A DNA stretch of 61,952 nucleotides, the filler included. It is 3 parts of 3 records of this genome, joined end to end, with 100 filler letters (N's around TTAATTAATTAA, not from the genome) between each part and the next. Parts side by side here need not be neighbours in the genome. Positions count along the whole stretch, not along the records: positions 23,634 to 50,100 come from DRR378314_1230; 2 more parts are not named here. One strand, 5' to 3'. A program made the translations under genes and the position numbers. The notes beneath the pieces were generated by a model. The model saw nothing but the letters and a program-made list of their open reading frames with translations, was not told the origin of the DNA and did no database searches. Every line of letters begins with the position of its first letter. Position 1 is the first letter of the stretch. Of this stretch, positions 1 through 61,952 are shown in pieces.

Positions 1-52
1 GGGGGGGGGGGCGCTACCAGGCGGCGCAGCGCAGTCCGGAGCCGGCACGCAC

Positions 53-2455
53 CTTGCTTGCAGCGCCTGGCTGGTGACTTTCTCGAACAGCTCGTTCACT
101 CGCGACTGCGGATCGTCATGCGGAAGCTTTGCAGACGTTTCAATATTGAATACCGAGAAAAAATGCTCCCGGCCTTGCAGCTTCTCTGCCAATTCCGCTC
201 CGGCGTCTGGAACAAACAGCCAGCGCACACGTGGTGGAAAACGTGTGAAAAGACGCGGTGACGACGAGGCCAAAAGCAATCTCATTGCCGTACAGGTAAA
301 CTATGAACACAGACAACAGCGCGGTAATCAAAGATCACAGCGCGATTGAATGCAGCGATCCTCGGTTCCCGTGCAAAGCAAGACAGGGAAAGTCATGTAG
401 TGGCAGTTGCTCGAAGAGGACTGGCGATGCGCAGCACGGAAGCATACTAAGCGGCACCGCGCGGGCGAGAATGAGTTGCCGTGCCGCAGAATTTGCATCC
501 GCATCGTGAAGCGTAAGATTTCCCGTCTACACACAAAAGAGAACAATGGTACACATAGGCGCTATTCGCACCTGCTGGAATTTCACGCTTTTCCGCAAGG
601 TCTGCCTTATTCCCGACGATTGCCACCACACAATTCTTTGGCCCGCGCGCCTCGAGCTCGTCTGCCCATTTGAGAACGCGCTCGAACGACTCCTGCGCAT
701 ACACGGCGCCGCGGATCATGCGCCAGCGGTGACATTGGCAGGTTCGAGCGCACAGAGTACCGGGCGCGAGCACAAAGGGCGGAAAAGGGTTCTGTGAGAC
801 GAGCGCGCGTGCCTGGGCGGTTCTGAACGTCGTCATCAAGTTCGATTTGTGTGCTCGACAACGAAGGACACAAAGCGGCGAGGCGCACAGCAGTATCCTC
901 ACGGTCAACACCTTCCGATCGAAACCGTAGGGAGAACATAGTCGCCGTTTCATCAGTAGTACACAGCGTCGTACCTTTCGAGAGATATCGTATGTAATTA
1001 CAGCAGCGTCCGCATCGCGATAGTACATCGAAACGAGATTGGCATACTGCAGAGCATCGATATCAGAGTGGCAGGCGATCGTGTGAGCAGCGAACAGTGT
1101 GGAGTCCAAGAAACAAAACCGAGCGGCGCCTGCGCGTCGTCGGCTTCGAGCTCCAGAGACCGTAGTCGTACACTTCCGGCGGTCGGAAACACGGCGGAGC
1201 GTCGAAAACGAATCCGCTCCCCAGACGCAGGCTGAGAGCTCTCGTATCTCATGCCTCGCTGTGACTATGACAGCAAAAACTGTGGGTCTTGATCATCGGC
1301 CACTCGTTGCAAAGATGCCGCGTCCACTACGAAATGCACATACGCGCTTTGTAACGGAAAGTGCTCTCTCGTGCGCACGAGCGACTAGCTTCACCGCAAC
1401 TCTTGAGAGAGAACACGCCACGCTACAGCGAACCACGTTTTTCTCCCTGCTGCAAAAATCGCCGAGACACACCTGTTCCTGCCCAGCAGTGTCCCAAATC
1501 TGCAACGAGTATCGTGTCCAGGGCAAAAAGCGGCACAAAAAGAGAGAGCGCGAAGTCAGACACACGCTTCTTGGCCGCGCTTGCGTGCGGCCCAGTTTTT
1601 CCCCACTATCGTTCAACGAGTCGACAGGAGCTTCCACTCTAACGAAACGACCCCATTATCTTGGATTGTATCTGATATGTGGCACTTGGTCGGTACAATG
1701 CGCACCTGCAGCGTACACGCCTCGCCGTCGCAGCTGACGCGCTTTTCGAGGAAGCTCGCCCTGCGAAGAACAAATAAGCACAAACTCACCAAGCTTAGAT
1801 CAAACGCTCCTCTATGCGCATTTACAACATACGTCTGACACACTGGCAAATAACGCACAAGGGTATTTGCTGGGGTAAGTGTCCGCGCAAGCTATGCAGG
1901 CCAAAGGGGAGCACAAGCCGCCTGACGCAGCGCGCAAACAGCAGAAGCGACAGCAAGAAGAGGAACTCACTCGCCCACGGAAAACTGAAAGAAGAAGCCC
2001 GTTATTCCGAAAGCACGCGGGGGCATTGATTTTCACCGCCTCACCAAGCAAGCCCCTTTCGCAACTGCACGATGGTTATCGCCATTCTGGGCGACACGCG
2101 TGCGCTTCGCTTTCTTCGTACCCGACTGTGGACCACTGGTTCTCCGTGAATGTGTTGTTGACGTAGCGGAGCGCAAGCGACGTCTTGCCAACGCGCCCGT
2201 CGCCCAGCATGACAAACTGTGCGCAAGTGTTGGCCATGCGTTCCGCATCGGCGAATAGGCAAGATCACGTTAGAAAAAAAGGGTTGATGAAAACCTAATG
2301 ACACATCAACTCCATTTTTTCTCTCGTAGGCGCGCATATTGGGCGCATTTCGCGCGGCGCAGCTGTGCCGTGGCAAACGTGCAGCGACTGCCGGGCGCAG
2401 CTCGTACTGCAGCGCCGACGCGTACCTTGAACTTCGACCCGCGCAGGGCATTCAT
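53..2455 (-). CDS. Rab5/Rab21/Rab22-family small GTPase, multi-exon, 3' end runs off the window
   Basis: Spliced GT-AG exons read MNALRGSKFK | FVMLGDGRVGKTSLALRYVNNTFTENQWSTVG | ASFLEKRVSCDGEACTLQ | IWDTAGQEQ (27-nt exon, 1473-1499) | YANLVSMYYRDADAAVITYDISRK | ESFERVLKW...VGNKADLAEKREIPA | ...ETSAK. All G1-G5 motifs are present. GxGRVGKTSL and YYRD resemble Rab21. Confidence 0.9.
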
Positions 2456-4639
2456 CTCTGTCTAAGCGTTTCACAATTTGCAGGCCGCAATGTTACGAAA
2501 TCACCGGATTGTATCAATAAAATATACTAATGTCCCCAAAATGAGACGATGGTCTGGGTTCCGTGCAGCTCGGGGCACGACCCGCGCGGTCGTCGTGTGG
2601 CTCGTCCACGCTCCTCCGGCAGCTGCTCCCCCTGCGACGCGCTGCCAGCCAGCAACGCGGTGAACTGCAAAGAGCGACGCAAGCACGTACGAGGCACAAA
2701 GAATAAATAGTAAGCAACAAATCTTGGATTAGCACTGATCTATCATCACTCACACAGCGATTGGTTCCCGTCGCTTTGTGCCAGCAGCAGCACGAAATAC
2801 GCGCAGGCAACGCCAAGTGACGAACCACCCGCGTACACCACGCAGCCGCCCGGCGCGAGCACGAGAAAGGTGAGCAGAGGGACTAGCCTGGCGCCTTGCT
2901 TTCTGCGTCGCTGCTTCCGTGCAGGTGCACCGCGAGGACAACAATTCGCACAAACCGGGCACCGCCACGTTCATCAACCCGCAGAAAGAAGCAAGTGACA
3001 GAGATTTAAAATAAATACGAACGCATAGAACCGCATGGTTTCCCGAAGCGCTTCAGCACTTCTGGCGCAGGCGATAGCGCTTGGCCAGTAGGTACGTGCG
3101 GCAAGCACAAAACCAGAAGCTCAAGCTCGGCAACAGGTGTTGCGCGCGCTCTGGTCACCCGAAACCGCTGCGGCTATCTCCGCGTCGCAGAAACGCACGC
3201 TCCATCCCACCCCGCACAAGAGACAGCGGCGCTTTTCGTGTACATGGTAAATACATTGCTGATTCAAATAATTTTTTTTTGCGGTGCATACTGACTGCGC
3301 GTGCGGGGCTGGAAGCGCAGGAAGTCAAAGCACTTGCGTTCGCAGCACCGCAGCAAGCACTGACGATGGTGCTGGGCAGGTGGTTCGTCGCGCCTGTGGC
3401 GGAAGAGAGTGCAACACAAATAGAATTGCAGAAGAGCGCAAGCGCTGCCCTGGGTTTTCCTCCCGTTATCGGGATGCACACAAATCTTTACTGCACGAAT
3501 TCACCCAATCGCCCGGCGTGCAGTGCGTCAGCGCGCAAGATGCCGCAGTGGAGCGGGCTAAGCGCATCTCGGCGAGTCCGCAGCCAAACTGAGCCCTGGG
3601 TAGACCCGCGCATGTGCTGGACTGCGTCCGACCCCGCACCTTCGCACAGTGCTGTGATGAAGCAGCCCCGTCCGCAGGCAGCAAGGAACGGCGCGGCAAA
3701 TGCAGCAGCGGTGACGTCCACGAGACACGGTTCAGCAATAGGGTGGAGTGTGTAACATGGTCGCCCTAGCTGGCCTGGTGCAAAGCCTTGTGGGTCTCGC
3801 CCGGGCTGCTTGCCCGACTTCCATGACGCACGATTCCTTGGCCCGCTGCTGAGCAGCGCGCAGTAAGCTATTCCCTCTTCCTCAATCAAGTTGGGCCATC
3901 AGATGAGTGCATGTCACTTTTGCTCTCCGTGGGCCGCGAGCGTCAAGGATCCGCTCTCCCGCTCTTGCAATTGGGTGCAGGAAACAGTGTGCATCACATC
4001 CTTTCCGCTCCAACGAAATCTGATGCAATGGTTGCGCGCCCTTTCCAGAACGACGACACAATATCTGCCACTTTATTCACGTATGAATAGATTTGCATAT
4101 TTTTTGAAGAATGAATTGGTGGGCAGACTACAGGAACAGGAGAGATCTTCACGGTGATTGGCGCACGAGACACCGACGTGCCGAGGCGCTCTGGCCGCCA
4201 ACCGAGACCTGGCCACAGCAGCAGCAAGACAATCGTCAACGCACAGCAAGGAACCAGGACGAGCAGAAACAGGATCACAGACAGTTACCGAAAGACAATA
4301 CTCAAAATTACAGCGCATGCTGGCATACCATGGCAGCAACTTGCGAACGCATGCTTGCACGGGAAGTCGCGAGCAACTTTGGCAGAACCGAGCGACCTCT
4401 GCGGCTCGCGCGATTCACAAGAGGTTGTCTACGCGTCGCAAAATCCTCCCGGAACGATGCCAGACCACTTCCCAATTTTCAGCATCGACGTACCCAAGAT
4501 GTCATAAATCACTTTTATATTCTATATTCTGGCAGGAAGAAGGAGAAAACGTTATGTGCATGCGCCCCGTCCGTTGCAGACTGTCAGGACGCAACCGCAG
4601 TCGCCGCAGGAGTGTGGTTCACTGGGGTCATACCAGCGT

Positions 4640-6165
4640 ACCGTCATTTGCATCCACATCTTATCATTCCCTGCTGCGCCTGCCTCCATACTTCGATCGT
4701 ACGTCGTTTCAACCGATTTCCCTTCCTTATTCAAATATTGTACCTGCTGGCGAAGTATACCTGAAACAGAATCAAAGGCAAGCGTCACGGTCGCATCCTA
4801 CAGAGAAGAAATGCAAACACCGCAGGGCAGTGTTGCTCTCAGCAACCGGCGCACACAGAACAAGCGTACGGTTCGCACTGCGCCAAGGAAATACAAAATA
4901 AAAACAAAACGTGATTCTGACATGTTTACACCCAAACGTGAAGTGATCCAAATAAAGCGAATATGCGCGTTCCTCTTGTCAAGGTACGTGCATACGGGCC
5001 GCTCGGATGGCAGAGCACCGAGGAACTGGATAGCCCGACGGAGCCGCCGAGCACCGCCAACAAGCTCCGCTCAGTTCCTATTCGTGGCGATTGCACCACC
5101 GCAAGCAGCATACCACTTCTCCTCCAAATTGGGATATCTTCGTCTCAGTAGGAACTCCAAGTTCCAGCTCGCTGCGTTGCTGAATAGCACACATCCATAA
5201 GGAATCACCCCGGATTAAAAAGGCAGGAATTCGCGGGCAATGAAAGAAAAGAACCGCTTCAGCACAATAGAAAGCGCATCGCTTGCTCCGCCCTGTCACG
5301 CTTTGCTCGTACGCAGAGCGGATAGGCACAACGCATCACCAGAATCTTCTGCAGTGCGTTATCATTGCACGAGACTGAAACAAATGAAAGCCTCTTCCTT
5401 CCACGCATTCCATTCTGTAGCGTTGTAGGTTCCGAAATGGCGGAACAGATGCCAGCGAGAGACAAGCCGAGGCAGGAGCAAGGAGGATTTTGTTCTCTTG
5501 CGTTCGCGCTCAATAGGACCGAATGCGGTTTCTCGCCGCCGCAGCAGCAGGTGCGATCAACGAGCACTGCCAAGCGCTGTACTCTCCATATCCAACCACG
5601 AACTCCAACCTCCTCTTGGACGAAAAATGACCGGTCTAGTCTGACATCACTGATCAGTGATCTACAAAAAAAAAACTCTGCATAAAAATATGCAAAGCCT
5701 CTTCGTACCTCCCCGCCTACCGGTGGACGAACCACGATCGTAAGCCGAGCGCCAGACGCGGAGTATTCGTGCGTTGGCGAAGACTTGTCAATGACTTTCC
5801 GCACAGGCCACGGGACACCCAGTAGCTGCAGCAAGATCGCGCACGCATAGAAAGTCCAAGGAAATCATGCATTAGAAGTTGTGCACAAATTCACGTCTTC
5901 TGCGCACCTATCTTGTCGTGCCCCGAAGGGTATGGGCTCCGTGTACAGAAGCAGCGCGGTCGGCACAACAGCGCTCGCTGGTCGTTCGATGATCCGTTGT
6001 GGCTGCGCAGTTGCGCCTTTTCCTTCTGCCTACTGAGCTCCACACGCTGGATATTGACGCGATAGGTGCGCAATATACCTGGAGAACGGCGTCGAGCGAC
6101 TGAGATTGACCATGGTCAAGCTTGAATCGCCCGACAAACGGAAGCAGTACGTTGTCGGTGCTCAT
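4640..6165 (-). CDS. Possible fatty-acid-binding-protein/calycin-like beta-barrel protein (multi-exon, 3' end uncertain)
   Basis: Exons join as MSTDNVLLPFVGRFKLDHGQSQSLDAVLQ | LLGVPWPVRKVIDKSSPTHEYSASGARLTIVVRPPVGGE | QRSELELGVPTETKISQFGGEV. This resembles the FABP N-terminal pattern (G.W/F.L..S..fD..L..LGV....RK). Confidence 0.45.
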
Positions 6166-7875
6166 TTTGTTGGTTCGATCCAGTACAGGCCTCAGCGAAG
6201 AACGCGCGTGGTAGCACTCCGCTACACTCGTCTGCGAAGAGAAACAAGAGCCTGCGAAGTTCCGATTGATTCCAAACCAATCTACTGCACACCCTCCCGA
6301 CGTGTCTGGGCACGCTTGGGCGAAGAGGTCGCAAGGAAACTGGCTGCCGCGTGCGGTGCGGGAACGAGCACCTCCACCGCAGCGTCTGCGCGCAGGTACG
6401 GTTTGCAATGTAGGGTGGATACGATTCGCATTGTACAGCCGATGAAGCACAGAGAACGCTCTAGCGTTGTGCAATCTTTTCGTAGAGAAAAATCGCTTTC
6501 TGCGCCGGGAACCGCTGTATTTTATGCGACTCTATCGTGACAGATACGACTGTACCGTGAGAATTATCGTTGCTGGGGATGTATGTGAGGGATGTTTCAG
6601 TGAAACGCCAGCGTATTGGTCCGGCAGTTGGTCGTGCACCATTGTCATGGCCTGCACGTTACGCAAAGCCGACTTGACTACTTGAGATAGGGCTGTTTTT
6701 CTGTCTCCCCCCACGCCAGTCAAGCCACTCCCGCAACCGGCTGCCGTTCTCTGCGAGCGCGAGTGGACAGCCGCGCCGTCATCTCCGCACCTACAGACTG
6801 CGCGTGTAGGCGGTGCAGCAAAATCCGACGGGCCCAGAAGCCGCGTCGAGGTCTTGGTCGTGCGTCGCGAACGCCTTGCAGCGCGGAGAGTGCGCACCGT
6901 CTGCCCAGTGCGCCTACCGCGCCGTGACACCAACTTTCCTTGCGGATCACTGGACGTGGTACTGTAAGGAGCACGGAAGTGTTATCTACCAGCAAAGCGT
7001 GTGCCGCGAGGGTGGTTTCGGGTCTTTCGGTCGCACGGGAGCTTCGTGGGCTTGTCGCGGATCGGAGGTCCTTGGCTGGCAGCGGGAAAGCGCTTAGCTC
7101 GTAGGGTTACCTGGCCAAAGGGCGCGTGGGCGCGTCGGAGTGGCGAGTCTGTATCTCGCGCGTCGCCGTTGCGGGAAAAGCACGCGCACGGTGCACCGCT
7201 TCGTGCCACTATCCAATTTGCGTCAGTCTACTCTGGTGCATACGGTACTTTCGCAAGGGAGGTGAAAAGAGGCTCCAATTTCCTGCAGCGCGCAAGCTCG
7301 CTATTGTACACGGGAAGGAGTTCGGCGCGCCATCGAGAAGTCGACGCACGTTGGCCAGCAGCGTTGCCGCTTTGAGCACGGATACACGATTGCTCTGCTT
7401 GCAAGGTTCACGCGGCGTTGCATCCTCCAGTGCTCGCTTGTTTTGGGGCGTGTATTTTGCGCTGCTACCACGCCTCGATCGTCCGGCGTTTCGCGGTGCC
7501 TGACCCCTCGGCAACAACACGAATTACCACTTTTTCTGCGACACTTGTCTCAGCGTGCTTCGTTTTGGTGAAGAACGAGGAGCGCGCGGCGGTGAAGAGC
7601 GGCGCCGTGTGTACTTCCCGGCGCGGTCCCGTGGAGGAGACTGTGTGCTGCCCTACGTTCAGCACCGGTCGTGCTATATTTGCGCCCCCCTCGCTGCTGG
7701 TCAGGCGCGGCGCGCAACGTCGCTGCGGGTCTCGGTTGTAGGCGGTTTGCTTCACGACCACGCCAGTTCATCTCTGGCACCGCAAGAGTTGAGAAATCGT
7801 GATTTTGTTTCAATCTTAGGAATATTAAAAGCGTAGGCGCGTAGTTACAGCTCGGGAAGTGCACGGAAGGGCAGT

Positions 7876-9687
7876 ATGCATCCAATGCAGATCGCCGAGT
7901 TCAACCCGCTTGAGAGCAGGAGTGTATCGCCGCGGCTGCCCGACGTGACAGCGTCGGTGCCTGCCGTGTCGTACTTTGGCAGCGCCCCAGTGCCCTCAGT
8001 GCAGGCCTCTTCCGCGGCGCAGCAGGATAGCCGCGAGCCTACCCCAGGCACCACTCCGAAGCCATTTCGTGTCGAGTATCAGGCAGCAGCATATGTAAGC
8101 GAGGACTGGAATGCCTTCGGCTCCATTCAGCGCGATGCGGCGGCGGGAGTGGCCTTCGGGCGACCGGAACACGGCGACGCGCGGGAACTGTTTGCTCCCT
8201 CGTCGAGCCTAGCAGAGCCCGAGGTCTGGGACGTGCACGCTGCTGACGGCGACCGCCGTGTCAGCACGGAGGATACGAGCGACCCGCGGCCTTTAGCTAC
8301 GCTTGCATGTGTAGCTGCAGGCACAATGGCATCTGGACTGGCCCCGCAGGCGAGTATGGAAGCGAATCGCGCCGGCGAGGTCGTGTTTGCGAGCGCGCAG
8401 CTCCCGTTTGGAACGCCAGAGCCGGCTGTCGGCCGTTCGGCAACGCCGCGCGCGACCGGCGTACGATGGGCTACGCCTCCTCCGATGCCTCCGCGCATGC
8501 CGCCAGCTAGTATAGGCACATATATTCCGCACATTCTTGTGTCAGAATCGCCTGTCTTCAGCGCAGATTTCGAGCCGCCGAGCAGCGCGCCCCCGCAAGG
8601 TATCGGCGGAGTTTCCCCGTCTCCGCCTCCAGTCATGGACATGTGCGCTCTCACGCTCGCCACTCCTCCTCCCACAGGCACTCCGACGCCGCAAGGCGGT
8701 GGGTACGTGTTCGCATCTGTGGAAGCGGGCGAACTTTCGCAAGATGTTGTCGGAGAAATTCAGCGGCGGTACGGCGTCCCGCGCGATGTGTACGCTGCAT
8801 CTTGCCTTGCGGCAGAGCGCAGCGACGCAACCCCTTCGCCACCGGCAACGGTGTCCGCTGCAGCGCCCGTTGGCTGCGCGCCGGGCTCCGCGTCTAAGCC
8901 TGCTTACTCCTCCATGCCAAAGAAGCGCGCGGTGACGCCCCAGCTCATTTCGCCGATGAAACGCATGAGACTCGATAATTCTACGACTGGTACAGGCAGT
9001 GCAGTCAAGTTGGGGCAAGCTGCAGCCGCGGCGGCCCCTTCCGTGCCGATGAGCGAAGGAAGTGCCATACCGGGAGCACCGGCAACGCCAGACACTGCTG
9101 CTACGAAGAATCCGCGCGCGAGGTCAGAGTGCACAGAAAAGACTCACGCTCCGTCGCGAGCATCTTCTGGCTCAAAGCCCGGGTCAAAGGCGCGAGGAAA
9201 GCAGGCCGTCGCCGGCAACAATCCCAAGGAAGCAGACACCCCAGTCGCGCCGACGACAGCGGAACCGATTCTTCCCGGCGAGGCATCGAAAGAGCGCCAG
9301 GCTGCACGATCGCGCTCTAGCGTGCAAGCACCAACATTAGTCGAAGGTCAGCGGTCGTCGAATTTCCGCGGCGTATGCTGGAAACGGCGCGAGAGGCGGT
9401 GGGAGTCGAAAATCAAGCACGGTGGACTTCAGCACCACTGCGGGCACTTTGATACGGAAAACGATGCCGCGCGTGCGTATGACCTGAAAGCAATCGAGCT
9501 CAAGGGAACTGCAGCGCAGTTGAATTTCCCCGACTCGTTTGACTACGTCAAGAAGCACGGCCTGCTGGATGAGAACGGGCGCTTGCGGGGCGATGTGCGC
9601 GACCTCCTCGGATGTCGACGCATGCATCGAGCGCGTGCGAACGGTGCTCGTCAAGGCACCGCAACGGCTTCGTCAAGCTCTGGATAA
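7876..9687 (+). CDS. AP2/ERF-domain DNA-binding protein, single exon, 603 aa
   Basis: Long ORF with a low-complexity Pro/Ser/Ala N-terminus and a C-terminal AP2 domain SSNFRGVCWKRRERRWESKIKHGGLQHHCGHFDTENDAARAYDLKAIELKGTAAQLNFP (~9355-9531). Confidence 0.9.
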   Translation: MHPMQIAEFNPLESRSVSPRLPDVTASVPAVSYFGSAPVPSVQASSAAQQDSREPTPGTTPKPFRVEYQAAAYVSEDWNAFGSIQRDAAAGVAFGRPEHGDARELFAPSSSLAEPEVWDVHAADGDRRVSTEDTSDPRPLATLACVAAGTMASGLAPQASMEANRAGEVVFASAQLPFGTPEPAVGRSATPRATGVRWATPPPMPPRMPPASIGTYIPHILVSESPVFSADFEPPSSAPPQGIGGVSPSPPPVMDMCALTLATPPPTGTPTPQGGGYVFASVEAGELSQDVVGEIQRRYGVPRDVYAASCLAAERSDATPSPPATVSAAAPVGCAPGSASKPAYSSMPKKRAVTPQLISPMKRMRLDNSTTGTGSAVKLGQAAAAAAPSVPMSEGSAIPGAPATPDTAATKNPRARSECTEKTHAPSRASSGSKPGSKARGKQAVAGNNPKEADTPVAPTTAEPILPGEASKERQAARSRSSVQAPTLVEGQRSSNFRGVCWKRRERRWESKIKHGGLQHHCGHFDTENDAARAYDLKAIELKGTAAQLNFPDSFDYVKKHGLLDENGRLRGDVRDLLGCRRMHRARANGARQGTATASSSSG

Positions 9688-11364
9688 AATGGACCGTGCG
9701 CTGGGCTTGCGATTTGCGCGCAAGGAAAACAAGAGCGTTCGAATTGTGCATATACTTGTTGATCTTTCCTGGCGCTTCCCGTTTTCGCCCTGGTCTGCGA
9801 AGGGGGGGAGCTCTGCGGGGATATCGTCATTTTGCAGTGGTATTGGCGTCGAGAGAGTGCGAGTCGCGCGTATAGATTCGGCAAGCTACTACGATGGGGC
9901 AATTGAGCTGGGGACGCGAAGCGCGTTACTGTATATGCCTTGGCATCTCAATGTGCCTGTGCAGTATTTTTCATTTGCTCGGGCCGCGCATGCGGATGCG
10001 TCCTCCATGGAGTGATATTTGTCATAGCTTGTATTGCCTTGCGCCGATCGCGCGCTGCAGTACTTCTTGCTCATATCGGAGTGTACTGGCTTGGAAAGTG
10101 TGCGCGTTCCTTTCCTCGCATCGCAAAGAGAAGTCTCTCGCTGTTGTGTCCGTGTGTATATCTGTGGGTGTCGACGCGTATCGCATACGGTCGTATGAGC
10201 TCAGCGTTCACAGTCGCGCCTGAAGTACAGGCAACAGCGACGTTGGCCCTCTCTCTCTCTCGAATAGCTCCTCTCCGCGCTCCTGCAGTGTGCAAGAAGT
10301 AGCGACGACTCGCTATGTGTGACTGAATGGCGCATGCATTGCTTCTTTCCTGTGGTTGCGGGCGGCCCCCTCTCTCTTCTCTCTTTGTTCTGCTTTCGTG
10401 ACCGTGAGCGCGCGTATCTGCGCGCCGTGCTCGCGATCGTGATGCGCCAAGTGCGCCCTGCGAAAGAGGGAGCTGTGGCTGCCCGCCGCAGTGCTGGCGA
10501 TGCGTGCGGCCTTTTCAAGGACTTCGTGGCGACGAGACACCTCTCTGTAATGAAATCGTTTGTATGCGTTGTCATCTGGGATCGTATATACTCTTATTGT
10601 ATTTTTGTTGTAGCAGTTGCATTGAGCTGTTGTGCGGTGGGGTCCAGCGCGGATGCGGAAACGCCCCAATGCTTCGGGTAGCGATTGCTGCGACACTTCC
10701 GGGTATTTCCGCCCCGATTGGGCGGTATGTGAATAAAGAACCCCGGTTTCTACGCCTCTACTGTGTGCTATACGTGCGTATGACAGGCTAGAGGGAATCA
10801 AAGGATAGGAAACATCGACGCTCAAAGTGCGCACAGAAGGCGTGATTACACACGCTCTCACGCAGGCGCAAACCGGTGTATCCTGCTTCCGCGCGCAAGC
10901 AAGAACGTTCTCTGTCGAGCCCACCAGTCCATCCTAGAGCGCACAATTCATGAACATTAAGGTCTGAGAAAGTCTCGAATCGAGAGCGACAAGGGTGACG
11001 GTGGAAGCATCGAGTGAGCATTCATTCGTAGTCTTCGCCGGAACGCGCACGGCAGCGCCTTGGCTTTGCGCTTGCGCACGAGATTCACAGCAGCCATCTC
11101 GTTCACCCAAGCCCGCACCCCTCTTGTGCACTTTGTAATCAAGCCTGTAAAAATATTCGTTCCCACATCGAGAACAGTACACAGAAAAAAAACACAGATG
11201 CGCTCAAATAAGTCGCGAGAAGATCGCAGGGCAGTCGAGGCAGCGCGCGCGCGGGGAGAGGTAGCATTCGGAATTCCACTGTCCAGTACCAAGAACAACG
11301 TCACCTCTTCGTACGCCAGACAAGTCTACATCAAGCTGCGGCACGCTTGGCAAGGACCGTCGAG

Positions 11365-12300
11365 CTACGCAACGAAAAATATAGTACGCACCGCTGGAGG
11401 CTTGGCACTTATGCGCAGCGCGTGCACCTGAGTTTCGAGCTCCTCCTTGAGTGCACTGTTCACGAGCCTGTACGAGAGAACAGCACCGCGCAGGAGACGC
11501 GTATGAGCGGGGAGCTATCGCGCGGTTTACTGATTCGATCACCGCCATTCCTCCTATACGATGAACGTGCCTCTAAACCAATCACGCACAAAGAAAAAAT
11601 ACATTACATTATCTACACAAGTACGGGCTAGCCTATACGCGAAAGTCGCGCCCTGCAGCGAAGCCTTGAAGTGCGCCGCCGGGAGGTGCTCGCGTCGAGC
11701 GCTTTCGAACACGTGCAGGGCGAGGCAGCAGCAGCTCGTGCCTGGGCGAAGACTCCGCGCGCGTACCTGTGGCGCTGCACAGCAGATTTTCCAGCAAAGA
11801 CGGGCGACTCAATTTCGACAGAAAAATGAGTCTCACCAGTTCCCGAAAATCCATTATGTCCACGATGCGCGGGGCTTTCGTCGCGAACAACAAGCTTCGT
11901 GGGGTTCAGCGCCTCGGTGAGCTGCAGAGGGAATGGCAGCGCGAAACGAAGCAGCGGCCAACGCGACATCGCGTGTCGCCTGTGGTCAAGCCATCGTTGC
12001 TTCCAGATCGCAAGCCCGTCTTATCCATGAACGCGAATTCGCTTGCTGGCGTGCGCTTTCTTGTAAATCCATGTAGAACTGCGTAGAACTTCTTCCGCAT
12101 CAAAGCTGCTTTCTCAGAGTGCAAACGCGTGGGCGGCGAAGCTCACACCGCGCTAACCACACGGTACGAGCGCGCTTTCCTCTGCAGCGGCATGGCTCTT
12201 CTACCCCGCGTCTGCGCAGCACAGCAAGAATCCCACGCTCGCAACTTTGCTATACCTTTTTCTTTATGCGATTGAACATAGGGCGAGCGACAGAGGCCAT
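11365..12300 (-). CDS. bolA: BolA-family protein (BolA1-like), three or more exons
   Basis: MASVARPMFNRIKKK | LTEALNPTKLVVRDESPAHRGHNGFSGTGETHFSVEIESPVFAGKSAVQRHR | LVNSALKEELETQVHALRISAKPP. Carries the canonical BolA motifs ETHF, F.GKS.V.RHR and HAL. Both termini are uncertain. Confidence 0.9.
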
Positions 12301-12886
12301 GGCGGCGCTTGACACAGAGTGTTGAGTTTCGGGCAGCCGACTCGCTAGGCAGTGTGCGTGGCTCACCGAATCGTCAACCTTCGGCAGCTTCCGCCGCACA
12401 GAGGTAGGCACGCGGGAACCCTGCGCACGAAGGAGTGATCAAAACATATCTCAGTCAAGATTAATTATATACGTAATAGTATGATTTGATCAAGAACTCC
12501 TACCACACTAGGTAGGGTTGCACGCTGGCAATGTGTCACGTCAGCATGTTGTACATCGCTTCGTATCTGTGTATGAAACCTGTGTCGCCTTCCTCAGATT
12601 CCTTTTCCACAGCCGATCATTTGCACGGTTGCCAGTGTGGGGCTACTTGTGTTGCCATCTCACACCAAGGACAGAATTTGTATGGATTGTCTGTCGGCAA
12701 ACGATCGCGATACAAAATAGCCGTATATGACACGGTTGAAAATAGGGTTTTTCGTCCATGCCTGCCGACGATCGCCAAGACGAAAAAGTGATCTGGCGTC
12801 TCTTTCCTTTGCACTGAGCGCCTGGGGCGGCGCTGTTGGCTCACGGACTATTTCCCGCGGCGCCTTTGAACCTGCACACGAACGCC

Positions 12887-15800
12887 ATGGCGGCAGAAGT
12901 AGAGATGAAGGACGCGCCCGCCCCTTCCTCTCCCTCAAAGAAAGTACGCTCTTTCCTCAAATATTCGCGTATGATCAAAAATTGCGTTGCACGGGCGCTT
13001 CTCGGAGGCGCGCGTAGCTCTAGAAGACCGCGTTTCGGTGTGTCGCCGCTGCGCTTCTGGTCCACTGCGGCGTGGGCCAAGCACCGCTTGCGCAAAGCGC
13101 GCACTGTGCGCACGACACGTCCCTGCCGTCGCCAACGAGCCCCACCTGCTATACGGCGCAGCTCGCCAAACCATTGTATGTTTATGAAGCAGTGGTTGTT
13201 GGTTTGGTGAATATAACCTGCAGGAAGGAAACGAGGCCACGGCGAAGGATCCCAAAGACGCGATCCGCAGCGCGCTTCGTGACGCGCTTGCGCTCGTGCG
13301 CAAGGCGGCGGCCGCGAAGCAGCAGCGCTTCGCTGTGCAGGCGCTGCGCCGCTTCTTCGTGCCGTCTGTGCGCCGCTCGGAGGCTCTGTCCGCTGACCTT
13401 TTCGCGGAGCTTGTACCCAAGCATGTTGCCGACCCGTCCCTAGTAAAGACGATCATGAGCATGATGGTACGTGCGAGCGCGCTCTCGTGTTCTGCATGGG
13501 AGAGAAAAGCGGCGCGACGCGCGTGCAGCGCGGTGGCGCGCCGGGCTTCCGCGTGCAGTGTGGCTGTGCTCGTCCGCGCCCGCCGCTTGGCCCACACGCG
13601 CACACAGGAGGACAAGCGCGCGACAGTTCACTACAGCGAGGCACCGTTCTGCGTTCCAGCCACTTGGGAGCGAGTCTCTCGTTCTCTACGTTTCTCTTTG
13701 TTCATGTGTGTAAGATAAGGATCGGGTGCGTGGGGTGGGTTTCTGAGGCGCTGCGCTGCGCGGTGCGCGCAGCAGCGGCAAGTAGCGTCGTTGCCCGGCG
13801 AGCACCCGCGCGAACGCGACGTGTACCGCGCGCGCTGCGACCGGCCAGAGGGGACAGGGAGCTCTCGCGCGCTCGCCCGCTCGCACGCGCTCTGCGGAAC
13901 TTGCGCATGCCCCGGCGTCGTCGCTTTCAATGACCTTGATTTGATATGTCGAACCGAAAATGATCACGTAGTCACAGTGGGATGCTGAATTGGGCGCAAT
14001 GGTTGTTCTCGTGTGCGTGGTTGTGCGCTTTCGCCGCCTCGTGGATCGCACGTTGTGGGCGCGGGACACTGCGTCGCTTTCGTCGGCGTCTGCGGGCGCG
14101 CTCCGGGCACATCGTAGGAAAATAGCGGTGCTCCCAGCGCATATATTGCGCTATTCATAAACATATCAAGCTGCCTTTTATGTCTCGAAATACCATTTTT
14201 GCGGTACTCTATCTGTGCTGGATGTTGGTGTGGGTGAGCGCGACGCTCTGGTTTCCACGGGGCGACAGTTGGTGCGCCTTTGGATGTTTGCTTCGCTCGC
14301 GCTCGACGCCCGCTTCCGAATTTTTGCTGTATTCTCTCCGGGAGAGTGAAATACCAGAGATGTTTTTCCTTCGTCGTAGCAGCCGATACTCAGGGGTGCG
14401 GAGATGCCTCTGGGCCAAAGTGTGCGTCCTTGCTGCGCTCTACGTGCATGCTGTGCGCCTCCTGTCACTATTGCCGCGCCACTCGGCTGGCGCGCATTGC
14501 CGAGCCCCAACCAGTACGCCCGCTTGCAACGGGACAGCCATGTTTGCGAAGTTGCATTTCTGACACACACAAATTATTCGCATTCCATGGAATTCATTTT
14601 CATGCGTGCGCGCGGCTGTGTGTAAACAGAATGTCAGCTCGGTGTTGGCTGACGAGGAAGAGAAAGACGCGTCGGAGCACGTGACGCCGGTATCGTGTCT
14701 CGTCCGCCTGATGGTCTCCGTGTATCTCCTCGACCGCGGTGAGAAGGCCAAGGTGCGATTCCAGCCGCCGCTCGCGGCCTCCTCCCCGCTGTTCTCACAC
14801 ACTGCGTAAAGGAAGGTTGTGCTTGTTTTGCTCGGTGCCCTGTTGTGCCGTAGCGGCGCTTTGCACAGCGCGCCGCGCTCATCTTTGTCTGCTGGGCAGC
14901 GATGCGGTCGCTCCCAGCGAACCTTTCTTGCAGGCGCCCGCTTCCGCAAGGTCTCTTTTGCCGTGGGCCGCCCTTTCGTGTCGATTTCTGACATATGGGG
15001 CACGTTTTGAGCGAAATGTCTCAAGCTCGCCGCTCTTCTTTTTGGTCCGCCGTCTCCTTTTGCCCGTCTCATGTACACTCCGGCCGCTCCTTGTAGGCAC
15101 TTGGAGTGGCTAAAGCTGCGATGGAGCTGAGTACTTCGTGCTATGAGCCGCAGTTTTTCGACATCACTGCAAAAATTTTCTTCTACTATGCTCGCGCCAA
15201 CGAGCTCTGTGACGGATTGGACGGAATTCGAAAGTACGACTTCCTGTTTCCGTTCCCCGCCTTTCCGTTTCGCAGTCATATGGTACCCCACCCAGTCGTT
15301 TGCCGTGTAGCTGGCTGCCACATTGCGATCCAGGATGCCCCATGGAGCACATCGAGTCATTGTGTAGTACATCTTGAATGCAATTTGTTAGAAATGCGCT
15401 CCTCTCTTCATCACATTACAAACTTCTCCCTCCCGCGGGCTGTGGAGTGCGGCGCGAGCTTCTCCGGGAGCGCCTGTTGTTGGGCTTGGATTGCGATGTC
15501 ATGGCACTATTCGCCTCTTTTCTACTCCGTTTCCCAAAAGTTTCTTTTGAGTGCGCGTTGTTGCATTTTGTGGAGAGCGGAAGTCGTGGCTTTTGTGCGT
15601 TGTTGTTGTTGTTGCTGTACTCACCATGCGTTTGTGTGCTTCGGGATGCGGTGGATGTGGTACTTTCTTTTCTCGGCGCGCAATAGCGAAAGTGTTGTAG
15701 GACCGTTGTGCATTAATCTGCTCCCCTGCGTTCTTGCTTGGACCTGTTGTATCTTAATTTACCTTTCTGCCGCGTTCTCTCCAGTGAGCTATTTGCGCTG

Positions 15801-17161
15801 TACCGCACTGCAAGCCTGCACCACGACGATGTCGGACAAGCGACGCTCGCCAACCTGCTGCTGCGCAGCTATGTACAGAAGAATATGTATGATATGGTGC
15901 GTCTTTTCCTTGCCCGCGCGCTGAGCAATCGCGTAGAATGACGGCTACGTTTCGGCGTTTTCGGAAAGCTGATTCAGACAAACGGATACTACTGTGGAAA
16001 AAGAGTCATCTATGCCTTGCGGTGTTGCGTGAAATTGCGCAGCGCCGCTATTGTTGGTTTGGCTTGGTTTTGCGGCGATGCGTCCCCTATGGTGTTTTGT
16101 GCATGTGCTGCTTCACGCTCGCACCCTTGTCGATGTCCGGTGTATCTCAATGAAGCAGCGTCAATCACTGTGACATCCTTGCTATGCGTTTTACGGTGTG
16201 CATCAGAAGTAATCTTCCGCGAAGAGACGCGAGCTGGCCACTTGGCTGCAACTGGGTATCTCCGCCCGTGGTTCCGCAGTCTCAATCTTCTCACTCACCT
16301 TGTCCTTGTATGCCCGTGCGCCTCCGTGTTTCCCAACAGGCGGACAAGCTGCTGTCGAAGATCCGGTTCCCAGAAGGCGCTTCGCCGAACCAGACTGCCC
16401 GTTACCTGTACTACTGTGGGAGAATCCGCGCTGTGCAGCTTGACTATTCGGACGCGTATTCGAACTTGATGCAGGCGCAGCGCAAGGCGCCGCAAGGTGG
16501 CGCGCTCGGGTTCCGCCTTATGGTGCAAAAGGTGCTGTGTCTCGTGCGTCTTCTGATGGGCGAAATCCCCGAGCGTCATTTGTTCCACCAGCGTGGAATG
16601 AATCGCGGACTATTGCCGTACTTTGAGCTCACGCAGGCGGTGCGCCTGGGGAACCTGAATGCATTCGAAGAAGCGGCCAAGAAGTTCGTTGCTCAGTTTG
16701 AAGCCGATGGCACTGCGAAGCTCATTGCGCGTCTGCGCCAGAACGTCATCAAGACAGGCCTGCGCAAGATTAATTTGGCATACAGCCGCATTTTGCTCGC
16801 GGATGTCGCTGCGAAACTGCAAATCGATCCGGAAGATGCCGAATTTGTGGCGGCAAAGGCGATTCGCGATGGTGTCATCGATGCCGTGATCGATCACTCC
16901 GAGGGGATCCTCCGCTCGCGCGAGATCTCTGATGTGTACACCACAGCGGAGCCGCAGGAAGTGTTTGCGCAGCGTGTCCGTTTCTGCATCGATGTGCGGA
17001 ACGACGCGGTCAAGGCGATGGTGTACCCCGACGACGAGGCGAAAGTCGGCGAGCTCACAGCCGAAGAGCGCCTGGAGCGCGAACGCGAAGACAATGAGCT
17101 CGCTGAACAGCTTGCGCAAGATGACGAGTTCGACGACGACGATCTGATGGACGAGTTTTAG
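12887..17161 (+). CDS. RPN3: 26S proteasome regulatory subunit Rpn3/PSMD3, multi-exon
   Basis: The last exon has FPEGASPNQTARYLYYCGRIRAVQLDYSDA...LLMGEIPER...RLRQNVIKTGLRKINLAYSRI...AKAIRDGVIDAVIDH (PCI domain) and an acidic tail. Internal exons include LYRTASLHHDDVGQATLANLLLRSY. The first exon begins MAAEVEMKD. Confidence 0.95.
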
Positions 17162-17670
17162 CGCAGCGGCGCATGCACGCGGGAGTGTTGCTCGCGCGCT
17201 GGTACGAGTGCGCTTGCTGCATCCCGCGCCGCGCTGCGTGGTCTCCAGCGCCCCACTCGCACAACGCGGCCGCCAGGGCGAGCTCCGAGAATCTTCCACG
17301 AGCGCGAAGATGCTGTGTCCGTGCGCCGCGTATTTCTCTGCAGTAGCGAGTGAGACGGTCGCGTCGTGCTCGGTGACGCCCAAAGATACTCTTCACTGTT
17401 GTCGTAGAGCGAGACGTGGGCTTTCTGGCGGATCACTCGCTTCGGGTACGATGCGCACCGTGCACAACGCGCGCCTTCATAAATCATGTATGGAATAAAA
17501 ATTACAAATCCAAGCGGAGAAGCATGCACAGGCTATGTGTGGATGCTACCTTGGTTCGCACGGCAAACCAGCAGCTCCGTTGCACCCGCGATTCTGGCAT
17601 AAGAGGGACCTCGGAGAGCGGGCGGCCTTGCATCGGTAACGCGAAGATAGCTGCGAGAAGATGCGTTCCT

Positions 17671-20600
17671 TTAGCGCGGATCTGCAATCACAGCACGCAG
17701 ATTCCAAGCACGTGGGAGAGGGTGAGGGAACGTACCAAGAACAAAGGTCAGCGAGTGGCGGGATGCGGGCCGCTGCATCGCGGTGGAGCGGGACCGTGCG
17801 CGCCCTCGGAAGCGGCAGGCGATGTGGGAAGTGCGCTGCAGCTGCGGAAGCGCACCTGCCTGCCCTTTCTCCGGGGTAAATGCGCCCTGCGACATGTTCG
17901 AGGCCATACGCTGCAGGCGGGCGGTTTCCTTCTTCTTTTTGAGCTGTGTGAGATCCTCATCGACACCGAGCTTGTCGCGGATCTCCTGCAGCTCAATGTC
18001 GTCGGCTTCCAGTGTCTCCTTCCGCACGGTAGGATCTTTCGCAACCATGCGATGGGACCACCGATTATGGCCCTTTTTCTTGGAAATCTTGACCTTGTAT
18101 CGCTCCACCGCACTACAGCAATGCGGCGAACATGCAATACCGAGACGCATATAAAGGAAAAAAAAAGCGGCCAGCAGACTGAGTATGCCGAGCAACTGCC
18201 CGAGAGGGGAACCGCAAAAAAAAAAACAAATAACAACAGCAAAAAAAAAAAACAAACAAACAAACGAAAAACGCAGAGTGCCTCAATGCAGAAACTTCCC
18301 ATCCCCTTGAAGCACGCGAGCGCGCACATTTGATCATACCAGGCGACGTCTTTCAACCGAAAGACGCGCAGACAAGTGCAAGGAAGACCGACACAGCCAA
18401 GATCTACGTACACACCCTGTCAGCGCGTGCGTGTGCTAACAACTGCGCACAAATCAGCGCATAGGCACGCGTTTCCCAGCACTAAGGCGGGGGGGGCGAG
18501 GAAGGTATCCACGCAAACTACCGCTCCAGCTCGGCTAAGCGCAGCGCCGCACCGGGCAGCCACGCAGCACAGAAGAGAGAAGGGTCCGTGCAATTACGCT
18601 TTCTACGTGTAGTGCACGAGCCCCAACGTATTACCATGCCGTCCTACTGTTCTCAAGCAGGCAATCGGAGACCTGTTGCCCGTTTCTGGTCGCTACTTTG
18701 CGCGTCGCATTCCCTTGTTCGCGTCAGCTCCGCCCTAGCTACGCACCTTGGATCATCCGCCGACGGCTCCGCACTCTCGTTGAGCGCTGTCGCATCGAAA
18801 TTGTGCTTGCTCTTTTGGCGCATGAGACCTCGCTCGTGCCCTTGTAGCTCGAGAATGACGTCCTCCTTGCGCTCTTTCGAAACGCGCTCGATGATGAAAG
18901 TGTCGACGATGAGTGCAATGAAAAGATTCAGCAGCACGAGCACCAAGATGATCTCGAAACTCACGAAATAGATCGCTGCAACCCACGAGGTCGACTTCAT
19001 GGCTTCAAACATGACTTCGTGCCAATTCGAGGTGGTGAAGAGCTGGAACAACGCCAGCATAGCATTGCCAAACGAATTGAAGTCGGCGTCGATGTACTGG
19101 TATTCGGTGACCGTTGTTGAGAACTCGCCCGAGAAGAGCTCCATTCCCAGCGCTGCGTAGAAGTAGGAAAACACCTGCATCGCACCGGATCCGAAAGCGA
19201 ACGCGCACCAGCATTGGTGATTGCCAAATGAGAAAATGGCGACATCGCGGTCTTGTTCACTGCAGCGTGAAGTGAACCAGCGCCGCCGAGTAGTACGGAC
19301 GGGAGGGAAGGAAAGAGGAAGAGTGAATGCGGACTACCCCCTTCTTAATCTCTCAGTCTCCCAGCGTACTCAAGCACTCGCATACTGAAGCGTAGTACGG
19401 CACGAGCTATGATATGCGCGGAGCAGCGCACACGAAAAAACCCGCCAAGGGCAGCGCAAGCAACCACTCGGGCCTGCAGTCGGCAAAACGTAGAGCGCGA
19501 CACGTACCACGAGAAGCATGATCGTCTGCCACAGTACCACGCGCGTTTGCATCAGCGCCGAGCACAGACTCCGCAACTTCCTGCTCGTGCTGAGAAGCCG
19601 GAATACAGGAAGTGCCTGCGCGCAGAGGTACGGGTCACGAGAAACGCACGACGATGAGGTATGCAAGTGTGTGAGCATGCTCCTGCGCAGGTCCACTGTG
19701 TAATCGAAATCGCACCGAGCACGAGACATGCATCTCATCCCAACACCAACCTCTGCGCGTGGCGCCAAACCAATCAGGAGAAAGCCGTGTGACGAGCCCC
19801 AAGCTGATGGCACTGCCGAGCACAACAGGGGACCAGCGCGGGTACGAGCCTCTATCACTCAGCTATCGCCGCCACGGAGATCGCTTGCGCGCGAGAAACG
19901 TCCTCGGCGCGAGGACTTCCCCTCTCCTCCTCATCCTCCCGCGAGCACTCCACAATTCGGTTACGTGAACGTGTGTAGGAGCGCCCGCGTATCGGCGGGA
20001 GTGCGTGCTATCCCGTGCGCGGTAGCACGTATTGCGCGATGGGCGCGCCCGCGCGTACTCTTGCTCGTTTCCGCGCGCACCTTGATACCCCAGAAGATTC
20101 GCACATCCGTGGGCGGGTCTGCGTCGTCGGTGGCGCTCCCGGTGATGAACAGGGCGATTTGCGCGCCGGCCGCCACCGCCACAAGAGCGGCATCGAGGCG
20201 GACCCACCGCAGCTTGAGCCCTTGCTGACGGTGCCGATAGCACTGCAATGCGACCTCGATGGCCATGAGGCCGAGAAAGGCGGTCTGCACGACGTTGAGC
20301 GCGAACGAGTTCCCTTCGTCGAAGTCGTACTCAAGCGCCAGCAGCGCCAGGCAGTACGCGCCCACGAGGACTTCGGACGTGCGGCGGAAGGCTGCGCTCG
20401 CGAGGAAGCGGTGGAGCATCGCGTGACGCTCGCGCGAGGAGGCGCGGCGTGCGCGCTTTTCCTCGTTCACACGTACAAACTTGATGTTGAGCACATCGAT
20501 GCAGTTGAAAAAGTCGAGAATGTCGATCCGCTTGTCCTGGTCCTCGTCAAGCGTGTCGAAGAAGAGGCGCACTTCCAGCTCGCTCACGTGCGGCCGCAGG

Positions 20601-22874
20601 ATCGTGACCATCTCGCGCCACGTTTCCAGCGCAATGTAACCTTTTCTCTCCTTGTCCATGATGAAAAACGCGGCAACAAGCGCCCTGCGCTCGCGCACGT
20701 GGTCCTGCACGACACGTGCGCGGTGGAACACCTTGTAGTTGTGGTACATGGCGGCAACGATGACCGCCGTCAGCACCAGAGCCAAGAAAAAGAACAGGAC
20801 GAAGAACACCACGTTCGCCTTGTCTTGCACGTACGCCGGATGCATCACCTCGGGGAAGTTCTCCGACGTGAGCAGCACAAACAGCGACAGCATGCCGTCG
20901 TACAGGTTCGCGAACCCGCTCTGCCCGTCGCTCACGGCGGCGAGCGCCGGGTTGCTCGCGGCGAGCGCCTCCTTGTACCCGTGGAAGAAGCGGAACCCCA
21001 TCCCGGCGAAGCCAAAGATCACCACGAAGATCAGCGCAAAAACGTCTGCAGACTTGCGTCCCGTGCGCAACAGGAATGTGAGCAAGCGGCGCGTTCGGCG
21101 ACTTTCGTAGACGAGCAAAAAGGCGCGAAGCGGGCGCGAGAACCGCAGCGCGTCGCTGTCGCTCGCCCACAAGAGCACGTCGACCGCCATCGCGGCGAGC
21201 ACGGCGAGGTGGAAGCGGTTCCACCCGTCCGCGAGGACAAATCGCACGCCGTGGCAGAAGAGGTCGATCACAAAGACGAAGAAAAAGAACAGGAGAAGTA
21301 TGATTTCAGCGGCGAGAAGGCCGCCGCGCGAGATATCCGAGTACGAAAACTCGCTGTCTGTGCTGCGCGCGCTCGGGCGCTCGAACACGATGAGCGCGAG
21401 GAACATCCATGTCGTGAGCAAGACGAGGCGCTCGAACGCGCGGTGACAGCGAACGCGCGAAATCCGCAGCGGCCAGTACCCCGTGCGATCCATGTTCACT
21501 TCGCGGCCGCGAATCGCGTCTTCCACGTACGATGCGGCACGGAGGAAGCGCTCGTTTGCGAGCAGCTCGCGCGACGAGCGCTTGTTGCGCCACCACAGCC
21601 GCACGCCGACCGGGTTCATCCGCTGCGACCACGGCCGCTTCTGCCACTCCGAATACGCCTTGCGCGACTCATCGTCCAGCTGCTCCTTTTCATCGAGCTC
21701 GCGAACAATCGTATCGGTCTCACGGGTGAGAATGAGTTTGTCGAGATCTTTTTCGTTGAGATTTTTATGGTTCAGCTCCAGACGGAAGATCTCCGCGTCG
21801 ATCGCCGTGGACCCGCGCGCCGAGTACATACCCGTCTGCAGACTGGCGCGCCGGAGCGCCGACCGCGCGTGCTGCACCGCGTTGGGATCGTCCATATTGA
21901 TCTCCATATCCATATCGTCTGTGAGGTCAGAGGGGCGCATCATTCCAGCCGCGACGCCGCCCGCGGCGATCAGATGCGTGGCGGCCGCGCCGCTGTTGAG
22001 CACGTCGGCTATGCTCGAGTGAGCGGTAAACGTAGTCGAGCTCGACGCCGTCGAGTGCGCGTCTTCCATATCGTCAGTGACGTCGCTGGGACGCATGCCG
22101 CCGGTCGAGTCGGTGACAATGCTCGGCATGGCGCCAAGCGTATCCGGCTGCAGCTCGGTGAGCTTGCGGCGCAGCTGCGACGGGCCCGTTTCCGCGATCG
22201 AGCGCGACTCGGGCCCGCGCTGCGCGTCCATGCGCCGCGCTTCTTCCGCGAGCTCGGCGGGCAGGATATCGGAATTTGCCCTCCGCATGCGGTTCTCGGG
22301 ACCGTCCGGCCAATGGAGAATCTGTAAATCGTTTCGTCAAGGAGCAGTATCGCACGCACGGCGCTGTTGGCATCGACCGCTCCGCATCGGGCTTCGCTCG
22401 CTCGCGCACGGTCTTTTGCGTTCACACAATCAGCGAACCTACGCCTTTCTAGCCCCTGCAGCGCGCATGCAAGCACCTCGCGTTGGCAACAGCCAGTAGC
22501 TTACCATGCCTTCCTTTGACGAAGCACTGGTCCCATCTCCGTCAATTGTGTGGCGCTCTTCAGGTTGTCCGCGCTTGCTTCCCTTGCGCACGGGCGTTCG
22601 CCTGCACACGCGAGCAACGCACGGTGCCGTGAGCACATGATACAAGTACCGCTCAGGAACTCCTTGTTCCCCTTCGTACCTGTCCCCGTTCGAGGCCGCT
22701 ACCCCAGCACACGCAGAGACTGGCATTCGTGTGCATTATTAAGGTATGAACTGCAACGCACTTGGTAGGTGTTTGTTTGGGAATGCTCTTTCCGTGGCTT
22801 CCATTACCCGACGCGGTGCGGCCGCGCACGGGTGTGCCGTTCGAGCTGGTCGAGCGGCGCTTCGGAGGCGCCAT
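17671..22874 (-). CDS. Two-pore channel (TPC) with EF-hand linker, multi-exon
   Basis: Two 6-TM repeats. Domain I has S4 LRFSRPLRAFLLV and pore FANLYDGMLSLFVLLTSENFPEVMHPAY. The linker has EF-hand-like loops DKERKGYIALET and DEDQDKRIDILD. Domain II has pore FNSFGNAMLALFQLFTTSNWHEVM and S6 VLLNLFIALIVDTF. The start codon is tentative. Confidence 0.9.
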
Positions 22875-23533
22875 TGCTGAGTTTTCTGCACCGTTTCGAA
22901 AAGACGCATCCCGCATTGGATTTTTATTTGCTACTACCAGAATGTGCTGGAGGTAGAGTGGTGGAATCCAGGTGCAAGTCTCGCGGGGATAAAGGGCCCA
23001 CTGCAAGCGCGCGCGGGGTCCGAACCGCCTGCTGTCTGGCGGAGCTATCAGCGGTACCACCGCAGAGACCTCACTACGTCGGTCGGCTCCATTGCTAATC
23101 GGATGTCAAAGCAAGGCAACCGCACTAACTTGCTGTGATCATCCGCAGTCTACGCTTTCGGCGGAGCGATTGCGACGCCGCATATCCTGTCGAGTATACG
23201 GCCCCGCAGCGGCTAGCTGGCACTTCCACCCTGCTGCGACGGAGCGCTTGGCACGCGTGCGACTCCCGCGGTGCGTTCGCCCAGCTCGCAAAGTGACCTC
23301 ATCACCAGTACTGTCGCAAGGACGTAGGGAGATACGGCGGGAGAAAACTGCAGTGTGGACTTTGTAGTGATAGGGCTGGATGTTCCTTCTGGAGAATCAA
23401 CGCTGAAACGATTCGGGCTGGTAGGGCGCGGGTGCGTGCGGGTGTGTGCTGCGTAGGCGCGTTCCGCTGCCGGTCGTCCATACAGCGCGCTCAACGGCGC
23501 CGTTCGGAGCTGCGCTCAGGAGAGGAGCAGGAG

Positions 23534-23633
23534 NNNNNNNNNNNNNNNNNNNNNNNNNNNNNNNNNNNNNNNNNNNNTTAATTAATTAANNNNNNNNNNN
23601 NNNNNNNNNNNNNNNNNNNNNNNNNNNNNNNNN
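23534..23633. other. Artificial contig-joining linker
   Basis: 44 N + TTAATTAATTAA (stops in all six frames) + 44 N. Confidence 0.97.
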
Positions 23634-23658
23634 AGAGAGAGAGAGAGAGAGAGAGAGA
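23634..23658 (+). repeat. (AG)n microsatellite at contig start
   Basis: An agagag... run directly after the linker; a likely assembly break point. Confidence 0.9.
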
Positions 23659-24209
23659 TAACACGATACAGTTGAGACCGCTCCTACTTCGTGAGCATTT
23701 GAAAAAGTGAAAAATGCTGCTTGCATTGCTCATATTGCGCGTATCGCAGGGGAGGTCGGCTATATACGCATATTCCACCTCTGAAAATGCTACTTATGTG
23801 AACAAGAATGCAGCCGCTTGTTCATTTGAGTATCCCACGTGTGACTCGACGTCCGGTTCAGCGGAATGTCGAGGGAGAAGCGCATATGCTCATGGAGAAT
23901 ACTCGAACCCACATACGGAAGAGACGGAAACGAAGTCGAACGAAGGAACACAGCAATCTAGAAAGAAACCCGAATCGCTGTGACATGTACAAGTAGTAGT
24001 TACAGAATACAACGGAACAACTCTTCCAATAGAATAGAGAAACCGAGTCTCAAAAGTACAAGAAAAGAGCGTTGCGAAGAATATCTACGAGAGTGAGAAC
24101 AATACCGTTCTCGTTCTTACTCTCTTCTCTGTGCTGTTTTGACGTATCGAAGACATCTCGATTCTAGTGCGACACACGATTCCCGTGTTTCCCTTGCGAT
24201 AGGGTTTAC

Positions 24210-25917
24210 CTTTTCAATCATATTATCCAGCTTTTCTAACTGCACATCTTGGCAGTTATTGAGCTGGATATCTGTTATTCCATCCACGACGGTGTATAGA
24301 AGCGATCGCATATCGCGAGCGTTTTTATCCACTGTGCGCTCGCGCTGCGAGTCGAGCGCGACGAACTTGCACAGTGACGCGACTCGTCCAATTGCGCCAA
24401 GTGCGAGAGGACGCAAAACCATCAGCGGATGCAGACGATGCCGCTCCTCGTACAACTCGGCTGCATCACGCGCAAACGTGTACGACGTGGAGAATATGCT
24501 GGGAATAGTGTAGTTGAACAGCTGGAGTGTCTGCGTGATGTCCGAGTAGAGTTTGCTCTCGAGTTCCTGGAGCCGAAGTCCGCGAAACGCTTCTGCTTCC
24601 GAGAACAGGATCCTCTCGAGGACCATTCTCTTGATGACAAACTTGTTTGCCAAAGCAACGCGAGCGCGCAGCTGGCTTTCGAGCGTCTGTAGAATTACTT
24701 GCATGATCGTAAGGAGTACGAATCGTCGCAGGACCGCCGTTCCAACGGGGCGAGAAGATATCATGGAATGGCGAATCGCGTTTCGCTCCTCGCGGAGGCG
24801 ATTCGCTATGCGACGGCGAGAGAAAATCCACGGAAGTGCATCGAGAAGGAGAGGAAGCGCATAATTCACAAAAACAGTCGCGAGAAGCAGTTTCTACACA
24901 AAAAAGGTAACACGCGAAAAAATACAGTGCAAATACGAATCTCCCCAGTAAGAACGCTCAGGAACGAGATACCTGCGGCGGGGCAACAGTTCCGACAAGC
25001 GGCGCGAAACAAGGTTGGAATACACAAACGCAGGCGTGACTGAGATCTCGCTGAAAGCAAATCTATTCAGAGTACTCCGTATGAGTACGTTTGCAAAGTT
25101 GCTTTATGTTTACAGAGCACGGCATGGAATCTTGTGTAGGACGCGTGTTCACGGACGCGCTCGGAGGGCAAGAGCGTTGAGAACCGCCGCGACCTGCAGC
25201 GGCTCAACAGCTTCGCCGAGCACCCCAAGTACACTCCACTGCTCCGCGTAACAGCGAGCGTCTGTAACCACGTACGCGATTGTAGCGCCATATGTGGCGG
25301 TAAAATGTAATGATTGGAATCCTGCCGGCGCTTTGGTCGAGCCAATTTCCCAATTTCGTCCCTGTAGTGGCGAAGACGGCGGAGGCAGCTCGTCGCACCA
25401 GTCAGCACAGAGCGCTGCCGCGACGGCACGTGGAGCACAACGCTGCGCTCCCGCCCTGCGAACCGAGCGCAAAATCACGACGAAAGGAAGACCTATTGCA
25501 TCATATTCTCCTCGCGTTCTGTTGCGCGCGTGTCGAGTGTTTTTCTTTTTGTATCTCGTTGGTACGTTCTCTCTCGTCGTCCCTTTCTCACAGCACCTGG
25601 CCAGCGCCGTCGAGGAGCTGCACGCGCGACGTACAAACCGAGGCGTTGCGGTCGGTGAGCGACTGTGCGCGCAGCGCCGCAACGCGCAAGCGCTCCTTGT
25701 CCGCAATGTGTTGAAGCCGTTCCCGAATGCGCCGGTCATCGTCATCTTCTATGCGAGGGTTGATGAAGAGGGCCGTGGCAAAGTCCCACGCGGTGTACTC
25801 GGCGAGCGGTTTGCGCATCGTCGACGGCTGCGGCGCAGCGCCGCAGCCGGTGCTGCTGCTGCTGGCGGCAGAGTTGGCTGCGCGCTCGTTTGCAGCGGGA
25901 TCCGCGGACGAAGCCAT
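24210..25917 (-). CDS. Putative ABC transporter (type-1 transmembrane domain region), multi-exon, 3'-partial
   Basis: The large exon ...QVILQTLESQLRARVALANKFVIKRMVLERILFSEAEAF...ELESKLYSDITQTLQLFNYTIPSIF...TVVDGITDIQLNNCQDVQLEKL resembles ABC exporter TM domains and ends at a GTAAAC donor. No nucleotide-binding domain is visible before the contig end. Confidence 0.55.
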
Positions 25918-26416
25918 CGCCTTTCGACAGATGATTGCTTCGTGTATCTGTCCCGTATTGGAGATGGATGCCGCGCGCTGGATAGCGCACGAGCCGGCAG
26001 CGGGTCGGCGGCTTACGCAGCGCGCTGCAGCAGGCGCAGCCACGGCGGAGCAAAGTGAGGGGTATGGACCACAAACCCCCTCTTGGCAATGCCCTTTCTC
26101 AACTCTTCCCTGACTGATGTTCAATAACCTACCTAACTATTCCTTATAAATTGGTAAAACCTGGGTATTGGGGTAAGTGAGGAAAATGGCGCCTGCGCCG
26201 TACTCGTCGCTGCGCCGCAACGTAGCGCGCGAGAGCTTCGCGGAAAGGCTCGTTGCAGCTGGACGGACGTCAGGACTGCGGTCTCTACCAACGTGGCAGG
26301 TTGAGCTCTGCAGCGGTTGCGTGCTCTGGCTCGACTCTGTCCGCTGTGGAGAGCGTCGCGTACAGCGTGGCTCGCCTTCCGTGCGCGCGGCGTGTTGGCG
26401 AGCTCTGCAGTGCTCC

Positions 26417-29395
26417 ATGGCGCAGCGAGTCCACGTTTTATACCACTATCCCTGCCAGGACGGAGTTTTTGCAGCACTCTCGCTGGCACTATACGGAAAG
26501 ATTGCCGAATGGAACATTGTATGGAGGCCTATCAAGGTACGACGGGAAGCCATTCAATAGAGGAAGCGAAAAATGTTTGCCGTTTCCCGCTGCTGCAGCG
26601 CGAGCTACTTTTGTTTGCGGTAGTGCTTTCTCCATCGGGAACTGTCACGGAAAAGAAGGATCTGGGAGATCCTCCCTGGGCGCGGCGTCTCGTCTTATCT
26701 CTGGCGTTAAATTCATAGCGTATGGGCTCTGCTATTTCGCGTGAATTTCACTGCGGCTGCGTGCTGGTCGTGCTTCTGGTGTTTGCAGATCCATCTACCG
26801 ATGGAACAGCAGGTCCGCGACCGTGCTCCTCCAGTGCAAGCCGGCGACCTCGTGTACCTCGTTGACCTCAGTGGGACGCGCGCATATATCAACCAGCTCA
26901 GTCGCAATGTTGGAGGATCAGGTACGGGCGCCTACATTTCCGCTGAGTGCGAAGCACTGTGTGTGCAGCGTGCGAAGCGCGCGCTGAAGCACTTGGCCCG
27001 CACTCCGCTGCGCCGCTCCTTGGCCGCACGTAATAGTCACGAAGTACCTCGAACGCACCTGCATCAGCTCACGCGCTGCGTATGTCGTGAATCATGGTAC
27101 TGTATACAGGTCGTATCGTGATTCTCGACCACCACAAAACAGCATTGGAGGAGCTGTGCTGGGACGACGGTGCTCCAATGCCTGGGGACGTCCACATTAC
27201 CCTCGATATGAATCGTTCAGCCGCCATGATTTGTACGTCCATAGAGATGGCCACGTTCTTGCGGAAAGAATGATACAGGTGCGCACGCAGGACTTGTCGC
27301 TGCACTCTGTCGTTGTTCCTGAGAAGTGCTGTACCTGCGTCTACGCTTCTCTGTTCCATTCCTTTCTTTTTCGGTTTCGGTACTGTGCGCCTGCGTTGCA
27401 AGGCTGGGACTACTGCTGCGCGCTAGCGAAGGAAAAGGTGCGCACGTAGTACAATACCGGAATAAGAAGCGAAGAATTCTGATAGCACATGTGATCACAG
27501 ACGATAGAACACAAGTGCTGGTTGGGTAAAGTATTGGAAAGTCGCTTCTTGGCAGAAGAAATGCGGCAAGTCGAGTCGCTTGTGCCGCAGCGGCTCTCCC
27601 GAGCAATGTTGCGGACGTTACGAGGTCATGTGCCCACTCAGGCAAACACCTCGCTGATTCAAGCGAATAGCACGATACTGTACGTTGGCTGCGCGCTTTC
27701 TTCCATGGATGCCATGTCGCAGTGGAACAAAGAACTCGTAAAAAAGTCGCGGCGTCGCAAGGAGCTCGAGCGTGCTATCGCGCTCGTGCAAGATGTGGAC
27801 TTGTGGCGGAATGCTATTCCCGAGGTCAGCTCGCCGCAAGCTTTGCACTGTCAATTCGACGGAACCAACCGACAAGAGCCACACATTATGCTAGAGTGTA
27901 ATAGAAATGCGATTCTTCTGGTTTTTTTCCAAAAAAAGGATCTTTCCGTTTGCTGGTTGCTGCTGCATCTGAAAGAGTATCGCGTGACTCGCGGAGTAAG
28001 AACTGCATCTGTCTTGGTCTCTGTTCACGTCCTGTCCTGGTATTGTTCCTTGTGCTTTTCGTTGCCGATTCTCAATGTAGAGCCAAGCGTTTGCCGCAGG
28101 ATTGCGAGACATGGAGCACTTATTTGATGCCTATGAGATTCCTGGTACGATTATTGTAGGATAAGATTGCACAGAAATTTCTCTCTCCCTCTTCTACTTG
28201 TGTGAGTGCAAACGCGTATCGCGTACATGATACCGAGATCTTGTTTTCCTCCAGATCTGCCTAACATCAGCTAAATTGCAGGTGAATGCACTAATAGCAG
28301 CGCGATTGCAGTTTTCTTTTATTTCCACGTGCGGAATCTATCATGCCTATAGTGCGCCGTGGTTGAAGTTGCTTTGCGGCCGCGGGAGCGATTTTACGGC
28401 CGTTGATCTTTTTCTTGCCGTAACCATTCACGCACATTTCATGTTCGTTGTCTTGTAGGTGTTTTTGACTCGCTTGCGAATATACACGTTGACGAGGTGG
28501 TTCAGAAGGGCAAGATTGCGATGGAAGAAGAGGATCGCACGGTGCAGGTTCGAGACTTTGCAGTATTCTGCTCCTGCTACGATAGCATGCAAAGTGCCGT
28601 TTCAAAGTGGGATGAAGCGCTCCATTACTTGTGGAATGTCTTTATTATCCTGTGTATTTATGGGCGCAATAGAGGAAGTGCAGCAGATGGACTTTCGTGC
28701 CTCTCCCGGGCTTATTGTTCTACAATCGGGGGTTTCTCCTCGTTGTTGTTCCGCATTTCCTTGCGCCGTCTGAAATGTAGGGTGAGGTCGCTCGGTCATT
28801 CCCTGTAACGATTGCCACGTGTGGCGTCTCGTGTCTGGCGGTGGAGACGCGGCATGCTGGCCTGCGGTCCAAGCTCGGGAACGCTCTCGCGCTGGCGAGC
28901 CGGTCGCGCGGTCTCGACGGCGCCGCGGTGGTACTGTACACGCAGCCGGAGCTCGCGCTGGACCACGTCAAGGTGCGGCGCTGCAAAGGGAGAAGAGCGC
29001 GGCGCCTTCAATGCGTTTGCGCGGGATAGCAGTGCGCCGTCTCCATGTGAATGGCGCACACGGTGCAATATCCTTTGTGTGATGGTCGTACTGGATCGAA
29101 TTCCAGCCTGTTGTTGATGACGGGGATGAAGAAGCGTGACTTGTCTTGCTCCTCGCAACGTTTCTCTTTGTAAGTATGCCAGCCACTCCTACCCCACCGA
29201 ACCTGATCTGTGCTTTCGTGCGTGTATTCTTAGGCATCGCTCCGCTCGTTGCAAGGAAGTGTCAGTGTGGATGTTTCCGCGGTTGCATCGCACTACGGCG
29301 GCGGCGGGCACCGCAATGCCGCGTCCTGCGTCGTTCCGCGGAGCGAGCTGGAGGAGTGGCGGCGCGCGGGAACGGCAGCGGAGAGCCGATCTTAG
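26417..29395 (+). CDS. DHH/DHHA1-family phosphoesterase, multi-exon
   Basis: Motifs appear in order across exons: LYHYPCQDGVFAA, VYLVDLS, IVILDHHKTA, DMNRSAA, VQDVDLWR, ELGNALA and C-terminal YGGGGHRNAAS. Stop TAG at 29393-29395. Confidence 0.88.
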
Positions 29396-30081
29396 TATGC
29401 AGTATACGCGGTTTGCGTCACATGTATCCCGTGACCGATCGTCTTGGGGGTAATCAGAATTATTACCGCACATGGGGATGCTCTTGTTCGATTCCGGATG
29501 GCATCGCCGTGCAGATGCAATACATGGTATAGGGGCTTTGGCAGCCAGCCGAAACCGTGGTTGCGTTCCGTTGGTCGCTTCTGCTGCGTCCCATTTGCGT
29601 CTGGTTTCTCATTCTTGTTTTTGGATGCTAAAAGGAGAAAACGAACGTAAGTGACTCTAATTTGACCGCACATAGTCTTTGCCGAACTCGTAGTAGCGTT
29701 CGCGGGGACTGCGCGCGCGCTCTGTGGCGCACTGGTCGGATGGAAACCCACAACTGCTGCGCACAGGCTGTCCCGTATCCCTCGTCCACCCTACTATATT
29801 TGCAGCAGAAGACATCGTTACTTGATGGGTGGCAAAAGGCGTGCTCGTGCGCTTCGTTCTCTCGTTCGGGTATGGCGCAATCGGTCCGCGGCGGTGCACA
29901 GGAGGGAGGAGCGTGCGTATATTCCGGTCCCGCTTCGACGCCGGAACGACACCGCACTGTCCTCCGCCCGCCCGCGGCGAGCACCCAGTAGCGCCGCACG
30001 AGCGGAGCCCCGAGGTTCCACAGTGTGTAAATTTGGTGATTGCATACAGAGCAAGAAAGCGAGGTGCTGACAGTGACAGAA

Positions 30082-31336
30082 ATGGTCGCAACATACCTGG
30101 TTGCTCGGCGAAGTCCGCGGGAGATTGGCGTTGTCCGCGACGACCCTGAGAAGGGCACAGCGCAGCTCTTTGCTGTAGAGGTCACGGCGCTTCCCGCCGT
30201 CGAAGGAACTACCGCAAAACTACGAAGCAGGTTAACAGAGAGTATTCGCGAGGAGCTTACAAGAATAAGTGGTATTCAAGTCGAGAAGGAAAAGGTACAC
30301 GTTGGCGCTGGAGAGAAGTGGTGGTGCTGGGGTGCCTATTTCGGGTGCTGCGACTGGCTCTTCCTGACCCCGGGGTTGCAAGCTGCACTCCACACTCAGG
30401 CATAGCACACTCACAAATGATCTACACGATATCCGTAAGTAGATCAGAAAGTAGAATAGAATTCACATTCTTAAAAATAGCAAAGAGACGTGTTGAATAA
30501 TGATGAGGGGCTGTGGTGGGTTCCAGAGAGAGTATGCTTGTTGTAGTTCAGACAGTGGGTGCGAGTATGCGATCCGCCTGCTTTGGATCTTGCATTCGCT
30601 TCATGGCTGGCTTGCGCAAAAATCACTCCTTTGCCAGTCATAAATGTGCAACGAGAGAAAAAGTGTGTTAATAAATTTCGCATGGATAGAAAATCTATCG
30701 TATGCAAGCCGAATTCTCATGAAGGCTACGTGCTGGTTCACGCGGGATCGTGCAGCTTGGGCGACTTGTCGCCGCGTGCATCTTGCCTGGGGAGCCGTAT
30801 TCTGCCTCGCCATCATCACAGGATCACAGCACCGCCATAACCGATACTGACGAAGTACTTTCGAATGCAAAGTCACTGGATGATCTTGTTCTCTGGGAAG
30901 ACGAGCGCGAGGATGTACGCGAAGAGGACACCGTGGCGGTGGGGAACGCGGGCGCAGTGCTCGACGTCGCGTCGCTCCTCGCTGGCGCGCAGGCTGCTTC
31001 GAGCCCCGGTGCGGCGCTGCGGTACGGCCACCACGACGACCTGAACACAGTGGCAGAAGAAGAGCTTGATGCTATCAAGCGAGATATGGATGTGAAGTTT
31101 GAGCAGAACCAGGTGGCGCCGGGCGAGGAAGGCTTCGTGTACGACAAGCAGGTGCGCTGGTGGAACTCGGTCTTCCCTCGGCGCGTTAGGACGCAAAGAG
31201 ATCGTTCGTCCTTGCGCGCACATGCTGTAAGGCTCACGTGCGTCCTCTTCTACGTTGCTGCATGCAGGTCGCGTTTGGCGCGCCAGACGAGGCGAGCGGG
31301 TGGGATTCGTCGTCGGACAGCAGCGCGCTTGCGTGA
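30082..31336 (+). CDS. CEP19: CEP19-like centriolar/ciliary protein, multi-exon
   Basis: The C-terminal signature DDLNTVAEEELDAIKRDMDVKFEQNQVAPGEEGFVYDKQ | VAFGAPDEASGWD matches the CEP19 motif DLN.L...EL...K..MD..FE.N.......FVYD..V.F.......WD. Confidence 0.8.
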
Positions 31337-31593
31337 TCGGGCAGCAAGAACCGGAGAGAACCCGGGCGCGCGGCGATGCCAAGGCGCAGACGAGCACACT
31401 GTGCCGCCGTTCCAGTTTCCGAGCTTTATTGACGAATATGCGCGGCGCTGTGCCAATCGCAACCAAGATAGAGGAAAAGCAAAAACAGCGCGCTCGCGCA
31501 GCGGAAAGGCCAAGAAAAAATATACCAGTCGATACATACACATACGTGCTATCGCAAACCCCGCCCATGGCCCCTCTGCGGGCATCTCCGCAT

Positions 31594-34500
31594 CTATAGC
31601 TGCGAGTCCTCCTTGTACTTGCGGAAGAACCGCTGCATCTTATCCTGCAGCGGCTGGACCTCGCTGGAGCACAGCGAACCGTGTTTGTCCAGTCCGCGCG
31701 CCAGAATCGCCTCCTGGTCGTGCAGCACCTGCACGCGCGCGCACCGCACAGCAACGAAAATCATATTTACACAACATTCGCTTACGTTATGGAAATGCGG
31801 ACGCACGACGCTCACACGATCGGGGGAGGCGGCGGGCGCGCGACTCTCGCTCGGCGCTGCGCTGCGGACGGACCTGGCGCAGCTCGTCGAGCTTCGGCAC
31901 TTCCTCGGGGTTCTCGTCGCGGAACTTGTCGGTGAAGAACGCATCGCGATACATGCGCACACCGCCTTGCACGGCCGCGTCAATCACACCATTGAGCTTC
32001 ATCTGCACCGCACACGGTACCCAGGAAGTGAGACAAGCACTCACGGGTGGGGGGAGAAACCGCGATTGGAGGTAGTACACGCAGAGGTGGAAATCGGGAA
32101 CCGAACTAGTGCAGAGACGACCGCCGTGACCCAACACGAGAAGCCCCTGAGGAAAAGGAGCTTTATCCTCCCCCCCCACTACCCTCTTCCCGTCCCATAC
32201 GCGTGCGCAATGCACTTGTGCGTACCGTGAGGCTTGAGTAGTTTTCTGGCGTTGCGGCAGCGATACAGTCGCGCAGATCTGCGTTGGTGGTTCGCATCGA
32301 CGCGATCGCGTTCTCCACAGGCGTCATCGTGCGCTCTTTGCGCTGGACCACGAGCGCGCGGCGCTTCATCCCGGGGAACATCACGCTGCACAGAGCGGGG
32401 CCGCGGCGGAAGGGCTCCGTGTTAGCACGCGCATGGCGCAGTCCTTCCTCCGCTACGACGTGCATCGGTACAGAGGAGAGAGAGAGAGAGGAACGAAAGT
32501 GCTACCCAGAGAACAGGACGAATGCCAACGTCGCCGAAAAGGACAAGCTCGGTGCGCGCACTAGCGCTTTCGGGCGCTGGCAAACTCACAATTCTGCGCA
32601 TAAGTAACTCCATTGCGTTTCGTTAACGGACCTTTCCTCGATAGTGTACTTGGTCTCCTTCGTGAAGAGGTCCGAGAACTCGTTCACGCGCTCTTCCTTG
32701 CTCTGACCGTGGAAACTCCGCGACATGGTAAACGTGCTGATACGGTCATTTGCGAAGTACTGCTGCACGGACGAGGGAGCTGCACGCACCGTAGAGCGCA
32801 TACCAGCCCGCAGAAACACGAACAGCGGCCACAAGACAAGTGCGATCAGTGTTTCCGCACGTACTATGGGGTAGCATGGGGGCGGTCGACAAGGTCATTC
32901 CCTCCCCGGTACAACGGGACAACAACAGCGCAGAATCGCCTGGGAGTCCGCGCGTGTGACACAAACTGCCGTTGGCTCCAGGAGACACACAGGGCGCGAC
33001 AACGATTCGCAGCGGTTCCCAACAGCGCGCGATTACGGAGGTGCTCGATTCTCCGCCGCGGAGTCATCCGCGTGACGGGAGCGTCGCCTCGCTGAGCGCC
33101 AATCGCAGCGCCTTCCTACCGCTGCTCGTGCGCAGCGTCTCCGCGTACCTCCCGCTGCCACTTCGTTCTCGTGGGCGTCTTTGCACGGCTTCACATTCGT
33201 CACGATCGCCATCATCGCATCGCTCTCCTGCTGCTCCGCGGATGGCTCATCAAGGGACTGGAGCAGCTGAATACCGCTGAGGCGCTTCGCGAACCGCTCT
33301 CTGCACGCGGCGTGTCCCAAAGCAAGGGAGAGCGAAATGGAAAGCAAGAGAGAGAAAGAGAGAGAGATAACGCATCAGCGAGAGAAAACGAGGAGAAGCG
33401 GGAAGAGGAGCACGAACGGGGGAGAAGCGCGCGAGAAGGACCAACGGGCGGCGGCGCGAGGACTGGGCGCGCGTCCGCCGCCGCTCAGCGCCTCACGGCC
33501 ACACACGGCACAGCGCGCGCGAACAGCCGACTACAAAGGGTCCATCGCGACGCAGAGGGCACGAACAGCCGACTACAAAGGGTCCAGTGCGGCGCAGCGC
33601 AAGATGAGCGCGCGCTCGTTCGTGCGGTGCCGCACCTGAAGTCGCCGAGCTTCTCCAGCGGATCGCCTTTGTAGATGTACGCGTTGCCGGACAAGTACGC
33701 GAGCTCAGCCGGGAACCCTTTCCCGTAAAACGCGACGTAGAAGTACTCGCACGGGAACCGCTGCTCGTGAATGATTCTGCAAGCGACGAAGCACGGCGAC
33801 GCGGAAGCGTGAGCAACACCGCGCACACACTCCACAATCCCCTCCCCAACGAGAGACACGGTGCAAACAAAATAGGACCACTGCACTGGTATGTACCCGT
33901 ATTCACACACAGCGTCGCGATGGCTCTTGCTGGACGTGCAACGTACGCTTCGTACAAGCTGGCTTGCTCGCGCAGCACAGGTCCCAGACGCTCATAGTCG
34001 TAGGTTTTGCGGTAGTGCGCGCCGAGCACATCGCACGCGGCGATCGCGCGCTCGAAATCTTTTCCACCGGCAAAGCACTCGATGGCGCGGCGAATCGCCT
34101 GGATTTTCTCGCATTCCGGCGCTTCCAGGGTCACGACCGCGGAATCGGAGCGCACGCGCGTCGTCGCTTCGTCCATCCCATTCTCCTCGTCGTCCCACGG
34201 CAGCATCTCGCTCTCCTACCCGATGGAGAAAAGACGCCACAGCAGCAGCAAAAGCAACACAGAACGAGCAAACCAATGCTTGGTTACAATTCGCGAGGGC
34301 GGCGGGACCGGCGCGGGGATTACTGCTGCGCGCCGGCGCGTTTCGGGCCGTTGCGAAAGGGGGTACATAATCCTCCCCACCCAACCGGACGCGCGCCCTT
34401 GCGGACCGATCGCAGCTCGCGCGGATCCAGGAAAAGCAACACAAAAACGGAACCCGTGCGCACCTTTTCCGCCACAATGCCCGCTTCGACATAGTTGCCA

Positions 34501-37500
34501 CATGAACGGTGCATCTTGTGGAGCTGTCGCAGGTACTTGACGAACAGGTCGTTGCGCTTCGTCTTCTGCAAAAAGTCCAGCACATACAGGTACTGCTTCG
34601 TGGTCTCGTCTTCCATCTCGGGGTCCTTGTCGCGCTTCATACTCGCCAGATCGTAGATCATGTCAAAGAGAGACCCTGCACACCCAACGACACGAGCGCA
34701 CGCAGAGCAGCAAGCGCGAATCAGGAGATGAGGTGCTCCATCTCGGCGATCGGAACCGGAGCGAATCTGCGCACTAGGAGAGCTCGTGCCCCGACGAAAG
34801 CGCGTACGCGTAACATCCTCTCCTTCCTGTTCTGGGGAGCATTTCGTGCGTGATGTCCCGTACTGTGCTCGCCCAGCGAGCACGCGCGTCTGAAGCGCAT
34901 CGAAACTCGACCGCAACATGCTTACAAGACGCAACGGCTAGGCGGGATGAGCGCGCGCGCGCTTCCGCCGCCGCGTACCTTGGTCGTTGATGAACTCGTT
35001 GACACGCCGCATGAACTCCTCCGACGCCGATTGGTCGGTGTCGAGATTGTCGCGCACGCTCTGCGCCAGGGTTGTCCTGAAATGCTCACGAATAAAGGCG
35101 GAATCGGTTTCCGCATCGCAGACGCTCTCGTCGAAAGCAGAGACAGTCTCCTCCTCGACGCTCTTCACGTCGTGCAGCGCCTCGAACTCGCAGCGAAGCA
35201 GATCGTAGTACCGCTCAAACGCGATGCGCTGGAGCGACTCGCGCTTGCGGCACTCGGTGCTGATATACAGGAGATTCCGCGCGAATATCGACACGAAGCG
35301 CGCTTTCGCGCCGCCGAGTTTCCCCCATGCGCTCAGTGCGGTACTGACTGCAGCGTCACGCGGGTCGCGCGCATCGACCGGGTCGCGCGCGCTGCAGAGG
35401 AACCGCCAGTACTTCTGCCGCCCCTCACTGAAGTCCTCGATCGCCAAGAACCGTCCGCGCACCACCGAGAAGCAGAGGCGGACCAGTACTTCCCACAGCG
35501 GTCTATTTTCTCGCGAGTCCGCATCGCCGAAGCGGCTCTCGAGGAGCGGGAGCGCCTTGGCGGCGACCTGCGCGGCGGCGTCGAAGGCGAAGTGCACGAG
35601 GAACGCCCACTGGAACGGGAACAGTCCCGTTCCGTCCTCGGACCGGATAAACTGCTCTGTGCAGCTCAGGACATCGAACACAAACGTGCGGCGCTGTGCA
35701 TCGTCCGCGCACCGCTCCGCGAGATACCGCTCCAGATCTTGCGTTGTGAGCATGGAGAGGATCGACAGCACGCTCGTTCCCATCCGCATCGTGAGTTCCC
35801 CAATATCGATCTTGAGGTTGCAGCGCCCGTTGAGCTGCGCAACGGTTTCATGGTCGACCGAGTGCACAAACGAGACGTCTTTCAGCAGTACATCGCCGAG
35901 AAGGCAGCAGAGATCCCAGTTGGATTTCTCGGTGGGTCGCTGCTCGACAACGCGCACAGTGTCGCACAGGATCTCCAGACACAGCAGCGTCTGCTGCGCT
36001 TCCTCCGTCGTGCGCTCGCCGCCGGCGCCAATGTGCTGCTTAACCTGCGCGCAATCGAACACGGACGCGGTACAGAAGAATGAACGGTTACGGACGCAGC
36101 AAGCACGCGCAGCACATACGCACACCAGGGAAGAGAGCGGAGCGACATTTACGTGCTTCCAGTGTCTCGCTGGGCGACGGCGCCGAGAGTGGGAAATCAT
36201 AACACACAGCGCGCGAGTGGGCCCATACGCGCAACGGCAGCGGAAGAACAGCGCGCTGAAACGCATCCGGCTGTTGCCACACCACCAGTATATACGAAGG
36301 GCCGTTCCACACCGTGCGGGTGTGCAGGGTGACCGTTACGCGCTTGTGTGACCCGAACCGGCCCGCTGCGCGCTCTCGATGACCCGCCCGCGACGCTACG
36401 GGCACGATCCCCGGCGCGACCGTTACACAGGCGATCCAGACACCCGCTACGCGCGCGCCGTGCACGCTCACGACGCCGGCACTACCGCCGGCCTCCGCGC
36501 ATCGTACCTGCTCCATCACCGTTGGAAGGAGAATGTCGCGCGCCGCCTCGCGCTGCCAGATCGAGCTACGCGTGAGCGCCCAGATCACCGCGAGTTTCTC
36601 AATCGTGATACGCGGTTTCTCCTTGTGAATCGCCTCGAGGAACGCCTTTCCGAGCTGCCCCATCTCCACGTCGTCGAAGAATAGGAACAGTTCCTCGTAG
36701 AAACTCGGGAATGCGCGCAGCGTGATCCCTTGCGAAATAATGACCCAGTCCGGCTTCGTCCGCGACATAAGGTCGGTAATCGCGTTCATGAGCTTGTGGA
36801 TCTCTTGCCGGAAGGACGCGTCGTCCTCCTGGAAAGCGCGGACTTTCTCCGTATCGATTTCCTGCACCTCCCGCTGCGGCTTCGTCCACGTGGTTTCATT
36901 GGTAATTGCGTTGTGGTAGTACGGCTTCCCTTCGCCCGTGCGGTGCTCGGTCCAGCCCTCGGGGAGGTCGTCGAGCGCGTCGCCGCCGCCGCCAGCAGCA
37001 GCGCCGGTGATCTCCGGCCCGACATTTGCCACAAAGAGCTTCCGCGACGCGATAATGAGTTTCAGGTGGTACTTGAGCCCTTTGAGGCACTGGCGCAATA
37101 CGCGACTCTTCGCCGTATCCTCGAGGTCGGCAAAGTAGAAGTTGAGCTTGCGCAGAATCGTGCGATGTACATTGGTGTTTGTGAGGTCGCGCTCGATGTA
37201 GTAGTCGAGGAGCGGAAGAACGTTTTTGTACTGTTTCGCCTTCTCATCGCACAATGTCATGAGCAAAAAGACCAGATTGTCAAAGAGGAGATTTTGCATA
37301 TCCTCAGAGGACTCATACTCGTCAAAGATCATAAACATCGCATCGAACACTTCGCGCATGAACTTGATGATCTCGAAGGGGTCAATGTATGTGAACCGCT
37401 TCAGCTTTTCCATGATATCCGGAGGTCTTTGTCCCTTATTCTTCCAATTCAGCATCGAGCGCAGTGTCTCGTTCTGCGTGTGCTTCGTCGACGTTAGGCG

Positions 37501-40500
37501 TGTTCGAACGCGAATACTCTCCTTTGGCTTCAGCTTCATTTTCCCATCAAGGAAATCAAACTTTCCGTTATGCGCAAAGCACTCCAGTCGTTTCTCGCCA
37601 TCGGCAACAACGACTCCCGAATCATCCGTTAGACGAAGATACCCGTACGAGAAGAAATCCACCTGATAGAGAGCGTAAAACGCACGCGCGGAGGAACAAA
37701 GAATTACCAACACGAGGGATTACATCTCGCAGACGCATCTTGGACAAAATCTTCGCCATGAGGTGCATTTCTTCCCATCACGGAAGTGGTGGCGAGCAAA
37801 CGAGAGCACACGAGCAAACCAAGGGGCACAGCGGCGCCGAGCGACCCGTCTTCTCGCCTCCAACGAGCACACGCGACCGCGAGAACGAACGGGAGTACCT
37901 TACTACAACAGGGGCAGGACCTACGCGATTCTTTAGTGTGCTAACCTATCCGTTGTGCGAAAACGGGTGGAATTCTCCCATCGCAGCGATCATCGTTGCG
38001 CGTGCAGACACTGCGAGTTCGATAGAGGAGCTCGCTGCATCCTGGAGCGCTAATGCTCGCCGCACGTGCGTACCTTACTCTTGTGTCCTACACAATGCGC
38101 CGCCTCAATCAACAAATAGCAGCGATCGATGTCGTCCGGGGACAATTCGAGCCGCACAGTCTCTTCCACGTTTGGGTTGTTCACGTGGCGCGAGACGACC
38201 GCGTGGAAGGTGGTCTCTCGCCCTGCTCCCGCGCCGCGTGTGATGCAATTCGGCACCAATTGCCCTCCGGAACCATCATCACACACCACCGAGACAGCGA
38301 GCTGCACGCGCACATCGAACACGCGAAAGAAGGAACACGAGCGCGAGAACGCGAATGGGCGAGATGAACAATGAAGAACATCGCGTGACATCGCCGAGTT
38401 CGCAAATAGCACCAGAAACTTCAAAGTCGAACATGCAGTACTATCTTTCTATGCAAGAAAGATACCGAACAAGGAGATAATGACGATAAATTGTACGGAT
38501 TATACAGGATTCAAATACGTATTCAACAGCGCGCGCTCTCTCTCACACACAAAGCGCAGTATTTTCCGCCAAGTTGATGGCGGGAGAGGCGCGTCCGGAG
38601 CGCGCAAAGAAGCGCGAACAGCTGCAAGGTATACAGCGATTTCATCTGCTACAAGGACAGGTCCTGCGTCTACCGCGCGAGCGTAAGGACTCATTTCCTC
38701 GCTCGCACACAGTGACTCGGTCTCCCGGGCGCTGTCGCGATCCAACTCACCTGCACGTTCTTCGCGGTTTTCTTCATTCCTTGCTGGAACTCTCCTCCGC
38801 AGATCGTTACGTACAAGTCGTTTCTTTCATCTCCAGGCTCGAAGACCTCAGAGAAGTACAGTTTGTGCGCCGTAGACGCGGAAGTGTACTCGGGGAATTT
38901 CTCCGGAATCTCCGCAAAATCACCTGGGCGAAACGCGTCCGCAGCAGTTTGACAGAAACACGATCGTGTACGAAAAAAAAAAACCCCACGAGAATCAGAA
39001 CAACATGCCACGAAGCCAATTGGTTCCGTGCTATCAGAGCCAAGATCGGAATGCTGCGTATGCCATTGTGGCAACTGATCATCAATAATCACAGACTGCA
39101 GCGGACAACATGGACGTTTGGCACTATTGCGAGACGAACGTCGCTGTCGCAGTCGCGCGCTGAGCAGCGGAGCGAGAGCGAGCACGCTGCCGGACGCGCA
39201 GCAGCAGGAATCCGCAAAAGAGCTCCCAGCGGCTCGAACGCGACGCGCTCTCTTCGCGAACCATGCTCAAATCTCCAGGATAGTTCGCGCTTGCTGTCCT
39301 GGAAACAGCGAGAGAAAAACAAACGAACAAACAAACGGCTATTCATCGCCAAAAACGTCATTCAACTCTATCCCCAGCGCGCACCTTGCACACACGTGAG
39401 CCCGATGACCACGCCGATCGATTGCGGAGCGCGCTCGTGATCTTTTCCATTGATCAGGTCCTCGTGGATACGGTGGAATGAGTTCTCCGAGGACGGGACG
39501 TAGATTGGAAGCGCGTCCGGTGAGAACTCATCGCCGTCGACCGTGATCCTGCATTATGAAGTACGTGTCATAGAAGAAGTGCACACGCACGCAAGCAGCA
39601 ATGCGAAGGAGAACAAATTAGCACGCACTTCAAGGCCCGTTGCAATGCGTACGAATCCGCACCGATTCCGCGTGTGCGCTCGAGTGGACAAACGGGCACA
39701 ATCCCGCGATCTCGCGCCCACTGTCTCTGCGTGTGACACCAGCAAGGACACGGCGCGTATCGCTCAAAGAGCAAAGCTGCCATCCACTCGACCTACTCAC
39801 GCTAAGCGCAAGGCAAAGCGCTTGCAACAAACAAGCAAAGAACCAAGCGCTTGCAAAGCAACGAAAAAAGAGTGCGTTGGAGACAATGTGGATGGGGGGA
39901 AGGACCTATCGCGTCCTCTCAACCTGTGCACGTACAATACTATAGAAAGGAAGTCTTGGATGGTGACTCCTATTGTACAAGATATATACAGTACTTACTT
40001 TCTGTCCGAGAAAGATTCGGTGATATTGAATATGCAGCAGCCATACGGCCGGCGGAACGTCGCTGTGTCCGGCGGCGCCGGAGCGGCGGTCCCGCTCGCG
40101 ATCAGCGAGCTTTTCGAGCTGTCTTTGGTCTTCATTGCGCCTTTGCGGTAGATTTTGCACAGAAGTACGAGCTCGGAGTTGTACTCTTCGTGGCCGATGT
40201 CGCGGAAGATCGATTTCAGGGCTCCAATATCGTCATCACGTTCCGGCATACCCGATGCGGTCAAGCTAATCACCACATCCTCCGTGATAAACGTCTCGCG
40301 CAATATCGAGTACAGGGATATGCAGAGATCAGTGGGCTCATTCGCGCTGTACATGCACGCTTTCACATCGAGAAGAAGATGCGTGTTCATCGTCGGCAGC
40401 GCGCCGCTTTCACCTTCCTGCATCGAGGAGGACTTCTTGCCGAAGAACTTGGATTTCGTGCGCTTTTTCAGCGTCTGCATGCGGCTGCGCGACACAACCG

Positions 40501-43436
40501 ATCGATGCTCCGCGAGCTGCACGAGATACACGAGGAAACCATAGCTCACCATGTGAGCGAGGCGCGTTTGGAGCAGCGAGAGGCGACCGGAAGGGCTCCA
40601 GAGGCGAAACCGCATCTCGGATGGCACACGCAGCGAGCAACTGCGAGAAGCAAAAGGCAAACAAACGAAAAGCACCCACGAGAGCCGACGCGCGAGCTCG
40701 CACAAAAGAAACGCACACTTGGGACAAACCACACACTTATGCCCCTACTACATCGTGCTCAAGAATCGTGATGACGTAGTTGGGGAACTGCAGGTACTAC
40801 GACCGCGAGATCCCAGTGATCGCATCGTTCGCCGCAGCATCTCTCCCTTACTCCCCTTCTCCCGCTCATTAGCGCGTGAGTGCAGCACAGAAAAGCGCAG
40901 TGTCGACGAAACGTAGGTATGTTCACACATTATGCGTTGAATGTGAAGAAAAGAAGCACGTTGGCTCACTCTGCGCGCAGACGGGAAGCTTGTGGCCCAT
41001 CCGTCACTCATTCGCTGCAGTTCACCGCAAGCCGCAACAAACGCACCTTTTTCAGCGTTAATAGCGCCTCGGACGGGCCCTGCATGACCATATCCCCCGT
41101 TGCAGAGTTACGCGGAGCTACATAGGTCCCGTTGAGAATATCGAGCACTTGGCGGTACATCAGCGCGCGCACCGACCGCGAATCCTGCTCTTTCGTGATT
41201 CGCCGCCGATTCTCGTGCAGAATGCGCACGAGCTCGCCGAAGCACGCGAGCTCGTGCCCGCTGAGCGCCGCGCGCCGCTCGCTCACCAACTCGTTCCACT
41301 TGTCGTCTTCGTTCAGCGCGCGGTCGACTTTGGCCTTGAGTTCCGCGGGAAATTCAAAGAGCTTGTCCGAGTCGAGGCTTTCGCCGCGTTCTTCGCTCTG
41401 TACCTCGTCTTCTTCAATGACCTCGATGCCTTCCGGACCTTCGGGGCGTTTCCACGTCGTTTCTTCGGTAATTACGTTGTAAAAGTACACGCGCTGATCA
41501 TCTGTCCCGTATTCCATCCACCAAAGCGGCAAATTGTCCGCTTCTGCAAGCGCGATTTGTGGAGGGAGAGGCGAAACGGATCGGCGAAATTCTTCGTCAT
41601 TCACATACGCCTTCTTCTCATACTTTTCAACAATGAAGTCGATCTTCGTATCGCGCGAGGAGTTTGGAATCGGTTTCTTGTGCTCTTTCGCTTCATAGAA
41701 CCGATTCGCGTAGAAATTCCCCACGCTCTTCATCACGCGAACTTCTTGCTCTGTCCACTTATCCATCGTCACGGACTTCACACGCGATACATGAACCCCG
41801 AGACTGGACGAGATAGCGCAAGAAAGAAGGAAATGTGATCGAGAGCCACGTACAAAACGTAGAATTATCAGTGCACGCAATATGCTGGGAGAGGAATGTG
41901 TGGTAATCACAAAACGGAGTAATCAAGGGAACGACGACGACTTCCCGTTCCGCTCCATCTGTGTCTTTCTCTCGCACTCCGCATTTCTTGAACACATTCC
42001 CTGTGCTTCCAACAAGGGGAACACCAAAAAAATGTAAGAGATAAGAGCGCATGCAAAGGAAGCGAGGCAACGGAAAAAGTTGACCAAAACCCAGAGAGAG
42101 AGAATGGGGCAACCGTGTTCCGCTTTCGCACAACGAGTACGTAAAACTCGCGCGAGAGCATTTCTCGCACGCAGCGCGCTACAAGGAGTGCAGAAAACGC
42201 TTCCCTCGCTCCATTTCGTCGTTTTTACAATCATTCGCACCTGCGGTGAACTCCTGAACACTCGATGCAAATGAAGCATCCATGGGTAGTAGTTGCCCAC
42301 TTTGGCTCTGTCGGAAACGTAGTGACAGCATCGCACAGTTCCGCGTTGCAAAAAAAAAACAAAGAAGGATTAGCACGAAAGTATGATACATCGACGTACG
42401 TATGAAGATAAATGTGACGAAAAGCGATCGGGGATCCTTCCCCGGGAAATCTCACGACCGCAAGATTTTCAACGCTTCGGAAATGACCTAACAATAATCT
42501 CAGCTCGCACATATCTCAACTCTGATGGTGAGTAACGAAGATAATGCCGATGCCTTTCGCGTCGTCTCGTGCAAACCAGTCCACACTCACAAGCCAATCC
42601 ACTGACTGTTGCGTGGAGAACCGCGCCCTGCTCGGGAACATCACTTGGATGATGGCTGCGACCAGAGAAATTGAGAGGCAAAAACCATCTTTCCACAGTT
42701 TTTCACCCACAAAAACGCTATCTTGCGCCCCAGGAGCACCGCGTGCATCAAGATCTACAGACGGACACGCCGGATACGACAAACCACGACTGCGCGTAGC
42801 ACGTATGTGAAACAGACTGTACTGTGCAGAGATGGGAGCGCCAATCCATCCCTGCCGATACAACCGCTCGCGGAAGTGACGCTATTGACATGCACTAGTA
42901 CGTGGTGGACCGTCTCCGTGTGCCGGGAGGGCAGGCAATCGTTCTGGAAGAGCAGAGTCGTATACGAAGTGCTTCACCGCAACCCATACCCGACCAGCGG
43001 CTGCCTGGTGCTTTGCCGAATACACTGCCCAGCTCTCTCGCAAAGACGCCGCAGGCTAAGCAAAGCGGCCTACTTTATCGCATACTTTCGAAAAGAAAGC
43101 GTCGTTCTTCGTCCTCACTACCATGGGGGTTGCAGTACGAGAAAATCGCGCGATTCGTAGCTCGCAGCGATGCATTCGGGCGTATGAGCGCTGGGAACTT
43201 TCTTGATCCTGCTCTGCTCGAAGCGCGGGGAGAACGTGGTGGAGCGAGCTAGCGCGCGTGTCCCCGTGTCTTTTCCCGAGGCGCGCCGCGCCTTTCCATC
43301 CCCCCTCCGTACCTTTACTTCCACAGTCAGCGCAGATATCGTTGTTCGGCTGTTGCATCAGCTCTTCAAGGACGAGGCGGTGCAGCTTGGCACGCGATAT
43401 CGTACGGCGTCCGCCGTTCGCTGCGTGCTCCGCCAT
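31594..43436 (-). CDS. DOCK-A/B-type Rho-family GEF with N-terminal ArfGAP and WW domains and an internal WW domain, many exons
   Basis: Domains in order: ArfGAP CADC-x16-[41 protein letters not shown]; DOCK_N (HLLLDVKAC...FITEDVVI...FRRPYGC); DHR-1 C2 (ERNDLYVTICGGEF); second WW LPEGWTEHRTGEGKPYYHNAITNETTWTKP; DHR-2 (YLRQLHKMH, EYFYVAFYGKGFP, MTPVENAI, LNGVIDAAVQGGVRMY). Further upstream exons are possible. Confidence 0.9.
33520..33586 (+). repeat. Intronic direct repeat, 2 x 25 nt (period 42)
   Basis: CGAACAGCCGACTACAAAGGGTCCA at 33520-33544 and 33562-33586. Confidence 0.9.
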
Positions 43437-46400
43437 CGTGGAGTAGAGCGTACCAGATAGTAGATCTGCCAGGAAGGACGCGGTGGGGAAACGGTATGTG
43501 GCGTACGCAACGTCAAGCAAGTTTTCCAGAGCAGAGAACGACAGCATGCGCAGCACGCCCACGTTCAACTGCAACCATCAGTGCTCCACGTCCATGGGCA
43601 CACCGGGGAGAAGCGAAGCTATCGCTCGGCTATTCGAACCGTGCACGAAAGCTGCGGAAGGAGTCAGGCTGGCGGCGCGGTCAAGGCGCGTCGCGGGCTA
43701 CAACGTCGCAGACGCAGGCGAGCTCGCCAGTGTCAGGAAGGTTTCGCGCGCACAGGCGGCTTGTATACTACAACCGAGGGATAGAGGACGATTTCTAAGC
43801 TGTAGAATAGACGTAAGATGCATCATCTGTGATTTCAAACAGCTAAAGCTCGACCACCGCGCAAAGAAAAGATAAGGCGGCTGCAGTTTTCGAGCGCGGT
43901 GGTGACGCGTTGGACACAGCGGCGGCCATGCTCGAAGAGGAGGTTCTGGGCTTTCCCCCTCGTTCGCAAAAAACGCTGCAACACAGGCCAATTATAGCGC
44001 CGCGGTCGACAATGCTCTTCCGTGCTACCCATCGCAATACGATTCAAACATCTTTTCAAGAATACAGTGATGTGTGCGAGGATAGTATGCGGCAACACGG
44101 CGCTGCAACCAAGGTTCCGGTGCAGCGCTGCAGCCCGCGGCAGAGAAACAGCCCCGCAAGGCTACCAAGGACTGCAGCAGCGAGGCGAGCGTCGAGCGCT
44201 GATGCACCGCTGCGCCCAGCACGCCTCGCCACCGGCGGCCACATTCCCGTGCTCTGCCCTCCCTTAGACCCCATTGGTAATGCAGGAATTGCGGTCGCAG
44301 TCGTATGATGTGATGCGATAGGCACGCACCTCGCAAGTGCTGCCCTTTGCTGCTGGTGGGGCAGGAGGGGGAAGGTGCCGCGGAGCGTAGCTCTCGGAGC
44401 GCGTTTCCACCCAGACAAACAGTGCGGCGTCGCGTGCGCTGGAGCGCTCGTCACGGGTCAATCAGCGACTGCTGCTACGAGGTGGAGCGCTAACAAGGCC
44501 AAAACAGCACTCGTACTGCTTTCTGAACCATCGTCCAATTGCACAGCTGGTGTACCGCAAGTATTGCTAGGGGTGCACGCAGCGCAACGCACGGAATTCC
44601 CGTGAGGAAGCAGAGGAATCAAATACCGATACGTATAATAGCAAGTATCTAGGGTTGAGCTGTCACGGTGTATCAGTCAGAAGTCTTCCTCTGAACCTTG
44701 CGCACTTCCAACGCCATTGTGCGCTGTACTGTATTTGTCTTTCGACAGCGATTTGTTTCAGAGCAGACGCGTCTGTATATCATCTTCTCGTGAAAATCGC
44801 AAGTTTGCTTCTCAAGATTGCTCCTCGCGAGAGAAAACGCGGCTTTGCTCTTGCCACTGGTGCAGCTGCGCGCTAGAGAGTACAAGCTATGGTCTGCTAA
44901 TGTAGCTGCGAGGCAGGAGGGTTGAAACCCTATCATCTTAACTTCGATCAACGGTACAGCGGTGTAACTGTCGTCAGCGGCCATCACCGCTGGCCTAGCT
45001 CTGGGCTCTCGCTGTAGGCTGGGCGCTTGGTTAGCGCGCGCGTTCACTTCTCGGGCGAGCCCTGCCGATCCCGGCGACTTCCTTTCTGCTTGAGCCATCG
45101 CTGCGGACGAGCGCTGCGCGTGCGTCAAGCGTATCCGACTTCTCCACAGCACCTCGGTTGTCCCGGTGCGCCTTTCGGAGTAGCCTGCGGCGCTTGGTAG
45201 CAAGTACTTGCCGGCAAACCGGGAAAGGAGAAGACTTGCGCCAGCAAGAATTTCGGTATATCCTGTGCCAGCTTCTGTGATTGAGCTCGTTTAGGCAGCG
45301 TTCGGTGCTGGGAGTGCCTTTGTCTTCGGAGATCGAGTTTGCGAGTGCTGGCGCACGGACTCTGCGAAGATGGGGAGCGCGGAGTGGTCTGACCGCGTCC
45401 GCATAATGGACGAAGGCGGTCGGATGTGGCGGTTCAAGCAAGGTGCGCGCCGTCGGCGCTTGGCTGCTGATTTGTGCCAGAATTTGCTTGTACTTCTCCT
45501 CTGTGGAAATTTTATGCCCGCAAGAACAGTAACTATGTCCACTTCGACGACTTGGTTCATGCTGTAGTTCGGAAGCGCCATCATGCGGCGGGTAGGCGGT
45601 CGCGTTTGCGCGGCGCAGCAGCGCAGTAGTGGTGGTGCGCGCGCTTATGGTTCTGTGCGGGGGTTAGCCCGTGGTCAGTCAACGGGCTCTGGGAACACGA
45701 CTGTCGTCGCGGTAACGGCCGAGCAACGGCGTTGTACGAGCACCGAGCGCACCCCGCATAGCTGCTGGCACACCGCAATGCCCACAGCAGCGCCCGCTCA
45801 TGCCGTATATAGCACAAGCGAATGAAAGGATAGAAGCATACAAGTAGAAAATATTACCGGAGTGAATCATCCCTTTGTATTGGTGGGGAAATGGTTTAGC
45901 TTGCGAGCTGCCGGAGCGACCGCGCTTTGTCTGTCGAGAGCGCGGCTGTCGGTGCGCGCGCGCGCGCGTGTCTCTCTGTACCGCGGCCGCCTACCTTGCG
46001 GCGAGCCTGCGCGCTTTTCCTTGCCGTGCTGGGGCCGTGCGCGTGGACGTGGGTGGAATATGAGCGCCTTTCCTCGTCGTGATTTGTAAGATGAGGGTAT
46101 CATGGAGCGTAATGCCGTATCGAGTATGTGCAGGGAGCTTGGGAGCGTGCGCTGCCGCCTTGTTCCTGTCGGGAGCGTGCTTGTGCGCTTGGCCGCGCTG
46201 GCGCACACCGTCCAGGTGCCGTGCTGGCCCTCACCGCGTCCGCGTCGCGGCTGAAGCGCAGCCCGCTGCACGGTGAAGCCTTCGCGCCGCGGCGCGCGTA
46301 GACCAAGCAACCTACCTCGCGCGCGCGCGCGCGTGCATGGCGTTCTGTCTGCCGCGGTCCCATTATACCCAGAATGTGGCTCAAGAATTATATATATTTC

Positions 46401-48101
46401 GTAGCTGCTACCGATGGGCCTTTCGGCGACTTCCCGTCGCCATGCGATGCGAGGGTGTGTCGCGAATCGCCCGTCTACCGCGTTGGCAGCTTCGCGCGCG
46501 CGTTCCTGGTGACGCCTACCGCTTTCCGTCCCGGGATCCAGCGAGCGACGCTTTCCGGCAGCGCTGCGCTCAGCGTCGCCTTGTGTAGCTGGTTTCACCC
46601 CCCCAATCCTTGCTAGTTCTCACGCGGGATGCGGTATTTATGACCACTTGTCATTGTAATCGTGCAGGCATGGTTCGCCAAACTGTTTTGGAACGCCTCA
46701 GTGGACTTCAGGATACGTTTCTCCTCGACGACGATGACAACGTGTTTTGCCCTGTGGAAGGGGCCTTTGCCGGTCTGGCAGCGGGCAATACGTACCTCAT
46801 CATGTCCACCGACGACGGTACCGACGACTCCAGGCCGCAATGTACGCCCTACCGGCCGCGCCATTATCTGGTACCGCGTGCTTACCGTTTGCAGTGAACC
46901 CCTCGCGTTTCTTTGGGGACATTCTCAATCTCTCGACGCAGTGCTTAGGCTTCCTTTGCGCTGTGTTCACGTGGGTGGCGTGCGTGCGCGTTCTTTTGTC
47001 TGCACTCTTCACGGAAACCAGCCTCAACGTCAGCTTTCGTCCTTGCTTGTGCTGTGCCGAGCGCGCGCGTACCTCGTTGTCAGCTCCTTGTCTCTCGCAG
47101 GTGCCTGCGTTGCGCTCGTTCAGGCGATAAATATGATGCACTAGAGACGCAGACGATGTTTTATTTTGTTTTCATATGCAATTGTGTCTCTACGTTTTGT
47201 TGTAAATCAGTGGACCGGTGGTATTGGCCCGGTGCTTGATTAGTGCGCGCGAGCTTACGTGCCCGTTCCCTTGCGCGACACGTCTTCTGTGCCCGCGCTC
47301 CCGGCAGCAAGCAACAAGAAACGCCCAGCTCGCGCCACCGCTGTGGGTACGACAGCAACTCCTGGTACGTTTTTCAAGCCCATGTCAGCTAGAAATAGTC
47401 GAGTTGATGATGGGAAAAATCGAACCAGGGAAATAGTTGTCGTGTCAGCAAACTGTCCACTGTGCTCGGTTGCGGTGCACTTCAGCAGCGTCTCCTGCTG
47501 GTATGCCGCGCGCGCTGCACGCTCCATCGCGCAAACCTCCCGCCGTAAGCGTCGAAAATGGTCTATGCGGATGCGAAGATTGACTGAATTTCTCTCGGAC
47601 TGTGAATTACCGCGGTGGCGTAATCTATGTCGCGCAGATCGTGCGAAGCCAGCTGGGCGTGCCCGCGGAATGCGTTCGTCACGTTCCTTGAATGACGAGA
47701 GCGATTTCGGAGCGCCAACGCTGGCGGCGGCTCTCGGCGTCGAGCCGCGCCAAGGTGGCAAAGGGAGTCGCGCGCGGGGTGCGTTGACTGATACCATGCG
47801 TTGATGATGTAAAAAATATAGCCGATGCACGCGGAATGGAGTTGCAGCTCCACATTTTGCTCTGCTTGGAGACGCAAGAGGCGCAGCAAGCTTCGCGTCT
47901 CCTGGTTGCACCGAGCTGTTCTACCTGCACTCCATGGCGAGTCGCTGCCGCTTTGGATGGCGGTTTGAATCACTCTTCGTCGGTGTTCCCCATTCAGCAC
48001 TGCGGATGTAAATAAGCGTACACCATGCTCTGCTTCTCTCTGGTCTGCTCCTCGTTCTGAACCCGTTTGCTCACTCTCACCTGCTTTTTGTCCTCCCCCC
48101 A

Positions 48102-50100
48102 ATGGGTGGCCGTGCACGGCTTCGTGTAGGCCGCGGCGAGATTCGTAGATCGCGTACGGTCACGGATGTCGACGACTTTGGCGGGCGACGCGGCGCTACA
48201 GCGGACGCAAAGAGCATGCGCAAGTCGCGCACACTCACCGATAGGTTGGACTTTGACGGTGGCCATGGCGGTTTACGCCCGTCAGGCTCTGTGGTAGACT
48301 CCAAGGACTGGCTCTCTGGGTTCAAGAAGATGGTCGATGATCGCGATGCGCCGGGCGTTGGTGGGAGCGGGAAAAAGGCAGTAGAAGTCACGAAGATCAA
48401 ACTGTCACTGGAGCAAAAGTCTCGCGCGCGCCGACTGTACCTCATGCGATGGAGGCGCGAGGCCAAAGAGCGCAACGCGAATATTATTGACGCCTTTGGT
48501 TGCGTCGCGGTGAAGATCATGGGTGCCGAGCATCTCATGGAGCGCGTTGACGGGCGCGAGCCGGATGCGTACTGCGTGGTTGAGACGGACTCGCTCGAGT
48601 GTCGCACGACGGTGATCCCTTCGTCCGCCGACCCAAGATGGGACGAAGAGTACATGTTTACGATCACGAACCCGTCGGAGCGCCTCCGCCTCACGCTCTT
48701 CGACGATGACCCGGCGCTTGACCTTCCGCGTGAGCTCGGGTCGTTCGACTACTCGATCACCCAGCTGCACGACGGCGAGCCAAAGTGCGTCATCTCGCGC
48801 TTGCGCGGTGTCGAGGGTGCGGACCTGTCGCGTGTTTCGATGCGCCTGCTGTTCTTCTATGCTGTGGACGACGACGAACTGCTGCGGCTGGCGCCCGCGC
48901 CGCTCCGCTCCAAGGCCGCTGCGGCGGCGGCCGAAGCTGCGCAGAATGCCACGGAGTCGCACATAGCCGGCCCGCGACCGGGATTTTCCCGCGCGCCATT
49001 CCGCTCCGGTGGGACAAAGGACGCGAAAAAGCGCGCCAAATTCTACTCGAATCGCGCGTCCGCCGCTACAACGACCGTATCGGGCGTCATGAGCACGGGG
49101 CACCCGCTCGGGACCGTCGACGTGCGCGGCAAAGCTGGCAGGCGCAAGGGCAGCGCGATGTCCGCAGACAGCCCCGGGGCCGTTGGTGGCATCGTGGGCG
49201 AGGTCAATCACGTGGCGCACTGGCGAAAGGATGCGGCCGTGCGTGGTATTCGCACCGAGCGCGCGTCGGCGTTTGCGTACGTGCGCGTCACGCGCGGACG
49301 CGGCCTCGCCGACGTGGAAGGCATTGAGCCGGACGCGTTCTGCGTGCTCTCGGTCGGGCGCGAACGTCAGAAGACGAACATTGCGTTCGACGGCGCACCA
49401 TGGGACCAAGAGTTCTACTTCACGCTGTCGAACACGACGGCAACGATCCGGCTCGAGTGCTTTGCCGCCGTGCCGGACGCTGCAGCTCCGAGCGTCCAGC
49501 TGGGCGCGACCGAGCTCCGGATCGCCGATCTTGTTGCCGGTGGAGCCGCCGAGGCGGCGCGAATGCGCCCGCTCCTCACGCGCGACGGCTCCACGCGCGC
49601 CGTGGGCCTGCACGTATTCCTCTTCGACGTGTTCGAGAACCGCTTCATCAATGCGGTTCCTGTTGACGAGGCCGCGCCGCCGCGTGCCGGCTCGGCACGC
49701 CCAGGCGCGAAGAAGCGCGGCCGCGGCGGGCGCCGCGTCGCCGCGGACGCCGCGGACGTGCGGTACGACGACGACGAGTACGTGGACGAGGACGAAGAGA
49801 TGCCAGCGGCCGCGCCGGCGTGGAAGCCGCGCGGCGTGCGCGCCGCACCTGCGTCAGGCGGAGCGGGCGCAGCGTCCGCGCGACCGGCGGCGGGCGGTGG
49901 CGGCTCGGACGAAGACTCCGTGCGCTGGTCGATGATTATGCGCAAGCAAGGCGGCGGCGCCGGAGGAAGCGCGCCCGCTCGCGGCGGCAGCGGGGCGGCG
50001 TCGGTGCGAGGTGGCAGCGGGGCGGCGTCGGTGCGTGGCGGCAGCGGGGCGGCGTCGGTGCGTGGCGGCTCGAGCGGCGGCGGCGGCGGCGGCGGCGGCG
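48102..50100 (+). CDS. Tandem C2-domain protein, 3'-truncated by contig end
   Basis: C2A: VAVKIMGAEHL...PDAYCVV...RTTVIPSSADPRWDEEYMF...LTLFDDD. C2B: YVRVTRGRGL...PDAFCVLSVG...QKT...WDQEFYF. A Gly/Ala-rich tail follows. Confidence 0.85.
49980..50100 (+). repeat. 27-nt coding tandem repeat (RGGSGAASV x3) followed by (GGC)n
   Basis: Units at 49980-50006, 50007-50033 and 50034-50060, then a GGC run to the contig end. Confidence 0.9.
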
Positions 50101-50200
50101 NNNNNNNNNNNNNNNNNNNNNNNNNNNNNNNNNNNNNNNNNNNNTTAATTAATTAANNNNNNNNNNNNNNNNNNNNNNNNNNNNNNNNNNNNNNNNNNNN
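50101..50200. other. Artificial contig-joining linker
   Basis: 44 N + TTAATTAATTAA + 44 N, with an abrupt switch from GC-rich intron-containing DNA to AT-rich bacterial DNA. Confidence 0.97.
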
Positions 50201-50727
50201 CCTATAAACAGGCACGGATTTGCGGCAAATCCCAAAATTCACTAAGTTAAGCCTTACTAAAAATCCGAGATTATATCCACAAAATGGTACACTACTCAAA
50301 AAATCACTGAAAAAAAATCAATTGAAAAGTTTATCCTGAAATCAAGGCTTTCATTTTGTCCTGCTTGCGGGACGAAAATGTGAAGCAAGAGGATAGCACG
50401 CAAGCGCGCCGCTATTGATTTATTTTCCTTCGGAAAAGCCCAGTTTTAGCGTGTTTTTTAAAAATATTGGTTATTAGTATTTACATCATTTTTGACGAAA
50501 AAAGGCTTCCAGCCCAGTAAAACCAATGGATTTTTGACTAAAAAACGATAATTTTTAGTGACCCTTAGATGTGGATTTCATTCCACTTTTAACCCTGCTT
50601 AGATTTCTGGAGTATTCCCATTTTTAACGGAAAAATGCGTTCAACCCAGTAAAATCAAGGAATTTTTAGCGTAAAAATTAGAAATCATTCGTTCATTTGG
50701 GACGATAATGTCTTTGTCATTTCTTAA

Positions 50728-51075
50728 TCATTCCCCTTTTTTGGTCTTCTTTTCCTCCCGATAGAATAGGTTTAAATGGTCCATCAAAGCCTCTTCCCCA
50801 ACTGGCATCAATCGGTTGGCTATGGTCATCGCTTGATGGATGAATTCTTTTTCGTTCCTGTCCATTACATCGTCTGAGCCTAACTCTGGATTTATTGCCC
50901 GCATGGAAAGGTATAGCAATGCACGAACGGTCAATAGTAAATCTGCATGACCGTCAAGATAAAAGAACGTAGGCTGGAACTTGTTCTTAAACCATGGATG
51001 GGGAACCAAGGTAGGGGAATGGTCATTTGCGAGAAGTCTTAAATCCTTTATTAGCTTTTCTTCGTTTGGGTTCAT
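50728..51075 (-). CDS. Hypothetical protein, paralogue 3 of the repeated ~100-aa domain
   Basis: MNPNEEKLIKDLRLLA...DLLLTVRALLYLSMRAIN...FIHQAMTIANRLMPVGEEALMD. The ATG at 51075 lies 4 nt after the upstream stop. Confidence 0.8.
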   Translation of the reverse strand: MNPNEEKLIKDLRLLANDHSPTLVPHPWFKNKFQPTFFYLDGHADLLLTVRALLYLSMRAINPELGSDDVMDRNEKEFIHQAMTIANRLMPVGEEALMDHLNLFYREEKKTKKGE

Positions 51076-51079
51076 GGAT

Positions 51080-51430
51080 TCATTTTTTGTTTTCAAGTTT
51101 CGATAGCATTTCATCCAGTTTGTCCAAGTAGTACATTTGGCTATCCGGAAGGATGCAAAGTACCAGTTCCAATACTTGGGTAATACTATCCTCCTTTGAT
51201 GCATTATTGTTTTTAGGGGCCAACATCATCCCATCACCATCAAGGGCGAATACACAAAGCTGTAATAGACTTCTGATCTGCATCAAAAGGTGGTTGTTGT
51301 CACTGACCTCGAAGCACACATGGTTTCCATTGGGATCAGCAGCATTTTTGTTTCCAAGGAGCCCGGTAAGATTTTTTCTAAGCTCTTGTATCTCCTTCAA
51401 GGTTTTGAGTTGCTTTTTTTTGTGTTTCAT
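51080..51430 (-). CDS. Hypothetical protein, paralogue 2 of the repeated domain
   Basis: 116 aa: ...HLLMQIRSLLQLCVFALD...KEDSITQVLELVLCILPDSQMYYLD. Confidence 0.85.
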   Translation of the reverse strand: MKHKKKQLKTLKEIQELRKNLTGLLGNKNAADPNGNHVCFEVSDNNHLLMQIRSLLQLCVFALDGDGMMLAPKNNNASKEDSITQVLELVLCILPDSQMYYLDKLDEMLSKLENKK

Positions 51431-51459
51431 TGTTCAGATTATTGGGTTGACAATCATGC

Positions 51460-51804
51460 TTATTCCTTCAAAAGGAGCTTTTCTATTCGATCGTAACTGT
51501 CCAATTGGTCATCCGGGAGAATATCAATGACCAACTCCAGTATGGTGATCACCGCATCATCCTTGGATAGAAAGGGAAGTCTTGGGGAGTCCAGTTCGTT
51601 TTCATTGTCTATGGTGGACATGCATAGCCTTAACAGGCAAGAGATGACATATCGAAGTTCTGAATTGTTTTCCACCTTGAATACCACTTCTTGGGCCTGT
51701 GGTTTATCCTTCCCATGATATCTTCGTTTTCTGGGGTTCAACAAACCGATTACCTTGTCCAATAGTTCCTTATCGTTGCTTTGGCCTTCTTCGTTCTTTT
51801 TCAT
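51460..51804 (-). CDS. Hypothetical protein, paralogue 1 of the repeated domain
   Basis: 114 aa: ...ELRYVISCLLRLCMSTID...KDDAVITILELVIDILPDDQLDSYD. Confidence 0.85.
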   Translation of the reverse strand: MKKNEEGQSNDKELLDKVIGLLNPRKRRYHGKDKPQAQEVVFKVENNSELRYVISCLLRLCMSTIDNENELDSPRLPFLSKDDAVITILELVIDILPDDQLDSYDRIEKLLLKE

Positions 51805-51814
51805 GACTTAATTG

Positions 51815-53032
51815 TTAGTGTGTGGTTTCTTTATCGGAAAGCATGAGCTTTCGCATTTCATCCAAATAAATGCCTTCTTCGAGGGGAACAAGGTTCTTCG
51901 AGAATTCCAATACGGTCTTTACATCCTCTTTGACGTTATTGATGTCCAAGGTCATATCACAATGCTCATCCAAGGCCAAAATACATACATTAAGGGTCGA
52001 CCGTAAGGTGCAGAACAAGCTAAAGTGACTGTGCATATAGACATGGTTGAGGTAATACCCTTTTTTGGTGCACCGATTTGCAGGTCTCATCATTGCAAAG
52101 TTATCCTCGCTCAATTGCCTAATCGTGTCCAATAAGTTGGGCTCTTCTCTGTTTTGGGTTTCAGGGGAAGTCTTTGTTCCACTTGTAATAAGCGTCTTTA
52201 AAAGTTCAAGTTCCTCGTCGAACAATTGCCTGATCTCATCCAGAAAGCTTTCAAGCTTTTGTTCCAAAATGTCCAATTGATCTCGTTCCATATGGAAGGA
52301 GTTATCATACCTTGAACTGGAATAGGCCCTATCCAATAGTTCCAATAATTCCATCTCCTTATTATCCTCAAGATTGAACATTCCCTTTGTTCGGTGTATG
52401 CTCCTTTCCATGAACTTTTGATGGACCTCTATCTTATGGCATATTTTGACCTTTCCGTAGAGAAAGCCCTCCAAGACCCGGTACCCTAGTTCAAAGCTTT
52501 GATGGGCCATAAAGGCAGCTTGGGAAAAGTTGTTGTCCGACATGAAGTACTTGAAGCCCTTTTGAAAGGCCAAACAGCCTTCCAAGGATTTTTGAAAGTC
52601 CCCTTGGATGTTTTGCAGGAACTTCTCATTGGTTCGGTCTTCAAGTTGGTGCCAAGGAAAGCCAATGTCCCGATTTCCAAATATGAGATGTTCGATACGA
52701 CAATTGTTGTTGAAATACAGATTTCCATTTGCCAATTCCGTTTTGGCATAAACAAGTGAAAAGACATTATGAAAGTCATCTTGATAATCATGGAACAACC
52801 CTTGGACAATCGGAAGAAACTTGTTGCTGATGTCACTTTTGGGTGCGTCAATGATGATGTTCCACCTGAATTTAAAGGTGTTCTTTTTTTCGTGGCCCTT
52901 GTTCAGATAGACCTGTACGACACTTGGAATTACCTTGATGAGATTTGATAAAAGCCCTTGAATCCGAGGGTTGAGCTGTTTCTTTTTTTGCTTTCGGGAG
53001 TCCATATTTCGATGTTTTAAGGTGATATTCAA
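51815..53032 (-). CDS. HEPN-domain protein (degenerate nucleotidyltransferase-like N-terminus, HEPN, C-terminal repeated domain)
   Basis: HEPN signature QAAFMAHQSFE...LYGKVKICHKI...LLELLDRAYSSSRY. The upstream part has a LANGNLYF segment typical of MNT-HEPN fusions. The ATG at 53005 is the more likely start. Confidence 0.8.
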   Translation of the reverse strand: MNITLKHRNMDSRKQKKKQLNPRIQGLLSNLIKVIPSVVQVYLNKGHEKKNTFKFRWNIIIDAPKSDISNKFLPIVQGLFHDYQDDFHNVFSLVYAKTELANGNLYFNNNCRIEHLIFGNRDIGFPWHQLEDRTNEKFLQNIQGDFQKSLEGCLAFQKGFKYFMSDNNFSQAAFMAHQSFELGYRVLEGFLYGKVKICHKIEVHQKFMERSIHRTKGMFNLEDNKEMELLELLDRAYSSSRYDNSFHMERDQLDILEQKLESFLDEIRQLFDEELELLKTLITSGTKTSPETQNREEPNLLDTIRQLSEDNFAMMRPANRCTKKGYYLNHVYMHSHFSLFCTLRSTLNVCILALDEHCDMTLDINNVKEDVKTVLEFSKNLVPLEEGIYLDEMRKLMLSDKETTH

Positions 53033-53039
53033 TCCGATT

Positions 53040-53056
53040 GTATAGATATTCTATAC
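53040..53056. promoter_or_regulatory. Palindromic candidate operator GTATAGA-TAT-TCTATAC
   Basis: Perfect 7-bp inverted repeat between the divergent HEPN and HTH genes, with an extra half-site TTCTATAC at 53081-53088. Confidence 0.6.
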
Positions 53057-53158
53057 TAATGTATAAAATAAATACTCATTTTCTATACAGATTTAATAAA
53101 TTTTTATATAGATGTACGTAAAATCTATCTTTATGTATCAAAATTTTACATTATTAAA

Positions 53159-53374
53159 ATGACAGACCTAGGATTATATTTGGCCAAAAAGTCCATCAAT
53201 AAAGCGGAAGTGGCGAGAAGGACCGGAATCAGTAAATCAAGGATAAGTCAATTAAGTTCCAACCCTACCACGAAACTACGAGCAGAGGAACTCTACCTTA
53301 TATCATTGGCCATTGATGTAGACCCCTGTGAAGTATTCAAGGAATTGTATGGGGATGTGAAACTTCCAAATTGA
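53159..53374 (+). CDS. XRE/Cro-family helix-turn-helix transcriptional regulator
   Basis: 71 aa MTDLGLYLAKKSINKAEVARRTGISKSRISQLSSNPTTKLRAEELYLISLAIDVDPCEVF, a classic XRE HTH. Confidence 0.9.
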   Translation: MTDLGLYLAKKSINKAEVARRTGISKSRISQLSSNPTTKLRAEELYLISLAIDVDPCEVFKELYGDVKLPN

Positions 53375-53644
53375 CCTTTTGCCTCGGTTAGAATATTAGT
53401 TTGTCTCTGATTCGAAGTTGGCGACAACATGCTCACTGTTTTAGATTTCCAATCAGCAAAAAAAGTGTCAGATTATAGTAATAACAATTATAGACTCAAT
53501 ACTCGAGTTATATAAGCAGTAAAATGATGATTTTTATGAATATAGCGATGTCCCAACTGGGATAAACTTATAATGGGTATGTAAACCAATCCAAAAATTA
53601 ACAAATCGAGTAGAATAGAGTTAAATATTGTTAAAAAACGTAGT

Positions 53645-53665
53645 GTTTGCAAATTGTTTGCAAAA
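53645..53665. repeat. TGTTTGCAAA tandem direct repeat (possible integrase arm-type sites)
   Basis: tgtttgcaaa-t-tgtttgcaaa just downstream of the tRNA terminator. Confidence 0.5.
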
Positions 53666-53699
53666 AAATAAGCCTCAGAAAGAGAAACTCTCTGAGGCC
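53662..53699 (-). terminator. Intrinsic terminator of tRNA-Arg
   Basis: Stem GCCTCAGA...TCTGAGGC followed by a T-run on the minus strand. Confidence 0.75.
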
Positions 53700-53712
53700 C
53701 TATTAATACTAG

Positions 53713-53786
53713 TGATCGCGATAGGATTCGAACCTATGACCGTCTGCTTAGAAGGCAGATGCTCTATCCAGCTGAGCTACGCGACC
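53713..53786 (-). tRNA. tRNA-Arg(TCT)
   Basis: GGTCGCGTAGCTCAGCTGGATAGAGCATCTGCCTTCTAAGCAGACGGTCATAGGTTCGAATCCTATCGCGATCA folds as a cloverleaf with anticodon TCT. CCA is not encoded. Confidence 0.97.
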
Positions 53787-53800
53787 AAACTTTGCGGGTG

Positions 53801-53808
53801 CAAAGATA
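53801..53808 (-). promoter_or_regulatory. Bacteroidota -7 promoter element TATCTTTG
   Basis: Matches the TAnnTTTG consensus about 15 nt upstream of the tRNA. Confidence 0.7.
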
Positions 53809-53890
53809 CTAATGTAACCGATTGTAAAAAATATTTTTTTAATTTCTTGCCTTTTTTATAGCTAGTGCTCTACAACCGTTACGCTAGTCT

Positions 53891-54757
53891 TTATTGAAAG
53901 CCTATATTTTTCAAGCCTTTATGACTGATTTTAATAACCTCCAAAGGTTTTTTATCCCAAGTCATATCTTGCTCAACAAAGTATTTGACCATTCCGGAAG
54001 CTTCTTTTTCATTCAAAATTCTCTTGAAGTCAATAGTACCTTCACCAACAGGAGCAAATTTCCCCTCTTCGTCCATGTCCTTTACATGCCACAGCTTGAA
54101 TCTTCCCGGGTATTTTTCGAAATAGGCTACTGGGTCTGCGCCTGCTCTTGTTACCCAATATAGGTCCATTTGGAAGTTTACATATTTTGGATCTGTGTTA
54201 TCCAACAAATATTCAATTGGCTTGATTCCATCTTTGTTGTCCTTGTACTCAAAATCGTGATTATGATACAATAGCTTTAATCCTGCAGCCTCACATTTTT
54301 TACCCAGAGTTGTAAGGATATTCGCAAAATCTTCCATAGAGCCTTTCATACCCATGGTCCTACTCTCACGATCAAAAGTGAACATCCCCATTGGTGGCAC
54401 TGGTATTGTGAAGTATTCAAAGCCTGCAGCCTTGGTATCTGCTATTTGTTGGTCGGCATTTTCCAAAGTTACTCCGCCCATATGTGTACTAACAGGAGTC
54501 AGTCCAACACTTTTTAAATACGATTTGAACTCATTCGGTTCCATCCCATAAAACTTTCCATTCTCATACCCAGCGGCCTCGATATAAGCATATCCGGCTT
54601 CGGCAACTTTTTGTAACGTCGTTTTGGGATCTTCACCCATGTTCTCTCTTACCGTGTATAGAGCTAAACCCCCAAATTTATCTTGGGCGTATAAAGTGGT
54701 TGTAAAAAGAACCAAGGCAAATGCAAGTATTCCTTTGGTCAATAAAGTTCGTTTCAT
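53891..54757 (-). CDS. Sugar phosphate isomerase/epimerase (xylose-isomerase-like TIM barrel), secreted
   Basis: Signal peptide, then GLALYTVRE, YHNHDFE, FQMDLYW, HVKD, GEGTIDF and FVEQD motifs. Confidence 0.9.
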   Translation of the reverse strand: MKRTLLTKGILAFALVLFTTTLYAQDKFGGLALYTVRENMGEDPKTTLQKVAEAGYAYIEAAGYENGKFYGMEPNEFKSYLKSVGLTPVSTHMGGVTLENADQQIADTKAAGFEYFTIPVPPMGMFTFDRESRTMGMKGSMEDFANILTTLGKKCEAAGLKLLYHNHDFEYKDNKDGIKPIEYLLDNTDPKYVNFQMDLYWVTRAGADPVAYFEKYPGRFKLWHVKDMDEEGKFAPVGEGTIDFKRILNEKEASGMVKYFVEQDMTWDKKPLEVIKISHKGLKNIGFQ

Positions 54758-54831
54758 CTGAAGTGTTTGTAGTTAATTTCGGTTATTTATGCAGCCACAA
54801 GATACTGATTATTGGTTTTATGAACTATGCG

Positions 54832-54876
54832 GAAAAACAAAGAATCCGTTAAATAAATACAATCTAACGGATTCTT
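54832..54876 (-). terminator. Intrinsic terminator after the YceI operon
   Basis: AAGAATCCGTTA...TAACGGATTCTT 12-bp stem followed by TGTTTTT on the minus strand. Confidence 0.75.
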
Positions 54877-54896
54877 CGAGCACTGAGCGATACACG

Positions 54897-55496
54897 TCAA
54901 ACCTCACTCATTTGCAGTGTTATATGAACTTTTATTTGGTCATCTACCTTGATCATGCCCAGCATTTTTTTGGGAGCTTCCAAATTAAAGTCGCTCAGCT
55001 TCAATGCCAAGGTTCCCGTTACGCAAATATCCTTGGTCTGCTCACAATGCAAGACGGTTCGATAGGTGCGGGACACACCTGCTATTTTAATTTCCAGGCC
55101 AACACCTACGTTGCTCTGATTGGTCGATAGAGGTTCCACATAGATCAGTTTCAAACCAACTTGTGGATATTTTTCGGTCTTGAGCAACTCCTGAAAATCC
55201 TTGTTGATGGCCCTCCCCCCACAATCAAAACAATCATTCACCAACTTTAGCTCCGCATTCTTAAAAAGAATCTGTTCCGATTTTTCATCATAGTTCAACC
55301 GGATGGGCACTTCCAACGCCTCCAAATTATACTTGCAGGTAAAATTATTTACATTGGTGGTCCCGGCAATCACGACTTCGCTCTGTGGTTCTACGCGAAC
55401 CTTTGTTTCCCGTTCTGGGTCACCAAAAGAAAACCATGATATGAGCAACAAGGCCACCAATGTTATTTTTGTCATATGTGGTATGGAGGTTAACAT
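54897..55496 (-). CDS. YceI-family protein
   Basis: Signal peptide, S.V.IAGTTNVN.F.C, FDCGGRAINKDFQELLKTEKYP and LSDFNLEAPKKMLGMIKVDD. Confidence 0.8.
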   Translation of the reverse strand: MLTSIPHMTKITLVALLLISWFSFGDPERETKVRVEPQSEVVIAGTTNVNNFTCKYNLEALEVPIRLNYDEKSEQILFKNAELKLVNDCFDCGGRAINKDFQELLKTEKYPQVGLKLIYVEPLSTNQSNVGVGLEIKIAGVSRTYRTVLHCEQTKDICVTGTLALKLSDFNLEAPKKMLGMIKVDDQIKVHITLQMSEV

Positions 55497-55525
55497 AACA
55501 GTTAAATATAATAATTTTAATATCC

Positions 55526-55555
55526 AAGACCTAGAACATGGCTGCCCTAGGTCTT
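55526..55555. terminator. Intergenic hairpin (partial terminator or mRNA stabiliser)
   Basis: AAGACCTAG...CTAGGTCTT between the porin and the downstream YceI. No strong U-run in the transcribed direction. Confidence 0.5.
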
Positions 55556-55574
55556 TTTAAAACTCCCATCATAC

Positions 55575-56837
55575 TTAGAAGCTGATAACGGCTTCCAATA
55601 AAACCCCTTTAAACTCACCTTCGCTAAAGATGCTTGTGGTGTCGTATCCATCATACTGTTGGTTAACATATTCTATTTTGGCCAAAATGTTCTTGGTCAA
55701 GAATATACCACCACCTAATTGGAATCTATCAATGGTTACTTCTGATCCTGATGGATCATCAGAGTTTACCGTGTTGTATCGTGTACCCAAATAGAAATTT
55801 TCGTTGTTTCCAAATCTGTAGATCAATTCACCTGCCAATTGAGTGGCCTTCCTGTCCTCGGTTTCACCATTGGACCTTCCTGAAGCAGTTTCAATGGTAC
55901 CGAAGAATTCCAATCCTTTGTATTTTACAAATGGGTTGATCATAAAGGCAGTGATTTCATTGTTGAACCCAGGGTTGTATCTACCAGATCTAAAGTTGCT
56001 TGTGGCAGATGCTTCTGTATCCTCCATCACCAAGTAATATCTAGATCCCGCACGGTCTGCACTGTATAGGTAAACCCTACCGGACTTGTTGGTGCTGTAC
56101 ATGGAACCGGTAAGTCTCAATCTCAAATCTTCATTTATCTGTCCATCATAGCCCAATTTGGCCAAAATGGAAGCTCCTGTGGTTTCTGGGTTGGTCACTG
56201 CTTGGTTCAACTTACCGTTGGAAAGTCCGAACATTCCGATGAAGCCATTTTTTCTGAAGTAGACCTCGCCACCTACCTCTGTGGTGAAAGCATCCATGAT
56301 CAAGTTGCCCACAAAGGGGTTGTGCATTGCTTGGGAGTTGTCCGTTCTTCTAAAGTGGGCATCACCATAGTTATTCTCCATGTGACCCACCTTAATGGTC
56401 AAATACTTCATGGTTTCTTCCAAGAATCCAGGGCTAATAAAATCCAAGTTGTCCACTTGAAAATATCCACCTTTTACGTAGGGTTCTGGGTGGTGACGAG
56501 AAGACAAATATGTTCTTAAGTGCATTCTAACACCTTTGGCCAAGGCCACATCCAAATCCAAGTTCGCAGTTGCCAAGTTAAAGTTATCACCGATAGCAAT
56601 AAGTTCCACGGCTCCCGAGTTCTCATGATCTACGGCTTGAAATTGTAAAGTGGATGACCCTCCGACCCTTACTTTAACTCCATCAAAAGTGCTAACGGTG
56701 TCTTTAGGTGCTTCAAAAACATTTATTCCATTTTTGTCAGGTGAACGAAAATTGTCCAGTTGACGATTTTGGGAATATCCCATAAGGCCTACAAGAAATG
56801 TAGCTGCCAATAATCCGAATTTAGTGTATTTCCTCAT
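55575..56837 (-). CDS. Uncharacterised outer-membrane beta-barrel (porin-like) protein
   Basis: 420 aa with a signal peptide, alternating amphipathic strands and C-terminal ...LLEAVISF (terminal Phe). Confidence 0.75.
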   Translation of the reverse strand: MRKYTKFGLLAATFLVGLMGYSQNRQLDNFRSPDKNGINVFEAPKDTVSTFDGVKVRVGGSSTLQFQAVDHENSGAVELIAIGDNFNLATANLDLDVALAKGVRMHLRTYLSSRHHPEPYVKGGYFQVDNLDFISPGFLEETMKYLTIKVGHMENNYGDAHFRRTDNSQAMHNPFVGNLIMDAFTTEVGGEVYFRKNGFIGMFGLSNGKLNQAVTNPETTGASILAKLGYDGQINEDLRLRLTGSMYSTNKSGRVYLYSADRAGSRYYLVMEDTEASATSNFRSGRYNPGFNNEITAFMINPFVKYKGLEFFGTIETASGRSNGETEDRKATQLAGELIYRFGNNENFYLGTRYNTVNSDDPSGSEVTIDRFQLGGGIFLTKNILAKIEYVNQQYDGYDTTSIFSEGEFKGVLLEAVISF

Positions 56838-56872
56838 TGTTGTAGATTTATTAGTTGAGTATTAAGATTAAA

Positions 56873-57499
56873 TTATTTCCAAACGGTGTTATAGTGAACC
56901 TCTATTTCATCACCTGTGGTAATGGTACCCAAAAGGGCTTTTGGAGGGTCAATATTGTAATCGGTCATTTTCAAAGCTTTCTTACCTTCCAGCAACACCT
57001 TGCCCCCATTAATATTTAGGTTAAAAGGAAGCTCAATGCTGTTAGTACTTCCTGCAATGGTAAGGTTTCCCGTAGCTACCACCTTGTACTTGTTGGAAGT
57101 AGCGGTAATCGGTGAAATACTTTTCATACTTTTGAACTCAAATACAATTTGCTTGTGGTCTTTGGTTTCCAACGCCTTGTAAGTATTCTTGTCCATAGCT
57201 CCTTTGCCACTCTTTAAACTCTCTGCTTCCACGACAAACTTCAGGGAAGTTATTTTTGGCAACTCTCCAGTGTTGTCCATGGTGATGGAACCCGACTTTT
57301 GTTCTGCAACTTCTTCCCAATCATGAAGCGTTGAAGTTCCAGTTACCGTAACCTCCCCTTCCCCATTATTAAGTGAAAAGCTTTGTGCGGAAATTGTTAG
57401 TGGTACAATTGTAAATGCTATCCAAAGGATAACCACTTTTAAAAGTGACTGTCGATGTGTTGTATGATATTGCATAGTTTTTGGTTTTTGTTGGGACAA
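56873..57499 (-). CDS. YceI-family protein
   Basis: VTGTSTLHDW, SLKSGKGAMDKNTYKAL, GNLTIAG and MTDYNIDPPKALLGTITTGD. The ATG at 57475 is a probable start. Confidence 0.88.
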   Translation of the reverse strand: MSQQKPKTMQYHTTHRQSLLKVVILWIAFTIVPLTISAQSFSLNNGEGEVTVTGTSTLHDWEEVAEQKSGSITMDNTGELPKITSLKFVVEAESLKSGKGAMDKNTYKALETKDHKQIVFEFKSMKSISPITATSNKYKVVATGNLTIAGSTNSIELPFNLNINGGKVLLEGKKALKMTDYNIDPPKALLGTITTGDEIEVHYNTVWK

Positions 57500-57527
57500 A
57501 GATCCATTATCAAAGTTTCCTAAAAGA

Positions 57528-57539
57528 TGATATATGTCA
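57528..57539. promoter_or_regulatory. Candidate CRP/FNR-family box TGA-N6-TCA upstream of yceI
   Basis: TGATATATGTCA, upstream of a GATCTTTG -7-like element on the minus strand. Confidence 0.5.
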
Positions 57540-57728
57540 GGTTTTTCCTAAAATCCTGTTATTTAGTTATTTAGACTAAATAATATTTTTACTTGTTGAT
57601 AATCAACTCATTATAGCACCATATAAATTACAAACCTCTAAAAGTCAAAAAACCAGCTTGAGACAATGTTTCCAGGAGCTTCAAAACGAACGAAATGCAC
57701 AGGAAAGACTTTTCCTCAGGTAAAACCC

Positions 57729-57740
57729 TGATTTTTATCA
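57729..57740. promoter_or_regulatory. Candidate CRP/FNR-family box TGA-N6-TCA upstream of ppdK
   Basis: TGATTTTTATCA, about 23 nt upstream of a TACTTTTA -7-like element. Confidence 0.5.
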
Positions 57741-57814
57741 TGTTCTGAGGATGAGATAGCTGCTACTTTTACATATCGATTTCAACATATCTCAATCTCT
57801 AAATAGATGTTCAT

Positions 57815-60535
57815 ATGGAAACATTAATAGAAAAGCAGCCTAGCGTATTTGCCTTTGGCAACAAAAAGGCCGATGGCAGACGCGACATGAAAAACTTGCT
57901 CGGTGGTAAAGGAGCCAACTTGGCCGAAATGAGTCGAATTGGAATTCCTGTCCCCCCTGGCTTTACAATAACCACAGAAGTTTGTGCACAATACAACGAG
58001 GAAGGGAAAGAATCCGTAATCAATAGAATAGAACCTGAAGTACGGGACGCAATAACAACCATTGAGGAAACTATGGGGGCTATTTTTGGCGATGACGAAA
58101 ATCCACTCCTAATTTCTGTCCGTTCCGGTGCACGGGTTTCCATGCCAGGAATGATGGATACCGTCCTCAACCTTGGTTTAAACGATGAATCCATTAAAGG
58201 CATCATTAAAATGACAGGCAACGAACGCTTCGCATGGGATTCCTACCGCCGTTTCATTCAAATGTATAGTAGTGTGGTGATGGGACTCAAACCAGAATCC
58301 AAAGACGACTTAGATCCATTCGAGGAAATCATTGACCATTTAAAGGACAAACGAAGAATTGACCAAGACACCCAATTTACCGTGCAAGATTTGCAGGATT
58401 TGGTATATGACTTTAAGGATATTGTTCAAAAAAGGACCGGAAAACCTTTCCCTACCAATCCATGGGATCAACTTTGGGGCGCCATTGCCGCTGTTTTTGA
58501 TAGCTGGAACGGTGACCGTGCCATTTACTACAGAAAAATGAACGGATATCCTGAAGGTTGGGGCACCGCAGTGAACGTCCAAGCTATGGTATTCGGCAAT
58601 ATGGGTGACGATTCTGGAACCGGGGTGTGCTTCACCAGGGATGCAGGCACAGGGGAAAATGTGTTCAACGGGGAATATCTAATCAACGCACAAGGGGAAG
58701 ATGTGGTTGCCGGTGTCCGTACGCCACAGCAAATTACGCTCTTGGGGTCACAACGCTGGGCAAAACTTGCTCAGGTAGAGGAAGAAGAACGTAAAGAAAG
58801 TTACCCATCTTTGGAAGAGTTGATGCCCGACATTTACAAGGAACTGTTTGAATATCAAAATAAACTGGAAACCCATTACCAAGACATGCAGGATATGGAA
58901 TTTACCATTCAACAAGGTAAACTTTGGATCCTACAGACCCGTAACGGAAAACGAACCGGTGCCGCCATGGTGAAAATCGGCATGGATTTGCTCAAAGAAG
59001 GATTAATAGATGAAAAAACGGCCTTAATGCGCATAGAGCCCAACAAACTAAACGAACTGTTACACCCTATCTTTGATCTAGAAGCCTTGCAGGAAGCCAA
59101 CGTTATTGCCCAAGGTTTGCCGGCATCTCCTGGTGCGGCCACTGGACAAATTGTATTCTTTGCAGATGAAGCGGACAAATTCAAGTACAGTATTTTGGTT
59201 CGTGTGGAAACCTCGCCCGAAGATGTGGAAGGAATGAACATTGCCAGGGGTATTGTTACCGCTCGCGGGGGTATGACCTCCCATGCCGCGGTCGTCGCCA
59301 GAGGTATGGGTAAATGCTGTGTATCTGGTGCAGGTGCATTAAAGATCAACTATAAGACAAGAACCCTTAAAGTAGGTGACCACGAATATCACGAAGGCGA
59401 TTGGTTATCAATAAATGGTTCCACCGGAAATATCTTGGAAGGTAAAGTAGCTACCAAAGAACCCGTATTGAGCGGGGAATTTGCCGAGTTGATGGAACTA
59501 TCCGATAATTACGCCACAATGGAAGTCAGGACTAATGCCGATACGCCCAAAGATGCGTTGATAGCACGAAACTTTGGTGCAAAAGGTATTGGACTTACGC
59601 GCACAGAACATATGTTCTTTGAAGTAGACCGAATTAAAGCCATGCGCGAAATGATCTTGGCAGACACCATAAAAGGCCGTAAACAAGCATTAAAGGAATT
59701 ACTTCCCATGCAACGAAACGACTTTGAAGGAATTTTTAGGGCCATGGATGGCTATCCCGTAACCGTTAGATTGCTAGATCCGCCTTTACATGAATTTGTA
59801 CCTCATCAATTGGCCACCCAAAAAGAATTGGCCGAAGAACTTCATATTTCTTTGGCTGCCGTAAAAGGTAAAGTAGCCGAGTTGGAAGAGTTCAACCCCA
59901 TGATGGGACACCGTGGATGTAGATTGGGAAATACCTATCCTGAAATCACAGAAATGCAGACCCAGGCCATTTTGGAAGCAGCCCTCAAAGTGAAGAAAGA
60001 AGGTCTCACAGTCAAACCTGAAATTATGGTGCCACTGGTAGGTACCGTAGAGGAGTTTAACCAACAAAAGGCAATAATTGATGCAATGGCTCAAGAAGTC
60101 TTCAAAAAACGTAAAGATACCGTGGAATATTCCGTAGGCACCATGATGGAGACCCCAAGGGCCACATTGATTGCAGATAAAATTGCCGAAAATGCGGATT
60201 TCTTCTCTTTCGGAACCAATGACCTTACCCAAATGACTTTCGGGTATTCTAGAGATGACTCCGGAAAGTTCCTGCCAATTTATCTTGAAAAAGGTATTTT
60301 GAAACATGACCCTTTTGAGGTATTGGACCAAGAAGGTGTTGGACAATTGGTGGAAATGGGAACCCAGTTGGGCCGCAAGACCAAATCCGATCTAAAAATA
60401 GGTATTTGCGGTGAACACGGCGGTGAACCCAATTCCGTCGCATTCTGTCAAAAAGTGGGCATGAACTATGTGAGCTGCTCTCCCTTTAGAGTGCCTATTG
60501 CCCGAGTGGCGGCAGCACAAGCAGCAATTTCATAA
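57815..60535 (+). CDS. ppdK: Pyruvate, phosphate dikinase
   Basis: 906 aa with LLGGKGANLAEM, SVRSGARVSMPGMMDT, catalytic GGMTSHAAVVARG, FSFGTNDLTQMT and GICGEHGG. Confidence 0.98.
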   Translation: METLIEKQPSVFAFGNKKADGRRDMKNLLGGKGANLAEMSRIGIPVPPGFTITTEVCAQYNEEGKESVINRIEPEVRDAITTIEETMGAIFGDDENPLLISVRSGARVSMPGMMDTVLNLGLNDESIKGIIKMTGNERFAWDSYRRFIQMYSSVVMGLKPESKDDLDPFEEIIDHLKDKRRIDQDTQFTVQDLQDLVYDFKDIVQKRTGKPFPTNPWDQLWGAIAAVFDSWNGDRAIYYRKMNGYPEGWGTAVNVQAMVFGNMGDDSGTGVCFTRDAGTGENVFNGEYLINAQGEDVVAGVRTPQQITLLGSQRWAKLAQVEEEERKESYPSLEELMPDIYKELFEYQNKLETHYQDMQDMEFTIQQGKLWILQTRNGKRTGAAMVKIGMDLLKEGLIDEKTALMRIEPNKLNELLHPIFDLEALQEANVIAQGLPASPGAATGQIVFFADEADKFKYSILVRVETSPEDVEGMNIARGIVTARGGMTSHAAVVARGMGKCCVSGAGALKINYKTRTLKVGDHEYHEGDWLSINGSTGNILEGKVATKEPVLSGEFAELMELSDNYATMEVRTNADTPKDALIARNFGAKGIGLTRTEHMFFEVDRIKAMREMILADTIKGRKQALKELLPMQRNDFEGIFRAMDGYPVTVRLLDPPLHEFVPHQLATQKELAEELHISLAAVKGKVAELEEFNPMMGHRGCRLGNTYPEITEMQTQAILEAALKVKKEGLTVKPEIMVPLVGTVEEFNQQKAIIDAMAQEVFKKRKDTVEYSVGTMMETPRATLIADKIAENADFFSFGTNDLTQMTFGYSRDDSGKFLPIYLEKGILKHDPFEVLDQEGVGQLVEMGTQLGRKTKSDLKIGICGEHGGEPNSVAFCQKVGMNYVSCSPFRVPIARVAAAQAAIS

Positions 60536-60568
60536 AAAAAGAAGACCTGACCGTTCTATTTTTTTTAA

Positions 60569-60608
60569 TCCCTGGTTCTTTAAACCACTAAAAAGCCAGG
60601 GGTTTTTT
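60569..60608 (+). terminator. Intrinsic terminator after ppdK
   Basis: CCCTGG...CCAGGG stem followed by TTTTTT. Confidence 0.65.
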
Positions 60609-60655
60609 GTTTACGGTGGGAATGGACTATCTTAATCCTCTAAAATTCAACCACC

Positions 60656-61952
60656 ATGACCAAATTTTCCATTCTTATTTGCTGCTGTTTCGTATTGCTG
60701 ATTTCCTGCGAAGCCACTGAGAGATCAAAATTCCGCATAGCTGTAAGTTTTGATGAAGCTGTGAGTCCAGAAAGTAAAGACGGACGATTGCTGCTAATGC
60801 TCTCATCGGACGATAGCAAAGAGCCCCGTTTCCAAATTAGTGAAGGATTGCATACCCAGCTTGTTTTTGGAATGAATGTGGAGAATATGGCGCCCGGGGA
60901 ATCCATCACTTTTGATGAATCGGTTTTTGGCTATCCCTACCCAAGTCTGGAAAATGTTCCACCAGGGGAATACAATGCCCAGGCCCTATTGCACGTATAT
61001 GAAACATTTAACTTATCCACGGGCCACACCGTAAAACTGCCCATGGACAATGGTGAAGGACAACATTGGAACACATCTCCCGGTAATTTATACAGTAAAC
61101 CGTTCAAAATAACGGTTGGTGAAACCGGAATTGAAAATGTTTCATTGGTAATGAATCAAGAAATTCCACCCATTCCAGAACCTGAGGATACCGAATGGAT
61201 AAAGCATATAAAAATCAAATCGGAAAAATTATCGGAATTCTACGGAAGGGATATGTATTTGGGTGCACACGTGTTACTGCCCAAAGGTTTTAACGAACAT
61301 CCAGAGGCCAAATATCCACTAATGGTCTTCCATGGGCACTTCCCAAGTGATTTTGGTGGCTTTCGTACTACACCGCCCGATCCCAATTTAGAACCGGAAT
61401 ATTCCGCACGTTTTGATCTAGAGGGCTACAACATCATTCAACAACAAGAAGCCTATGACTTTTATAAAAGGTGGAATGAACCGGATTTCCCGCGCTTTCT
61501 CATTATAGAAATTCAACACCCTACCCCCTATTATGATGATTCCTATGCAGTAAATTCTGCCAGTCAGGGTCCATACGGAGATGCTATTACCTACGAACTG
61601 ATTCCAGAAATTGAAAAACAGTTCAGTGGAATGGGCGAAGGGTGGTCACGCTTTCTATACGGAGGTTCTACCGGAGGTTGGGAAGCTTTAGCCGTGCAGG
61701 TTAAATATCCGGAGGAATACAACGGTTGTTTCGCCGCTTGTCCCGACCCCATCGATTTTAGGGCCTATTGCCTCACCAATATTTATGAGGACGATAATGC
61801 TTACTATTACGACTCGGAACACAAGCAGCTAGAAGTTCCTTCTCATAGGAACTATTTGGGAGATATTCAATCCACTTTGAGGCAGGGCAACCATTTGGAA
61901 CTGGTATTGGGCGATAAATCCAGATCTGGACAGCAATGGGATATTTGGGAAG
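60656..61952 (+). CDS. Putative lipoprotein esterase (alpha/beta hydrolase), 3'-partial
   Basis: The open frame runs to the window end. It has a lipobox-like LLISC and the nucleophile motif YGGSTGGWEALA. Confidence 0.8.
   Translation, partial: MTKFSILICCCFVLLISCEATERSKFRIAVSFDEAVSPESKDGRLLLMLSSDDSKEPRFQISEGLHTQLVFGMNVENMAPGESITFDESVFGYPYPSLENVPPGEYNAQALLHVYETFNLSTGHTVKLPMDNGEGQHWNTSPGNLYSKPFKITVGETGIENVSLVMNQEIPPIPEPEDTEWIKHIKIKSEKLSEFYGRDMYLGAHVLLPKGFNEHPEAKYPLMVFHGHFPSDFGGFRTTPPDPNLEPEYSARFDLEGYNIIQQQEAYDFYKRWNEPDFPRFLIIEIQHPTPYYDDSYAVNSASQGPYGDAITYELIPEIEKQFSGMGEGWSRFLYGGSTGGWEALAVQVKYPEEYNGCFAACPDPIDFRAYCLTNIYEDDNAYYYDSEHKQLEVPSHRNYLGDIQSTLRQGNHLELVLGDKSRSGQQWDIWE

Follow-up and report, generated by a model that had tools for sequence, protein, structure and literature searches.

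A protist-like gene encoding an ArfGAP-WW-DOCK fusion, a predicted Arf-to-Rac relay in one chain

According to excerpts of PMC5499878, DOCK proteins have a conserved core, to which at most one SH3 or PH domain is added. Members of the DOCK-A/B subfamilies are Rac-specific, and their SH3 is used for the ELMO-dependent relief of autoinhibition (PMC8063744, in extract). That the regulation of Arf and that of Rac/Rho are physically coupled is reported in excerpts of PMC2581894, PMC5625764 and PMC3599651; the extract of PMC3599651 describes a complex containing the Arf GEF cytohesin-2/ARNO and Dock180, and that of PMC2581894 presents GIT/PIX/PAK as a conserved signalling module. Fusions of a Dbl-type RhoGEF with an ArfGAP have been published from Thecamonas, Entamoeba and Mycetozoa, with the architectures CH/DH/PH/PH/ArfGAP/PH in the dictyostelid list and CH/DH/PH/ArfGAP in Entamoeba XP008858600 (PMC5499878, in the same excerpts).

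The gene described here encodes a complete SMAP-like ArfGAP followed by a WW domain at the usual SH3 position of a DOCK-A/B-type GEF, with a second WW domain in the TPR region. It lies in a window of 61,952 nt, the whole stretch of DNA analysed, which consists of three contigs joined with N44-TTAATTAATTAA-N44 linkers. The middle contig (23634-50100) carries the gene on its minus strand, and all features below are on this strand and given in + coordinates. The domain order is SMAP-like ArfGAP, WW, acidic/helical linker, DOCK_N, DHR-1 C2, TPR region with the second WW, and DHR-2. Judged from these domains and their conserved residues, this ArfGAP-WW-DOCK-A/B fusion probably acts as an Arf-to-Rac relay in one chain, the reading that we favour.

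Gene structure and the fusion exon

The transcribed gene body (31413..43465) is covered by a single spliced contig of a public run, 5,899 nt long and with 0 mismatches to the gene. The contig skips 15 listed introns, GT..AG (CT..AC on the + strand) being placeable at 15/15 joints, as well as two further introns unlisted in the contig-to-gene comparison. In transcript order, the 17 exons are 43313-43465, 42241-42307, 41047-41803, 39999-40516, 39385-39548, 38751-38923, 38074-38301, 36508-37662, 34979-36044, 34464-34675, 33947-34215, 33636-33776, 33149-33300, 32632-32779, 32226-32385, 31874-32002 and 31413-31728. Joint 41803|42241 is one of the listed contig joints, while 42307|43313 (intron 42308-43312), which is unlisted, is inferred from its GT..AG sites and fits the contig arithmetic. 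The same arithmetic (5899-5808 = 91) points to an extra 5'UTR exon of 91 nt somewhere in 44027-44527. Joining the exons yields a single unbroken ORF of 1865 aa (coding sequence 31594..43436; ATG 43436-43434, stop 31596-31594) and a 3'UTR of 181 nt. Of the sampled words, a share of 0.45 occurs in the public run; exons make up nearly the same share of the query (~0.49). The gene is eukaryotic, protist-like and intron-rich, with a GC content of ~0.55.

An earlier note on this DNA had read the fusion as one gene and called for a transcript check; the single spliced RNA-derived contig and the single ORF bear it out, and 43436, where that note ended its feature, coincides with the first letter of the start codon. 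The string that it quoted for a complete ArfGAP zinc finger with the catalytic Arg is reproduced exactly on joining the exons at GT..AG sites, and the uninterrupted exon that it placed at ~41050-41800 is exactly 41047-41803. This exon carries the C-terminal half of the ArfGAP, WW1, the linker and, from Gly289, the first DOCK-homologous residues, and the fusion is therefore no artefact of the gene model. The further claim that the exon holds the DOCK_N helical region stands only in part: DOCK homology does start at Gly289, but the quoted YVAPRNSATGDMV matches the segment that directly follows the helices in DOCK-A/B proteins and not the helical region itself. The Pfam DOCK_N model scores only on the next exon.

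No gene boundary separates the two parts: ArfGAP C-half, WW1 and first DOCK residues are contiguous in one genomic exon with no stop, the 1865 codons are unbroken, and the genomic and spliced contigs are identical at every compared base. These observations make it highly improbable that the cell makes ArfGAP-WW and DOCK mainly as separate proteins, the fused message being only a by-product of read-through or of assembly. Such an explanation draws on the transcript support, which consists of one contig, taken from a single run of a single study, the run type being guessed as RNA, and a contig spanning two genes is no proof of a single transcript. Isoforms are invisible in contigs, so a shorter ArfGAP-WW or DOCK-only product may exist, and stand-alone PH-ArfGap-WW-WW proteins are known elsewhere (P0035).

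The ArfGAP and WW domains

Pfam was run on 14 stop-to-stop ORF pieces, 10/14 of which had a match at E<=0.01. The ArfGAP domain (residues 22-135; 41590..43373, with two introns inside) was picked up by Pfam ArfGap (PF01412) on three pieces in succession (profile 3-24, E 0.0024; 22-46, E 1.7e-7; 41-116, E 4.2e-17), and our own profile of 28 ArfGAP domains aligned to the same residues with one one-residue gap at 152 bits (E 2.9e-49). All four zinc-finger cysteines, Cys35, Cys38, Cys55 and Cys58, are there in a CxxC-x16-CxxC arrangement, and the arginine finger Arg63 (42245-42243) is kept four residues after the last Cys. With its four Cys, Arg63 and full length, the domain retains every catalytic hallmark that can be read from a sequence. 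Among solved structures, the C-half alone comes closest to SMAP1-like 2iqj (E 9e-12) and SMAP1B 2crr (E 1.6e-10), followed by ACAP1.

A pure binding module would not be expected to keep all these hallmarks, although it might. We thus regard as unlikely the view that the ArfGAP is mainly an Arf-GTP-binding targeting or regulatory module and the protein an Arf effector rather than an Arf off-switch, in which the ArfGAP input would replace that of the ELMO Ras-binding domain or relieve autoinhibition, Arf GTP hydrolysis being incidental or slow. This view is favoured by the absence here of the SH3 that serves ELMO-dependent autoinhibition relief, by the report that some actions of Arf GAPs need their GAP activity and others do not (PMC6358971, in extract), and by the reported binding of the Arf-family GTPase Arl4A to ELMO (Patel et al. 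2011, known from its title in PMC8358228).

WW domain 1 (residues 155-184; 41443..41532) lies on the same ORF piece as the last ArfGap part and scored 29.9 bits in Pfam WW (PF00397; E 5.6e-7; cut-off 26.9); its signature of two Trp about 22 residues apart and a Pro is formed by Trp159, Trp181 and the closing Pro184, and a motif scan placed a PLPP motif at residues 142-145, 10 residues upstream. WW domain 2 (residues 910-939; 36877..36966), with Trp914, Trp936 and the closing Pro939, scored 45.6 bits (E 7.1e-12; same cut-off) and falls within a part of the TPR region for which comparison by eye showed no counterpart in P0151, a protist DOCK protein from EukProt. The PDB matches of WW1 are the WW domains of PRPF40A, PRP40 and TCERG1, and the best ones of WW2 are PRPF40A (E 4.5e-14), TCERG1 and PRP40; both domains are thus nearest to the PRPF40A/FBP11, PRP40, TCERG1 type. 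The N-terminal module may have its source in the PH-ArfGap-WW-WW proteins, of which P0035 (403 aa) and the fragment P0073 share 29-30% identity with 41047-41802 of the fusion exon.

Between WW1 and the DOCK homology runs an acidic, then helical linker (residues 185-288; 41131..41442; 26 D+E, 16 K+R), which takes the place of the helical region through which DOCK-A/B proteins contact ELMO; 15 of its residues form a segment similar to the helical region of DOCK3. Its helices are predicted at low confidence only (mean pLDDT 42), and its similarity to the DOCK helical region is not significant by hhalign (probability 0.6% global, 4.4% local).

The DOCK part

The DOCK_N-homologous region (residues 289 to ~572; 38838..41130) starts inside exon 41047-41803. 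Our own profile of 14 DOCK-A/B N-termini matched residues 289-673 of the model (profile 159-516, E 2.3e-65), and on exon 39999-40516 Pfam DOCK_N (PF16172) reached 66.8 bits (cut-off 27; E 2.3e-18). DHR-1 (DOCK-C2; residues ~573-742; 37468..38837) was matched in two pieces (profile 1-31 and 108-186, E 7.5e-5 and 8.2e-5); since introns split the domain, neither piece reaches the Pfam cut-off for the whole domain. The TPR/ARM region (residues ~758-1379; 35094..37422) was also recognized in two pieces (Pfam TPR_DOCK, E 4.7e-37 and 1.1e-5). In the DHR-2 catalytic region (residues ~1419-1861; 31609..34675), pieces of lobe A and lobe C were found, each below the whole-domain Pfam cut-off when scored exon by exon, and lobe B gave no Pfam match on the exon pieces. 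The protein ends 4 residues past the lobe C match; no Pro-rich C-terminal tail was seen in the motif scan, which counted 0 PxxP motifs after residue 465. DHR-1 followed by a catalytic DHR-2, the defining pair of the DOCK family, is thus found here, and with no Pfam match to DH/RhoGEF on any of the 14 pieces, DHR-2 is the GEF module.

The closest DOCK relative found is P0151, which shares 26.5% identity over 1557 columns; the BLASTP alignment (model 358-1864 versus P0151 300-1701, E 9e-148) continues through the DHR-1 region and reaches the C-terminus. Exon 31874-32002 aligns to DOCK2 residues 1529-1570 (6tgb_A), so that Val1789 (31972-31970) falls on DOCK2 Val1539, the valine of the alpha10 insert named as nucleotide-sensing in excerpts of PMC8063744; the nucleotide-sensor valine is therefore kept in DHR-2. 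The PDB matches of this exon are DOCK2 or DOCK5 in 5/5 cases. The DOCK_N score and these matches support a DOCK part of the DOCK-A/B kind.

DOCK_N, the DOCK2/DOCK5 matches and the sensor valine all fit the Rac-specific A/B subfamilies, and we consider it decidedly unlikely that the DOCK part serves a different Rho-family GTPase or works independently of GEF activity, with Arf coupled to a non-Rac target. Substrate specificity is, however, unreadable from the alignments made, and excerpts of PMC5499878 report that ten species lacking Rac have canonical DOCK proteins, and suggest further DHR-2 activities. Organisms with a DOCK but without any Rho-family GTPase are also reported there, so a Rac substrate is not to be assumed.

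No SH3 match was obtained with Pfam on any of the 14 ORF pieces. P0151 has an SH3 match at the same N-terminal position, weak (E 0.003) and below the Pfam cut-off; P0151 and P0154 both show a weak SH3_1 match, and vertebrate DOCK3 rows list SH3_2 (PF07653). The proposal of the earlier note that ArfGAP and WW replace the N-terminal SH3 holds as to position. Its corollary, the WW as an SH3 substitute for ELMO binding, is more conjectural. There are two WW domains, both nearest to the PRPF40A/FBP11, PRP40, TCERG1 type, and one sits deep in the TPR region.

The proposed relay and its relation to known systems

In the favoured Arf-to-Rac relay, the ArfGAP would bind Arf-GTP at a membrane and DHR-1 would hold on to lipid, and these contacts would place DHR-2 beside a Rac-like GTPase, leading to its GTP loading. 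The same encounter would trigger GTP hydrolysis by Arf, and we propose that Rac activation would for this reason be local and self-limiting. The WW domains would recruit proline-rich partners. A bolder version, which we hold as possible but on the whole doubtful, is that the protein works as a DOCK without ELMO: Arf-GTP, sensed directly by the fused ArfGAP, would take over from the RhoG/Arl4-ELMO input of animal DOCK-A/B proteins, giving a hard-wired relay with its own timer, and proline-rich actin assembly factors would be tethered by the two WW domains, which are FBP11/PRP40-like. If this version were true, the protein would be the first DOCK to break the core-alone-or-single-SH3/PH rule, and as a 'Rosetta stone' fusion it would indicate that Arf-DOCK coupling predates animals or recurs outside them.

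Shallow, vertebrate-biased searches found no ArfGAP-DOCK protein or paper and no orthologue with the same architecture, in agreement with the earlier remark that the architecture is unfamiliar from model organisms; these searches likewise provide no conservation signal, the usual mark of a selected fusion. The combination of an Arf off-switch domain, two WW domains and a DOCK activator was not found described for the DOCK family.

Compared with DOCK-A/B proteins (DOCK1-5; P0151; Capsaspora CAOG_00399, P0154), the present protein has DOCK_N, DHR-1 C2, TPR/ARM and DHR-2 in the same order and keeps the sensor valine; it differs by having ArfGAP and WW instead of the N-terminal SH3, by the extra WW in the TPR region and by lacking the C-terminal Pro-rich tail. 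SMAP-type ArfGAPs also carry the ArfGAP at the very N-terminus and are its best match among solved structures, a resemblance of best-match kind, whereas the remainder of the present protein is a DOCK GEF. In the PH-ArfGap-WW-WW proteins P0035 and P0073 a WW follows the ArfGAP at the same distance, but there are two WW domains in tandem with a PH in front and no DOCK part. The Dbl-type RhoGEF-ArfGAP proteins likewise unite a Rho-family GEF and an ArfGAP in one chain, in protists; their GEF is DH/PH with the ArfGAP C-terminal to it, whereas the present protein has the unrelated DHR-2 as its GEF and carries the ArfGAP at the N-terminus. ARAP proteins combine an ArfGAP with a RhoGAP and not with a RhoGEF. 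The animal pairs of ARNO/Arf6 with DOCK180-ELMO and of the GIT ArfGAP bound to the Rac GEF PIX are complexes of separate proteins, and as such would be the in-trans counterparts of the in-cis relay proposed here.

Transcript, gene structure and surroundings of the DOCK gene

Of the words sampled from 33700-43600, 45% occur in one public sequencing run, which, mapped onto 30500-45500, yielded one 5,899-nt contig with zero differing letters over the DOCK gene, the minus-strand gene in which an ArfGAP-WW region is joined to a DOCK exchange factor. The contig omits 15 listed intervals, each reading CT..AC on the plus strand and thus GT..AG on the gene strand; a GT..AG placement is possible for all 15 listed joints, and two further joints were unlisted. 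Because introns are absent at splice-site boundaries yet present in the genomic contig, the spliced contig is best explained as cDNA-derived, the run itself being assigned as RNA by guess. Across the joined exons one ORF remains open for 1865 codons, starting at the ATG at 43436 and ending at the stop at 31596-31594, and a 3'UTR of 181 nt follows. The ArfGAP-WW-DOCK fusion claimed in the earlier note, made from the sequence alone, is therefore real, being carried by one spliced contig and one ORF, and the single transcript on which that note wanted confirmation is represented by 5,899 nt with 0 mismatches, in a run whose RNA nature is a guess. That the fusion is an assembly chimera is very unlikely, as the genomic and spliced contigs agree base for base; the rival concerning the transcript itself is that separate isoforms are the main products of the gene.

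If the inferred intron 42308-43312 is taken out, the exons between 43465 and 31413 add up to 5,808 nt. The 91 nt missing with respect to the 5,899-nt contig correspond to cover in the bin 44027-44527, and therefore one extra 5'UTR exon is placed there. For this 91-nt exon the 5' region of the gene offers 20 candidate positions with a GT donor; an in-frame ATG ahead of 43436 would arise with 4 of the 20, but not with the one that has the best donor, 44330-44420. ATG 43436 is the likely start codon. A second contig of the spliced run (2137 nt) represents the 3' end of an upstream minus-strand gene, at 45131-45443 and beyond; it is distinct from the DOCK contig, which has its 5' exon in 44027-44527.

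The 61,952 bases of the window are three contigs joined through N44-TTAATTAATTAA-N44 linkers at 23534-23633 and 50101-50200, which contain stops in all frames; since this is not one molecule, arguments from neighbourhood are confined to 23634-50100. Contigs A (1-23533) and B (23634-50100, with the DOCK gene on its minus strand) have a GC content of 0.52-0.67 and interrupted reading frames. Contig C (50201-61952) has a GC content of ~0.40, long uninterrupted or intronless ORFs, a pyruvate phosphate dikinase (57815-60535), a xylose-isomerase-like TIM barrel (53891-54757) and a tRNA (53713-53786), the sole Rfam match. Judged by its sequence, contig C looks bacterial, which would make the assembly a mixture of a eukaryote and at least one bacterium. 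Contig A, in the same GC class as contig B, carries exons (18656-22336, minus strand) of a cation channel of the two-pore or voltage-gated type, in which two Ion_trans domains and a pair of EF-hands are recognised. On the strand opposite to the DOCK gene, a gene with two C2 domains (48012-50100, plus strand; Pfam C2, E 3e-19) enters a Gly/Ala/Ser-rich repeat and leaves at the contig end.

Domain layout and state of the modules

Pfam was searched with 14 stop-to-stop minus-strand pieces of the gene. Three pieces tile the ArfGap profile (3-24, 22-46 and 41-116 of its 117 positions), the last of them also bearing a WW match; DOCK_N (66.8 bits vs a cut-off of 27), DOCK-C2 in two parts and DHR-2 lobes A and C were matched in strand order, and TPR_DOCK (E 4.7e-37) encloses a second WW (E 7.1e-12). 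In the numbering of the 1865-aa protein, the ArfGAP occupies residues 22-135, WW1 155-184, a linker (acidic, then helical) 185-288, DHR-1 ~573-742, the TPR ~758-1379, with WW2 (910-939; 36877-36966, minus strand) inside it, and DHR-2 ~1419-1861. DOCK_N homology begins at residue 289, and residues 289-673 align to positions 159-516 of a profile of 14 DOCK-A/B N-termini (E 2.3e-65). Exon 41047-41803 (residues 64-316) encodes the C-half of the ArfGAP, WW1, the linker and the 28 residues with which the DOCK alignment begins; as these are encoded within one genomic exon, the fusion is not an artefact of joining exons, just as the earlier note had argued.

Canonical GT..AG introns follow ...CADCGSK and ...SGVHR in the genomic DNA, and splicing after both motifs reproduces exactly the zinc finger that had been quoted. 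Against residues 22-135, a 28-domain ArfGAP profile scores 152 bits (E 2.9e-49) with a single one-residue gap; Cys35, Cys38, Cys55 and Cys58 are all in position and so is the arginine finger Arg63, the catalytic Arg said to be retained. The solved structures nearest to the ArfGAP C-half are SMAP1-like 2iqj (E 9e-12), SMAP1B 2crr, then ACAP1. A rival reading takes this domain as a binding or regulatory input and not as an off-switch.

At the other end of the protein, the 43-residue exon 31874-32002 aligns with DOCK2 residues 1529-1570, and all five of its PDB matches are DOCK2 or DOCK5. Val1789 therefore falls on DOCK2 Val1539, the nucleotide-sensing valine according to a passage of the review PMC8063744. 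The substrate of the DHR-2 could be a GTPase other than Rac, a rival favoured by the DOCKs reported, in one portion of PMC5499878, from organisms without Rac.

WW1 and WW2 each keep two Trp and the closing Pro, their nearest solved counterparts being the WW domains of PRPF40A/FBP11, PRP40 and TCERG1. A motif scan of the whole 1865 aa found no PPxY or PPLP motif, a single PLPP directly upstream of WW1 and no Pro-rich C-terminal tail; the ligands of the WW domains are therefore probably on other proteins. The distance of ~750 residues between WW1 and WW2 suggests a bivalent partner. WW2, to which the earlier note makes no reference, is very canonical and sits in a TPR/ARM stretch without counterpart, where a comparison was made by eye, in P0151 (the closest DOCK relative found). 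At the level of sequence, the ArfGAP and the DHR-2 are shown to be intact in one chain, together with two WW domains and a C2 of the lipid-binding type.

The SH3 position and the search for relatives

P0151 is a 1704-aa EukProt protein with 26.5% identity over residues 358-1864 of our model; it has a weak SH3_1 match at 31-79, then DOCK_N from residue 104. The N-terminus of the Capsaspora DOCK P0154 (CAOG_00399) resembles this arrangement, and SH3_2 is annotated in vertebrate DOCK3 entries. By this comparison, the proposal that the ArfGAP and WW would take the place of the SH3 at the N-terminus holds; the interpretation offered in the earlier note is partly supported, as regards the architecture and this position relative to P0151, P0154 and DOCK3, whereas the function and the use of WW as a substitute for SH3 are putative. 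The helical region is among the DOCK2 parts bound by ELMO1, as described in a section of PMC8063744. The alignment by hhalign of residues 184-320 with the DOCK helical region was not significant (probability 0.6% global, 4.4% local). A 15-residue stretch of the linker (233-247; 41254-41298, minus strand) is similar to the part of vertebrate DOCK3 that forms the helical region between SH3 and DOCK_N, and single-sequence AlphaFold on exon 41047-41802 alone (mean pLDDT 42.1) gave linker helices at low confidence.

A second example of the architecture was not found, in searches of poor power. With exon 41047-41802, a word search restricted to longer proteins scored 0 of 1710 candidates, and HMMER against 1.84 billion representatives gave 1490 matches at E<=0.001. 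The best 150 of these had WW-repeat proteins at the top and ArfGAP-type matches of at most 791 aa; no best stretch among them (one per match) extends from the ArfGAP part past WW1, and the 38 that were scanned with Pfam include 34 with ArfGap, two with ArfGap and WW and none with a DOCK domain. The DOCK exon 36508-37662, again among longer proteins only, had one match in 5738 candidates, P0151. PF01412 was found in none of the best 120 of the 385 matches of P0151, nearly all of them vertebrate DOCK3, which have little bearing on protists. No relative was found in the metagenome contigs, which were also scanned with a three-sequence alignment, or in the GTDB genome contigs scanned; in the ESM Atlas the fusion exon had no usable match and the TPR exon led to generic DOCK clusters only.

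Titles and abstract openings in the literature revealed no ArfGAP-DOCK fusion. Dbl-type RhoGEFs with an ArfGAP, e.g. CH/DH/PH/ArfGAP, occur in Thecamonas, Entamoeba and Mycetozoa according to a portion of PMC5499878, and in its supplement 'arfgap' appears twice, both times in DH architectures. A RhoGEF and an ArfGAP in one protein are thus already known, and a DOCK-type GEF with an ArfGAP, as far as we have seen, is not. P0035 (403 aa) and P0073 (a fragment) are stand-alone proteins of the PH-ArfGap-WW-WW type with the same ArfGAP-to-WW spacing as the DOCK-fusion protein. The ArfGAP-WW pair therefore occurs as a module elsewhere, and the N-terminus of the fusion may derive from a module of this type.

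A possible Arf-to-Rac hand-over in one chain

Arf-Rac cross-talk operates in migration and engulfment, and in studied cells it requires scaffolds (ARNO-GRASP-DOCK180, GIT-PIX). We propose that the ArfGAP domain would meet Arf-GTP on the membrane and help to position the DHR-2, which, so placed, would load a Rac-like GTPase; the ArfGAP would then switch Arf off, so that the signal would pass from Arf to Rac locally and in a self-limiting way, while the WW domains would recruit proline-rich partners.

A natural single-chain ArfGAP-DOCK would give genetic evidence that the Arf and Rac switches are functionally coupled, and would offer a compact system for measuring the order of Arf inactivation and Rac activation. 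DOCK GEFs are described as architecturally conservative in a passage of PMC5499878. The fusion shows that their regulatory N-terminus is open to rewiring, which bears on the origin of ELMO dependence. The value of the case is limited, as the searches found no orthologue and protists often shuffle the domains of their GTPase regulators. In the ARNO/Arf6-DOCK180 system, as described in a part of PMC3599651, Arf and Rac are coupled by a complex, whereas the DOCK-fusion protein would couple them in cis; the GIT-PIX module would likewise be mirrored in cis by this protein.
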